Origin: Oopsacas minuta
Taxonomy: Eukaryota; Animalia; Porifera
DNA: 64,000 nt
Assembly (NCBI GenBank): GCA_024704765.1
Contig: JAKMXF010000343.1
Coordinates: forward strand, 682,001 to 746,000
Reading direction: 5' to 3'
In this document: positions 1-64,000 of the stretch, piece by piece
Layout of the letters: each line of letters starts with the position of its first letter
Position numbering within the stretch: position 1 is the first letter of the stretch
Made by a program: the position numbers and the translations under genes
The notes under the pieces: generated by a model
What the model saw: the letters and a program-made list of their open reading frames with translations, nothing else
Databases searched by the model: none
What the model was told of the DNA's origin: nothing

Positions 1-3000
1 TTCAATTACAAGTTAGTACAAATTCCAATCCTGATGCTTAGGACAAAATCCCAAATTTTTAGGACAAATTCCAGCTATCTTGCTCTAAGCCTAACGGATC
101 AATACCTTGGGCAAGACTATGAATCGAGGTCAGCTTTTAACGTTCGAGATGGCTGTAGCCCCCTAGGCATGGAGCAAGGCTTGCTCTCCGGACAGAAATG
201 TGTCATAGATGATAAATTATATTTTTCATTAGTTATGAAGGAAGGTCCAACGGATTGAATAATTATTAGGTTAGCTCTCGATCATTTAGGGATGCAAGGT
301 TGGATTCTGTTAGCCTGTTAATCGGTTAACCGAAAAGTGTCATTTCCACCAATATATTCAATGTTCCTTGGGGTTTGGAAGTACGAAATTATATTTAAAC
401 GAATTTTGCTAGTTCGGTATTTATTAGATGCTACATTTTAGTTCCATATTCTAAAATTTCAATCATTCGAAAAGATATAATCGCATCACGATTGCATATA
501 TAATAGTAGTGTATTAATATTTTCTATTTTAGTCACAAAACGCCATTGATTGTATTAAAGAATAATTGCAGCAATTAACTGGTTAACCTCTATTATCGAA
601 AGGTTTTAACTGCCTCCTTCATTGGGTTAACCAACCCCAGCCCTGAGGGGTGGTAAATTTTCAATTTTGGCAGTTTCGTTCCCCATGGCCGCCTAACCTT
701 GCTCCTGAACGGATTGCTGACTTATGTATTCTATAGGATGGTAAAATATTGCAGAAAATATCCAGCCGACAAACTGGTAGTAGTGCAGCTCAGGTTTATG
801 TATTTCAAATTCTATTGATAAAATTCCGAATAATTATCATACAATGACCCCCTGTCTAACTTTTAACGAAATCTCTAGCATCAATTAGAAATATGTTCAA
901 AAAATGTGAAAATATGATAAATCTAATAGATTTATATTTGAAAATGAAAATTTTGTAACCTATATACTCTACTACCCCTTACTAGCAGTTAAAATGAAAT
1001 CTCTAGTATGATTTGAAAAATAGACCAGAAGGTGTGAAATATGACTAATCATATGATAAATCATTTAGATGTAGATTTAGAAATGTCAAAATTTAAATCT
1101 ACATACTCAATGACCCTTACTAACAGTTAGAACGAATCTCTACCATGATTTTGAATAATATACGAAAAGGTGTGAAAATATGATTATTCATATGATAAAA
1201 CTGTGAATTTGTAACTTTCAGACTCTGAAATTCTCAAAATCGGACTCTACGCACCCAATTTCTCCTTGACAACATGTTGAAACCTAATCTCTAGCTTGCT
1301 TTTGTATTTTACATAGAAAGGTGTGAAATATTCCCTTTAAAAATAATCATACCCGTCGCGCAAATCTCCGACCCAAAATGTATATGTAAGCTAATTTTAA
1401 TGTTGATTCAACTGCTAGATTTCGCTTGGCCGCGCGGACGGACGGCCATGCCATTGGGGCATCTCCCTATAGGAGCAGCACTAAAACTGCAAACGTAACA
1501 ATTCCAAAATTATCCACGGTGTGATGACATAAAATCTTTGTATTGAATTTGAAGAGATGTACAAGTACATGTTTTGATAGATATTAAGTTGGACTATATT
1601 TTTCAAACATTATACAGTAGATTTGAGTAAGACGAGACCTGAATTTTGTTCTTTTCCTTATATAAAACCTTACTAAATACACTTCCCCCGACAATAATAT
1701 ACGGTTCGACAGTGGAAACTTCGTTACAAAATTCATCTTAAGAAAAAGAATGTTAAAGAATCATGGCGATGGAAAGCCCAACCGTTTGAGGTTCAACTGT
1801 GGCGCTCCCAGGGTGGCGCAAACGAGGCATGTGCCCGGTCAGGCCTCGGTTTTTCCCGATCCTCAGACCTCCACTGCCCATTATATGATAACATTTTGCA
1901 CCGCGTTTGAAATCTTGGGACCGCTCCTGGAGTTCAATTAAGTGTAACTTAGATATTTATTGAACAAAGACTCAAATCATAAATTTAGCTTCGGTCTCCT
2001 GAAAATTTGCTCGACTTTTCTTGTTTACATCCTGCATCCTCTTCTTTTTATTGTCTAGACTCTAGAGGTAGCCCTTGGGTTTTAGCAACAGCATCTGTGA
2101 GATATGTTGAATAATTCGGAAAGAAGCTAGGAACTGCGAATTTCCGAAGCTCAAAACCACTTTTCACGAGTTTCAACATGAGTAGGAAAGGAAAAGTAGG
2201 CACGAATGAACCACCTTGACTGTGATAATCCGACTTACAACCAGGCACTACACGTTTTTTTATAAGGAACCCCAGGCAGAGATTGGACAAAATTTAGGAA
2301 CTCTTAAGGAACTGCTAAACCTGAGATTAGATATTGATATTTATGAGTACGTCGTTATAGACTATAATTAATTCAATTTTGTCTATATCCTCCCAGTTAT
2401 CATATTTACTCAATGAATGAGTAAATAATCAAGTAACTGAGTAGTGTGAATAGTTCAGAGATGGAAATGGTTTAGATTTTCAATCCCAGCTAACAATATA
2501 TACAAGTAAAATGGGAAAATAAAATCATGAAAGTATGGATTAAATATTATGGCCATAAAACATATTGAATAGTATTGTTTGCTGTACTATGTCTTTGGAT
2601 AGGATAATGATTGGAATAGTATTTTCCCTAATGAATAACTAAAATATGCACCTTCGGGGTTGTCTATCAGGCAATATTTGTCGTTATATAAATATGACAC
2701 AGAGACAAAATTTCAGAAATGCATTAAGTATGAATGTTTTAATGTATTACGAATGTAAAATTTTCAAACTGAGACATTATTTTACGGTTTAGGTAGAACC
2801 TGATAATAGGTGAATTTGCACCGCAGAGGAATGAAAATTTTTAGAAATCTGCCCGAATATTTTTCAATTCAAAAACATCATTAAACAGATTTCCCTAAAT
2901 CCTATATATAATGTACATAAGTAGGCAGGTATGCGATAATCACTCAGTATTTGACGAAAAAGAAGTTAGCAGCCAATTAAAATTAAAAAAACGTGTTCAC

Positions 3001-3055
3001 TTCAATCGTTTATTTGACCGACTTACCGTATAGCTAGAGAAAAAACTTTGTTANA

Positions 3056-3087
3056 CATACATACATACATACATACATACATACATA
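3056..3087. repeat. (CATA)8 microsatellite next to an N
   Basis: Direct reading; N at 3054. Confidence 0.95.
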
Positions 3088-3088
3088 C

Positions 3089-3107
3089 CTGTCTCTTATA
3101 CACATCT
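3089..3107 (+). other. Tn5/Nextera mosaic-end adapter (library contamination)
   Basis: Exact 19-mer CTGTCTCTTATACACATCT, 35 bp from the N and directly after a microsatellite. Confidence 0.95.
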
Positions 3108-5118
3108 GATAAATTATAACTATAAGCACTCATACCATCTGTATGATGAGTTGAAAGAGATCCTTCAGAATAAAACTTGACCACTATGCGATTATTTAAA
3201 TAATTCTTACTCTCAATTTAAAAACATATGCTCTACAATTTGGGAATTACACTCTGCTCCAGCCAGTACCGTAACTACTTTATGTAGGCCCCCGCCTAAT
3301 CAGTCTATACATTTTGAAGGTGTTCTGAAGAGAAATAACTTCAAGAATTAACCTCAAAGTTAGAATTCGTAATACACAAAACCTGAGAATCTATCGGTTT
3401 TTACAGGCCGTTGCTGGTGATAATTTGTAGTGTTTCACGAAAATATCGCTATTGTTATAAACGTCTATGACTCAACTATCGATTAACACAAAAATAATTG
3501 AAATTCAGTCGGATTTAGAGTAAGAAACATGAGTTTGAATTGACCCTACTTTATGTAGAATATGATTCATCCCCTACCACTCTCACTCCCACATTAAAAT
3601 TTGAATCCCTCTAACCGCGAGTTTTTAATATTTATTAATGATATTTAATTTTCATAAACATCCATATCACTAAAGTATGTTTATATAATTTCAGAATGGA
3701 ATTCTGACTTTTGGGTGAGTAAATTCAAGGAAGTCGTGACACTAAAAATATTCACCAAAAAAGGTAACTAAAAGCAAAGGTTTTTAAAATCAAAACATAT
3801 TGCTTAAAAACGTTAAACTCTCCTCTTTCCAATGATACTGATTTCTTTTAAATCTGATGAGTATAAGTGAGTTAAATTAGTGACTGAAGTGAGCCTAGTC
3901 TTACTTCTTTGTTGAATTTTTCAAAATAAAATATTTCCAAAAGTAGTATATATTTTTAAAAGAAATTTTAGACACATAATCCACCACTCAATAGTATGTA
4001 GAAGAAAACTTGTTTCAAAATAATAATGAGAAGCCGGTCAAATAACACATTATAGTTGACATGAATGGAAAATTTTCAAAACCTCAATGCTAAGTTATCA
4101 CACATATTTTACAATTCTGATTACATTTTCTTAATCCACCGACGCTATACTTTCGAATAATAACAAAGTTTTTTCTCTAGCTATACGGTAAGTCGGTCAA
4201 ATAAACGATTGAAGTGAACACGTTTTTTTAATTTTAATTGGCTGCTAACTTCTTTTTCGTCAGTATTTGCAAGAACTATTATTATCATCCTCTTATACAT
4301 TAGGGACTAGATTAGGATAGATGGACCCAGGCCCCCGCACAACCTAAATCCGCCCTGATTCTATGTATATTTTATTACCATTTATCCGCAATAGGCGATT
4401 GACTATTCATGAATAATACAATTTTGATATGTTATTAGCTCTAATAAGCTAATGGTTAATACATTACTGCGCCATATACTTTGATTGCCCATATTTGTTA
4501 AGCTACTTTGCTTGTACTTTCCCGCGATCGAGAATTACCCGACCAGGCATATATGTTTCTATTACTGTACCTTCTATTGGGAGATGTGGTCAGAGTGGAT
4601 TACAAATAAACCACGTTCAAAGAGGCACTTCCGAAATTCAACAAGCATTCCAGATACATTTCACTGTATTCGATTGATTGATTTTCCTATGGTTTTAATG
4701 TGTTCTTTAGAATCTCAGAAACGTGACACAAGTGAATACTCAGATGACTCGCATTTCTGAGGTTTACATGGCCATTTTTCCAATATTTGAAAATACCTCA
4801 GATTTCGGGAAACTAATTATCCCAATTTGTTGCCTAGCCATATGAGACCGTAAATTTCATCAAAATGATTTTTTTTAGAGGGTGTTAATAAATATTAATT
4901 CACAAGTCCTGGAGCCTTTTTCTGGTCCAGGGCGCTTATTCAGGGAAATATGGTTTATCTTTATGTATCATGTGGGCTGTTGCATGAGATTTACTACAAG
5001 AGAATGAAGCCCTGGATGGTCGGCCGATCGAGAATGATGTATTGATCATGGATCATAAAGGGTGTCAATGTATTTAATATCTGTTTACACTAAATTTACT
5101 TTATCTTCAAATTTTTAG

Positions 5119-5388
5119 ATTGGACTTTGGATTTCGAAAAACAGTCTTGGAAGTGTGAGTAGGTCCCCGAGTGCTATCGATGAGTCTTGTCCAGAAACCG
5201 TTTCTAAAGACGATTCAACCTCACAAAGATCTCAAAATACGAATGCGCCTGATTTGAAAGCTGAGAAAGAAACAATTTCAGCACAAAATGTACAAACACC
5301 AACAAAACCAGATGGAACTAACGCGAATTCCGAAAATATCAATAGCAACAATAATAATAGTAATAATGTGATCAACATGACTATTTAA
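5119..5388 (+). CDS. Possible terminal exon of an unidentified gene (low-complexity S/T/N-rich tail)
   Basis: Pyrimidine tract plus AG at 5117-5118, then an open frame to TAA at 5386-5388. No recognisable domain. An alternative frame ends at 5163. Confidence 0.3.
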   Translation: MGLWISKNSLGSVSRSPSAIDESCPETVSKDDSTSQRSQNTNAPDLKAEKETISAQNVQTPTKPDGTNANSENINSNNNNSNNVINMTI

Positions 5389-6362
5389 ACATCTATTCAT
5401 GCCTATCATAGATTGTGGATATCTTTTGTTTGCTTTGTAACTAATTATTGGACAAGTTAGGTAGTATATATCCTAGTATGTAATTTAGCTTATTTGTACT
5501 TGCTTTTCGCTCATTTTACTCTTGTTGCTTGAAATCAGTTTCTTGTACTTGATTCACCTTGAATGTACTATTAAATGTATTTTCTCATTATTTTAGGCTC
5601 TCAGGGGTGGATCCAGGATGTTTTCTAATGGGGGTTTCCATTCATGACAACCTTAATGCATACCATCGCGGGACAGATCAATGCAATTTCGTGTTACGAA
5701 TAACCTGTATACTGGTTCCACTGTATAACAACACAATATTGTATATATTTACTCCCAAGTAATATTTTGAAATTTCGTGGATTTGTTGGGCCTAGAGCCC
5801 TTCGCGACATCTTGCGAAGCGCTCTAGCCCAAACAAGTGGAATATACTCGGCACTACGTGTATCGAAATCACCGAATAGTTAAAATTTAAAGATCAAATT
5901 ATCCATGGTACATCCAAATTACATTGGATGCCCTACTGTGGTGTCACTGGAGGTACAATTTCGCTTTTGGTTAGCAATCTCGGTACTTTGTACCTCGGGT
6001 ATTAAGAAATTCTAAATTTTTCGAAATGTGGAAAATTTTGATTATTTTGTATAGTCATGATGAGTTAGCTTTTGGTCAGAAACATGAAGTCATGTCACAT
6101 TGAACGATGCCGGTGATTCAAATTTCAAAATTATATCATTATAATGACTGAGTAGTGGTTGGTATAATGTGAATTTTCAAAAATGGTGACAATGAAGTTT
6201 CTTCATAGGTGTGAATTTTTGTGCAAAACTCGAAATTGTCCGAGCCAGGCCAGAAATACCCCTGAATGCCAAAAATCAGCCCCGGGAGTCTTGCAGTTTC
6301 TTCAATCAATTCTGGACATACAAACATATATATCTATACTATTAAAACGCAATTAATCTATA

Positions 6363-6490
6363 CTAGCGTGTTCGCTTGAGAGATCGCTGCGCGACAGCTT
6401 AGTAGCTCAGGTTACATTAAGTATAACAGATCAATTTCTTAGTTCTTTTGGTCGCTACGCGACGGGATAACTCAGCACTTCGTGCCTCGG
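6363..6490. repeat. Dispersed ~130-bp repeat; other copies at ~7010-7125 (inverted) and ~60243-60350
   Basis: Shared core 'gtcgctg(c/t)(g/a)cgacagc..ctcagg(t/c)tagcttaag..aacagcta..cttttggt' in three places. Class not determined. Confidence 0.55.
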
Positions 6491-8140
6491 TTTTATGGGG
6501 GCGTGTCGTTAGTCCAATTTTTTTGTGGTGTTTGCGTGAGTTGGATCTGGAGCAGACTGTGAGTTGCTGAGAGCATTTAGATTCAAAACAACAAAAGTAA
6601 ATGACAATATTCCCTCGGGACGAAATTTTCTGTGAATGCATGCATTCGATTACCAAAAATTTGAACTAATACCGATTTCATATTTGGACTAATGCATGCG
6701 CCTCGGTTTTATAATATAGCAGAAACTTTATTTTATTATCCATGGTCCATCGAAATTCTATTGAATGGCTTTCTGTGGTGAGCCTGGAGATGCTATGTCG
6801 CTTATGGTTATTAATCTCGGCACTTCGTGCCTACAGTATGGAAAAATTCTGAAATTTTGATATTTTGAGATATTCATACTCTTCGAGACCCGAAGTGCCC
6901 AGATTACTAACCTAAAGTCGCGTAGAAATTCCAGTATTACCACAAAAGGCCATTAAACGGTATTTGGGTGGACCATGGATGTTGAAAATATAATATTTCT
7001 ACAAAAATTAACCCTGAGACACGTAGTGCCCCGTCGGCTAGCCACCAAAAGCATCAAGAAATGTAGCTGTTTCATACTTAAGCTAGCCTGAGGCCCCAAG
7101 CTGTCGCACAGCGACCTTAGATATCCGGATTAATTCTAGGCTCCTGTGTCTGAGCAAGATTTCAGGTTACTATACTATACCTAGCAACTAGCATTCATTC
7201 TTTTGCCTATGTTCACTATCTTGACATCCCAACTACTAGTCCCCTATTATACAATATCATGTTTTGTCCAAGTATATAATACTTTGGATAATTATCCCTC
7301 AATTACCCCTGTCTAACCGTTGAACCGAATTCTATTCCATCATTATGAATTATTAGCCAAAGGTGTGAAATATGATTAATCATATAATAAATAATTATAT
7401 CTATAAATAATTATAGTCATGCGACAATTTCGAAATTGCATACCTAAATCCTTTCCTTGACAACGGACAAACAAACAAACAAACAAACAGACAAACAACA
7501 ATTGAGATTTCATAATATAGATTTTCCTTGTATTGCCAATGCATATTAGAATAATCAATTAAATATAATCAATTCGATGAATACGAGAAAACATCAGTAC
7601 TTTTGACTGACATCATATTGAAAAATGATCCGGTACCTTGGGTATGAATCTTTTCTAAAGTGAATATTTTACACCTTTTTGCACATATTTCAAATAGATG
7701 CTAGAGATTTCGTTTCAAAGGTTAGGGACAGGGATAATTGTAGGATAATTTTTCGGAATTTACCCATAGGATTTGAGGATAGAACATAAAGTACATTAGG
7801 GGACAAATCTATTATTAAATCTCAATTGTTGTTTGTCTGTTGTTTGTCCATTGTCAAGGAAAGTATTTACCGTATGAAATTTTGAAATTGTCTCATAACT
7901 ATATATTTCTCGTGTTTATCATCGAAGTAAATAGAATTCAATAATACTCCACTAAATATATCGAACATGCTGAATCCGATTTTCACAATTTTGGATTAAT
8001 CATATTTAAATTTATTGCTGTTTATGAATATAAAGTAAAGAAATTATTAGCAAAATCTCAAATTTTACGTAGATACTGCTCTCAATGGCTACAAAGAGGT
8101 GTGATCTTACAAAATAATTCAATAATATATATGCCATATA

Positions 8141-9449
8141 CAGGGTGACAAATATGTTCTGCTCCATTGAAAATTTATTATAACTAAACCATGAACTAAG
8201 ATATTGACTTGAAATTAAGCTATAACTTAGTAAACTAAATATAGATTCATGATATATTCAATTGTTCGATATAGCCTCCTTTTTTTTGATGACAGCTCTT
8301 AGCCGCTTGGGGACGGACTCGACAGCGGCGCGCAACTTTTCCTGCGGGATTTTGCCCATTCTCGGGATAAAGAAGTTTTTAGAGACTTGATACTCTTGTG
8401 GGAAGTAGCGCACGCATTTGTCTCCAATATCGACCGCAACGAGAAGTCCATCGGGTTAAGATCTGGGCTGGAAGGAGGCCATTCCTCCTTGGAGATGAAG
8501 TCTGGGATATTGTTTCGTAACCACTGTTGTTTGACTTTCGCTGTGTGGGCTGACGCACCGTCTGGCTGGAATAAAAATGGACGATTATTGAACATGGTCT
8601 TACCAAGGCCTCTCACTATTGGGTCTAAAACGAGCTCCTGATATTTAACAGCGTTTATTTTTACGCCCGGTGGGATGAGAACCAGTGGGTTACGGCCTTT
8701 AGCGGACACCCCCGCCAAACCATCACTGACTGTGGATGCTGAACTCTTTGGACGCATCGATACTCTTGTGGTGTGGAAGATGGAGAAGAGGACAATACTC
8801 GATCGTCTTGACGATTGTACGCCTGCTCGACCGTGAATAATTTCTCATCCGAGAATAAAATTTCATGAAGGCCAAAACTTGCGAGCCGGGCGAGTAAGGC
8901 TTTGTTCCTGGCTAGTCTCTTTTCTTTAATCTATGCCGAAATAAAGTGAACCTTCCTATTTTTGTAAGGAAATAGGCCCATATCGCTCTTCACAATTGTT
9001 CGGACCGATTCTCTTGATATTTTGAGTTCTAGCGCCATTTTTCGCATCGAACGTTGCGAATTTCGCTGAATCCGACTACGGATAACTTTTCCCTTCTGGG
9101 TAGTGGTCGCAGATGTTGGACGTCCACTTCTCTGCCTGTCTGAGGTACTAGCAGTGTCCTTATATCTTTAATAGTACGATATATCAATTTCCTGCGCGAC
9201 TTGGGGATATTGAGAATCTTCAATATTTCGCTTTTGGATTTCCCTTGCAAATATAAATTAACAAATAGCCACCCTATTCTTCTCCATTTTGCCTAGAATC
9301 TTTTAGCTTGTTCAGAATGTACAGATTACCATTGAATACTTTAAATATATACATAGTTACTTATCTTACACTATAACAGTTCAATCTGGTTCTTTAATAA
9401 GGAACTACACTACATCAAACATATGGGACAGAACTTATTTGTCACCCTG
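8141..9449 (-). mobile_element. Full-length, defective maT/DD37D (Tc1/mariner) transposon
   Basis: ~27-bp TIRs CAGGGTGACAAATA(T/A)GTTCTG, TA on both sides. Transposase from ATG 9287 with ILFSDEK, FQPDGASAH and WPPSSPDLNPMD; 37 residues between second and third catalytic D. Several frameshifts and a stop. Confidence 0.92.
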
Positions 9450-11065
9450 TATGTATATTGTGATTACATTGTTCTAAATATATCTATATTTTAATACTTA
9501 AAGACGCCTTCAATTGGGAGAATAATGGATAATTCGAGGCGCAATGCGCCCAGTTCATCGCGAAGCGACGAGCCAAAGGCTTGTAACATTGAATAACCTG
9601 AAATATTTATCAGATCCATGAGCACGAAGTTAATCGGACCCGGTTCACTGCGGCATTTATAGCGGGTCAGGGGTCATGCTCTCCCCTGAAAAGAAAAAAA
9701 TATTTAACCCTGAGCTGCACTATCAGCCTGTCGGTTGGACATTTTAAATTTCATTTGTGAAGTAATTTTGCAAAAAACTGGGAGAGCGAAGCTCTCTCAC
9801 TTTTTGTAAAAGAGCCCGGTATGGCCGGAGCCTCTCTTTGCTATTGTAATACAGCAAAATATGGTCTCATTATTCTATTATCACATAAGGTGGAACATAT
9901 AGAATATATTGGAGCTTAATTAGTCAATACTGTGGATGCCGTTTATTATCATACCTCTTAATAGAATAACCCCCATATTTTCATAAAATTTCAAATTCAA
10001 GACCATTTTCATTACTTCATGAATTAAAATCGGTTATTCTCATATCCCGGATATTGTCATACAAATGTGGTCAGATTTGGAATCCTTCCGGAAAAATATC
10101 ATATAATGGAACATGAATTCGAGTTTGAAGGTGAATTGTCGAATTCTATTAGGAATAAACACGTGGAAATATACTGTACATAAGTGAACAGTGTGAAGTG
10201 ACCAAGGACGGATTCAATTCAGAATTAATTCCTTCAATTCCCATTCCGAAGTCATATTTTCGGAATTAATTCTCATTATCAGCCCTTTAATTCCAGGAAT
10301 CAAGGGCTTAATTCCCATTCCCATTCCTTGGAATCAGAATTAATTCCGATTCTCCGCCCATAAATTACAGGAGTCATGGACTTAAATCCCATTCCCATTC
10401 TGAATGGGAATGGAGCTGGAAATAAATCCCAATTCCATTCATGAATTGAACCCATTACTGGGCCACTGTGAACAATTTCGTTTGCATTTAGTTGTGTCTA
10501 CATGTATTGCCATTTAGTACTTAACAAGTACATAGCACCTATTATGTATACGAATTGTATCAACAGATTTTCCGGGATAATGTCACTTTCGCACGAGAAG
10601 TATGACATTAAGCGGGATCCATTGTAATTCTAACTGCTATGACGCAATCAAAATTCACATATTACTGAATTTGTGCATGATTTTCGTTCTTAAGCTGAGA
10701 TATTAACGTAATTACTTTCTAAATATCAATTGTTGAGACAAAACCAAAAAGGTTCATTGTTATACGTACCTATAAAATGACATGTCAGTTTTGATTGGAA
10801 GCGAAGAAAGACTCAGTTCTTACGATTTAAAGGATTAGTCTAATGTACTGTTGTTTTATCGCCAATTTTGCTATATATATTGATAATAATTTTTATTGTG
10901 TCATTGTGGTTAGAATTACTGGCTAATTAAGCTCAAAAGTTTCCAGAATTTCGCCGGATACCACGATCATTCCAGAAGATAATTTATATATATCAGGGTG
11001 GATGCCTTGCCTTAGTTGACCTATAGGCCATAGGTTAATCCGCGCCTACCCTTGACGGCTGGCAG

Positions 11066-11169
11066 GTATGGTATATGTGTATTATCTGTATTTGTTTGAA
11101 TTCCCTTTGAAATACATTCCTATTAATTATATTCAATATGCTCTAATCATTATATTACTTGTCTTGTAG
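11066..11169 (+). other. Predicted 104-nt 5'-UTR intron of the TRPM gene
   Basis: CAG|GTATGG donor, CTCTAAT branch-like motif, pyrimidine tract, TTGTAG acceptor 1 nt before the ATG. The upstream in-frame segment has a stop and no ATG. Confidence 0.6.
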
Positions 11170-11170
11170 A

Positions 11171-14100
11171 ATGGCTCAAGATAACTACTCCACAGTTCAC
11201 GATAACAATACAGAACTTCAACCACTCACAGATAAGCAATCTGACGAACCAAGCTACTACACAAGCGAAAATACTCTATCCTGGTGTGTTGACCCCTGTA
11301 CTCCGTGTGAAAACGAAAAATGGAAGATACCTTTTGCAGTTGGTAAAAGTAACTATTTGAATTGTCATCTTGGAAAAACAGCTAAACACACAAAACAGCA
11401 AGTGTACGATGTGCTAGAAGTTCCCATAGAGATAAACCAAGAGAGTGACTATGCTAAGTACGCAGACCAAATAATAAATATTCTAAACCAGCCACATCAG
11501 CATGGTTGGAATCAAATGAAATGGAATTTCGATTCGAGCATTAAATACATGAATATAATTCTCTATATACCAGATGTATTTCAGACCTTATCTACTAACA
11601 ACGTCATGATTCCTAAAACAGCGTTACCTATTCTGGGTAACACACTACATGAACTGATCACTAGGACAAAAGCATGGGTATTCAGCAGTGGAGAATTCAC
11701 TCCCATTTGCAATACTATCGGTGAGGGAGTGTATAAAGCTTCATTACAAGAAAATTCTCTTATCAAAGGACTTAAGAAGAGACTTGAACTGACTGGGTTT
11801 ATGTCTAAATTTGTAGAGAATGCTGAAGAACCTTTCATTAACAGAGAAAATTCTCGTTATTTGCTGGAAGATAAATATTGCGAAAACCTCTCAAATTCTC
11901 TCTCCCCTTTCTCTAACTTACACATCTTAATCAAGTATGGAAAAAAGTACGATCAATTATATGAAAAACTATTGTATAATATAGGTGTGGCACTGAGACT
12001 ACCGACACTGAAAATGATAGCTCGTGTCAATGAGCAAAACCACCTATATGGATTTGACATTGATTTTCTTGACCCTTATACAACACAAGAACACTCAACT
12101 CCCAGTTTTTATGATTTATTTTTGGTGCAGTCAGATCTATTCAGAGTTATTTTATCTAAAGCAGATGACTTCTATCACAGGAATGAGGATTTACTTACAG
12201 GTTGGAATATAGTAACCATGGCAATATTCCTAAATGAGCCTAAAAGAGTAGAACGTGCTGTCGTGAAATCTCACTTCGCTGCCCTCACTGATGAAGCTCA
12301 ACTTGAGAGGATCTTCCGTTATGCGTTAGTTTATGGATCTAGGAAGGTCATTAAAACAATATTTGAAAACGAAACTCTCTCAAAGCTTCTGAGAACGCGA
12401 AGTGAGAAGATTCTAGAACTAACTTTTCAGAAATCATCAAATGAGATTTTCCTCTACAACCGACTAATGATTGCATTGGATATTGTCGATGAACATGGAA
12501 CAAAGAAAAAACAATTCAATTACCTAAACCTGGTAAAAATTACGATACAGAATCTCATATCTCATGGGTTGGTTTGGTTACCGCCTGTGAGAATGTTTGA
12601 TAGAGAGGAAGTGAATCACATTCTCGCATTCTTCCCTGAGTACATCATGGTGTGGGGCGTTATGAGTCAGAGATATGAAGTGATCGAACTATTCTTAAAG
12701 TATTCAGGACTCCATCAACAGTACCTCTCAACTGAGGATGATAATCTCAGTACACAGAAGGGAGTGTATCAGATATGTAATGCATTAGCAATTTCAGCTA
12801 TGTTGAGAGGAGTTGCCAAGAAGTTGAAGCATGATATATCAGTTACAACAGCAGATTTCGATGATCTAATCTCAAACTCTAAGCGGTTTGATATAATAGC
12901 AACTGAACTACTTGACCACGCGTTAACTAAAGATGAAGCTACGTTGAGGACATTGTTAAACACCCACTCTCCTTTCTGGAGTAATAAATCTGCTTTGGAC
13001 ATTGCTTTTATCGGGAAAGCGTATACTTTTCTCAACCACAACGCTGTACAGATATACTTACAACATGTGTGGTCTGGTTATGATACGTTAAGACAGGTTG
13101 AGGGAGAGCGCGTTCACGTCCGTGAGAGGCTTGCTCAGAGTATATTACATCCTCTAAAGCCTTCATCTGTCAGGTTTCTATACATCGTAATTAATACAGC
13201 ACGTACAGGATATTTGCTACATGGTCTTTTCTTCCTCTTTCTGATTATTTGTATAATTTACCTTCTCACAGTGCCCACTACGACATCAAATTATGAGGTC
13301 TATAACTACATGCATATCGATCCTATAGAGTGGGTATTACTGGTTTGCTTATTCGGATTTACTGTAGAAGAACTGAACCAGTATATTACTTCAGTATTGA
13401 AGGATATCATCAGGGTAGGCCTAGCTGAATGGAAAATTGTTTTGAAACTTGTATCTCTTGAATATTTTGACTCAATTTGGAATAAACTTGATCTGATTAT
13501 TATTTTTATGTTCATCATATCAGTGGTCGTTCGAACTCTATCTGTTTTCTATATCGGATTTCCTATTAATTTGCCAAGGCTTATCTATGGTGTAAGTGCT
13601 ATTCCTCTTTTCATCCGAAGTTTCCAACATATTCTGGTTATTAAAGCCATTGGGCCGCTAATTTATACGATATATCAAGCTTCTTTGAAAATGATGAAAT
13701 TTTTGATAATTATTATAATTCTGAGCATTGCAGTTGGAACTCTACAAATCGCGCTTTTGACACCTGCGACTTCAATCAGCATTCGTTTCAGACATTTAAT
13801 CTTTACTCCAATGTACCAGATTTTCGGTGACTACTTTTTTGAAGATTTACAGTCTCATACTTATAAACTTATAGGGACTGCTAATGTAACTTCAGATGGC
13901 ATATTTTGGGAGAGAACCGATTTTCTTATATATTTCACTGTTTCAATTTGGATTCTTATAATCAACGTTCTTATCCTAAATCTAATGATTGCTTATTTTA
14001 CTCGAATTTATGATGACGTTGCTACAATCGCGAAGAGTATTTACATTTGGCAGTTCATTGAGATTGTAAACGAGTTTGATTCTCGTACGATATTCCCACC

Positions 14101-14311
14101 TCCGTTCAATTTATTATTATATCCTTTCGAATTTATTATTTTTCTAATTAAAGTTAAATTGCGAAAAAGCGCCAAGATCCACAAAGATGCATTATTTGAG
14201 ATGATTGATGAAAAGAAATTGACTTCTAACAAGTTTAATGTATATTTCGCTACCCATTATGAGAATAGCTTTGCAGACAAATACTGGGAAGTCAAGTACG
14301 TAGATTCATAA
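11171..14311 (+). CDS. TRPM: TRPM-family cation channel, 1046 aa, uninterrupted CDS, no C-terminal kinase or NUDT9-H domain
   Basis: First ATG at 11171 (track start is TTG). MHR motifs (TKAWVFSSG; YIMVWGVMSQRYEVIELF; IATELLDHA; FWSNKSALDIA..FLNHNAVQIYLQHVWSG), six TM segments, YFDSIWNKLDL, pore YQIFGD, S6 LILNLMIAYF, and post-TRP EFDSRTIFPPPF. Subtype not assignable by eye. Confidence 0.95.
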   Translation: MAQDNYSTVHDNNTELQPLTDKQSDEPSYYTSENTLSWCVDPCTPCENEKWKIPFAVGKSNYLNCHLGKTAKHTKQQVYDVLEVPIEINQESDYAKYADQIINILNQPHQHGWNQMKWNFDSSIKYMNIILYIPDVFQTLSTNNVMIPKTALPILGNTLHELITRTKAWVFSSGEFTPICNTIGEGVYKASLQENSLIKGLKKRLELTGFMSKFVENAEEPFINRENSRYLLEDKYCENLSNSLSPFSNLHILIKYGKKYDQLYEKLLYNIGVALRLPTLKMIARVNEQNHLYGFDIDFLDPYTTQEHSTPSFYDLFLVQSDLFRVILSKADDFYHRNEDLLTGWNIVTMAIFLNEPKRVERAVVKSHFAALTDEAQLERIFRYALVYGSRKVIKTIFENETLSKLLRTRSEKILELTFQKSSNEIFLYNRLMIALDIVDEHGTKKKQFNYLNLVKITIQNLISHGLVWLPPVRMFDREEVNHILAFFPEYIMVWGVMSQRYEVIELFLKYSGLHQQYLSTEDDNLSTQKGVYQICNALAISAMLRGVAKKLKHDISVTTADFDDLISNSKRFDIIATELLDHALTKDEATLRTLLNTHSPFWSNKSALDIAFIGKAYTFLNHNAVQIYLQHVWSGYDTLRQVEGERVHVRERLAQSILHPLKPSSVRFLYIVINTARTGYLLHGLFFLFLIICIIYLLTVPTTTSNYEVYNYMHIDPIEWVLLVCLFGFTVEELNQYITSVLKDIIRVGLAEWKIVLKLVSLEYFDSIWNKLDLIIIFMFIISVVVRTLSVFYIGFPINLPRLIYGVSAIPLFIRSFQHILVIKAIGPLIYTIYQASLKMMKFLIIIIILSIAVGTLQIALLTPATSISIRFRHLIFTPMYQIFGDYFFEDLQSHTYKLIGTANVTSDGIFWERTDFLIYFTVSIWILIINVLILNLMIAYFTRIYDDVATIAKSIYIWQFIEIVNEFDSRTIFPPPFNLLLYPFEFIIFLIKVKLRKSAKIHKDALFEMIDEKKLTSNKFNVYFATHYENSFADKYWEVKYVDS

Positions 14312-15616
14312 CGCTGAGAGATTTAGTTAACTAAATTGGAAATACATAAAATCTCTAGTTAATGTAGTAGCGGTTTTTCACCATTATATAAAGTTTATTC
14401 TTTTGTTTGGATTGCATATATAACTAAATGATATATCTTGTGTCATATTTGTATCTTCTATATATTTAATTCACGACCAATCCTTAGTGTTCCCATTCCC
14501 CACTTAGTGGTTCCGATAATCTGCTTATAGATATCTGCGGATAATGATCGGCATTGTCTCGAACATTAAATCGGTTCTATTAAGTGTATATGTTTTAGTC
14601 TAATTCCAAATTGATAAAACAGTAAGTATGTTGAATTCAAGGTGTTTTAACCCAAAACAGTGTTTATAGAGAATTATTTTCTTACGAGGGAAGAATAGTA
14701 GGGATGCAGGGTCGTGCCAGTAATACAAACTGACCAAGTTAAACCTGGGAAAATTTATTCTAGACCAGGTTCTGACCAGGCCAATCACGATCATTCAAAA
14801 AGCAATGTTCGAAGATCATGATCGCGATCATATTTCCGATCACATTTCTGCTATTTACTTTACTTCCATTATGAAGATGCTATATTACATGAGTCTGTCC
14901 CTCCATCCGCTCAACAATGGGAAATCTACAGTTAAATTGCCATGAAAATAGTGCATATATTCATATTGAAGTTTAGACTCGCAAATCATCGGCCTTTGTC
15001 CTCTCTGATCGTCAAAAGTTAATCGCGATCGTGTGATCAATTATGGCACAATATTAATGCCCTACTGGTGAGTTGCAATACAAAATTATTGTTTTTACTT
15101 ATGAGTATTATATAAATATTATTCGCATAAAGCAATGACAAATGTGGACTTTATCTAGAATCTAGTTTTTCAGGCAAATCTCTACATTTAATTACTTATG
15201 TCCAATCATATTCGTAAGCATTTCAATTTCAAGTACATATCTCTTATGGAAATGTATTTGTTGTTATTATGAATATACATAAGACAATTAGTTGAAATCT
15301 CGGAATATACTTAGAGACTTGCTCTTAACTACTATACAGTAGAACCTCGTTAATACGTACACCAAGGGACCGTCGAGATTTGTACTCCTTATCCGGAGTA
15401 CATATTAACCCGAGTAAAAATAATTGAATTTCCACTGTACGGATTAAAATTGTGTTCGTCTAAACCGGAAATTCGTATTAACAAAGTTACACTGTATTCT
15501 GAATTTCGCATTATTAAGTTTCTCATGTGTAAATTTATTGTTGTTTTTATGAATATAAAGTAAACAATTAATTGAAATATCAAAATATACGTGGAGACTT
15601 GCCTTTAAAGGCTATA

Positions 15617-15799
15617 TAGTAGAGTCTCCTTAACACGTATACCAGGGGACTGCCAAAATTCGTACTCCTTTTTCGAAGTACGTATAATCCGAACTAATTT
15701 AGATAGAAAAGGCATTGTGAAGGGGACTGATATACTGTACAAATTTGTACTCTAATCCGGAGTTACGTCTTAATCGTGTTCGTTTTAACGAGACTACTG
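15617..15799. mobile_element. pogo/Tigger-type MITE; related copy at 53836-54016 and partial copies at ~15337 and ~49078
   Basis: Ends (C/T)AGTAGAGTCTC...GAGACTACTG flanked by TA; internal similarity between the copies. Confidence 0.7.
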
Positions 15800-16212
15800 T
15801 ACTTGGGTATTTGAATACGCTGAATCCGAATATTACATTTTCAAGTTTCTCATATGATATATAAATTTATTGTTGGTTTATTAACATAATGCAAAATGAT
15901 TATCCAAATTTCTAAATATTGGTAGAGATTTTCTCTCAACAGACATGTACATACCAAATTGCGCTGAATCCGGTGGCCTAAGGGAAAATTACGTCAGCAT
16001 GGGCGGTGATTTGAGATTTTTACTTTTACCTAGTTATTTTGTTGAAATGAGTAGGTTTCACTGTGGCTATATATTTATGAGTCTAATTATACGCATATTC
16101 ACTCACTAACTTGTCATTTTACACGATTTTGATAAATGATCATGCTTTCAATGTACCAACGTTTGTCATACTATAATTGATGGATTTTCTTTACATACTA
16201 TTTTGAGTTAAA

Positions 16213-17652
16213 TAATGCCAACTACAATTGCCATTGTATTAGCCACAATTGACCACTTAAGCGACACATTTTGAGGTGGTAAAATCTAGCTAACGTCCAC
16301 AATAATAATTTAAACCAATTTTATGTGGTATGCGTGATCAGTGTAATTTTCTCCGATCTTTCAAGTGGTCACTTCAACACCTTTTATCCATTGTACGCAA
16401 ATTGTCTCAGGAATGTAACAACATTCCATTCTCCAATTTTGTCCTCACCCTATCCCTATCGAGTGATCTCTCTTTTTCCAAACTACAGGAATAACACTTA
16501 GTTTATGAAATTTGTCCAAATTTCATCTCAGAAGGGAGCTTCACAGTACTTTAGCACTCTATTCTCATGATGTGATCGTTTTGGCCCATATATTAATAAA
16601 TAAGCAGTCAAAATATTCCAATTTTCCAATTTCATATCACCCTGAGCTGCTAACTTCATATAAGAAATACGGGCTCGGAAGCACTTATCCATTGGTCCGG
16701 CTGAAACTGCGCGGAATTTTAAGTATAGTCGCCACAGTTAAATCCAAACAATTTTCAGTAATCAATAATTGCTGTTGCTGGTCTTCATGGTCTGTGAGGG
16801 TTTCGTCTACCCAGCGTATGCAGACTACAATATGTTCCTTGTTTGCAATGTCAGCGCACTCATCGGCCATTATCTTGAAAAATCCATTCCGAAATATGTT
16901 AGCACTAATCTGTCGAAGAATATTTAGGGCCATGATTTGCAAACATTCATTCTGGATTTCACTTGACATGTATTTATCCGTTTTCTTCTTCATCCAAGAC
17001 AGCACAACAGGTGAGTCGATAGCTCGTAAGGGTAACAACTGGATAAAGTTGCTGTCAGCACCATCTCCTTGTCCCTCAGTGACAAGCCTTGTCAAGCAAG
17101 AAAACGCAAATTTTGAAGAATTTTCCTAAACATCGCTTTGTTTTCTGCCTTATGCTGCTTGTGTTCTGTGCTGAGTTTTTCGCCAACTTCACCGGTTTGC
17201 TTTGGAAACTCCAGTATCTCTACAGCTTCTTTGTGACACCGGGTAGCCAAGTGTGTGCTGGACGCGGTAGTAGCATCCTTCCAGTTAGTATAACACGTTA
17301 ATGAATGCAGGATCGCGCTTGGTACTAGCAAGAATTTTTATTTCATGCTCTGCTGTCATACATAAGTTACATTGATCATCAGTTTTTGGCGTCAAAAAAG
17401 ACTTCACTCGATAGGGTGAGGACAAATTTTGAGAATGGAATGTTTTCAAGTTGCTGAGACATTTTGCGTTACTATAGACGAAAGATGTTAGAGTGACCAC
17501 TTGAACAACGGGGAATTTTCTACTGATCACAGATATCCGCATAAAATTGGATTAAATCAAAATTGTGGCAGTTAGCTGGATTTTAGCATCTTCAAAATAT
17601 GTCGCTTAAGTGGTTAATTGTGATCGACAAATCGTAATTGTGTTTGGTACTG
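16213..17652 (-). mobile_element. Internally deleted hAT element (TTF zinc finger/DUF4371, ZMYM1-like transposase remnant)
   Basis: ~90-bp imperfect terminal inverted repeats (16213-16305 vs 17560-17652). Remnants TNWKDA..H...H and KYMSSEIQNECLQIMA..FKIMADECADIANKEHIVVCIRWVD. Confidence 0.8.
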
Positions 17653-17816
17653 TATCCAAAAATTAATTATTTTGTTGAGGAACAACCTTAGAATTTGTGA
17701 AAAATCTATGTAAAAAATGATTGATTAAAGTCATAAGTGACTCCACTAAAGATAGTGATAGCGATACAATGAGATATGGCTCAGAAAAATCCTCACAATC
17801 GAGTCGAATGACAATA

Positions 17817-18117
17817 CAGTGGAGTCTCCGGATAACGTACACGTTAGGGAAATGGCTTCTGTCCGCTTTAGGGAGTTGTCAGCTACTCGGAGACTGCTTA
17901 GTATTAAATGTATGATGGCAAATTATGTCCGCTTCTCTCAGTGTCAGTTTTGGGAGACTCCACTGTATAGAGGGTTGATATGTGTACAATGGAGTCTCCC
18001 AAAACGGTGTACCCCAACGTGTCCGTTATTCAAGATTCCACTGTAATACTTAAGCAGTCTCCGAGTAACGGTCATAATCCATGTCCCTAACGTGTTCGTT
18101 ATTCGGAGACTCCACAG
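17817..18117. mobile_element. Inverted pair of TA-flanked MITEs (17817-17965 and 17987-18117)
   Basis: First unit has perfect 13-bp TIRs CAGTGGAGTCTCC with TA on both sides. Second unit is a rearranged inverted copy. Confidence 0.75.
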
Positions 18118-19599
18118 TATAACTAGACTCAGCTCGCCTAGCAGTGAAGAACAAGGGATCATTCGATATGTTTTGGATAAAATTCGAGAATGGAATGTTG
18201 TCGCATTCCTGAGGCATTCTTGCGTCGCTTGGAAAAACATATCTCCAAATTTGATCAATTGACCAATTGAATTACGTGAATTTCCGCGGATTACGAATAT
18301 CGACATATAAATTGGATTCACATAAAATTGTGCACGTTGTATGCATTTAAGCAGGCGTTAAATGAAAATGCTATGTAATCATTGTGGTCACAATTTTGGA
18401 TTACGAAATTGGGAACATAGGCTTTCGAAGTCCTTGGGTCACAAGCTATCCAAAAATATATTGCGTAACAAATCCCCACAAAATCCCACAAGGAACCAAA
18501 TATTTTTGAAGTAGTGAACCTGACTAATAATCGTCCACCATATTTTGAAAATTTTCTAAATTGCAAAATTATGAGAATTTGAGCAAATTGTTTCAATTCA
18601 TGGGTACTATATGCATCAGCATAGATGCTTAGAATCAATTTATGGACTAATTTTCGCAAAATTTTCACAATAGTCACAGAGCTAAAGCCCCTAGAAATGC
18701 TTCTAGAGAATCGTGTATAGTCACTTATTTTAGAGAAAGAAATTGAGTAGCTGAAAGAGTAATGAATGGTTACTTGTTGATAAATTTGGTGTTCAAGGGA
18801 GTAAGTGTAGGTTGCTTTTGAAAAGTTTAGCCTTGCGTAAAACCAGTATGACCACGCAGACGATGCTTATTAGTTTTTTTTAATATTTGAGTGGTGGCAC
18901 TGGGATAAGACCAACACCGAGGTAATAATTCGGCCGATGCTACTTTAAGTTAGGAATTAGACTAACGCATTTTACGAATCAATTAACAATACGAAGTTTT
19001 CAGTGCAACCGTACCAAAAGAGTAGCCTGATATTGATTCATTGTACTGAGTACAAGTCTCAAAAGGATTGAAGACTTGGGAGAGCGAATCGTGCGTCAAT
19101 CTCGCTCATTTCCGCTGCGCTCCAATACTTGCTCCGTTCGTTCGTTAGTTAAATAATTAAGGAGTGTGAATAGCTTTGGTATAATCATAACTTAAAATTC
19201 GTAGAGTATATAGGAAGTACTTATAAATTTCAGAAAAGTGATCGGAAAATGATCTTGAACGTGATCGCAATCCTTTTACCGCTCGAATCACAATCACGAT
19301 CTCCGAACAATTTTTCCTGAACGATCGTGATCGTGTTAGCGATCATATATTTGGTGATCGACTAATGCCCTAGAAAAATCATGATATGCCGTGAGATTAC
19401 CCTTTTTTGACCTCTGAAAAGCTTGAGACTCGCCACTAAGGCGTGAGAGTTGGCATCTCTGGATTTACAGAAGTGGTATCAAACTTAGTATTTAGGGGTC
19501 AAAATCTAGTACTAGATTTAGCCCTATTTAGCTAGGTGATTATACTTACCGTATTATGTAGGTGATTGCAACAAATAGGTGCATTTATCTAGTATCGTG

Positions 19600-20272
19600 C
19601 ATGGCCTACTTACTATAAGGCTATAAAACCAAGAGACCAGTTTGTAACCCCGTTCTTTGGTAAATTCTACTTTACATAACCACTTAATATACTTTATATA
19701 GGGTATTGTGATTTGGGGCATCCAACGGAACCATTTTCGTGGTTCCATTTGTGGTTAACCAGTTTAGGCGCAATTTAATGATGACGTCAGAAATAATTAC
19801 CAAAAGTAGAATTTGTTTCAAACAGAATAAATAATTTTCTATTGAACTTTTGAATTTTCGTTGATAAAAGGATGGAAAGCAATGCTTTTCTTATTATCGA
19901 AGATTTTTGCTCAAAAATTATTGATTTCCGAAAATTCAAATTTTCTAAATCAACCATATGTTTAATTAAATTGAATTTCTGAGTAGTTCGCATTTTTTGC
20001 TTTTACATGCTACTCATTCGTATTATATATCATATCCTACAAGTGTTCTAAAGATTTTACCATTTTGATGATGTGTATTTATACCTCTAATTTTATATTT
20101 AGTCTACTTTCCATGTCATCATTAAATAGCACCTACACTGGTTAACCACAAAAATGGTTCCGTTACATTCGCCATATCACAAGACCTTATATAAAGTATA
20201 ATTAGTGGTTAAATAAAGCATAATTTACCCAAGAACGGGAATTATAAACTGGAATCTTCGCTTTATGGCCTT
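19600..20272. mobile_element. Degraded P-element-family MITE
   Basis: ~150-bp inverted repeats (19615-19770 vs 20130-20272). Left end CATGGCCTACTTACTATAAGGC resembles the P element end at 57989 (CATAGCCTACTCTACATAAGGC). Right tip missing. Confidence 0.6.
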
Positions 20273-20464
20273 CTCGATGACAAATATAGACTTCTATCAC
20301 GGGTTTTTAGGACAATTTTTCAGGGGGGTGACTAATCAATGTTTCATGAATTAGAGGGAGGCATAGCTAAAGTGCATAACATTACCATAGCTCAGGGAAG
20401 GGCGAAACCATTTTCAGGGGTGCATTTTGCCCCCCCTCAAATCATCTAGAAAAAAGCCTATATA

Positions 20465-21442
20465 TGTTACAGTCAATGTGTAAAATCAGTCAATTTACAA
20501 ATTGACTGAATCATTGGTCGGTTTTTTTGACAGATTGACTGAAAACATATTACGAATTTCAAATCAATAAAGTAGTGAATAAATGGGAAATCTTGCAATT
20601 ATTGTTATTCCAAAACATATACGTCTACTCAACTTAAGAATTGAAAATGTATAAGAGAAACCTGACTCAAAGTAGTGTATCCTCAATAACAACATATCAA
20701 AGGGAAGCATCTATCGACGTGAAATATTCTGGAGTATAAAAGGCAAGGTAATATGAACACCCTCATAACTCTAAAAGATGTCGGAAGAACAGTGGTTACC
20801 ATTCTGGAATTAAACAATCCCCATTCAAGGCCCTATTTGGACGTGATGCACAAGTTGGACTACGTTCAGCATCCCTTCCTAATGAAATCCTAGAACGCCT
20901 TGTGTCCGAAGATGAACTAATGGCTGCATATCAGCAATCTGACCCCTCTCAAGTCTCTCCAGGTAGCCAGACCACAGTTTCTCCAAATCTTCTTACATAA
21001 GAAGATAAGTCACCTGATCCCCCATCCGCTACACAGTGTGAACGATTTCACCACAGACAAAGAAATAGACCTACGACAAGCTGTTCAACAAGGGTCTAAG
21101 TGTGGTGGACAAGGGTTTGCCAAGTGTAACTGTACACAAAATGGCAAACAATGCAAATCAAACAAATGTAAAAGTTTCAAGGCTGTACTTAAATGTAATA
21201 GCAAGTGTCACGCGCGCATGACCTGCCCCCAACAAGATCTGAATGGGAACGATATATGAACTATTTAGTCAGTATGCTGTAATCACATGCTTTTAATGGA
21301 TATTGATATCAATTAATTAAATTCGTAATATGTTTCAGTCAATCTGTCAAAAAAAAACGACCAATGATTCAGTCAATTTGTAAATTGCCTAAGTGAATCA
21401 GTCAATTTGTAAATTGACTGATTTTACACATTGACTGTAACA
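20465..21442 (+). mobile_element. Non-autonomous Ginger2/TDD element
   Basis: TGTTAC...GTAACA ends, 45-bp perfect TIR extending beyond 90 bp with CAGTCAAT repeats, 4-bp TSD TATA. Internal remnants HSGIKQSPFKALFGRDAQVGL and C-terminal GGQGFAKCNC..C.SNKC...CNSKCH. Confidence 0.85.
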
Positions 21443-21446
21443 TATA

Positions 21447-22788
21447 CAGGGTGTCTCAAAATTATTGCCCAATTATAGTTCTAGCTATAAAATCGTAGAA
21501 AAGAGGAAAATATTAGCATTTATTTGGATATATATTTACCATCCAATTCGATGCAAGTTTTAACTCTTTCCGGCATTCCATCTACTAACGCTTGCAAAAA
21601 CTTGGCTGTAGAGCTTCCCAGGCAGATTCGAGCTGCATTTTTAGGTCCGAAATAGTTTTTGCCGGCTCCTTCTTGTTCAGTTCTTCCTGAAGATATCCCC
21701 ATAGGTTTTCAATTGGATTTAAGTCAGGAGAGTTCCCCGGCCATTGAGTTTTCTCCCAATAGTTTGGTAGGTTCTCCTTGCACCAACCTTGGGTCATTTT
21801 GGGCGTGTGAGCAGGGGCACCGTCCTGCCTAAAAACAACCTTTGACATGTTTGGTACCATTTTCATCTCCAAAACTGATCCATTATTTTTAGTTCTGCGA
21901 AGGGTATCCAAACAAGACTTAGCCAGGATCTCATCTATATAGTAGGCTGTATTCACTGTCTGTTTGGGAAGGATGAAGTGTAATTTCGATATAGCTCGAA
22001 AGCTCATCATCCCCCAAACCATGAATTTCGGGGGAAATTTCACCGTTTCCTGTGGCATGATATTCGAGCTATTCTTGGCCCATATCCTATCATTTTGGTG
22101 ATTTGTTGGGTGAAATAGCTCGAAAGAAGATTCGTCAGACCAAAGGATGTTTCTCCAGTCAGCAACAGTCCAGTTTTGCTTTGCCAGACAGAAAATTAAT
22201 CTGTTTTCTCTCTTTTTTGCAGAGAGTTTGGCTGTTTGGGTCGCTTATAGGGCCAAACTCCCAAATATATTGTTAAATAGCGATGAATGGTGTCTTTTGA
22301 GACAGGAGCACACGTTCTGGTAATTTGTTTAGCAATACATCGCGTTGACTTGTGTCGTTTCCCAAGAGATTTGCAATAATGATTTTGGACCGCCTTTTTA
22401 GCTTTTTGGGCCTTCCAGCCCCCTTTCTATGTTAGAGGTCTTTTGAAGAATTATACCGTGCCAACCATCTCCGAACCGTTCGGATATCCTTTCCAACTTT
22501 GTTTGCTACATAGCTCTGAGTAGAACCTGCGAGTAACATACCGATAGCACGATTTCTAACCTGTAATTTATTTTAATTGACATCCATATTGGACAATAAA
22601 TCCAGTCGGGGCAAAGAGAACAAAATTTTTTTAAATACTTATAAAATAGCAGCTATAATATTTCGAGTTGAATAACAGTTATATTTCAATTCTTCAATCA
22701 CCATAACTAATGTCTATACTGTTTTAAGGTTCAGTTATAACATATTTTGTGCTATAGCGCAATAGGGCAATAATTTTGAGACACCCTG
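21447..22788 (-). mobile_element. Full-length, defective Tc1-like DD37E transposon
   Basis: 24-bp perfect TIR CAGGGTGTCTCAAAATTATTGCCC, TA TSD. ATG 22587; ILWSDES, FRQDGAPAH, WPGNSPDLNPIE with 37 residues between D and E. Early TAA and frameshifts. Confidence 0.92.
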
Positions 22789-24192
22789 TAATGTAGCCCA
22801 TGGCCGCCATTTAAAGCTATTACATGCCCTTCTACCAAAAATTATGAGAGGTAATCCAAATTTGTTTCAATCCTACTTTAACTGTTACGAATCTTGCTAC
22901 CATTATGTACTTTATTTTTATACTTGTACTTGTACGTACTAAAGTACTTGAAATTTCATGTACTGTATTTCCAGTACTTGTATTTAAGTACTTTTAAAAG
23001 TACTTGAACGGTTGAATCCAACCCTGATCCATGTCTATAATAATATCTATATGATCTATAGCGATATTACCCGCTTATGGATTACAAATAGAAATGTGTT
23101 AACTTGCACTCCAAAAGCTATTGGAATTTAAAATTCCATATTTATTTTATTGGAGTTGATAATATTAACCGGAAGTGTTACATTCGTAACGAAAAGGAAT
23201 ATTAAGATTTCACCATTTTTAACCAATTCCGGAACAAAAACGAGAATTTAACACCTTTTGACGTCATAAATCACACATTCTCCCTGCAGTAGCTGGTTAA
23301 TAGGATAAGCAGAGACGAAGTCTCTAACATCTTTTTCTAAAGAAATTTATAATGAAATCAGCCAAAGGCCAATTTTTTCCCGGTCTAATTGGGTCTATTT
23401 TTGTTGAATTTGTCTGGAAATTCGCCAAATTTATTTTCATCGTATTAAAATCTTATTAGAAATTTATTGTTAACATTTGTCACTGAAACTGCGCTCATTG
23501 ATAGAATGAATTTCAAAACTGGGAATAATACCGGCGTTCAGCCAATATTGTTCCCAGTTTTTGTCTATACTTAACTTGAGGTTAATTCATCAAATTTTGG
23601 CACGTAACCACGATTTAAGTCAAAAATCAAATAGTTACTATCAATTTTTGTTTCTAAATAGCTAAATGGGTAAATTTCAATGGATGGTTTTCGATTTTTT
23701 ATTCAACCAGGATTTTTGAATAAATTAGATATATGTAGGAGTTACTTTTTTTTATTTGGTTTGATTTGGGAAGTAATTTCTCACAAATTATGAGATCTCA
23801 CTTTTTGAAATGATGGCCGATGTCAGAGGGGTTAGCTGTCCTCCCGGGTATGAAATGGGCTAGCTCAGAATATTCAAAGTATAATCTGGGCTAAGACAGA
23901 TTATACTCCCTTTGTCTTTATTATGTCATGTGCAAAAGTGTTGGCGTCTCGTGTTATTTATGTATTTCTAAAGCCTACCATACATGATGCAAAATTGTTG
24001 TATGCAACAGGGTAATATACATGGTGGTGGAACAATGTTGTGTTGTATTTTCAAAATTTTTTGTATTTGGAGCCCCCTAATGTAACTCTACCTATACCAC
24101 GGTTACCATATAGAAGAACCAAAGGTTTACCCTAACAAAATGGAAGAATTGTTGAAATACTTGAGAGATTCTGGGCCTGTATCTACATATAA

Positions 24193-26507
24193 CACTGCCC
24201 TGCGTCACATTTGCTGATTATTATCCATGGGTTGTTTTTAGTTAACTTGAGTATACTGATTCTCAATCTGTCATCAGAATTCCCCTATCACGTCTCGTTT
24301 TTACTCAAATGTCATTTTAATGTAAGTCGATTTTTTTAAGTACACTTCCCTAGAATAAATTATTATATTTGATACTTGTGTGAATTTTGTCTTTTGAAAT
24401 AAACAGATGCGTGCTTTATTGCATTTTCTAATTAGTCCCTTTAACTCCATTCTTTTCTACATAATTTGTTTTATTTTTATTTTTGTTATATACAGCTTTA
24501 TTGTACTATAGTCTACTATTTTGATATTTTATTATCATATGGCTTATCGGAGAAGGTGCAGTAATGATCCAGACGTCTTTTGTTATATTTGTGGTAGTTT
24601 TATGACTTCTAAACAAACTATGGCAATAACAGGATTTGTTAAAAAAGCATATTTAGAATATTTTGGAATGAGATTAGGTGATCAAGACAAAACATGGCTC
24701 CACATACAGTGTGCCGATCTTGTGTAGAAAATTTGAGACAATGGACAAAAGGAATCACAAAGAGTTTAAGTTTTGGAATTCCAATGATATGGAGAGAGCC
24801 ACAAAATCACATTAGCGATTGTTACTTTTGTATGGCGAATATTTCCGGATTCAATGCTAAAACCAAGTCATTGATCAAGTATCCAAATTTACATTCAGCA
24901 ATACGACCCGTTCCCCATTCTATTGATGTACCTGTTCCAAAATTTACTAATTTGGATGTTATCTCGGAAATTGATGATTGTGAAACTAGAGATTCATTAA
25001 TTAGAGAAGATGAGGATTTTATTCCGTGTGTATTATCTCGTTCTAATTCTCCACAGTTATTTAATCAGTCTGAATTAAATGATTTGGTACGTGATTTAGA
25101 TTTACCTAAGAATTTGCGGAGTTGTTAGGTTCTAGGCTAAAAGAAAAAAACTTGCTTCTCCCAGAAACAAAATTTCACTCATATAGGAACAGAGAGATCG
25201 AATTTTTGAAATATTTCATAATGGAAGACGGATTTGTGTTTTGTCATGATGTTTCACCGCTAGTTAATGCTCTTGGATGTCCGTATGTACCTAATGATCG
25301 GAGACTCTTTATTGATAGTTCAAAACAAAGTTTGAAATGTGTTCTACTTCATAATGGCAACAAATTTAGTTCCATACCAATTGGACATTCAGTAAGTTTA
25401 AAGGAACGATATGATAACATGAAAATTGTGCTTCATAAATTAATTATAACCAGCACAATTGGGTAATCTGTGGTGACTCAATAATCATATGCATTCTTTT
25501 GGGACAGCAATCAGGATATACAAAATACCCTTGTTTTTTATGCTTATGGGACAGTCGTGCAAAGAGCGAACACTATTCTAGACAGAGCTGGCCAGCTAGA
25601 ACCAATCTTAATGTTGGAGATAAGAACATTATTCACGAGCCTCTAGTGGATCCTCTCAAGATTTTGCTTCCACCACTTCATATAAAATTAGGATTGATGA
25701 AACAGTTTGTAAGGGCATTAGATAAAGAAGGAAATTGTTTCAAATATATTACCGAGAAATTTTACTACCTAAGTGATGAAAAAAGAAAAGCCGGTATATT
25801 CGACGGTCCTCAGATAAGACAACTTGTTCGAGATGATAATTTTTCAAATTCTATGATATGCAAAGAAAAATGTGCATGGAATGCATTTGTAGATGTCATG
25901 AAAAACTTCTTGGGAAATACGAAATCTCCTAATTATAAAATACTTGTGAATGAGTTGATTGAATCTTACAAGAATCTCGGCTGCAATATGAGTGTAAAAG
26001 TTCACTTTCTTCACAGTCATATTGACTATTTTCCAGAGAATCTTGGAGCTGTTTCCGAGGAGCAAGGTGAACGATTCCACCAAGACATAAAAACAATGGA
26101 AACACGATATCAAGGGAGGTGGGGCGTTCATATGATGGCTGATTACTGCTGGTGCCTCAAGAGAGATTGTATTGATGTTATTCATGCTTGAATGTCAAAA
26201 AAACGGAAATTTACTCCTGATTCAGACTAATGTATTCAAATTTATTTATTAACTAAGATTATATTATCAATAAAAATTTATTGTAATTCTTAGTAAAAAT
26301 TTATAAATGGCAGATTTTCACTATTTTACTTGAGAGGTATCATGCATTCATCGATAAATATACCAATATTTAAAAATAATTTTGCTAAAAAACTAGACGT
26401 GATACATATATTTTACAACATTTTTCAAAATCAGAATTAAAATGTGGATTAGAAAATGTTTTGCAATAACAATCAGCAAATAAAATTTTTTTCCCCGCAG
26501 GGCTGTG
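24193..26507 (+). mobile_element. Full-length Chapaev3-type (CMC) DNA transposon with frameshifted transposase
   Basis: Ends CAC(T/A)GCCCTGCG, 3-bp TAA TSD. ATG 24539; FCYICG, HTVCRSC, WREPQNHISDCYFC, LFIDSS, LPPLHIKLGL, SEEQGERFHQDI. Three -1 frameshifts (~24695, ~25120, ~25443) and a TGA at 26189. Confidence 0.88.
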
Positions 26508-26559
26508 TAATTATCTTATATCAATGAAAATTAATGGTTTTAGTTTTTAGTTGTCCGTC

Positions 26560-28570
26560 TTGGAAGATAATTTCTATTGAGGAACTCCATTAGGGGCCAG
26601 TACCCAGACCGTTACTCGGAATTCTGAGTTGTTCTCTCCTCAAACTTAAGCGATGTGTCTTTCTGCCATTCTATCCGACTCAGGGTGGTAGGGTGTGGTG
26701 TTGCATTTCTTAATTCCTAGATCGAGGCACAATTCGTGTACTGCTTGCCCGTCCACATTCTTCCCTTCATCGGTGGGTATATTTTCGGTACTCCATGGCC
26801 GCGATGCACCCACCCATAGACTACTATATCCTACAGATAGGAAAGTAGCCGAGCAACGAATAAAAAAGAGAGGCCATTTATATGAATCTCATAAAAGTTA
26901 AATTAACTCTTCAAAATTTGTTAATTGAACTTCTTTAGGGTAGAAAATGTAAGGAATCAGTTAAGACTACCTAAAAAGTTCAAACGGCCATCCTTCATCT
27001 CGTTTAGGCGCCATTTATGCGATGACGTTAGCATTTATATAATTTGACTATTTTCTCAAATATTTTTGTTAAAAATGTATTTTATTTAACTTTATGCTAA
27101 AATTGTTTGAATTCGTACATGTACTTTACACTCAAGTTAAACCCATGTTTTAAAGATAGCTTATTGGAAGAAAATTTAGGAATTATTTCATGGACATGAA
27201 AATAATATATTTATCAAAAATATGATATGAAAATGTGATCCGAATTCTATTCTAAAGAAAATGTGCTGATTATATAGACCATATGAATAAATAGAGGACA
27301 TTAATTCATCGAAATACAAGAATTTCGAAAAGTAAAAAAAGTCTATTTTTGATCTCGTGATTTGAATGCGCCTAAACGAGATGAAGGATGGCCGTTTGAA
27401 CTTTTTAGGTAGCCTTAACTGATTCCTTACATTTATAACCCTAAAAAAGTTCAATTCATAAATTTTGAAGGGTTAATTTAACTTTTATGAGATTTATATA
27501 ATGGCCTTTCTTTTTATTCCTTGCCTCGGCTACTTTCCTATCTGATTACATAGTAGTCTATGACCCACCCTTCCATGAACGTGTTGACGACCGATCCGGC
27601 AGTTCAGTCTTTCAAGGTTACTGCCTCGACGTAATTTAAGAAAAGTCATACCTATGGTCGGCATCAGCCATAGCAACGTTCCAATAGCCATACCTACCGC
27701 CTCTCCAGCCTGTCGTTCTCGTATTCAACTGAATCCATATGTTACTTTGACTTCTGGATGGTTTTGCCTTTTGGCAAATCCTACATATACGACATTGGGC
27801 CTTCACATCTCGTGCTAGTCCTATCCAGAAGTAATTTTTCCGCATTCCCTGGAGTCTTCCCCTGGCAGAAATGCATTCCAAACGCAATCTCTAGAGTTCG
27901 CAGCTGCAAGGATTTGGGGACTATAATCCTTGTACCCACATACAGTGTCCCATCCTTAATATCGAGAGAAGTAACTCCTTAGAGCTGACCCCTTCAACTT
28001 TCCCTGTCTTTTGTATCTGCTCAACGGTTCCCTGGATATATGAGTCCCTCTTTTGTTCGGCTATCATTTTTTCTATCAATTCATTTGGACTTTCTACTCA
28101 ATAAATCTTTTACTCGAAGTGTAATAATGGTGCACGTCTTTGTCAATTTTCAAGTCAGACCTTGGTTGTGTCACGGGACGATATCGAATTTGATATGGTA
28201 TCTCCTCCAATCCCATGAGCCATTGGGCGAAGATGTGGCGGGGGTCCTTCTGCTTTTTCAACCACTGGAATGAGTTATGGTCTGTTACCAAAATCACTTC
28301 CGAGGCTGACTTCAGGTACAATTCTCCTACCTTGTGGCGGCGACTAAAGCCCATGTTCCGAGTTGTCCGGCACTGTAGTTCCTCTGAGAATCCAACTGAG
28401 CGGATGGGAAGAAGCTAATGCCCTCAATATGTCAGATTCTCCTTCTTCAATTAGACAGCAGCTATTTCCTCTAAACTCGCGTCTGATTTAATGTAGATTT
28501 CCTTATCCCAAGCTAGAAAAGCTAGACAGAGGGGCTCTTACACCAACCGTCTGCGCAGAGTGTCAAAGGC
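26560..28570 (-). mobile_element. Ty3/Gypsy pol remnant (RNase H plus integrase); no LTR seen
   Basis: SDAS..., NYSAGQL..WALVAATR, ILVTDHNSFQWLKKQKDPR, integrase zinc finger (YFWIGLARDVK..CRICQK), core GVPK..TDEGKNVDG..LGIKKCNTTPYHPESD.MAER. Confidence 0.88.
26815..27562. mobile_element. P-element-family MITE inserted in the Gypsy integrase
   Basis: CATAGACTACTA...TAGTAGTCTATG ends, ~200-bp TIRs, perfect 7-bp TSD ACCCACC. Removal restores VVNTFMEGWVHRGHGVPK. Confidence 0.9.
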
Positions 28571-28797
28571 GTTCTGGTGTTCTTGTTTGGGCTATCCTAG
28601 CTAAGTTTTGAATGAGCTTCAGTAATAATTCATACTTCCGCAAAACAGGCTGGTCTAAAGGTCCTACATAGTCAGGTCAGGTCAGTTCTCAAGATTAATC
28701 AAGTCATTTTTAGGTCAATATCAGGTCATTTAACAATCAATTGAGCCCAAATGAGCGCAATTAACCAACTTAAGAATGAGGAAACCATACACTAAAG

Positions 28798-28919
28798 CAT
28801 CGGTTCTCAACCTTTTTTCCGCGGACCTCTTTGGTCCATCTTATGGGGTCCGCAGACACCTGCCAATAAACATAACAAAAACATTTGTAGGGCCACAGAC
28901 CCCAGGTTGAGAACCACTG
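28798..28919. mobile_element. 122-bp hAT (Buster/Charlie-type) MITE
   Basis: CA(G/T)(T/C)GGTTCTCAACC...GGTTGAGAACCACTG ends, same type as the 34497-36851 element. TSD matches only 5 of 8. Confidence 0.75.
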
Positions 28920-29082
28920 TGCTAAGGGATGGATGATATACGCCAGTTTTACTCAGTATATATTTGGGCTAGAGCCTATTCTATTGAAGATATATCATAC
29001 TCAAATCTAGTTGACCCTATTATGGAAGTAATTCAATTCAATTTACGAGTTAATTAAGTTAAGGAATAGCAAGGTAAGATTA

Positions 29083-30323
29083 TCAGAGAAGAATGAATAC
29101 CGTAAACTCCCTGAAGCCTGAAAATGAGTTGAATATTCTTTGAATTACCTGTTTTGTTGTGTATGATGTAGTTCTGGTCCAGGTTCTGTATCCTGTTTCG
29201 TCATTCACTTTTCTTTTCGATCCTGGCTTTTGTGGTTTAGGTATGTTGCGAGGGTTTGATACTTTAAGAAAACCTTGAGTTGGGATTGTAATATGCTGGG
29301 TCTTTGGGAGCACGTTAAAGTTGATGGATATGTGTTTGCGGTGTTGATGAAGTGTTTATTATTAGGTTCTTCATTTGCGTTCTTTCCATAGTGAAGAATG
29401 TATAGTATTCTTACACGGTTTCAGGGGACTAGGATCTCATATCAGTTGCTAATCTTGCATTCGTTATTGAGGAAGTGCATCCAGTCGGGAATTCAAGTTG
29501 ACTTTGGTGGTGATAGCACAGAAGACCCTTTAGTGGTATCAGTGAGATATTTGGAATTAGATTGTAGTCATCGAGCTCCAGGGGTCTAAGTTTCGTGCGT
29601 TTTGGTCTAGTCTGGCTATATCTGTATTTGAGTATAGGTTTGAATTCAAATGGTTCACGTTCAGACTTTCTGGGGAAGTAACAGATGTTGAGTATCTTTG
29701 TCGTGACTTCTTTAGAGTTATGCCCTAGTCTTATGAGTGAAGGTAGGTACTTCTTGAGTAGGTGAACAGGTCGTCTGATGGATCCGTTGCCATCTTAGAG
29801 GCTCGGTTGGCGCTGCTCTGGTATGTGTTTTTACACATTTTTCGTGATAGGTGGTAGGGGTGTGGAAGTAGAAGGACAGGTTGTCTGTATTTCTGAGCCA
29901 CATAGGGAACTGCTGATGGTCAGGGTTACACTTACAATTTGCGTCTCCTTTGGTTCAGTCTCTTTCAGGGTGTAGGGCCCAAGCGGTGATTCATGATGGG
30001 GTACGTACCCGCTAGGTCATCGAAGTATATTGTGAGTACCTTTCCTGGGGGTGGTTTGTGGGTGTTGAGGAGGAAGGCTGTGCACAGGCGGGCGAGTTCT
30101 CGTGCCAGTGCCCAGTGGTATGCCCATTAGGATTCCGACATCCTAGGTAGAAATTTAATCACCGTTAGTTGTAAATTGAATATTGGAGTTGTTAAAGGAG
30201 TGCTAGTTGCTTTATTTTGCGGAGATCAAGAAGTCAAACTCTTTGAATACCAGATTGTGTGGTATGTTGGGTAAAAGGCCTCAATGCTACAAGTGTATAT
30301 ATGTTCTGGTGGTCCCGGCCCGT
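29083..30323 (-). mobile_element. Penelope-like retroelement, 3' half of a decayed RT
   Basis: HIYTC(S)IEAFYP/NIPH (motif A), NIQF..NG....VGILMGIPL/ARELARLCTAFLL, LTIYFDDL (30016-30027), and a thumb-like ..SSANRASKM..LLKKYLPSLIRLGH. Multiple frameshifts. No GIY-YIG recognised. Lower boundary approximate. Confidence 0.85.
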
Positions 30324-30561
30324 GTATAGGATGTTTTTTATCAAACTAGCATAGTAACGGATTGTAAACAATGGTATTTAAAGTATTTAAAGTTGGAGTT
30401 ATAAACGGTGTGAAAAGGAACCAACTTTGTCCAATAGGGTGAAAGCCTCGTCTAGGATTCTGCAGTAATTGGCATAGGTGTCTTTCAAGTCTCTGACATT
30501 CATTAGAAAACACAAACCTGAATAGAATAAACAGTAAACAACAACAACAAAAGTACACATA

Positions 30562-31896
30562 CAAAGGGTATTCATTTAATTCGTAACTCTTAGAATATTT
30601 GTATTATATAAGTGAGATAAGCCTCAAATACTACTATAAATGTTCAAAGTAGTCTCCCTTGTGCTCAACTACAAGCTTCAAACGCTCTATCCACTTGAAA
30701 AATGTTTTCTTATACTCTTCTTGTCGTATGTCTCTGAGGTACCGTTGGATGGCCCTTCCAATTTGCATCCGTTCTCCAAAAACTGTACCTGCTAGGTGCT
30801 TTTTGAGCCCATCGGACAGCCAAAAGTCGCAAGGTGCTAGGTCAGAGCTATAGGGTGGATGTTTCAATTCCTCAAGACCTATAGAAGCAATCTTTTCCTT
30901 GACTTCCTTAGATTTGTGCGGTCTGGCATTATCATGCAAAATTTTGATTCCTCTAAGACCCGTGGCTGGCCGACGTTCAATATAATGGTTTTCGATTTCC
31001 GGAAGAACAACTGTTGCATAAAAGTGCTCGGTAACTGTTTGCCCCTTAGGAGTACAGATTTGACAGACCGGACCATGTGCATCAAAAATATGGTGTACAT
31101 TACTTTGGTGGCCCAATGATCCGGTCTTGGTAGTGCTGGGGGAGAACTCCCTTTTACAATCCATACCTTGTTCTGTTCTTTGTGAGTTGGCTCTGAATAT
31201 CTTATCCACGTCTCATCACCGGTACATATTTCAAATAGTCGCCTCTCATCACATTGATCATACTTTTCAAGCAATTTTTTTGCAATTCTCACCCGGGTCT
31301 TCTTTTGAGTCTGATTCAACAAATGTGGGACCCAACGTGAGCAAACCTTGGACATACCAAGATGCTTGGTCAGAATTGCATGAACACTTCCCATTGACAA
31401 GGTTAGGCTGGTAGCTAACTGCTCTATCGTAATATGGGGATCAGAGTCACACATTTCAGCTACAAGAGCAATATTGTTTTCAGTGGTAGCAATTATAGGT
31501 TGCCCCATCCGAGGGTCATCTTCAACCGACACCCTACCTTCACGAAAACGTAGACTCCACTTCTTAACGGTTGATTCCGAACAGGCCTCCCCACCATATA
31601 GCTGTACTAAATCTTGGTGGATATTCCTTGGAGTATCGCCGAGTAATGAGCGGATTTTGATGTATGCTCTTTGTTCAAGTAGAAATTCATTAGATTTCGA
31701 AGCCATAAATTCCTCTGTGGTTGCTATAACCTATCTTCAAAAGGGTGTATCTCAAAAAATATTAGATCAATTTCTACAAAGTATAGTGTCCTAAATAGAC
31801 GAAAATCTAAGCTATAAATTAGATGCAAATAGTAAATACATGTGGTTAAACAATAATAGCAATAGCTAGGGTTACGAACTACTTGAAATCCCTTTG
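30562..31896 (-). mobile_element. Full-length mariner (DD34D), one frameshift from intact
   Basis: 26-bp imperfect TIR CAAAGGG..TTCA..TA.TTCGTAAC, TA TSD. ATG 31706 to TAG 30634; WVPHLL, TGDETW, HDNARPH..HPPYSSDLAPCD (D34D). Single T missing near 31090. Inserted after intron nucleotide +7 of a DNMBP-like intron. Confidence 0.95.
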
Positions 31897-34496
31897 TATT
31901 TACCTATAGTTTGTTTCTCAATAACATTCCTTAAAGTGTCCTCTAGTCCAACTAACAGTACCTCTGAGACCTTGGAGATAGCCTCCATATTCCTAAATAA
32001 TATATTGATCTCCATTTGTGATATGTTGGCGTCTCGACAAGCTTGTACTACATATGTACATGTAAGGTACATGTGTTTAGAGAAGTCTCTCTCTGTTCGG
32101 ACTATCTCGTCTAGGACGTACTGTCTGTGTTCTAGACGTGTTAATCGGGGGTCTTGTGACGTTACTATGGTAGCTGAAGGAATGTCTCTAGATGGTATTA
32201 CAGGAAACAGTATATTTGTTTGTTTGTTTATTAACTGCCTTTTGGCATGTTTGTTTGTAAGTAAATTGTTAATTTGATTGCTTGTGTTTGTTTGTTTGTT
32301 TGTTGGCTTGTTTACTTAATACTTGTTTATTAGTTGTTTACCTTTTCTATTCTGTAATTCTATCTGTAATATTTGTATTTTGCTCTGCGTTTGTTGTATC
32401 TTGCATAACACCTCTTGCCTACAACAGGATCGAGAGGAATTTCTAACTGACTCTCCAAACCAATCAAAACACGTTCTTCTGCCTAATAACGAAACAGCAA
32501 ACAAATATGTAACAATTTCATATAGTGGTTCCCAACCTCTTTCACCCGTGGACACCTTATACCAAGACTCATGATGGGAACTAATTCTTTCAATTAAAAT
32601 ATTAAGACAACATTCCATACCTCCAATTGTGTATCTATAGCAGCTATAGGCTGCATTACTCTGTCAGGAGATCCATTCTTGGATCGCTTAGGGGTGCTAT
32701 AGGGAGAGGAGAAGTTTGGTGATTCATTAACTTGATCTGTGAATATTGTATCTTTCTCACCTAAGTTTATAATTATTAATATTTCCACAAGTTTTCGAAG
32801 GGTTAAACATATTTTAATACATGTTCCATGTAATTCAGATTATCTTGCAAATTTAGTAATTTAAGAAATGTATGTATTTCACACCTTTCAAAATTTGAAG
32901 TTTATTCTGTAAATCTTGTATTTCATGTTCACAGGCTACTTGTCGAACTTCTAATTGTTCTTCTTTAGCCGCGTCACAACCTGTTACAACCTAATAACAA
33001 GGAAACAAACATGTAAACAAAGTGTATATATGTTTGCTGTTTAGTTGTTTACCTGTAGCATTGTTTGTAAACAAGAATGCATCCTTTCTTCAACCTACGA
33101 AACAAGTAGACAAATATATTAAGGGGTGATTATTCATATCTTAACACCTTTGAACGGGGACATAATATATATCCACCGACTCCCTAAAGTGCTTCAGTGA
33201 CGTGTTATGTCCCAGTTTCCATGGTTACCTCATTGGTATTTGGCTACACCCCTCAATGAGGGAGGAGATCAACGAATGAGGCCTACTTTTCGGGTCGATG
33301 TGTACATATATATAATTAATAGGTGTCATAACATACTTCTAGTTTCCGTTCTATTTCATTAATCTGTTGCTGTAGCTCAATATCACCGTAGTATTCGTTA
33401 AGGTCTATCTCTGATTGAGGGAAGTGTCTCTGTTGGGTGGAGCTAACAGGAGATGAGGAGGAGGTTAGACCGTTGGCAGTCCGTCTTCTTGAGGCTCGCT
33501 GCTCTCCCTAGAAAGTTATATGAAATATTGTGAACCTCCACAAACGGTACTGGGATAGGGGTAGCATTTTATGGAAGTTACACTGTGTACAATATCATAA
33601 CATTCCTAAAGGATATACTAGTTGCTATGTAAGCGTATAAGATATTCTCATTTATAATTACCCTTGTGAATGGATCTTCTGTAGACTCCAAGTCAATAGG
33701 AGATTTCCTGGAGTCATCTGAGGAACACGAACCAAGACTTCTGCTCCTTATTGTTACCTTCTTATGTGTATTAACTTTCTAAACAGTAAATAACTAAACA
33801 AATAAACAAACAAATAAATAAACATTCTTAATTAACTTTGATATTTGGACTAAAATCACTCTTCTTAGCAACAGGAGACAGTTGTGGAATGTTAGGAAAT
33901 AAGTTAATATCTTCGTTGTTACTCTTGACCATCCAGAAGGGGTGAGGGCGATTGGGAGGTGTTAGAGGAGGAGAGAGTCTTATTTGTTCCTCTATTAAGG
34001 AGGGGTTAGGGTGCAAAAGGAGTCTGTTTTGAAGCTGTACTTACTCGGGGGATCTATATGATAATATTGTTTGTTTACAATATACATATGTATAACTTAC
34101 ACTCAGCATTTTGATTGGTTCTCTGTCTCATATTACACAGTGATTGAGTAACATCAACAGAGAGAGGATTCTGATTGGCTGGAGGAGGTGGAGCTATTCT
34201 CTTTGGGATAGGACCACCAGATGACCCCATGGGGTCATGTTGGTCCAAAGTAGGTAACACTTTAACGGATTTAGCGAAGGGGGAAGGGATGTGAGGCTTT
34301 GAATTCGGAAGATTTCTAGAATTTTGTATTGCAATTTTTGACGTAATTAAATTTGGCTGGTGTTTTGGGAAGTTTTCGTTTAACAGCTGGTTGTGGTTTG
34401 TTTGTTTTCCTTGTTTACTTTTATTTCCCTGGTAAACATCAAGTTTACTAGATGGTTGATACTTCTTCTCCAATTTTCCTATTTCATTCTCTAATT

Positions 34497-36851
34497 CAGT
34501 GGTTCTCAAACTTGGGTACGCGTACCCCTGGGGGTACGCCAGCACTTTTCCTAGGGGTACGCCGGTGTTTCACCTAATCATATCAATTCTGTAATAATCA
34601 TATACAAATATTTCGAGTTACACACTATCATGTCAACAGACTCAGCACATAGATAGTAATTTCATGCCAAATAATTAATATGTATCAGTTACAATGGTTT
34701 CATCACTAATTATTATCACCCTTGAATATTTAATGTTTGAGGTTATGCTAATTAAGGATTCCATTGTCCGTAATATGTGTCAACTCATATTGATTAGAAT
34801 ATCACACCCACCCGTGTATCGTATTGTTCTTATAAAATGGAAATTAGAAGAGTATTTCTTTGAGACCTTGACTTTATCACCAAATTCATATGGAATCTGC
34901 TAAGAAACAGAAGTATAATGAAGACTATATCAAATATGGATTTACATCCATACTTAAAGAGGGACGGGAACTACCACAATGTGTAATATGTTATAAGGTG
35001 CTATCTGAGGGCTCGATGAAACCAAGTTTTCTAAAACGCCATTTAAGCGGGTGCCACCCTAATCTTGCAGATAAGGATATAGATTTCTTCAAGCACCAAG
35101 AGGTAGGAGTAAAGCGAATCCGTATAGATCACAGAGGACAATTAAGTCAACAGACTCAAGCAGGTCTTCGTGCCTCGTACATGGTGGCTTTGCGAATCGC
35201 TCAAGAAAAGAAACCACATACGACTGCAGGAAATCTTATACTCCCCTGTTGTAAGGACATCGTGCACTGCATTTTGGGAGATAGCGCCGAAAAGAAACTC
35301 GCCTCTCTGCCTCTCTCGAACGACACAATCAAGCGCCGAATTACAGATATGGCAGATGACGTAGAGCAGCAGGTAGTTGCTGAGATTTTGGGAGCCCCGT
35401 TGAACACATTTTCAATTCAACTTGATGAGTCAACGGATGTTTCTAGTTGTGCACAACTACTGGTATTTGCACGGTACATCAAAGACGGGGACTTCAAGGA
35501 AGAGTTCCTATTTTGCCATTGTTTGGAAACAACTACAAAAGGAGAAGATGTCTTCCAGCAGGTCTCTGATTACTTTGATAGGATGGGACTATCCTGGAAG
35601 AATGTTTCTGCTTGCACAACAGATGGTGCTCCTGCTATGCTTGGAATTCATTCGGGATTTCGAGCTCGGGTAAAGACAGTGAATCCCGTTTCGAAACACA
35701 ATCACTGTATGATACACCGACACGCTCTTGCGTCTAAAACACTTCCATCCGATCTAAAACTTGTTCTTGATGATGTTGTCACCATGGTCAATTTTATCAA
35801 GTCCAGTGCTCTTAATACACGTGTGTTCCGCCTATTGCGCCAAGAATTAGATATTGACCATCAGAATTTGCTGTTCTATACTGAAGTTCGTTGGCTCTCA
35901 CGAGGGAACATGCTCTCTCGAGTATATTCACTGAAAAACCAATTGCTTGAATTCTTTGAACGAGATGGGAAAGAGAAGTCAAAAGTATTCTTCGGCAAAC
36001 TCTCAGACAAAGAATGGCTGAAAAAACTCGCCTACTTAAATGATATCTTCTCGCGGATCAACTTGCTCAACAAGTCCCTCCAAGGACGGTTTACTATCGT
36101 GGTTGATTGTGTGGACAAGATTCGGGCATTTATTATGAAGCTATAACTCTAGGAAGCAAAGTTAACCGTGGGAAAGTTCGATTTTTTTGAAAGCCTCTCA
36201 GCAACTCTTGGAGAAGAGGGTACTACAGATCAAAGTATAGGTGCTCAAGTAAAGGCTCACCTCTCAGCAATGCGAAATGAATTTCAAACTTACTTCCCAG
36301 ACTTGAGCGACCTGGACATGAAAATGATTCGAAATCCATTTAGATGCGATGTAGGTTCTATACCAGACAGAGTCCAAGAGGAATTTGTTGAATTAGTCAA
36401 TGATTCTATTGCCAGAGATCAATTTGAAACACTCGCACTCACAAAGTTCTGGTGCGAAATGAGCTTGATATATCCCAACGTGGCAGATAGAGCAGTAAAA
36501 ATATTGTTGATGTTTCCCAGTACTTACCTTTGTGAATAAGGATTTTCAGCGCTATTACTAATTAAAAACAAATTTCGAGCGCGGTTGTCTGTGGAAACTG
36601 ATCTCCGTCTGGCCCTTTCAAAAACTGTGCCACGAATTGATAGCCTGATACACAACATGCAAGCACATCCTTCCCACTAATTTATTATCTACTTTATTAA
36701 TATTGCTAGAATAAAAAACACTTTTATTTTTCACAACTGGGTAAAAGGGATTGTAAACCTAATATTTACAATGCAGGCCATTTTAAGGGGTACATCACAC
36801 ACAAGATCCAGCTTGAGGGGTACGCAATGAGAAAAAGTTTGAGAACCACTG
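34497..36851 (+). mobile_element. Full-length hAT transposon, Buster/ZBED5-FAM200 type; 596-codon transposase with three nonsense codons
   Basis: 17-bp perfect TIR CAGTGGTTCTCAAACTT and GGGTAC subterminal repeats. Frame 34890-36680 has no frameshift: PQCVIC..LKRHL, QLDESTD, TTDGAPAM, HCMIH, EVRWLS, STYLCE*GFS. Stops at 36144, 36150, 36537. Right flank TTCTAGAT fits NTCTAGAN; left copy matches 5 of 8. Confidence 0.95.
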
Positions 36852-38269
36852 TTCTAGATGGTCAAATTCAGGTGATAGTGGCTCTAAGTGGTCGAATTGG
36901 GATAGGTTAGAGTCTTTCGTGTGTTCATTAGTGACTGGGAAGTTGGCATACACCTGGTCCGCAGGTCCCGGTGCGAACATCTGTGAATTAGCGTATGGGG
37001 AGAGTTTATCTTTTGGGCTATCCAGACCTAAAATAGAGAATTTGTTATATACTTACCACCTTTTTGAGGTAATAATAAGTAATAGCGGGATTCTTGGCAG
37101 GAGATATCACCTATCGAAATGTGGGACGAATCCAAATTTTGCAGGATTTGGCGTTTAAAATAACCAGGACATATATACAGATAGAAATAATTTATTCATA
37201 GCTCAGCTCTACTAGAACACATTTTTTGCACAGATTAGTGTTACGTATATTGAAATCACGAAAATTTGAAGAATCAAGTTGAGTTATTCCATTTCAGGTA
37301 ATCTACAGTCGAAAAAGGAAATGCTGGCGTGGAAATCGAACCGAAGGCAACAGGTTAAAAGCAACTGATCTTAATAACAATGCTGATGAAACACAATGAT
37401 TAACACCGATAGAATGCGATAAAAAGCTCTACTAGAGCTCAGCTCTGTATATAGTATTTCATACGAATATTCGCTAACCTTTATTCGTTCTGGGTGTACA
37501 TATAAATTAGGATAGAGACCAGTTCTACCATTCGTAAACCCAATCGACCAATTCTCATCCACACGAGACAATCTATAGATAACATCGCCGATGGAGAGAT
37601 TCAAATCATCCAGCTGTCCCGTGTCCAATTCATCAGTTGCAACAACGGATTCAGGTTGAAAGAATTCAACGAATGCGGCAGGTACATATCCAAAGGCCTA
37701 GTTGGTAACTAGGATACCTTTACACCAACTTTCATCAACAATTTCAACGGCAGCGATGACGTCATTTTGTGCTAGATTGAGTTCATAGTCTTGTTCTGCT
37801 TTAAAGGAATGCGAGGCTCTTGCGAAGTTCATTTGTTTAGAAAAGCTATTTGTAAATAACAACAAGTCCAGCAGAATTAAAGGTGTGAAAATATGATTAA
37901 ATATATGCAAAATATTCACATTTATAGTCCCAGTTCAATGGCTAGTAAATAATCATATAAACAAACAAACAAACAAACAAGATAAATAATAACAAAATAA
38001 GATCTACATGTAGTAAACAACAAAATAAACAAATCCACAATCTATTCAGTATAAAAGCAAAGCTCAAACAACAAACAACAATAATATCTATCCAGTAAAC
38101 ACAGGGGTTAAATTAATTCTACATAATTATCGGGGAACAGTCCTCTCATCCCATTGAACTCACCTACCCACCAACCTTCATCTATTTGCTCAATGTTATT
38201 GATAACGTCATCACGTCAAAAGTTAGTTCATCTTCATCTGTAGCTTAGATAGAGATTGTATTTGCGTTG

Positions 38270-38500
38270 TTAATTGTTTGTTTGTTTGTTTATTTGTTTA
38301 TTTGTTTGTTTATTTGTTTGTGTATTTGCCTGTGTATTTGTATACTTGTCTGTCTGTTTGCTTGCTTGTTTGTGTATTTGTGTATTTGCCTGTTCGTCTG
38401 TTGTTTATGGTATTTGTGTTAGTAATTGTTTGTTTGTCTGTTTGCTTGTGTATTTGTTTATTTGCCTGTTTGTCTGTTGTTTATGTTATTTGTTTATTAA
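38270..38500. repeat. Degenerate (TGTT)n/(TATTTG)n intronic low-complexity tract
   Basis: Direct reading; it produces the spurious F/V/C/L-rich ORFs 38274 and 38278. Confidence 0.9.
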
Positions 38501-39904
38501 TAATGCATAAATAATAGTAATCAAACCTGATAAACAAATACAGCTCTTGCAGTAAGAATACCACTTTCACGTCATCAGGTTGTTGTATCACTTGTTGTGG
38601 CTCAGGAACTGATTCATATGTAGCCTCTTCGTTGTTAGCTGTTGGCTCAAAATATGTTTGTTCATTTGGATATCTGACACATAGAAAGTAAACATAAACA
38701 AAGTTGTGACGAAAACAGTAAATTCATGTTATATCGAAGCTCAAGGGACCCTGATAATTAGTTCATATAACCGATGGAATATATGTTACTGCTATTTGTA
38801 CAATTTCACACTTCGATATAAGCGGATATTTATATGTAACTAGAAATATTTTAATACTATATGGTAACTAAGGAAATCGTGAAAGCATTCGTAATACGAA
38901 CTGAAAATAGTAGCACTAATACTTAACACTTTATGGCAAATAAGGCTGTAGAATGTTCAAGCGAAATATTCACATACAACTTAAAAGGGAGCCAATCAGA
39001 TTTGAGAGGTGAAATACTGTAAATGATTATTTGAAATACATTCCTAATCCCAATATAGTTATCATGATATATATTAAGAAATAATACAGGAGTTATGTGT
39101 ATAGTGTAACCTCCACATACGGTGTAACATTTTCGGCGTCTCTGGGACTCCGTATATAGAGGTTGCACTGTGTGAAATAACTAGTCTTACTCTTGGGTTA
39201 CTGGTGATTCTTCGTACAGAGCCTCTGGGTCATCAATTGGTTGTTGTATCGGCATAGGAGGGAGAGGGGGGTTGTACGGCAGTCGGGGTTGTGATGCTGG
39301 TGCTGGGGCTTGGACAGTCTCTATTGGAGTCTAAAAGAGTAAATTGGTGACATACATAGACCGTCGCTAATACGAACAGAAATTTCCATTCTTTAAGATT
39401 ATTGAATGAATTGAAACAAAAAGTATTATAGAATATTAAAGTACAATTTAAGAAACGATAAAAATGCTGACAACACATGTAATAGCAAACAGATATTACG
39501 TCACAGGAAGTATAGCCCACAGAAATTGTATATGTGAATAATCAAGGTATTGTTTACTAGTAACAAATACGAATAAATAATAATAAACAACGAAATATTA
39601 CTTAAAATACAAACTTCTTAGATTATTAAATTCTACACAAATTGGAACTGATAGCTATTACAGCATAGCAACTAATTCTATACAAGGAATGTGGCTAGTT
39701 ATAACTGGAACTAATTTACATATTGAAAGCCATCTGACCTAACACATCTGTAATTCTGTGAGACAATAGTCTCGTGGTAGAGTTCAAGGAAATGTGATTA
39801 GTTGTAACTTTATATTTCATCACTTAACACCTGAATAATTAATGTATGAACTTGTATAAATACAGTCTGTAAATGAGAATAATCATAAACAGAACAACAA
39901 ACAA

Positions 39905-41071
39905 ATGGCCACCAAATACTCAGATGAAATTCCTACCAACCATTTCGAACAAGCGGAACAGAAGATCAATTCCACCTTCGAGAAGATTATTCGGATTGCG
40001 ACAGAGAGGAGAGATCAGCTGCTTGTCCAGCTGATCGATAAGAAGCAGGACTATCTAAGAAAGGAGAACACACGACAGAAACAATTAGCAGACCTGGAGA
40101 AGATGATCAGACAATTAATGGAAACTAGCATTCAACAGAATGAAGTAGTAAAGTTCCAAGAAGATCAAATAAAGAATTGGAAAAAGGAACAAAAGAAATA
40201 CGAAATAGAAACACCTATCCCAATCCCTTCCTTCAATAGTGAGTGTCTAGACTCTCTCCTAGAACAGCTGGAGAAGTTGGGGTCTATTCAGGATACAGCT
40301 GTACTCTACAGAAACAAGACAGGGCCAATCAGAAGGATAGGAAAATATGGAAGGGAGAAAGGAGAGCTGACTTACCCTCATGGACTAGCTCTAGATGGAG
40401 ATAAGATCTATATAGCAGATCATAACAATCATAGAATACAGATCTTCTTTACAGAAGGTAAGTTCATTCATGAATTTGGTAAAGGGGCGCTAAAGTATCC
40501 ACACGGTATAGCATTAAATAAGGAATGGGTGTTTATAAGTGATTATAGACTTAGTGTTATATTTAAATTCTCTAAAACAAATTACAAATTAATTAAGAGT
40601 GTTAAGGGAGGTGTTAGTACCCCTTGTGGTCTAACAACTGACACAAATGGAGAAGTGTTAGTTGCAGATTCTGATAATAATAGAATTGCAGTATTCAGCT
40701 CTGATTTAAAATATATTAGAGAAATAGGAAAAGACAAACTTATAGAACCGCGTGACGTCAAAATAAATAATAATAAGATATTTGTAGCAGACAATAATGA
40801 GATTAATAATATACACATATTCTCTAAATCAGGTGATTTATTGAAAAGTTTCATAAAATTAGAATATGGAAGAGAATGTATTTTTCTGTGTTTTGATTTG
40901 TGTAATAATATTATTATTAGCGATTGTTTGGTAAATTCAATTAATATATTTACTAAAGATGGACAGCGGATACACAAAATTAAATGTAATTCTCCTACAG
41001 GAATAGTTGTTAATAATAACTTTGATATTATTTGTGTTAGTTTTAGTGATAATGTAATAAATATATATTAA
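39905..41071 (+). CDS. Intronless 388-aa coiled-coil plus NHL-repeat (beta-propeller) protein, TRIM-NHL-like without RING or B-box; nested antisense in a cortactin intron
   Basis: Intact ATG-TAA ORF. N-terminal helical coiled coil; NHL repeats LTYPHGLALDGDKIYIADHNNHRIQIF, LKYPHGIAL, STPCGLTTDTNGEVLVADSDNNRIAVF, LIEPRDVKI. TATAAATA about 45 nt upstream. Confidence 0.9.
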   Translation: MATKYSDEIPTNHFEQAEQKINSTFEKIIRIATERRDQLLVQLIDKKQDYLRKENTRQKQLADLEKMIRQLMETSIQQNEVVKFQEDQIKNWKKEQKKYEIETPIPIPSFNSECLDSLLEQLEKLGSIQDTAVLYRNKTGPIRRIGKYGREKGELTYPHGLALDGDKIYIADHNNHRIQIFFTEGKFIHEFGKGALKYPHGIALNKEWVFISDYRLSVIFKFSKTNYKLIKSVKGGVSTPCGLTTDTNGEVLVADSDNNRIAVFSSDLKYIREIGKDKLIEPRDVKINNNKIFVADNNEINNIHIFSKSGDLLKSFIKLEYGRECIFLCFDLCNNIIISDCLVNSINIFTKDGQRIHKIKCNSPTGIVVNNNFDIICVSFSDNVINIY

Positions 41072-42507
41072 TTATATTGTTGTTTACTTGTTGGTTTATT
41101 ATTTATTAAATTATTATATTCACACTTGTCCTTTTCTATAAATTAACATTCCTAACCGTTTCCACACGTGGACCCCTATACTAATTACAACACATTATGT
41201 GTATCCTCCCATATTTGAGATCCAGTGGACAACTTGCTGTCCTCCATGGTCCAAGTTGTAAACAGATGTCATATGGTATCAAGAATTAAGATGGCTGTAC
41301 TTAAGGAAATAAGTTTGAATTCTAACCTCGTATGCGTCTTCAGAGGTGTCATAAAGTACTTCACTATCTGGAATTGGTTCCGGTTCCATTATCTGAACTG
41401 GAACTGAAACTGGAACTATAGGAAGAGGTCTTCGTATTGGTTCCTCAGGTTCTTGTGGTTGCATATCTGCCATTTTGGGAGGTGTTGCCATTTGAATGAA
41501 TTTAGATGGAAGTGGCCTAGAAATACACATTGTTTGTTTGTTTGTTTGTTTATTTGTTTATTATCAAAGAAATGTAATGAGAAAAGTGGACAGGTATTAC
41601 TCAGGAAATTCGTTCACTATTTGTCCGTCTGTTGTTGTTCGTATTTACGAGGTTACAGCAAACTAGCTTAATTGTTTATTTGTTATTTCTTTGTTTGTAT
41701 TTACCTAACAATCTTTGGTTCATCAACACTAGTTTCTTCTGTATCATCATCAACAGGTAAGGTAGCATTAATTTCTCTTTGTCTAGCGGCCTCTTCTGCT
41801 TCTTGGAGTCTTCTCCTCTCCTTCGCTTCATTTGCTCCCTGCTGAGTAGTACTGTCTTGGTCTACTGACATTTGTTCGAATTTAGCGAATAAACCTGACT
41901 TGGCGCCTTTGGGTTTTGTTCGAACCTATAAACGTAAATAACAATAATAATAATAATTAATGTGTACAATTCACACTTCGATATGAGCGGGTATTTCTAT
42001 ATATTCGTGTTAGATATTACAGAAGTTGACTGTAATTGTATGAAAATATTTTGGTAGTTGTAAACACGTGTTTAAAAGTGGCGTATTGTGTCAGATAAAA
42101 ATGTGTCCTCACTGTCCTGTAAGTATCGTAGTCAGCACAACAACAACCTCTGGTTTGGGAACAGATTTAACATCCATCATATCAGAAAAGCTTCCAGCTG
42201 ATCTGTCCATCCTATCCTTCTCTACCCCGTACCTCCCTCCGAAACCCTTAGAGTGGTCTGTCTGTGATGAATGAGCGGACAGGTCTGATTGGTAATCGTG
42301 TCCAACAGCTGATCTATCCATCCTATCCTTCTCTACGCCATATCTATAATGTATGCATAACTACATGATATGTGGGAGTTTTCTAGAGATTATGGGAGCT
42401 ACAGGAATAGCCACATGGTACACAGAGGTGCTACAATATGTTTAATCACATATTTACTCACCTGCCACGTCTGCTAAGTTAATTTATAGTTTCGAATAGG
42501 TCTTGTG

Positions 42508-43142
42508 TAGACATGGGGTAAAATACATATGTACTTGTATTTGAGAGTATTGAAATATTATTTTCAAGTATTTGTATTGTATTTATATTTTAATTTTCTC
42601 TTAATGAGAGTATTTGTATTTTGTATTTAAATACTTTCAAAAAGTACTTAAAATCTTCAAATACTTTATAAATACAATCAAATATTTACTATACACACAT
42701 AATAAGTTCCAGTTATTCATATATGAGGTAGATGAAAGTATGTTGTTAACCCAACAACAAAGTCAAAGTTCCACTCAATGATCTCCAGATTTTTCGATGT
42801 CCATTAGGTGTTGAAGGCAACTTTTCTGCTAAATGCAAGCTATGCCAATCAGAAATATCAGTTTCTACTAAGGTTAGATTAAGTAATATAAAAGTGAATT
42901 GCATATTCAACATCATTTGTCTATTAAATATAGACGGATACGGAGGATGAGAATTTTGTTAATATAATAACCATGGTCCGGACAGAACATATTAGAATTT
43001 GCATCGGTTTTGGCGAATTGTATATGTGTTTGTAATTAAATACATTCCAAAGTATTTGTATTTGTATTTGTATGTTATTTGAGAGTTTCACAAGTATTTG
43101 TATTGGTAATAAATATTTTTCAAGTATTTGATCCCATGTCTA
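42508..43142. mobile_element. hAT-type MITE
   Basis: TAGACATGGG(GT/ATC)AAATAC TIRs, GTATTT subterminal repeats, 8-bp TSD GTCTTG(T/G)G. Confidence 0.85.
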
Positions 43143-43304
43143 GTCTTGGGTGTGGTATGGATGGTGTCTCTACTGCCGTGGTCAGCAGGGCTAGTAGAAT
43201 TTGGCTGATACTGCTGGTGATTGTATTTTGTGGTTGACGATCGGTCTGCAGATATCTACTAGGTCTTTGGCCTGGTGTATGCAGGTGTTGTGTTTTAGAC
43301 AATA

Positions 43305-44631
43305 TCAGTGCGTTCAATAAGTCTTGCGGTTCATGTATATCTCAGGAATTAGTCAAGTAATATATCTAACTTTCATATATTATAAGCCCATATAGTTAAA
43401 CTCCATATACTGAAAGTTTCAAGCTTATTCAATACAATTATGAATTTTTGAGATAATTACGTGTAGTCAATTCATACCTACTGTTCAATTTATGGCTTCA
43501 AAGGATGATAATTTCAACCTCAAATGGCGAGTTTACATAGAGCTTCGCACAATACTCAAGATCCAGCCCGTACAGATCTTCAGCGAGTTACAGGAGATAT
43601 TTTGCGTGGATTGCCCTTTCAGATCTACTGTAGAGTGATGGGCTGGCCGTTTTAGATCTGGTGATGCTGATGTCACAGATTTGCCTCGATTTGGAATACC
43701 GGTATCCGCCACCACTTCAGAAGATATCGCACTCATTGAAAGTATGGTCATGGAAGACAAGTGCATTACTGTCAATCAGTTAGAACAAAGAATAGAGATT
43801 TCATCGGGAGCTATTCATACAATTCTGACGACTGAGCTTGGCTACCGATCGAATTGTGGGAAATGGGTCCGCATAAGCTCAGTGAGAATCAAAGGTTGGC
43901 ACGACTGAATATTGCCAAGAAACTCTTGGAAGCTTATGAGAACTGTGATTCTAGACACATAACAGAGATTATTGCAGGTGACGAGACGTGGGTGTACTAT
44001 TCAACACCATATAGCAAGGATAAAAAGCGATCATGGGTGAGGGGCGACGAACAATCGGCGAAAATTCCTAGGCCCGACTTCAGAAAACCTAAGATTATGT
44101 ATATCATCTTCTTCAGTAGTCATGAAATTGTCTTGCAATTACCTTGTGAGAGTGGCAAGGCTGTTACTGCTACTTTCTTTACAGAGCAAGTGCTCCCAAA
44201 CTTGATAAAAATATAGAAAAGTACCGCCCGAAACCGGAACTCAAGGAATGAAGATGTTAATTGATAACGCCAGTTCCATACAGCTAAGCTTACCAAAAAT
44301 TTCTTGGATATAGAAGGGTTAGAATTACTTCCCCATCCATCATACTCACCAGACCTAGCTCCTTGTGATTTTTGGCTATTCCCCGAGCTTAAAATCTACC
44401 ATCAAGGCACAGATTTTAACACATTACAAGTACTCGGAACGGACCTGTACCAATACTTTCAAATCCATCCCCGAAGAAGAGTACAGAAATGTGTTTTACA
44501 AGTGGGTGGAAAGTTAAAACTTTGTGTATCTGCAGGAGGGGATTACTTTGAATGAATAATATAGTGAATTAGTGTATATTGTGTTTTGTATCATATTCTA
44601 TATCACCCGCAAGACTCATTGAACGCCCTAG
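43305..44631 (+). mobile_element. Full-length, defective mariner (DD34D-type) inserted in the PLE RT
   Basis: TIR ..G(T/G)GCGTTCAAT(A/G)AGTCTTGCG, TA TSD. ATG 43492; GKWV/PHKL, AGDETW, HPSYSPDLAPCD. Many frameshifts. Removal restores the PLE frame (KPHS-YCLK). Confidence 0.92.
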
Positions 44632-45677
44632 TATGAGTGCGGTTTTGTGTGTTTCACTTTAAAGTACATGGTGGGGACTCAATCATCTGGGTTGTTAAGC
44701 GGGGTGTCAGGGTTTACATTGGTTAGTGCTTGCTTTAGGGATGAGAATGCTTTAATGTACACCATGGGCGGTGGTTGGTTTTCCTCATGGTTGAGAATTC
44801 CCTGGAACGGAGTTAGGAAAGGGTTGCTGGAATGTTAGTCCATGTTCCAATAGTTCCTGCAGGATGAAGCCAGTCTTTATGTTTGCTGTATCGTGTAGGA
44901 AGACTGGAGGGGCTATATATTCCCAGGTAGATGTTAGTTTAGGAAGTATGAAAAGTTTTTGTACAATATTTTAAAAATATCTGGAGTAATGGAATATTTC
45001 TTTTTAAAAGTCTCAACAAATATTTGGCTGAAGATGTTATATTAGAAATGTGTTCTACAAAATTTAGGCTACATCAGCTTATACACATAAATCCTTCAAT
45101 GATGTTGGAAAATATAGAATAACTCATTTTTTCATTATTTCCCATATGTAAATTACGACATTTGTGGTCATAGTCATGTGGTTTAGCTGCGACATGGCCT
45201 ACTATGAACACGGCCCGCTAAGCAAGAATTGCCAAAATAATATCCAGGCCATTTATTACATTCTCTTTGATCATGAAAAATTGCAGTTATCATTCAAATT
45301 CTACTATAAATAGGTTCCACATACGGCGGAGAAATCTGGAATACTTTTGATCCTACATTTCAGGTTATTTTAACCACAATGACGCAATCAAATTCACCTT
45401 CAATTATGGTAATTATTTTACAAATAAATACCAATATGATCGAAAACGCACATATCTCATGAAATGAATCATGATTCGTATTAACTTGGCACAAAAACAC
45501 AATAGAAAGACCGTATTAAATAAACTCATAAAAATTGTTAACAATTATGATATATCGCTTACATTTTTTGATCGAATTTCTTCTTTTTTCTAGGATTGAC
45601 GTTTTAACGTTGTTTTTACGGCGAATATCACTAAATGTGATAATTTAACAAGTGTTCATAAAAATGAGGATCTTCTG

Positions 45678-45745
45678 ATTCAACTAATGGTCCTGTCAAA
45701 TCCATTCCAACTCTATACCAAACTTTAGTCATAACAGGAAGTGGT
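45678..45745 (-). mobile_element. Short retroviral-type integrase fragment (Ginger1/GIN- or Gypsy-like)
   Basis: PLPVMTKVWYRVGMDLTGPLVES, typical of the first catalytic D region. Flanks could not be aligned. Confidence 0.5.
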
Positions 45746-46356
45746 TATAGTATTGCTAGAAGAGAGTTACTTGGAAAAAGGTTGCAACAAAATGAAATAT
45801 AAAAGTGTTAGAATTTACATTCTCATTCACTTTGAATGGCTATCATGGAATATTCTAAAATAATTTAATCTGGTTAGTATAGGTATGTTTTGGCAAGTAT
45901 GTGAGCTTTAGTCTATCCCATTGATGAATCTTATGAATACCATCAAATATTTGCTTATTTGGAAAACCTGAATATTGAAATATGTTCCAGAAGATTTGAA
46001 ACTTAGAAGGGGTTTGGTCATTTACAATTTTGGTAATTTCATTCAAAACTGGCTTATCATGATTTGATACGATTGTAACAGATCGATTGAGTTTTTCATT
46101 CAATGGATTGGAAATGGATAACAAATCTGGATCGATTGGATTGGATTGGCACCTTGGATTGTTGTCATCTAAATACGGCCTCCAATTGTCTTCGTTAATC
46201 GGCTAAATAAAAATCCTTGAATCTCTTCATTCATAAACACTTGTTTAATAGTCAATAATATGGCTTCGTAATTCAGATAGTGTTTGTCCGATCATAATGT
46301 AAAGTCGGAAAGAGTTTGAATATATTTCGTATTTGAATCAACTCACACACAACAAC

Positions 46357-48535
46357 ATGGATTATCCCTATGAAGAAAATTTAATAGGGAGCTTTACAAG
46401 AAATATGAGACTTGTAAAAAAATTTTGATGCCCAAAGATGAACATTATTCAACTATTGAAGATTTTAAATCAGCAGCTGCAAACCCTGCTACCAAGAACT
46501 GTCATTGTTAATATCTTCTTCAAAAGTAAGTCTAAATTCAGTTCTTATAAATTTGAATGCATAGTTATACTTTTTCATAATACTAACTAAATAATATTTA
46601 TTATTACTTTGTTATCATAAAACAAATTTTACAAATAGTATCTATCTGAGATTAAAGGAAAACTGTTCTACAACTTATAACAATATATTGCTTGTATTTT
46701 TTTACGAGATATTCCAGTGTGGTGACCTAGAGAAACTGATTAAGAAGCGCCAAAATCTTGAAGAAACCCCAATGTACTATGCGAGCATTGAGGATACCTA
46801 CAATGTGGTTAGACGAGCACACTTATCTACTGGTCATGGGGACGTGATTTTATGTTAAAGGAACTCGGAATAAAATATGCCAATATCACTCGGGATGCCC
46901 TGGAATTGTTTAAATCCTATTGCCAGGAGTGCCACAAAGTGTAAACCTCCTATGACCAAAGGTGTTATTCTCACAAGTGAGTTTTCTTCCCGTGCACATA
47001 TCGACTTGATCAACATGCAGACTATGGAACAGAACTCGTTCAAATGGATTCTGGTGTATCAGGACTACTTGACCAAGTTTGTGATCTTACGTCCCTTAAC
47101 CTCGCACATCATCTCCTGGATATACTCCTTTTCATTGGTGCCCCCGCTCTCTGCAAAGTGACAATGGCAGTGAGTTCACAGACAGGTGATCCAAGAACTC
47201 AAATTGTATGGCCTGCGCTCATCATGGTTCATGGTAAGCCACGCCACCCACAGAGCGAAGGTTCAGTGGGACGTGCTAATGGTGACATCAAAGACATGCT
47301 TATTGCCTGGATTGGGGACACTTCTACAGCTGACTGGTGGTCAACAGGCATCAAGTTCGTTCAATTTCAAAAAAACTCCAGCCTCCATTCTGGAATCAAA
47401 AGAGCTCCATATGCTGTCATGTTTGGCTGTGATGTTAAAGTTGGTCTGACTTCTTCATTTCTTCCTACAGGAGTGATTGAATGCATGCAGAACGAGGATG
47501 ACCTCTTGTTAGCACTAGACACACCACATACCGAGACACAACAACCAAGTCCCTCTTCAACTGTAGCTGATCCAAATCTACCCAATACCAGTCAAAGCAA
47601 CTTGATAGACATTGAAGATTTGGGACTTGTAAATACAAGTCCCAACTCTCCCATCTCTACTGACGATCTGCTGGTAGCAACTGTCAATGAAAATATTTCA
47701 GCGATTGATACAATCATGTCAGTACTCACTGCAGATCCTACATTTACAAACAATTTACTCAAGTCATAGGATCCACCTCTCAGGAGCTCTGAATCTATGA
47801 ATAGCATCACCTCACGCATAGATAGCATATTAATGGAACGACAGGATGCCATAACTGCTCAGTTTGCCAAAGCTGAACGAATGGTGAAAAAAGTCGGACT
47901 GATCTAGCTCATGGACATCCTGGTAATAATGTTGCAGTACCAATACCTCTGGTTGATAGAGGACGTGGTGACCCCCCTAACATTCTGGGAGTGATCCTTG
48001 AACGTAACGAAAAAAACATGTACATACACTAATCTGGTATTCTTAAATCAAGGTATCGCCGCAACCAGTTTGTGTCCACAACGCCTTTAAAAAAGAAACA
48101 AAAGTAGATCACACTAAAACGACTACTTATGGAAGTCAGGGCTATGTGAAATACAACCGTGCTGGGCCCAAACGTTGCGAAAGTAACAGATGTGTATGTT
48201 TCGAGAACAAGGGTAAATGTTCTAGTCGTTGCCATAGCAGCTTGGCATGTAGCAGAAGTAACCATTGCAAAGACTGGAAAAATTGACATTTTGTAAAATA
48301 TTTCAATTTCATTATCTGTCATTTTACGTACACTAAAATAAATCTTTCATCTATAAAAATCACTAGTTCAATTCAGTCATTTCATGTAATAACTGACCAT
48401 AAATTCTAGCCGTTTCATGAAAGAGCTGGAAAATTTAGTCATTGCACGAAATTACTAAGGGTCTCAGCCATTACGCGAAATGCCTCAAATTTTAGGAATT
48501 ACGTGATTTGACTGATTACACAGATTGACTGTACA
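46357..48535 (+). mobile_element. Decayed Ginger2/TDD transposon (KRBA2/SCAND3-like integrase); left TIR not found
   Basis: ATG 46357, probable intron from GTAAGT at 46526. YEIFQCGDLEKLIKKR, AHLSTGHG, HIDLINMQ, LQSDNGSEF, HGKPRHPQSEGSV, C-terminal C-rich domain. Right end ..GATTGACTGTACA followed by TATA, like the 20465-21442 element. Confidence 0.85.
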
Positions 48536-50280
48536 TATACAAGTTAAAATCAAATTAGTATTCTCAATGTGCAATAAATATTATAATAATAGATGTTCCT
48601 CATATATTATTCATACTACAACACTTAAGGAAATAGTTATGAGGGTTTTGCAAGGGAAAACTTGCTAATAGAGCAACTCAATCAATTTGAAAATACTATT
48701 GTTGTATGTACACGTACATACGTGTATGTGATAATATAATACGTATGAGGATATTGTAGTACACGTGTGTGTGTGAGTGTATCCTAAAGAGTTCGAGGCT
48801 AATAAACTGACTAAAAGTTCGTGTATTAGTAAGTTCTTCTTGCTTATAAACAAACTAAAGGTTCCCTTATTATGTATTTGCACATCATGTTTTTATGAGA
48901 AAACTTAGTTATAGGGGAACTTGCTAATAAGGGAACACAATAAATGCAATTTGGGCCATTGTGACCCTAAAAAAATTTGCTAATTAGCGAACTTGTTTAT
49001 ACATAAATCCCTATACCTTTGCTCCGTGCACTGAAAAAACTTGCTAATAAGGCTATTGCTAATAGGCGAACTCTACTGTATAAACAAAGCATCAAATATG
49101 TACTAAGTAAAATTTCCAAATATAGACATTAAAATTAATGTAAATGCGTCGAAGGCACAGAGAGGTTCAAAAACGAAATAAGAGAAGAAAGAAAAAATCT
49201 CAAATCGTCTGTGCCGACCGAAATTTACCAAATTAATTTTGTGGACTATTGAAATTATATTATTCTACTAAATATCCATTTTAGCAAAGAAAGAAAAATT
49301 GAAATTTAATAATCTTGTTAGACCTTTCAAAATGTTAAAATCGAATTATACTCCCTGTTTACCCCTATTTAACAAGTGGAAACTAATCCCTAGGATAGCT
49401 TTGAAATGTTCACCAAAAGGTGTGAGAGATGATTGATCATATGATAAATCAGTGTATATATATTTAATAGAATGTATTTACCAATAGAATTGCAGTCTAC
49501 ATCAATACAAATACATTACAGTGCTATTTATATTACATTCACACCAAGAGAACTAATTTTATGTATTTATGCTCTATTTGTAAAACCATCCAATCTGATT
49601 GGGCTAAATACAGGTGTCAAAAGGTGTAAAAATAATACATTAGAAATTTTCCAAATGTCAGGTGCACAACTAGATGTCACTGCACTACGAGTACACATGC
49701 CAAATTTGGTGTCTTAATCTTTGAAGGTGTGAACAGCAGAGCGAAAACATATAGATAGATAGATAGATAGGCGGCACTACTAAGGGACCACACAGTTAAG
49801 GTGCGGCTCTTATCTAGATCTATACTATATTATAATCATTTTATATCGTATGTACCATTTTTACTGTGTCGACTATAGTGGCCCAGTGCTAATCTCAGTG
49901 CCTATTTTTATAGTAGACATTAAGTAAATTTTTAGTAAAATACAATACAAATTAGTAACATATTATCTCGGTAATGTTGCAGTGCAATCAAGTTATTGGT
50001 GTAATCGCGAATACACTGGTGCACTTGTGATAGTGATTCAATGGTTTATCGTTTATCAGTAAAGCTAATTTATCAACATTGATTTTGTAGCGTCGAATCG
50101 TTCCAATTTGATTGTCTAAATAGCTGAATAATATGTTAACTAATAACTACGATAACCATATTACGCTATTCTAAATTATGAAAATAGTATATAATATCTT
50201 TGAATTGATTACTACAATAATTTACAGACCGAATAGTATATTTCCGCGTTTTATTGGATCGTTACCCAAAAAATACAATA

Positions 50281-52577
50281 ATGAGTAGTAATAAAGGCAG
50301 GAGCTGAGCGGTGCTGCTTAAAAAAAACAAAGAGAAGAGAGTAATGCCGAAAGCCAACGCTCCGCTGGCACAATTCACGAGCTTTTGATTCCAGTCAGCC
50401 GCTTTACCCTTGACCATTCCTGCCTCTGATCTAGAACCTTCTATAACTTTTGCAATCGACGAGACAGAGTCCTTACAGGTTGATTGGATGGATACAACCG
50501 AAGATGGAGGCTCGACATCTGATTTCGATTCAGAACCTAATCTAACTATTGAAACCTATTCAGAGAACGATAATGTTCAACAGTGTGCTAACATACTGTA
50601 GATCTTGAACTCTTCTCTGATGTCGGAGTCTGAAATATTCAATTACCTGATTCAATTCGGATTGAAATCGTGTTGTGTGGACCAAATAATCTTCAAAACA
50701 AGGATCAACAAGTAGCGGCGTACCAAGGGGGAAGTGGTGGGGGGCGGTTCGCCCCAGGTGCCACTCAAAGGGGAGGTGCCAACCTTGACTGAGAGAGATA
50801 CATTATATTATATATTTTTGAGATCCAAGATATAGTTACTGCGTTCCTATACATACCCGCTAAACTATAATACGTTTATTTAGCAAAATAGATTCATCAT
50901 GCCAGCATTATATAACAATCAAAACATATGTTGGAAAATAAAAATCTCACATACAGGGTGGGAAAAAAACGGGTCCGAACAATTAGCTTCGAATGTGCAT
51001 AATATTTAAGAAAGATTAACAAAACCTTATAGTTATAGAGCTAAAATGGCGTACAAGACGAATACAAGCTGTTATTATTGTAGGTTGAAAGTCTACGAGG
51101 ATTAGAGCTTATGTTCGAGATGAACACTATAAAAATCTTTTCATTTTTGGATTTTTAGAGCAAAATTCCCATTACATTCTTCAGAACAATTTATCCCGAA
51201 ATGACTTGCACGCTCTTCGGACCTACTATTTAGGTTTTTAACAGTTTTCTCAGTCCGAAATTTCTTAACCCAACCCTGAATTCTCGATTTCGAGGGCGCA
51301 TTTTTGGACATCGATTATAAGCAAAAATTTCTGTAATTTCCTTGAAGGATGGCGTTTCAAAAACTCTCTGAACTCGTTAAGACTTCTACTGAATACTCTA
51401 TTACTTTATCTTTACATAGAATAATTAGATTATTATTGCTTTGTTTGACTAATATTTTCTATTTGGCCTGAAATGTGCACGGGCCCGTTATTTTGGCCCA
51501 CCCGATATATGTACAATATACATACTTGGCTATATATTGTATAAAATACGGAAAAGGGTGTGCCAACCTCAGAATCCGCCCCGGGTACCAAAGGTGCTTG
51601 GTACGCCACTGTCGGCCATTAAATCTATAGAAAGTCTGGTGCCAACCCCAAGGGAGAAATTAAAACTATCAACAGATTGGTTTTACCGCAAGCTTGAAAA
51701 CGGGGAAAAAGTACACAGATCATGGATGTCGTACTCCCTCTAACAGATGTCACTACTGTTTCTGCGTAGATTTTCTCTGGAACTCAGTTGTCGAATCAAA
51801 CTCAATGTGATTTTGTAATTAAATGCTTTAAAACCTGGTGGAAACTAAACCCAAAAGTTGTGGATCATGAAAGAAGCGACGTACACAACTTAGTATTTGA
51901 TAAGTGGAAAGAAATGGCAATGCGATTAGACAATGGTCAAACTTTGGAAAGGAGTCTACAAATGGTAATAGATGCTGAAAGAAAGAAATGAGTCAATGTT
52001 CTAAATCGCATCGTTGATGTCAAAACATAATTTACCGCTTTGTCGTCACAAAAATTCCTTACTGAAGAAGGGAATCCTGGAACTTTCTAGAATTAACAAA
52101 CCTCATTTCTAAGTACGATCCCGTATTACGAAACACGTAACACATATACGTTTGGTGAACAAAATGAGAAATATTATTCTACGAATATTTCTCATTATGT
52201 GTGTCAGTATTGCGAGCTGTGAAAGAAGTTTTTCTAAATTAAAACTCATAAAGACATACCTCAGATCGACAATGAATCAAGTGCGACTCAATATCTTAGT
52301 GACCTTGTTAATAGAAAGAAAGTTAACCGAAGGGATGAATTTTGATATCATAATCAAAGATTTCGTGTCAATGAAAGGAAGATGAGTTTTCCAAAATGGG
52401 AGTGACAATATATGCATTGTTATATAAAATACATAATATAACAACGATTGTTAATGAATGAACAATGAAACCAATAAAAATATAAATGGGGAAAAAGCCA
52501 CAATTTAAGCTCATACACTAGCCAACTTGAGACAGAACAATGCGTCGAGGGCGGCATAGATGTAAGCTACGCCTCAG
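50281..52577 (+). mobile_element. Internally deleted hAT (TTF zinc finger/hATC) element carrying nested MITEs
   Basis: MSSNKRQELSGAA start, STDWFYRKLENGEKVHRSWMSYS, DHERSDVH, VSIASCERSFSKLKLIKTYLRSTM; right end GCTACGCCTCAG. Left end not located. Confidence 0.8.
50713..51611. mobile_element. hAT-type MITE containing a Tc1-type MITE (50954-51505)
   Basis: Outer ends (C/T)AG(T/C)GGCGTACCAAG. Inner ends CAGGGTGGG..CCCACCCGA flanked by TA. Confidence 0.72.
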
Positions 52578-53196
52578 TCTATCTGTGTTAAAATATACAA
52601 CAGCCTACATCATCACATATATCAAGAAAATTATTTGACAAATACCACTGTGGCTTCTGGGTTTATATTATTAGGCCGGACTGATTTTACGAGAACTTTA
52701 GCACTGCAATGTATTTGTATAGAATGTAGATTGCAATTTTATTGGTCAATAAATTCTATTTAGTTTATATACGTACACATATTTATCATATGACTAATCA
52801 GATTTTCACACCTTTTGGGAAATATTTAAAAGTTTTCTAGATATTAGTTTCCACCAACAAATTAGGGGTAAACAGTGAAGTATAATTTGATTCTGACACC
52901 CACAAATGCCTAACACGACGATTTAGTAAATTATTATATGCTATAAATCCACTATAATTAATTTAGTGAAATTTTTTCGGCACAGACTGTGATTTGAGAT
53001 TTTAGTCTATGTGACAAAGGTGCATACTTATTGTTTGCATGTATAAACTGTGGCAGAGTTTTGGAATATGTTTGCACCGGGAGTGCAGGGAAGTGTATTG
53101 TGTAAATTGAGCTGAAATAGTTATAGTTATGATAATCTGTTTACAAAATATTGCAATACAAATTAATTAACATATTCGAAAGATAGATCAGAAGAT

Positions 53197-53322
53197 TTAA
53201 TTCCGTTGTTGTAGCTTTTGTCTTTTAGATGTGGGTCTTTCAAATGACTGTTTCATACCGCCTCCCTTGTTCTGATATTTAATAGCTAGAGAATCGTTAA
53301 GTGCCCAAGGATTGTTGTCTTT
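53197..53322 (-). CDS. Possible terminal exon of an unidentified minus-strand gene
   Basis: CTAAC branch, pyrimidine tract and TAG acceptor, then an open 41 codons KDNNPWALNDSLAIKYQNKGGGMKQSFERPTSKRQKLQQRN*. Phase with the next upstream candidate exon (53759-53789) is unresolved. Confidence 0.4.
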   Translation of the reverse strand, partial: KDNNPWALNDSLAIKYQNKGGGMKQSFERPTSKRQKLQQRN

Positions 53323-55156
53323 CTAAATCAGAAATAAGAACGTGTTAGCAATCAGAGCCGTAGACAACTTTTCAAAAGTAGGGGGAATTATTTCTTAGCT
53401 CCAAAGTTGAGTTGGTCCAAAGGGGGAACATAAAAAAAATACTACGCATAAGCGTAGGGGCACTAGTTAGGAGGGGGAGTAGGTCGGCTGAAATGTATTT
53501 CTCAGAAATTTTTCTACAGACAATAGTGGTCCGGATCATAGGCGTAGCTAGGGGTTGATAGGAGTTGCTGGCAACACCTGGATTACTGGGATCACGTAAT
53601 GTCTATGTTATGGGGTTGCTAGCAACCCTAGTGAAATTATCAGCAACCACAGGGAGGTAAAGCTAGCTATGCCTCTGGACTCTAAACGCTAATTATATTA
53701 GGAACCTTAATAACATTGTACATCTTTAGCTTGTAAGATTCAAGGATCTATTATTTACCTGGCAAAATTCTCAGAGCCGAAGTACAATTCTAAAATAAGT
53801 CGTTTAATATTAAGCCCTGCCAAATCGATCAAATACCGTAGACTCTCTTTAATATTTACACCAGGACTACTAAAATTCGTACTCTTATCCGGAGTACTTA
53901 TTATCTGAACTAATTCACATTGAAAAGCCATTGAAGAGGATTAATAAAGTTTGAAAATTTATACTCATTATCCGGAGTTACGTCTTAACCCTGTTAGTAT
54001 CAACGAGACCCTAGTGTAATTCAACTAAAATTTGGGGCATTGCCATAAATTGCTATTTGATTGAAGGGAAGAAAATTTGTTAATCTCCGCCTAGAGTACC
54101 GTATTACCCTGAATTAGCGCCCTGGCGGGTATTCTTTACGTTGGCAACTTTCATAATTTCATTCGAAAATTTTTAAAATAGAAATGATTTTGGGAAACTA
54201 ATTATCCAAATTTGTTGCACAGTCAAATGATGCGTAAATAGAAAATTCATTGAAAGTTCTTCTAGAGGGTGGTGATAAATTGTTCACAAGTCTTGGAGCC
54301 TTTTTCTTGCCACCAGGCGAATTATAGTATTTGGTATTTGTATATAGTAATGAATTGTTAGAATTTAGGCTGAAATTTGAAATCGAAAAATAGAAAATTA
54401 GGCGATGCGATACTCATCCAATTTACAACCCTATAAATGCTACTACCAGTTCCTCTAAGAACTCACTAGAAGAACCTATTGTTCACACTAATAAATATTT
54501 AAGAACAATAGAATAATTACTGATAACATAGTGCTATAAAATGAATATTTGGTTTTGCGAAAAAACTGTAAACAATGTAAAATTCTTGGAAATGTAGAAA
54601 GGTGTGATTTTTCACACTTAGGAGGTGTGAAAATTTTTGGACAATTCATTCATAATTTTTGCTAGTGACAGACAATGGTTTGAACAGTGTGGCCTAGTGG
54701 CGCTTGGTGTCCGATCGATTAGTAAATGGGAGAAGACACCCGATGAATCTCCTCAATGTTTAAATCATGTTATATCACATTATTTCTAGCCAGTTTTCGT
54801 GCACGGAGAGCACAGAGAAACAATTATAAATGCAACCATTTAATATTAGGAATGTATAGCCAGAACAGTAAAAACAGAGGGTTTCAACTTAAGAGTAAAG
54901 TGCAGATTAATCAAATACGCCGGGCAATGTCTGAAGGTCCTGAAATTTCGGTTTAGGTTCGGGAATTGGTTTAAACGAAGTGGAAAAATATTAGTGTCCA
55001 TCTCGATACGAATGTAACACTTCGGCTGTAATCGGCGATAGTAGTAATTTTGAGTATTACTGTGTCATGAAGGAGTCATTTTAGAACGCATTTGGCAGTG
55101 TTGCCATAGCAAAAAGAAAATTACTTCCCAAATCTAATCAAAAAGTAGTTTCCTAT

Positions 55157-57989
55157 AAGAGACTACTCTACATAAGGCCTAACTGTAACATGTGGATTAT
55201 GAACAAGGGATTGGTGACCCGATGGTAAGGGTCCATTTAAAATATCATTAACTGCTTGTGTTTAACATGTGCAAGCCTAGGATACACAAACTTAACAATA
55301 ATCTTGAGAAAACTTTACTAGGGATGCATTTGAAAATGAAATTCTTAATGACAGATAATGACTAAACTCATTAGTAAACATATAAAATTACATGTAAACA
55401 ACCCAAAATGATAAATATTCTCCAAAACATATATGTAAACACTGAAAAAACAGATTCCTTATATATAGCTCACTATAGTATAGTATAGTTTTTGTAATAC
55501 AAAAACCTCATACCCTCATACCCTCATTCCAAAACGGTGATTTTCATTAGGCCTAACAAATAACCTTTCCTCGAACATAGAAAAGCTAATACACGAAAAC
55601 TGTACTAAAGTTTAGTTGAGCTATATATAAGTTATTTGTTAATTGCATTCATTTTGTGATATTTCTTGTGTTCTCTTTGTCACACATCCTTCTGACGTTT
55701 TCCCAAACGTCATTTATCTTGCTAGTTACATTACATCATGCCTAACACCTGTTCTGCACCAGACTGTACAAGCAACTATAACCCGAAGAACATAATAACT
55801 GTATTCACGATGCTGATGAACTGAGATATCTTGCCTACGAGCTCTACATAGAGATGATATAGACGAACTGGAAGTTGTGTAGGTGTGCTCTAAACATTTT
55901 ACAGGAGATGAAGTCGAGACCACAATCAGGGTGACGAATGGAGACCGAACTAACATAGAGATACCCTGCAACCGTCCAAAGCTGATAGATAGAGCTGTAC
56001 AGTCTACACTACCAGGATATCTTACTATTCAACTCACTCCTCCGCCCAACGCAGCCGTCTCTCTCTCGAGGACAAGGAAGACAAAATGCTCAATAATGCT
56101 GTTCACCCAGTCTATAGTCTGGAGTAGAAGAGAAGGTGAAGTTCAAGATTCACAGTTTCCAAGATTTACAAGCAAATTTACCTTTTCTTTCAGTTGACTA
56201 CATGGTCTACATGGTATCCGAACGAATATACATTAGTTTTTATGCGTCCTCGTTTCGATAATTATAAGATTGAAGTGAATACGTTTATATCAGTAGAATT
56301 TGACTTGTCCATTAGCTCGTATTATAATGGTGAACGTTTCCCAATTCCTTGTGTAATTAACTCTATGTGATATTCGACAACGTGAATCAGTTTTTAGTGA
56401 TCTTTCTGCTTTGTCAACCGTAGCACCACCTCGGAGGTTATTCCCAATAGTTCTGATAACGTATCTCATATTGTATCTGCCGAAAGCAATATCCAACAGG
56501 TCATTGATAACATGTGCGATTCTGAATCTGGTAACGACTTAATTCGTTGCCCTGAGCTTTCTAGGCTTCAATTTGTTCTTTCCAGCTCTAATCTAGATAC
56601 AGATGATCCTACCAAGACTGTCTTCGCTATTATAGTATCTATCTTGTTTAAGAAGTGGTCGTGTATCGTCGGTCTATTTACATGTGCTCCTGTATCTGCT
56701 AAGAAGTTATTCGACACTATAATATCTTGTATTCGTAATGTAGAACATTGCGGCTTATTCGTCGAAATTATCTCCACCGACAACTATCCCCTTAATGTGA
56801 AACTTTTCAAATTGTTCTCTCCTAATCACAAACTGGAGACCCGACTACCAAATCCTTGTGATATATACAGAAGTCTTTTTCTTACATTTGACTTGTACAC
56901 ATTCTGAAGGCTAGTAGCAATAACTGATTAAATCAATAATCTGGAAGTAAGTTCTTTTCCTATACTGATTTGAATTGTATTTCTATCGATTAAGGCGAGT
57001 ATCCTCTAAGAATATGTTATGTCTCTTTTCGTGACATCTGTATGCTATATAATTCTGATAGGAGAGAGCTTAGCGAGACTTGCTCTACGTTTGACTTCTA
57101 AATCATGTTATCCTTCCAATCTTGAACGTCAAAATGTTAAGTTAGTCCTGAAGGTTGTGCATGAATTGCTGTCTTAGCGATCCAAAATGAAAAACGTCCT
57201 CCTGCTCTTAAGTCCGACGCTTCTGATTTCGTTGGGATTCTCCTATCTCTCTTGAAGATTTCCAATGTTAATATTCCCTTCCCACATACTCGCTTGAATG
57301 AGCCATTGTTTAAACTAGTAACATTCAATGATGACTGCTATATCTTACTGACTCGAGTTGTCTACTTGCTTGAAGCTTGGCAGTCACTCCCTGAGAAAGG
57401 TGATAAACTGAGCAAGCAAACATTCACCAGCTTCAAACATGCTTGTCTCGTGTTACCACAGATAGCAAATTTCCTAACTTAGAACTGTGGCTTTTAATCG
57501 ATATAATTATCGGATTGAGAAGAGTTTCGTATTCTGGTGTTTGATACTGTCTATGATGAGTCCTGGTGAAGCGAAAGTCTTGCATCTACTCGAATAGTGT
57601 TTCCCAACCTGGGTCCACAGCTTGTGATAGGGGTTCCACAGAATTTCGATAAATGGTCTATAGAAAAATACGTTGGGAAACACTCTACTATATTTTATTG
57701 ATATGCACCTTACTTGTAGTATTCTAATTGATCACTATATAGTTATCTTTCTATATATTTTCAATCATACTTTCATTACTTGCATTATTTTATGTTTGTA
57801 TAATCTAGGGTATGCACTATAAAAACATAATTATTAGTAAATTAATCGAAATATTCTATTACGAATGCTACAAAAACACTATATTTATCTCAAATTAGCT
57901 TACGCCAGCAATTATTCGTTACTATTCGGTAACCCACCCCTAGTCAAAGTCCACATGTTGCTGTTAGGCCTTATGTAGAGTAGGCTATG
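55157..57989 (+). mobile_element. Decayed P element (THAP-domain transposase)
   Basis: ~60-bp TIRs ending CATAGCCTACTCTACATAAGGCCTAAC. ATG 55738: MPNTCSAPDC..VCSKHF..AVQS (THAP), ISTDNYPLNVKLF, LTFD, LERQNVKLVLKVVHE. No TSD detected. Confidence 0.88.
57595..57685. mobile_element. 91-bp hAT-type MITE inside the P element
   Basis: AGTGTTTCCCAAC...GTTGGGAAACACT inverted ends. Confidence 0.65.
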
Positions 57990-59795
57990 TATTGTATAGC
58001 AGTTAACAAATATTCTTCGAGTTATTGGAGTATATTGTACTTATGACGTCGCAAGAATTTTAGTAAAGAGCAAAAATCTTGTGACTTCATAAGTAAGAAA
58101 CACATAACCGATTATTCTGAAATTTTACGGAAGCAGAGACCTGTTATTAGATTGCGTCACAGCGAATTTCAGACAAATTCCTTGATGGTGATGAAATGGT
58201 TGGTTGAGTTGAAATGGAATTCCCACTATATAATTATATGTACTATATACACATTAGTCTCCATCATTTATCCCTTTTGTTATAAACAAGCATCCACTAA
58301 GTTCTTTAACGTCCGCCGTGTTTGCAAAAATCTGGCCAAATCGGATATTACAACATCTGTTTTTGTTAGTGATTCTCAAAATACATTTCTTTCGGAAAGT
58401 CGGAAAATTTCGCATTTACTTGATGATTATGCAAATACTGTTTTCATTCACAATGGATACTAATCGAATTTTAACATAAATCATAGTTTTTCCTTATTAT
58501 TCTATCGTTCTTAGCAAATTCATAAATTAACAAACCAATTAGTTATTGAAAAAAATTATTCACCAATAGAACCAAAATTTCTGATTTTCCGTCAGTCGAT
58601 ATTACTTTCTAAGAGAAAAGTAGGTTTTGCGATGGGATGAAGGTGTGAAATTTTGATATATAAATTTTCTCCGGCTGCCCAAGTTGCAATACGATCTACC
58701 AGGTATGAATCTCTATATGCTATCTGCTACGTTCACTACTGTCTGAATTACAAATACTTTATTATAGTCTGCCTATTTTTGAGCACAGTGAATATAGTCA
58801 TTGTATGATTTTATTTATCAATAATGCACTTTCAGTTACCTGTGAGAAATATTTGGTCATATTCATATTGATAGCTCTGACAAAACATGATCCGTTTTAC
58901 ACGTATTTCAGGTAATATTATTCGAGGTAAATCTCTGAAAACCACCAGTACTATAACGTTATGGAACCATTTGCGATCTTGTCACCACCAAATATATGCT
59001 TAAACAATATATGCTGAAAAGGAAACCAATCTAAAATTTACTGGAACAAGAGGAATCGAACAAAATCCAGAATGATCACATAATTATGAATGTACAATTT
59101 CCACAGTCACAATTACGCAATAATTCTAATAGATTGTACAAAAATGGAAATTTTCCAAAATTTTCCAATATTATGAGAAATTCTTAAATACTCAAGGCGC
59201 GAAGTGCCGAGATTATTAACCAAATGCCATGTGCGTCTTGATATACATCAAAATCCCTCGATTTTTAAAGGAAATCTAATACTAAATCATAAGTAAGTCT
59301 CATCTTTCACGAATCTCACGATTTTGAAAGTTCCCAGGGCAGGTTGTGTGCACTGCATACCAGCTACAGTATCACCCCAGAAAAGTCAATAAATGTAGTT
59401 TGGATGGAAAATGGATAATAAATTCATAAAATTTACACTAGTATATGAATCCGAGGCACTTAATGCGGAATATATCGGTTCAAGACCACTAGTTTTTCTA
59501 CTATCAAACTAAATTCTTAAATCGAATAAGTAAAACTTATGCATATTTATAATTATCAACCCCTCATAACTGTTTCCTTGATATTTTCTCGCAATTCCTG
59601 GATTTCCTAAATTTTCACTGGATTTTAAATCTTCTATGAAAATAATACGATTTTTTCCCTCAATTATGAGAAAAACGTCCGAAATTTCCAATATTCCCTG
59701 GATTTAGTAATTATTCCACTAGGGCATAGGTCAATCCGAGGAAATTCCAGGAATCACTAGATAGTTAACAAGTATATATATTGTTAATAAGCCAC

Positions 59796-59942
59796 CCATT
59801 TAAAAGTAGTCAGAGACCTGACCCAGTCATCTGATAAGATTGAGTAAACAAGATAACATTACACATATGCAAAGCAAATATACAAATGATTACCTGAGAA
59901 GTATCCTGATCTAGCAAATGTGTGTACTTTGTTCTCCCAGAC
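59796..59942 (-). CDS. Two small exons (59942-59894, 59830-59796) of an unidentified gene
   Basis: 63-nt GT-AG intron with matching phase 1, giving VWENKVHTFARSGYFSDDWVRSLTTFKW. Confidence 0.5.
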
Positions 59943-60807
59943 CTACCGAAACTCTTTACCTAATAAATATGATAAAATTAACAACATATTAGAGAGTACT
60001 AATTAGTCGCATATACAATAACTTTCGTGATATAAGGCAAATTCATAACTTGTAAAATTTGGCCAAAGGATAAGTACGAAGTCCATTGTGATCAGAGGGT
60101 CTCTTTCGACGGATTCTTACTACCAGTCTTAATGAAATTAGGAACAATATTTAAAATGCTTTTGTGTATAATTGGATTAGTTTGACGATATGGATAAACA
60201 CACATTCGACAATATTTTCATTACTTAGACATTTATTTAACACTAGCACGCTTTGCTTCCTAGGTCGCTGTATGACAGCGTATTGCTCAGGTTAGCTTAA
60301 GAATTAAACAGCTATATGTCTTAGTACTTTTGGTCTCTACGCGAAGGGGTATACTCGGAATTCGTTCCTCGAGTGTAGAAAATATAGCAGGAAATTTAAG
60401 ATTATATTACCTATCCTCTAGCCAAATTATTAGTCAACTCGACATTACATGCCTTGGATATCTCGAAATTCTAAAAGAATTCTAAAATTAGTGAAATTTA
60501 GATTCTTACAGTCATGATTATGTATTAATTCTGTGATGAGTTTGCATTTGGTCAAAGTGAGGACATTTAGCATATTGAGGGGTACCTGTGACCAAATTTC
60601 AAACCTATATCAAATATATTGGCTGAGTAGTGGCTAATAATGTGATTTTTCAAAATCCAAAAAGGTGACGATTACTTAATAATATCGCCATAGTTGTGAA
60701 TTTCTTTCCAAGAATCGCCAGTTCTGAGCCAGGCCTAAAATACCTCTGTATGCCAAAAGTCAGCGCTAGTGGTCTCCAGTTACTTCAATCCATTATGTAT
60801 ATACATA

Positions 60808-63000
60808 CATAGGCGTAGCTAGGGCTAATTATATGGTGGGGCACATATATACATTGCATGGGGGAGAATGCGGAATTGACGCAATTACAATAACATTGCA
60901 ATTAATTACTTTCAATTACGTGAAAAAATGATACGTTATTCTCTCATTAACACAATTGATCCCATAAATATATCTATGTGACATAAGTGCATGCAATGGA
61001 ACAATATCAATGAAATTCAGAGTGCCGCTGACTTGAGAAGCAAATTTGCCCACAATCAAGTCAAGTTCCGATTCTAAACTTCTAGCTACCTCAGCCTCAA
61101 TCGTTGTTGCTCCATTGTGATTCGAAGGTAAGTTTTTAGTCTCCTAAGTGAAGAAAATGACCACTCTGGAGGAGACGCCGTGGAAACAGGTATGCATGCT
61201 GCTATCAGGATCAGTTTCCATACTAGGGGAAACATAACAGTCAGGTTCATAACCACAAATAGCTGCGCCAGTTTAGGGAACAATTGGGGTGTCTTGAATA
61301 TAATTAGTTTTGGCGTATGTGTGGAAACTCTCACCTCGCACTCCAGCTGATGACAATCAAAGTCGTAGAACTCAGCCAATTTATATATTGAGTGTGAATT
61401 TGACTCCAATTTCAGTAGCACACGCAAGATTCCATAATCATTCCCTGCAAAGCGTTCTTTCAGCTCTGATGTGAGGACATCAATTGTAGTATAGAAGACA
61501 ACTGCCTGGTAATAGTCTTCAGCAGATATGTAATCCATCCTCAAGACGTCTGAGAAATTTGCGCCTTCGAGGCTCAGTTAGTGGGTCCAATTGATGGTCC
61601 TCAGCAAACTTCAGTGCACTACTCCAAAGACGGTAAAAAAGCTCCATTTCTGATACTGATTAGAGTGTCCGCTACACATCCCATTTTCCCCCGTATTAAT
61701 GATATGTCGAGGTTATGAGACTGAAGTTCTCGGGAAAGGAGTCAGTAATTCCAAATAGGTAATCCAAAATCTCTATCATGATTACGAAATCGAAGGTCGA
61801 AATATGCCTCAAAATAGATACAGCATCAGCACCTGACTTGGCGACATCAAGCTCAGTAATGTCTTCCAACGATTGGAGAATGGCAGTGTACGTATGTTAG
61901 CTTCACTGCATATAGAGCACTGTAACGGCATGACCAACGGGTTTCATAAAGTGCTTTTAATGTAACTGGTTGACGAATTCCCGATTTGTGTTGTATATCC
62001 TGAAACAGATGATAACGCTTTGCTGAACCCTCAATGAAGAATATAGTGTGGACACAGTACCCAAAGCATTTCTAACTTCCCTGATGTTCCTGCAAGCATC
62101 AGCAAGAACAAGATTCAATTGATGCGCATATCAGTGCACGCACAACACTCGATACTTCTACTTCTGTACTCTTGAAGCAAGGCCAAAGTATTTTCCACGC
62201 ATGTCCGCAGCTCCATCGTAACATTGAGCTCGTACATTATGAATGGACAGAAATAGCTCATATAGAACATACTTCAGGAGATCATACAATGATTTACCAG
62301 TTGTGCTGACACATTTCCAGAATCACACTAAACGTTCTTGCATAATGGCGTTGCAACCTTTAACAGAAAGATAGCGTATGCAAACGGTAGCCTGTTCTAC
62401 TCTAGCAATGTCCATAGTCTCATCGGCCATCACTGCAAAGTATTGACTCCCATGTACTTCTTTCACAATTCGGTCATGAATCAAAAGCCCAATCATAGGA
62501 ATTAGTTCGTTTTGAACTTGAGGACTGGTATATGTGATTCGGTTCAACGCAAGGTATTCACGTAGGTCTTTGTTATCCTTAGGTCGTAAAGCCAGGATTT
62601 CCAGAAATTACCACGGTTAATCGAGGCCTCTGGCTCACCATGACCATGTAATGCAATGCTCTGCCTCACCAAAATACAATAGTCTCAGATAATAATTCGC
62701 AGGTATGCACTGTCTTCTCAACCTGTGCTTTGTGTACTGAACTAAGCTGAGATGCAATTGATTCTTTCCGTGTATTTACTAAAGTCCAGATAGTCATTGC
62801 AGAGTGATGCACACTCGCATCATTATGATCCCTGAATCTCTCAGTTGCATTCTTCCAGTAACGAAACCCTGCGTACGTAAATGCTGGCCCTACACACCCT
62901 GGGTGACTTGGTATAAACATCCGACATGGAAAGACAAAAGGCAGAGTAGAGTTTCAAACTGTATTCTAACCATGGGCGACCTACAAACCACTCAGGTCGG
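60808..63000 (-). mobile_element. Decayed hAT (TTF zinc finger/DUF4371/hATC) element, 5'-truncated at the microsatellite
   Basis: WLEYS..AFC, YTSPQVQNELI, FAVMADETMD, QCYDGAADM, HCYAHQLNL, SFSSLRRLKTYLR; end CATAGGCGTAGCTAGG at 60808. Confidence 0.85.
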
Positions 63001-63002
63001 AA

Positions 63003-63137
63003 CATACATACATACATACATACATACATACATACATACATACATACATACATACATACATACATACATACATACATACATACATACATACATACATACA
63101 TACATACATACATACATACATACATACATACATACAT
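63003..63137. repeat. (CATA)33 microsatellite
   Basis: Direct count of a pure tetranucleotide run. Confidence 0.95.
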
Positions 63138-63691
63138 CAGGGAAAAAAATGAGACTACCAAGACACCAAGCCTACAGGATGTCAAAGTTCACATGGAGTC
63201 ATCTGGAGCTTACACTGGAATATTTCCAGAGATATTCAAGTTACTCAACATAATTCTTGTTCTTCCAGTAGGAACAGCTTCAGTTGAGAGATCTTTCAGC
63301 CACATGAAGCAAATTAAAACAAGACTTCGAAATAGACTTAATGATGCTAATTTGGCTCATTTAATGAGGATCGCAATTGAAGGGCCAGAACTATCCTCGG
63401 TTAACTTTGATGAAGTTCTTAAAGTATTTAAAGAGAAAAATCGTCGAATACAGTTATAGTTTAGCATATAATTATTAGTGATACCAATATTTTAATCTCC
63501 CTATTTTTGTGATCATAATTAGTATATATTGAAGTATACACATAGCATCTTTGTTGTAATGTCGCACGTTCAATATTATTGTTTAATACACGACAAACAA
63601 TAATAACCTACTCAAATTCAAGATTTCTGGGGGGGGATAATTGTGCCTGGGTGGGGAAGGTTCCAGGGCCCCCCCTCTGTATGAAACCCTG
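63138..63691 (+). mobile_element. 3' end of a hAT element (hATC domain plus terminus)
   Basis: FPEIFKLLNIILVLPVGTASVERSFSHMKQIKTRLRNRL; terminus CCCCCCTCTGTATGAAACCCTG. Confidence 0.82.
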
Positions 63692-64000
63692 ATAGTATAA
63701 TTTCTAATTATTTGTGTAAATTGATGCTATTATTACTTGTGTATGTATAACAACTCTTTTGTGTGTAATTTAAAACTGAATATTATCTCTATGAATGTAT
63801 TTCAGATATTACCTGTATAATTCTATATGAGATATTACCTGTATAGATGTTTGTATAATATTATGTATGTGTACAGATTGCATTTACGTAATGTTCAGTT
63901 TCAAAATATATATATGAAAGAATTGAATATGGTTTTTACTTTTTAGCATTTATGCATTCAGATTTACAATAATGAACTGGAGCTTTGGATCCTAGATACT

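Follow-up and report, generated by a model that had tools for sequence, protein, structure and literature searches.

A dispersed duplicate of a cortactin and DNMBP/Tuba-like locus inside a degenerate Penelope-like element of the glass sponge Oopsacas minuta

The Penelope-like element and the host block

The window, a 64,000-nucleotide stretch of scaffold C343 of Oopsacas minuta, contains a degenerate Penelope-like element (PLE) on the minus strand, which consists of two exactly adjoining parts around a block of host DNA (Table 1). The 5′ part extends from about 44937 to 42469, and the 3′ part from 30318 to about 29150. The original prediction of a PLE split by an intron-containing, multi-gene duplicate block holds as a description. 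The 5′ part, which holds the N-terminal half of the PLE reverse transcriptase (RT), is itself broken by two nested DNA transposons, one mariner-like and the other a hAT-type MITE.

Table 1. Features of the PLE copy and the host block, with window coordinates
Feature	Position	Strand	Evidence
PLE 5′ segment, N-terminal ORF part to ..VPTMYFKVKHTKP	44634–44937	−	tblastn using the ORFs of L003 as well as P0002 and P0004, two database relatives
Mariner-like DNA transposon, nested in PLE 5′ part	43302–44633	+	Genomic copies 90–92% identical; transposase-like plus-strand ORFs
PLE RT segment (..AKDLVDICRPIVNHK..HPYHTQD)	43149–43301	−	Translation collinear with L003 RT residues ~84–127
Nested 640-bp hAT-type MITE, TIR TAGACATGGG, 8-bp TSD	42509–43148	unassigned	TIR and TSD read; many copies ending at 42508–42511
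Final 40 PLE bases ahead of block (TQDLFETIN*LSR)	42469–42508	−	Alignment to L003 at DNA and protein level
Inserted host block, duplicate of G000:C12:42967–51606	30319–42468	−	Collinear BLAST matches stopping exactly at 30319 and 42468
Cortactin-derived part, pseudogenised	38100 (approximate)–42468	−	Pfam HS1_rep; frameshifts against C12 in the pre-SH3 and SH3 exons
NHL-repeat gene, intact, intronless, antisense within cortactin intron	39905–41071	+	Pfam NHL
DNMBP/Tuba-like gene, 5′ part, pseudogenised	30319–37832	−	Pfam domains of C12 counterpart; lesions in window copy
hAT transposon in DNMBP-like exon 2	34497–36852	+	Not in C12; TIR CAGTGGTTCTCAAAC
Mariner-like transposon in block	30562–31896	−	Not in C12; Pfam Mos1-type HTH; TA-flanked TIRs
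PLE 3′ part, from RT motif A to the C-terminus, with a Zn-finger-like and EN-like remnant and a short tail	29150–30318	−	

The element family has a PLE-type RT. L003 (= G000:C79), a related PLE copy whose open RT frame spans 472 aa and which served as our reference for the junctions, matches Pfam RVT_1 above its cut-off. In addition, the DKG motif, which is named among the PLE RT motifs (PMC8557442), is kept in the aligned family relatives, while the window copy is too decayed to show it; the consensus line of this alignment served for motif viewing only. DNA matches of the 3′ part lie on C79, C89, and C317. The nearest ESM Atlas clusters combine HTH_animal, RVT_1, and GIY-YIG (TM 0.61–0.64). 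Pfam GIY-YIG has no match in L003, L002, or 11 relatives; the alignment retains a conserved C-x4-C-x2-C motif along with a YLLH stretch. Sequence searches of solved structures with the RT and the RT family profile gave no matches. No hammerhead ribozyme was detected by Rfam in the window at the gathering score, or in L003 and L002 at E ≤ 1, where the terminal repeats possibly lie outside these loci; such ribozymes are absent from some PLE clades (PMC8557442).

The block retains its introns, the inter-gene spacer (~270 bp), and the antisense NHL gene. The cortactin part comprises the last 7 nt of a repeat exon, the last repeat exon, and the coiled-coil, Pro-rich, and SH3 exons. The DNMBP-like part runs from the start codon through two SH3 domains up to the first two RhoGEF exons, and it carries frameshifts and a stop and has lost 353 bp. 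Both the cortactin and the DNMBP piece of the window are pseudogene fragments. As originally described, the insert keeps its introns and both host genes are co-oriented with the PLE.

The donor locus and the junctions

Where does the block come from? The search for an intact cortactin–DNMBP source locus, which the original prediction had proposed, leads to C12, where positions 42967–51606 are collinear with the entire block except for the two transposons, the 353-bp loss next to the hAT, and 136 bp that are extra in the window copy. The alignment contains 381 mismatches in 8,177 aligned bases (4.7%; 95.3% identity), demonstrating both the duplication and its donor. C12 carries complete cortactin and DNMBP/Tuba-like genes, which run past both breakpoints: the cortactin gene continues upstream with the DDW exon and further repeats, while the second gene extends downstream through RhoGEF and BAR domains to two SH3 domains, yielding the overall Pfam architecture SH3x2-RhoGEF-BAR-SH3x2. 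The pair is neighboured by UBA1-like and glycosyltransferase genes, and C12 is the native cortactin/DNMBP-like locus. A search of the window for the missing cortactin repeats gave none; these repeats are located on C12.

Further partial duplicates of the donor, with differing outer limits, are present on C310, C3, C37, and C12 itself. The C310 match first seemed to share the end of the block; it continues through the breakpoint, and is therefore an independent partial duplicate. A search of the C12, C3, and C37 loci found no RT of the window PLE family. Moreover, the 61-Mb assembly contains neither a second composite copy nor a shared junction. The composite is accordingly single-copy there.

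The junctions are established at single-base resolution. The L003 protein reads ..TQDIFETISELSK up to the join point and PGTPEHIYTADIEAFYP.. after it. In the window, the upstream PLE part ends with ..TQDLFETIN*LSR at 42469 and the downstream part begins with PGPPEHIYTCSIEAFYP at 30318. As predicted, the two PLE halves are collinear on the same strand, and they adjoin exactly against L003. Both junctions are blunt, with 0 nt of microhomology (~2 nt had been claimed) and zero PLE bases lost relative to L003, while a single C present on both PLE sides of the block represents a 1-nt duplication. The block occupies 30319–42468 (12,150 bp), and the lower limit of the previous interval, 30324–42468, was 5 nt off. 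Deleting that interval does restore the frame, but the product retains five host bases and the duplicated C. Because these six bases add two codons, the distance from the upstream D to motif A was +23 in that join, as compared to +21 in L003.

On the donor side, both breakpoints fall between a G and a following GTG, within continuous exon or intron sequence rather than at transposon ends. The block begins 7 nt before the GT donor of a cortactin exon and ends ~125 nt into a short intron between two RhoGEF exons of the DNMBP-like gene, which bears out the predicted start and end. Neither TIRs nor poly(A), as already noted, nor A/T runs are present at the block ends. An RSS-like heptamer at the breakpoints was considered and rejected on inspection by eye.

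The arrangement of the block within the PLE is very probably not an assembly artefact. Reads had been suggested as a check on both junctions: read-derived contigs from three runs cross 30318/30319 without differences, while the evidence at 42468/42469 comes from sampled words, with 16 of 16 between 42380 and 42560 present in the reads. The PLE literature does warn of assembly trouble at complex insertions (PMC8557442), and the reads all derive from one sample, the same as that of the assembly. Nevertheless, a chimera in which C12-like sequence was wrongly joined to the PLE is extremely improbable: it needs two artefactual joins on adjacent PLE bases, one of them independently crossed by contigs and the other covered by every sampled word, and the block is 4.7% diverged from C12 and carries two transposons of its own.

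Origin of the composite

How old are the PLE and the block relative to each other? In a frameshift-aware alignment, the 3′ part shares 63% amino acid identity with the L003 RT and carries 11 frameshifts and 2 stops in 889 bp; the frameshift count is relative to this distant reference, and the source element was possibly already defective. The block exons, searched singly rather than as a joined exon model, carry 5–6 frame-breaking lesions in ~3.2 kb. From these lesion counts, an equal age of the PLE part and the block has a Poisson P of ~2e-6. Because 11 frameshifts in 889 bp of PLE stand against 5–6 lesions in ~3.2 kb of block exons, the PLE had probably been dead for a long time when it received the block, and our inferred sequence of events follows these decay counts. 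In addition, the nested MITE, 40 bp away from the junction, shares 77–89% identity with its many genomic relatives, all of which end at 42508–42511, as compared to 95.3% identity between the block and its donor.

Taken as a whole, the locus is probably best explained by a dispersed segmental duplication that was joined to the broken ends of an already dead PLE. The donor is intact at another locus, genomic DNA and insert are collinear, the recipient is continuous, and the junctions are almost without homology and lack transposon ends, all of which are marks of segmental duplication. We infer the break-repair route, the second of the two mechanisms originally put forward, as it fits the donor, the junctions, and the decay states. 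About 8.5 kb of chromosomal DNA, with its introns, ~270-bp spacer, and antisense NHL gene, would have been copied from the native cortactin/DNMBP-like locus (now scaffold C12) and joined into a double-strand break within the pre-existing, inactivated PLE on scaffold C343. The joining would have proceeded without homology, either by end joining of a free fragment or by copying of the donor followed by end joining, leaving blunt junctions and the 1-nt duplication. Since the hAT and mariner-like transposons of the block are absent from C12, they inserted after the duplication; the truncated cortactin and DNMBP genes would have decayed in the same period, while the NHL gene stayed intact.

It is very unlikely that the PLE's own RT built the composite, whether by a template switch or by retrotransposing a cargo-bearing source copy. 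The template switch, the other mechanism originally put forward, supposes that the RT jumped from PLE RNA to an unspliced read-through cortactin–DNMBP transcript of ~8.5 kb and then back. The two genes are separated by only ~270 bp, so a read-through transcript is conceivable, and intron-containing host genes are possible in PLEs (PMC3846280; PMC8557442). Both host genes are also co-oriented with the PLE, as the RNA route requires, although this occurs by chance half of the time. However, the return jump must hit the very next PLE base, which nothing favours, and ~15 introns would all have to remain unspliced. The next-base resumption, the far greater decay of the PLE, the inclusion of an antisense gene and an inter-gene spacer, and the absence of other composite copies do not fit a template switch, which we regard as very unlikely. 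Alternatively, the block could have entered a PLE source copy as DNA, and the composite could later have retrotransposed here as a cargo-carrying PLE. Host genes framed by PLEs are known in Adineta vaga (PMC3846280). Yet the 61-Mb assembly holds neither another composite nor a junction match, the block lies within the RT frame instead of between terminal repeats, and the ages of PLE and block do not agree, making this scenario highly improbable.

Carriage of the block into the PLE by a DNA transposon—a Helitron, a Pack-type element, or a two-transposon composite—has in its favour that DNA transposons are abundant: the block holds a hAT and a mariner, and a further hAT is found close to the C310 duplicate. 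However, the block's own two transposons are absent from the donor and hence later, and the donor ends are continuous exon or intron sequence. The defined termini and family TSD of Helitron or Pack-type elements do not occur at the block ends, which have no TIRs, no 5′-TC/CTRR-3′ ends, and no TSD beyond 1 nt. Such carriage is highly improbable. Break-repair duplication remains our preferred reading, in which the PLE apparently served as a passive landing site.

Significance and comparison with known systems

The NHL family is fast-evolving and multi-copy, with at least eight copies. The window gene shows a dN/dS of ~2 relative to the C12 copies, an excess of amino acid changes. Because its NHL gene is intact, belongs to a family of at least eight copies, and has this excess, the duplication may matter as one step of the NHL family expansion. 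A composite made by the RT would, if true, have been the first non-rotifer PLE shown to take up a multi-gene, intron-containing host block. The find is ordinary, and has no bearing on retroelement biology. It documents, at base resolution, a dispersed segmental duplication in the very compact genome of a glass sponge, with a known donor, blunt junctions, and a datable series of later transposon insertions. It also cautions that retroelement pieces flanking host DNA need not mean retroelement-mediated capture.

Terminons, the giant Athena-type PLEs of bdelloid rotifers, are telomere-associated and endonuclease-free and carry many intact ORFs. The window shares with them the association of a PLE with extra non-PLE genes. 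In contrast, the window copy lies 0.7 Mb into its scaffold, which has a match at ~1.0 Mb; of the three host genes in the window, two are broken fragments, and the unit occurs just once. The proposed likeness to Terminons and PLE cargo therefore finds no support, the cortactin and DNMBP pieces being pseudogene fragments.

As in the window, PLE sequence flanks intron-bearing host DNA in the Penelope-mobilised genes of A. vaga, and the event enlarges a multigene family by one copy, in the window the NHL family. In A. vaga (Arkhipova et al. 2013, PMC3846280), pseudo-LTRs enclose the gene, internal PLE sequence is missing, the TSD measures 8 bp, and the empty site is proven. In contrast, the window block sits between two adjoining stretches of the RT frame in a PLE that died long ago, and the composite is single-copy.

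Experiments have documented that genomic DNA can be captured at breaks (PMC6368560). The window insert differs from break capture and dispersed segmental duplication elsewhere in being large (~8.5 kb) and in comprising parts of two genes and the whole of a third. It shares with them an intact donor, a collinear intron-bearing insert, a continuous recipient, and blunt or near-blunt junctions.

The host block and its native locus

The host block at window positions 30319–42468 is collinear, in reverse orientation, with C12:42967–51606 (contig C12 of the same assembly, G000), the match ending precisely at its two junctions with the Penelope-like element (PLE). The assembly searched comprises 365 contigs (61,460,524 bases); for O. 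minuta, the published genome has 365 scaffolds and ~61 Mb (PMC10280926). The intact source locus postulated by the original prediction is found: C12 is the native locus, and its genes continue past both breakpoints. There, the acidic DDW exon of cortactin comes first, and additional HS1/cortactin repeats precede the breakpoint; the upstream neighbours are UBA1-like and glycosyltransferase genes. The second gene starts ~270 bp past the cortactin stop, and its domain order (two SH3, RhoGEF, BAR, two SH3), obtained by searching host-gene exons one by one, is the DNMBP/Tuba architecture. Since the block is collinear with this layout, it consists of a cortactin 3′ part, the intergenic spacer, a DNMBP-like 5′ part, and, antisense within a cortactin intron, an NHL-repeat gene that has no introns.

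A splice junction follows 7 nt downstream of each donor breakpoint: an exon's GT donor on the left, and a probable acceptor on the right, where the block ends within the short intron separating two RhoGEF exons. Both breakpoints (C12:42966/42967 and 51606/51607) read G|GTG. The chance of these four shared bases is estimated at a few per cent, and they may be a coincidence.

The block differs from C12 along its whole length (381 mismatches in 8,177 aligned bases, 4.7%). Its mariner-like and hAT elements arrived after the duplication, because C12 is without them and both have transposon ends. This divergence and these transposons, together with read-derived contigs, make it very unlikely that misassembly explains the composite. 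Of the junctions at which the original prediction expected spanning reads, 30318/30319 is crossed without difference by Logan contigs from three runs of one sample (two, each 1,340 nt long, extend to 30369, and another of 1,370 nt extends to 30487). The other is represented by sampled 31-mers only: 16/16 from 42380–42560 are present in two runs, with a calculated probability of ~0.97 that at least one spans 42468/42469. Because the runs probably derive from the sample that was assembled, they support the junctions independently of the assembler, though not of the data.

Coordinates of the elements and duplicates (window positions unless a contig is named)
Feature	Position	Strand	Remark
PLE 5′ part, three pieces	44937–44634, 43301–43149, 42508–42469	minus	
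Mariner-like element nested in PLE 5′ part	43302–44633		
hAT-type MITE nested in PLE 5′ part	42509–43148		640 bp; TIR TAGACATGGG; 8-bp TSD
Mariner-like element in block	30562–31896		
hAT element in block	34497–36852		353 bp of exon lost beside it
Partial duplicate of donor locus	C310:1012584–1014859		matches C12 50162–52396; runs through the block's right breakpoint
Partial duplicate over NHL gene	C12:56107–58534		56107–58374 in another alignment
NHL-repeat gene, window	39905–41071	plus	
NHL-repeat gene, C12	44369–45541, 56391–57557, 15461–16627, 2958–4121, 72262–73422		
NHL-repeat gene, further loci L027, L028, L030			

The split Penelope-like copy

On the minus strand, 30318–29241 translates as a decayed reverse transcriptase (RT) from motif A to the C-terminus. 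A related copy, L003 (contig C79), has an open RT frame of 472 aa with Pfam RVT_1 above its cut-off, and reads ..TQDIFETISELSK PGTPEHIYTADIEAFYP.. around the split point. In the window, the upstream part terminates ..TQDLFETIN*LSR at 42469 and the downstream part begins PGPPEHIYTCSIEAFYP at 30318; the two halves therefore adjoin exactly, as had been claimed. No PLE base is missing relative to L003, and one C stands on both sides of the insert (42469 and 30318). PLE–donor microhomology is 0 nt at either junction, not the ~2 nt predicted. The proposed join at 30323/42469 is indeed in frame, but only because five bases of the block and the second C remain in it, two extra codons in all. The predicted lack of terminal inverted repeats and poly(A) holds for the block: the local inverted-repeat score of 9 falls below the shuffle mean (10.7), and neither A nor T runs occur close to its ends.

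A PLE protein of this genome has an O. minuta hypothetical protein (100% identity) as its top database hit. Protein-database relatives keep the DKG and C-x4-C-x2-C motifs, and known PLE features include DKG and a Zn-finger-like motif (PMC8557442). The closest ESM Atlas clusters contain HTH_animal, RVT_1 and GIY-YIG domains. No family member (L003, L002, which is another PLE locus, and 11 relatives) has a Pfam GIY-YIG match, and no hammerhead ribozyme was found in the window, L003 or L002. We accept the RT as “Penelope-like”; a PLE-type endonuclease is putative. In this PLE family (L003 and 29150–30318), the coding strand is strongly A/C-rich, the proteins abound in T, P, H, N and Y, and the expected endonuclease-region cysteines are absent. 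Two repeat families, each with 80–87% identity to dozens of copies, flank the PLE: one (28645–29152) abuts its 3′ end, and the other (45193–45676), whose copies cluster on contig C122, lies ~0.25 kb upstream of the 5′ part.

Timing and mechanism of the insertion

How did the block enter the PLE? Against L003, a frameshift-aware alignment of 30318–29430 gives 63% amino acid identity. The 889 bp contain 2 stops and 11 frameshifts, counted relative to a distant relative and perhaps reflecting a defective source element. The block exons, compared with C12, carry 5–6 frame-breaking lesions in ~3.2 kb (three or four exons have 1-nt deletions; a 4-nt deletion and the hAT insertion, beside which exon sequence was lost, make up the rest) and one stop. 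Equal age would predict ~1.4–1.7 frameshifts in the PLE part (Poisson P(≥11) = 3e-7 to 2e-6). The nested MITE, 40 bp from the junction, has only 77–89% identity to any relative. This excess of frameshifts and the diverged MITE suggest that, well before the block arrived, the PLE copy had died and been hit by transposons.

The probable origin, in our view, is a duplicative insertion at the DNA level into a double-strand break of the dead PLE, as one option of the original prediction had it. The break would have been filled with genomic donor DNA, either as a ligated free fragment or through copying of the donor by a wandering break end and subsequent joining; end joining would leave the 0-nt microhomology and 1-nt duplication. 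This is favoured because the PLE reads on across these junctions without losing a base, and because the insert is genomic throughout (introns, spacer, antisense gene). The other predicted option, RT template switching onto a host transcript and back, appears most improbable, as the return jump would have to land on the next PLE base and the ages of PLE and block disagree. Retrotransposition of a cargo-bearing PLE is scarcely more plausible, with no second copy of the composite in the assembly to support it. A DNA-transposon vehicle is equally hard to credit as template switching, since termini are missing and the donor ends lie within continuous gene sequence.

Dispersal of the donor locus and known systems

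The donor locus has several partial duplicates with differing limits. The C310 duplicate of the DNMBP-like gene (L053/L054) is independent (2.3 kb, 89–94% identity); a hAT transposon whose TIRs are at 1009460 and 1011795 lies ~0.8 kb away. Two C3 copies and one C37 copy cover the NHL gene with varying flank. As neither C12 nor the searched loci on C3 and C37 contain an RT of the window PLE family, the donor pieces disperse independently of this PLE, which looks like an accidental landing site.

The NHL-repeat gene is intact in the window and in seven or more further copies, whose outer limits vary, while the cortactin and DNMBP pieces beside it are decaying. Against two C12 copies, the window gene shows dN 0.09 and dS 0.042 (dN/dS ~2.1), with 7–8 synonymous and 82–83 non-synonymous differences (p ~1e-4), which suggests diversifying selection during the family's expansion. 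Elsewhere in the window, a 1,050-aa plus-strand open frame (11159–14311) with Pfam Ion_trans and TRPM2-like domains looks like a channel gene of the TRPM type that has no introns.

The rotifer Adineta vaga has an NRPS gene with introns that is bracketed by Penelope pseudo-LTRs; the TSD there is 8 bp long, and the empty site has been proven (PMC3846280). These hallmarks are not seen at the window locus, as far as the PLE copy is delimited. The predicted likeness to Terminons did not hold up either: these giant Athena-type elements are telomeric and contain numerous intact ORFs, unlike the window PLE. Eukaryote genomes commonly contain dispersed segmental duplications. Experiments have documented that genomic DNA can be captured at double-strand breaks (PMC6368560).
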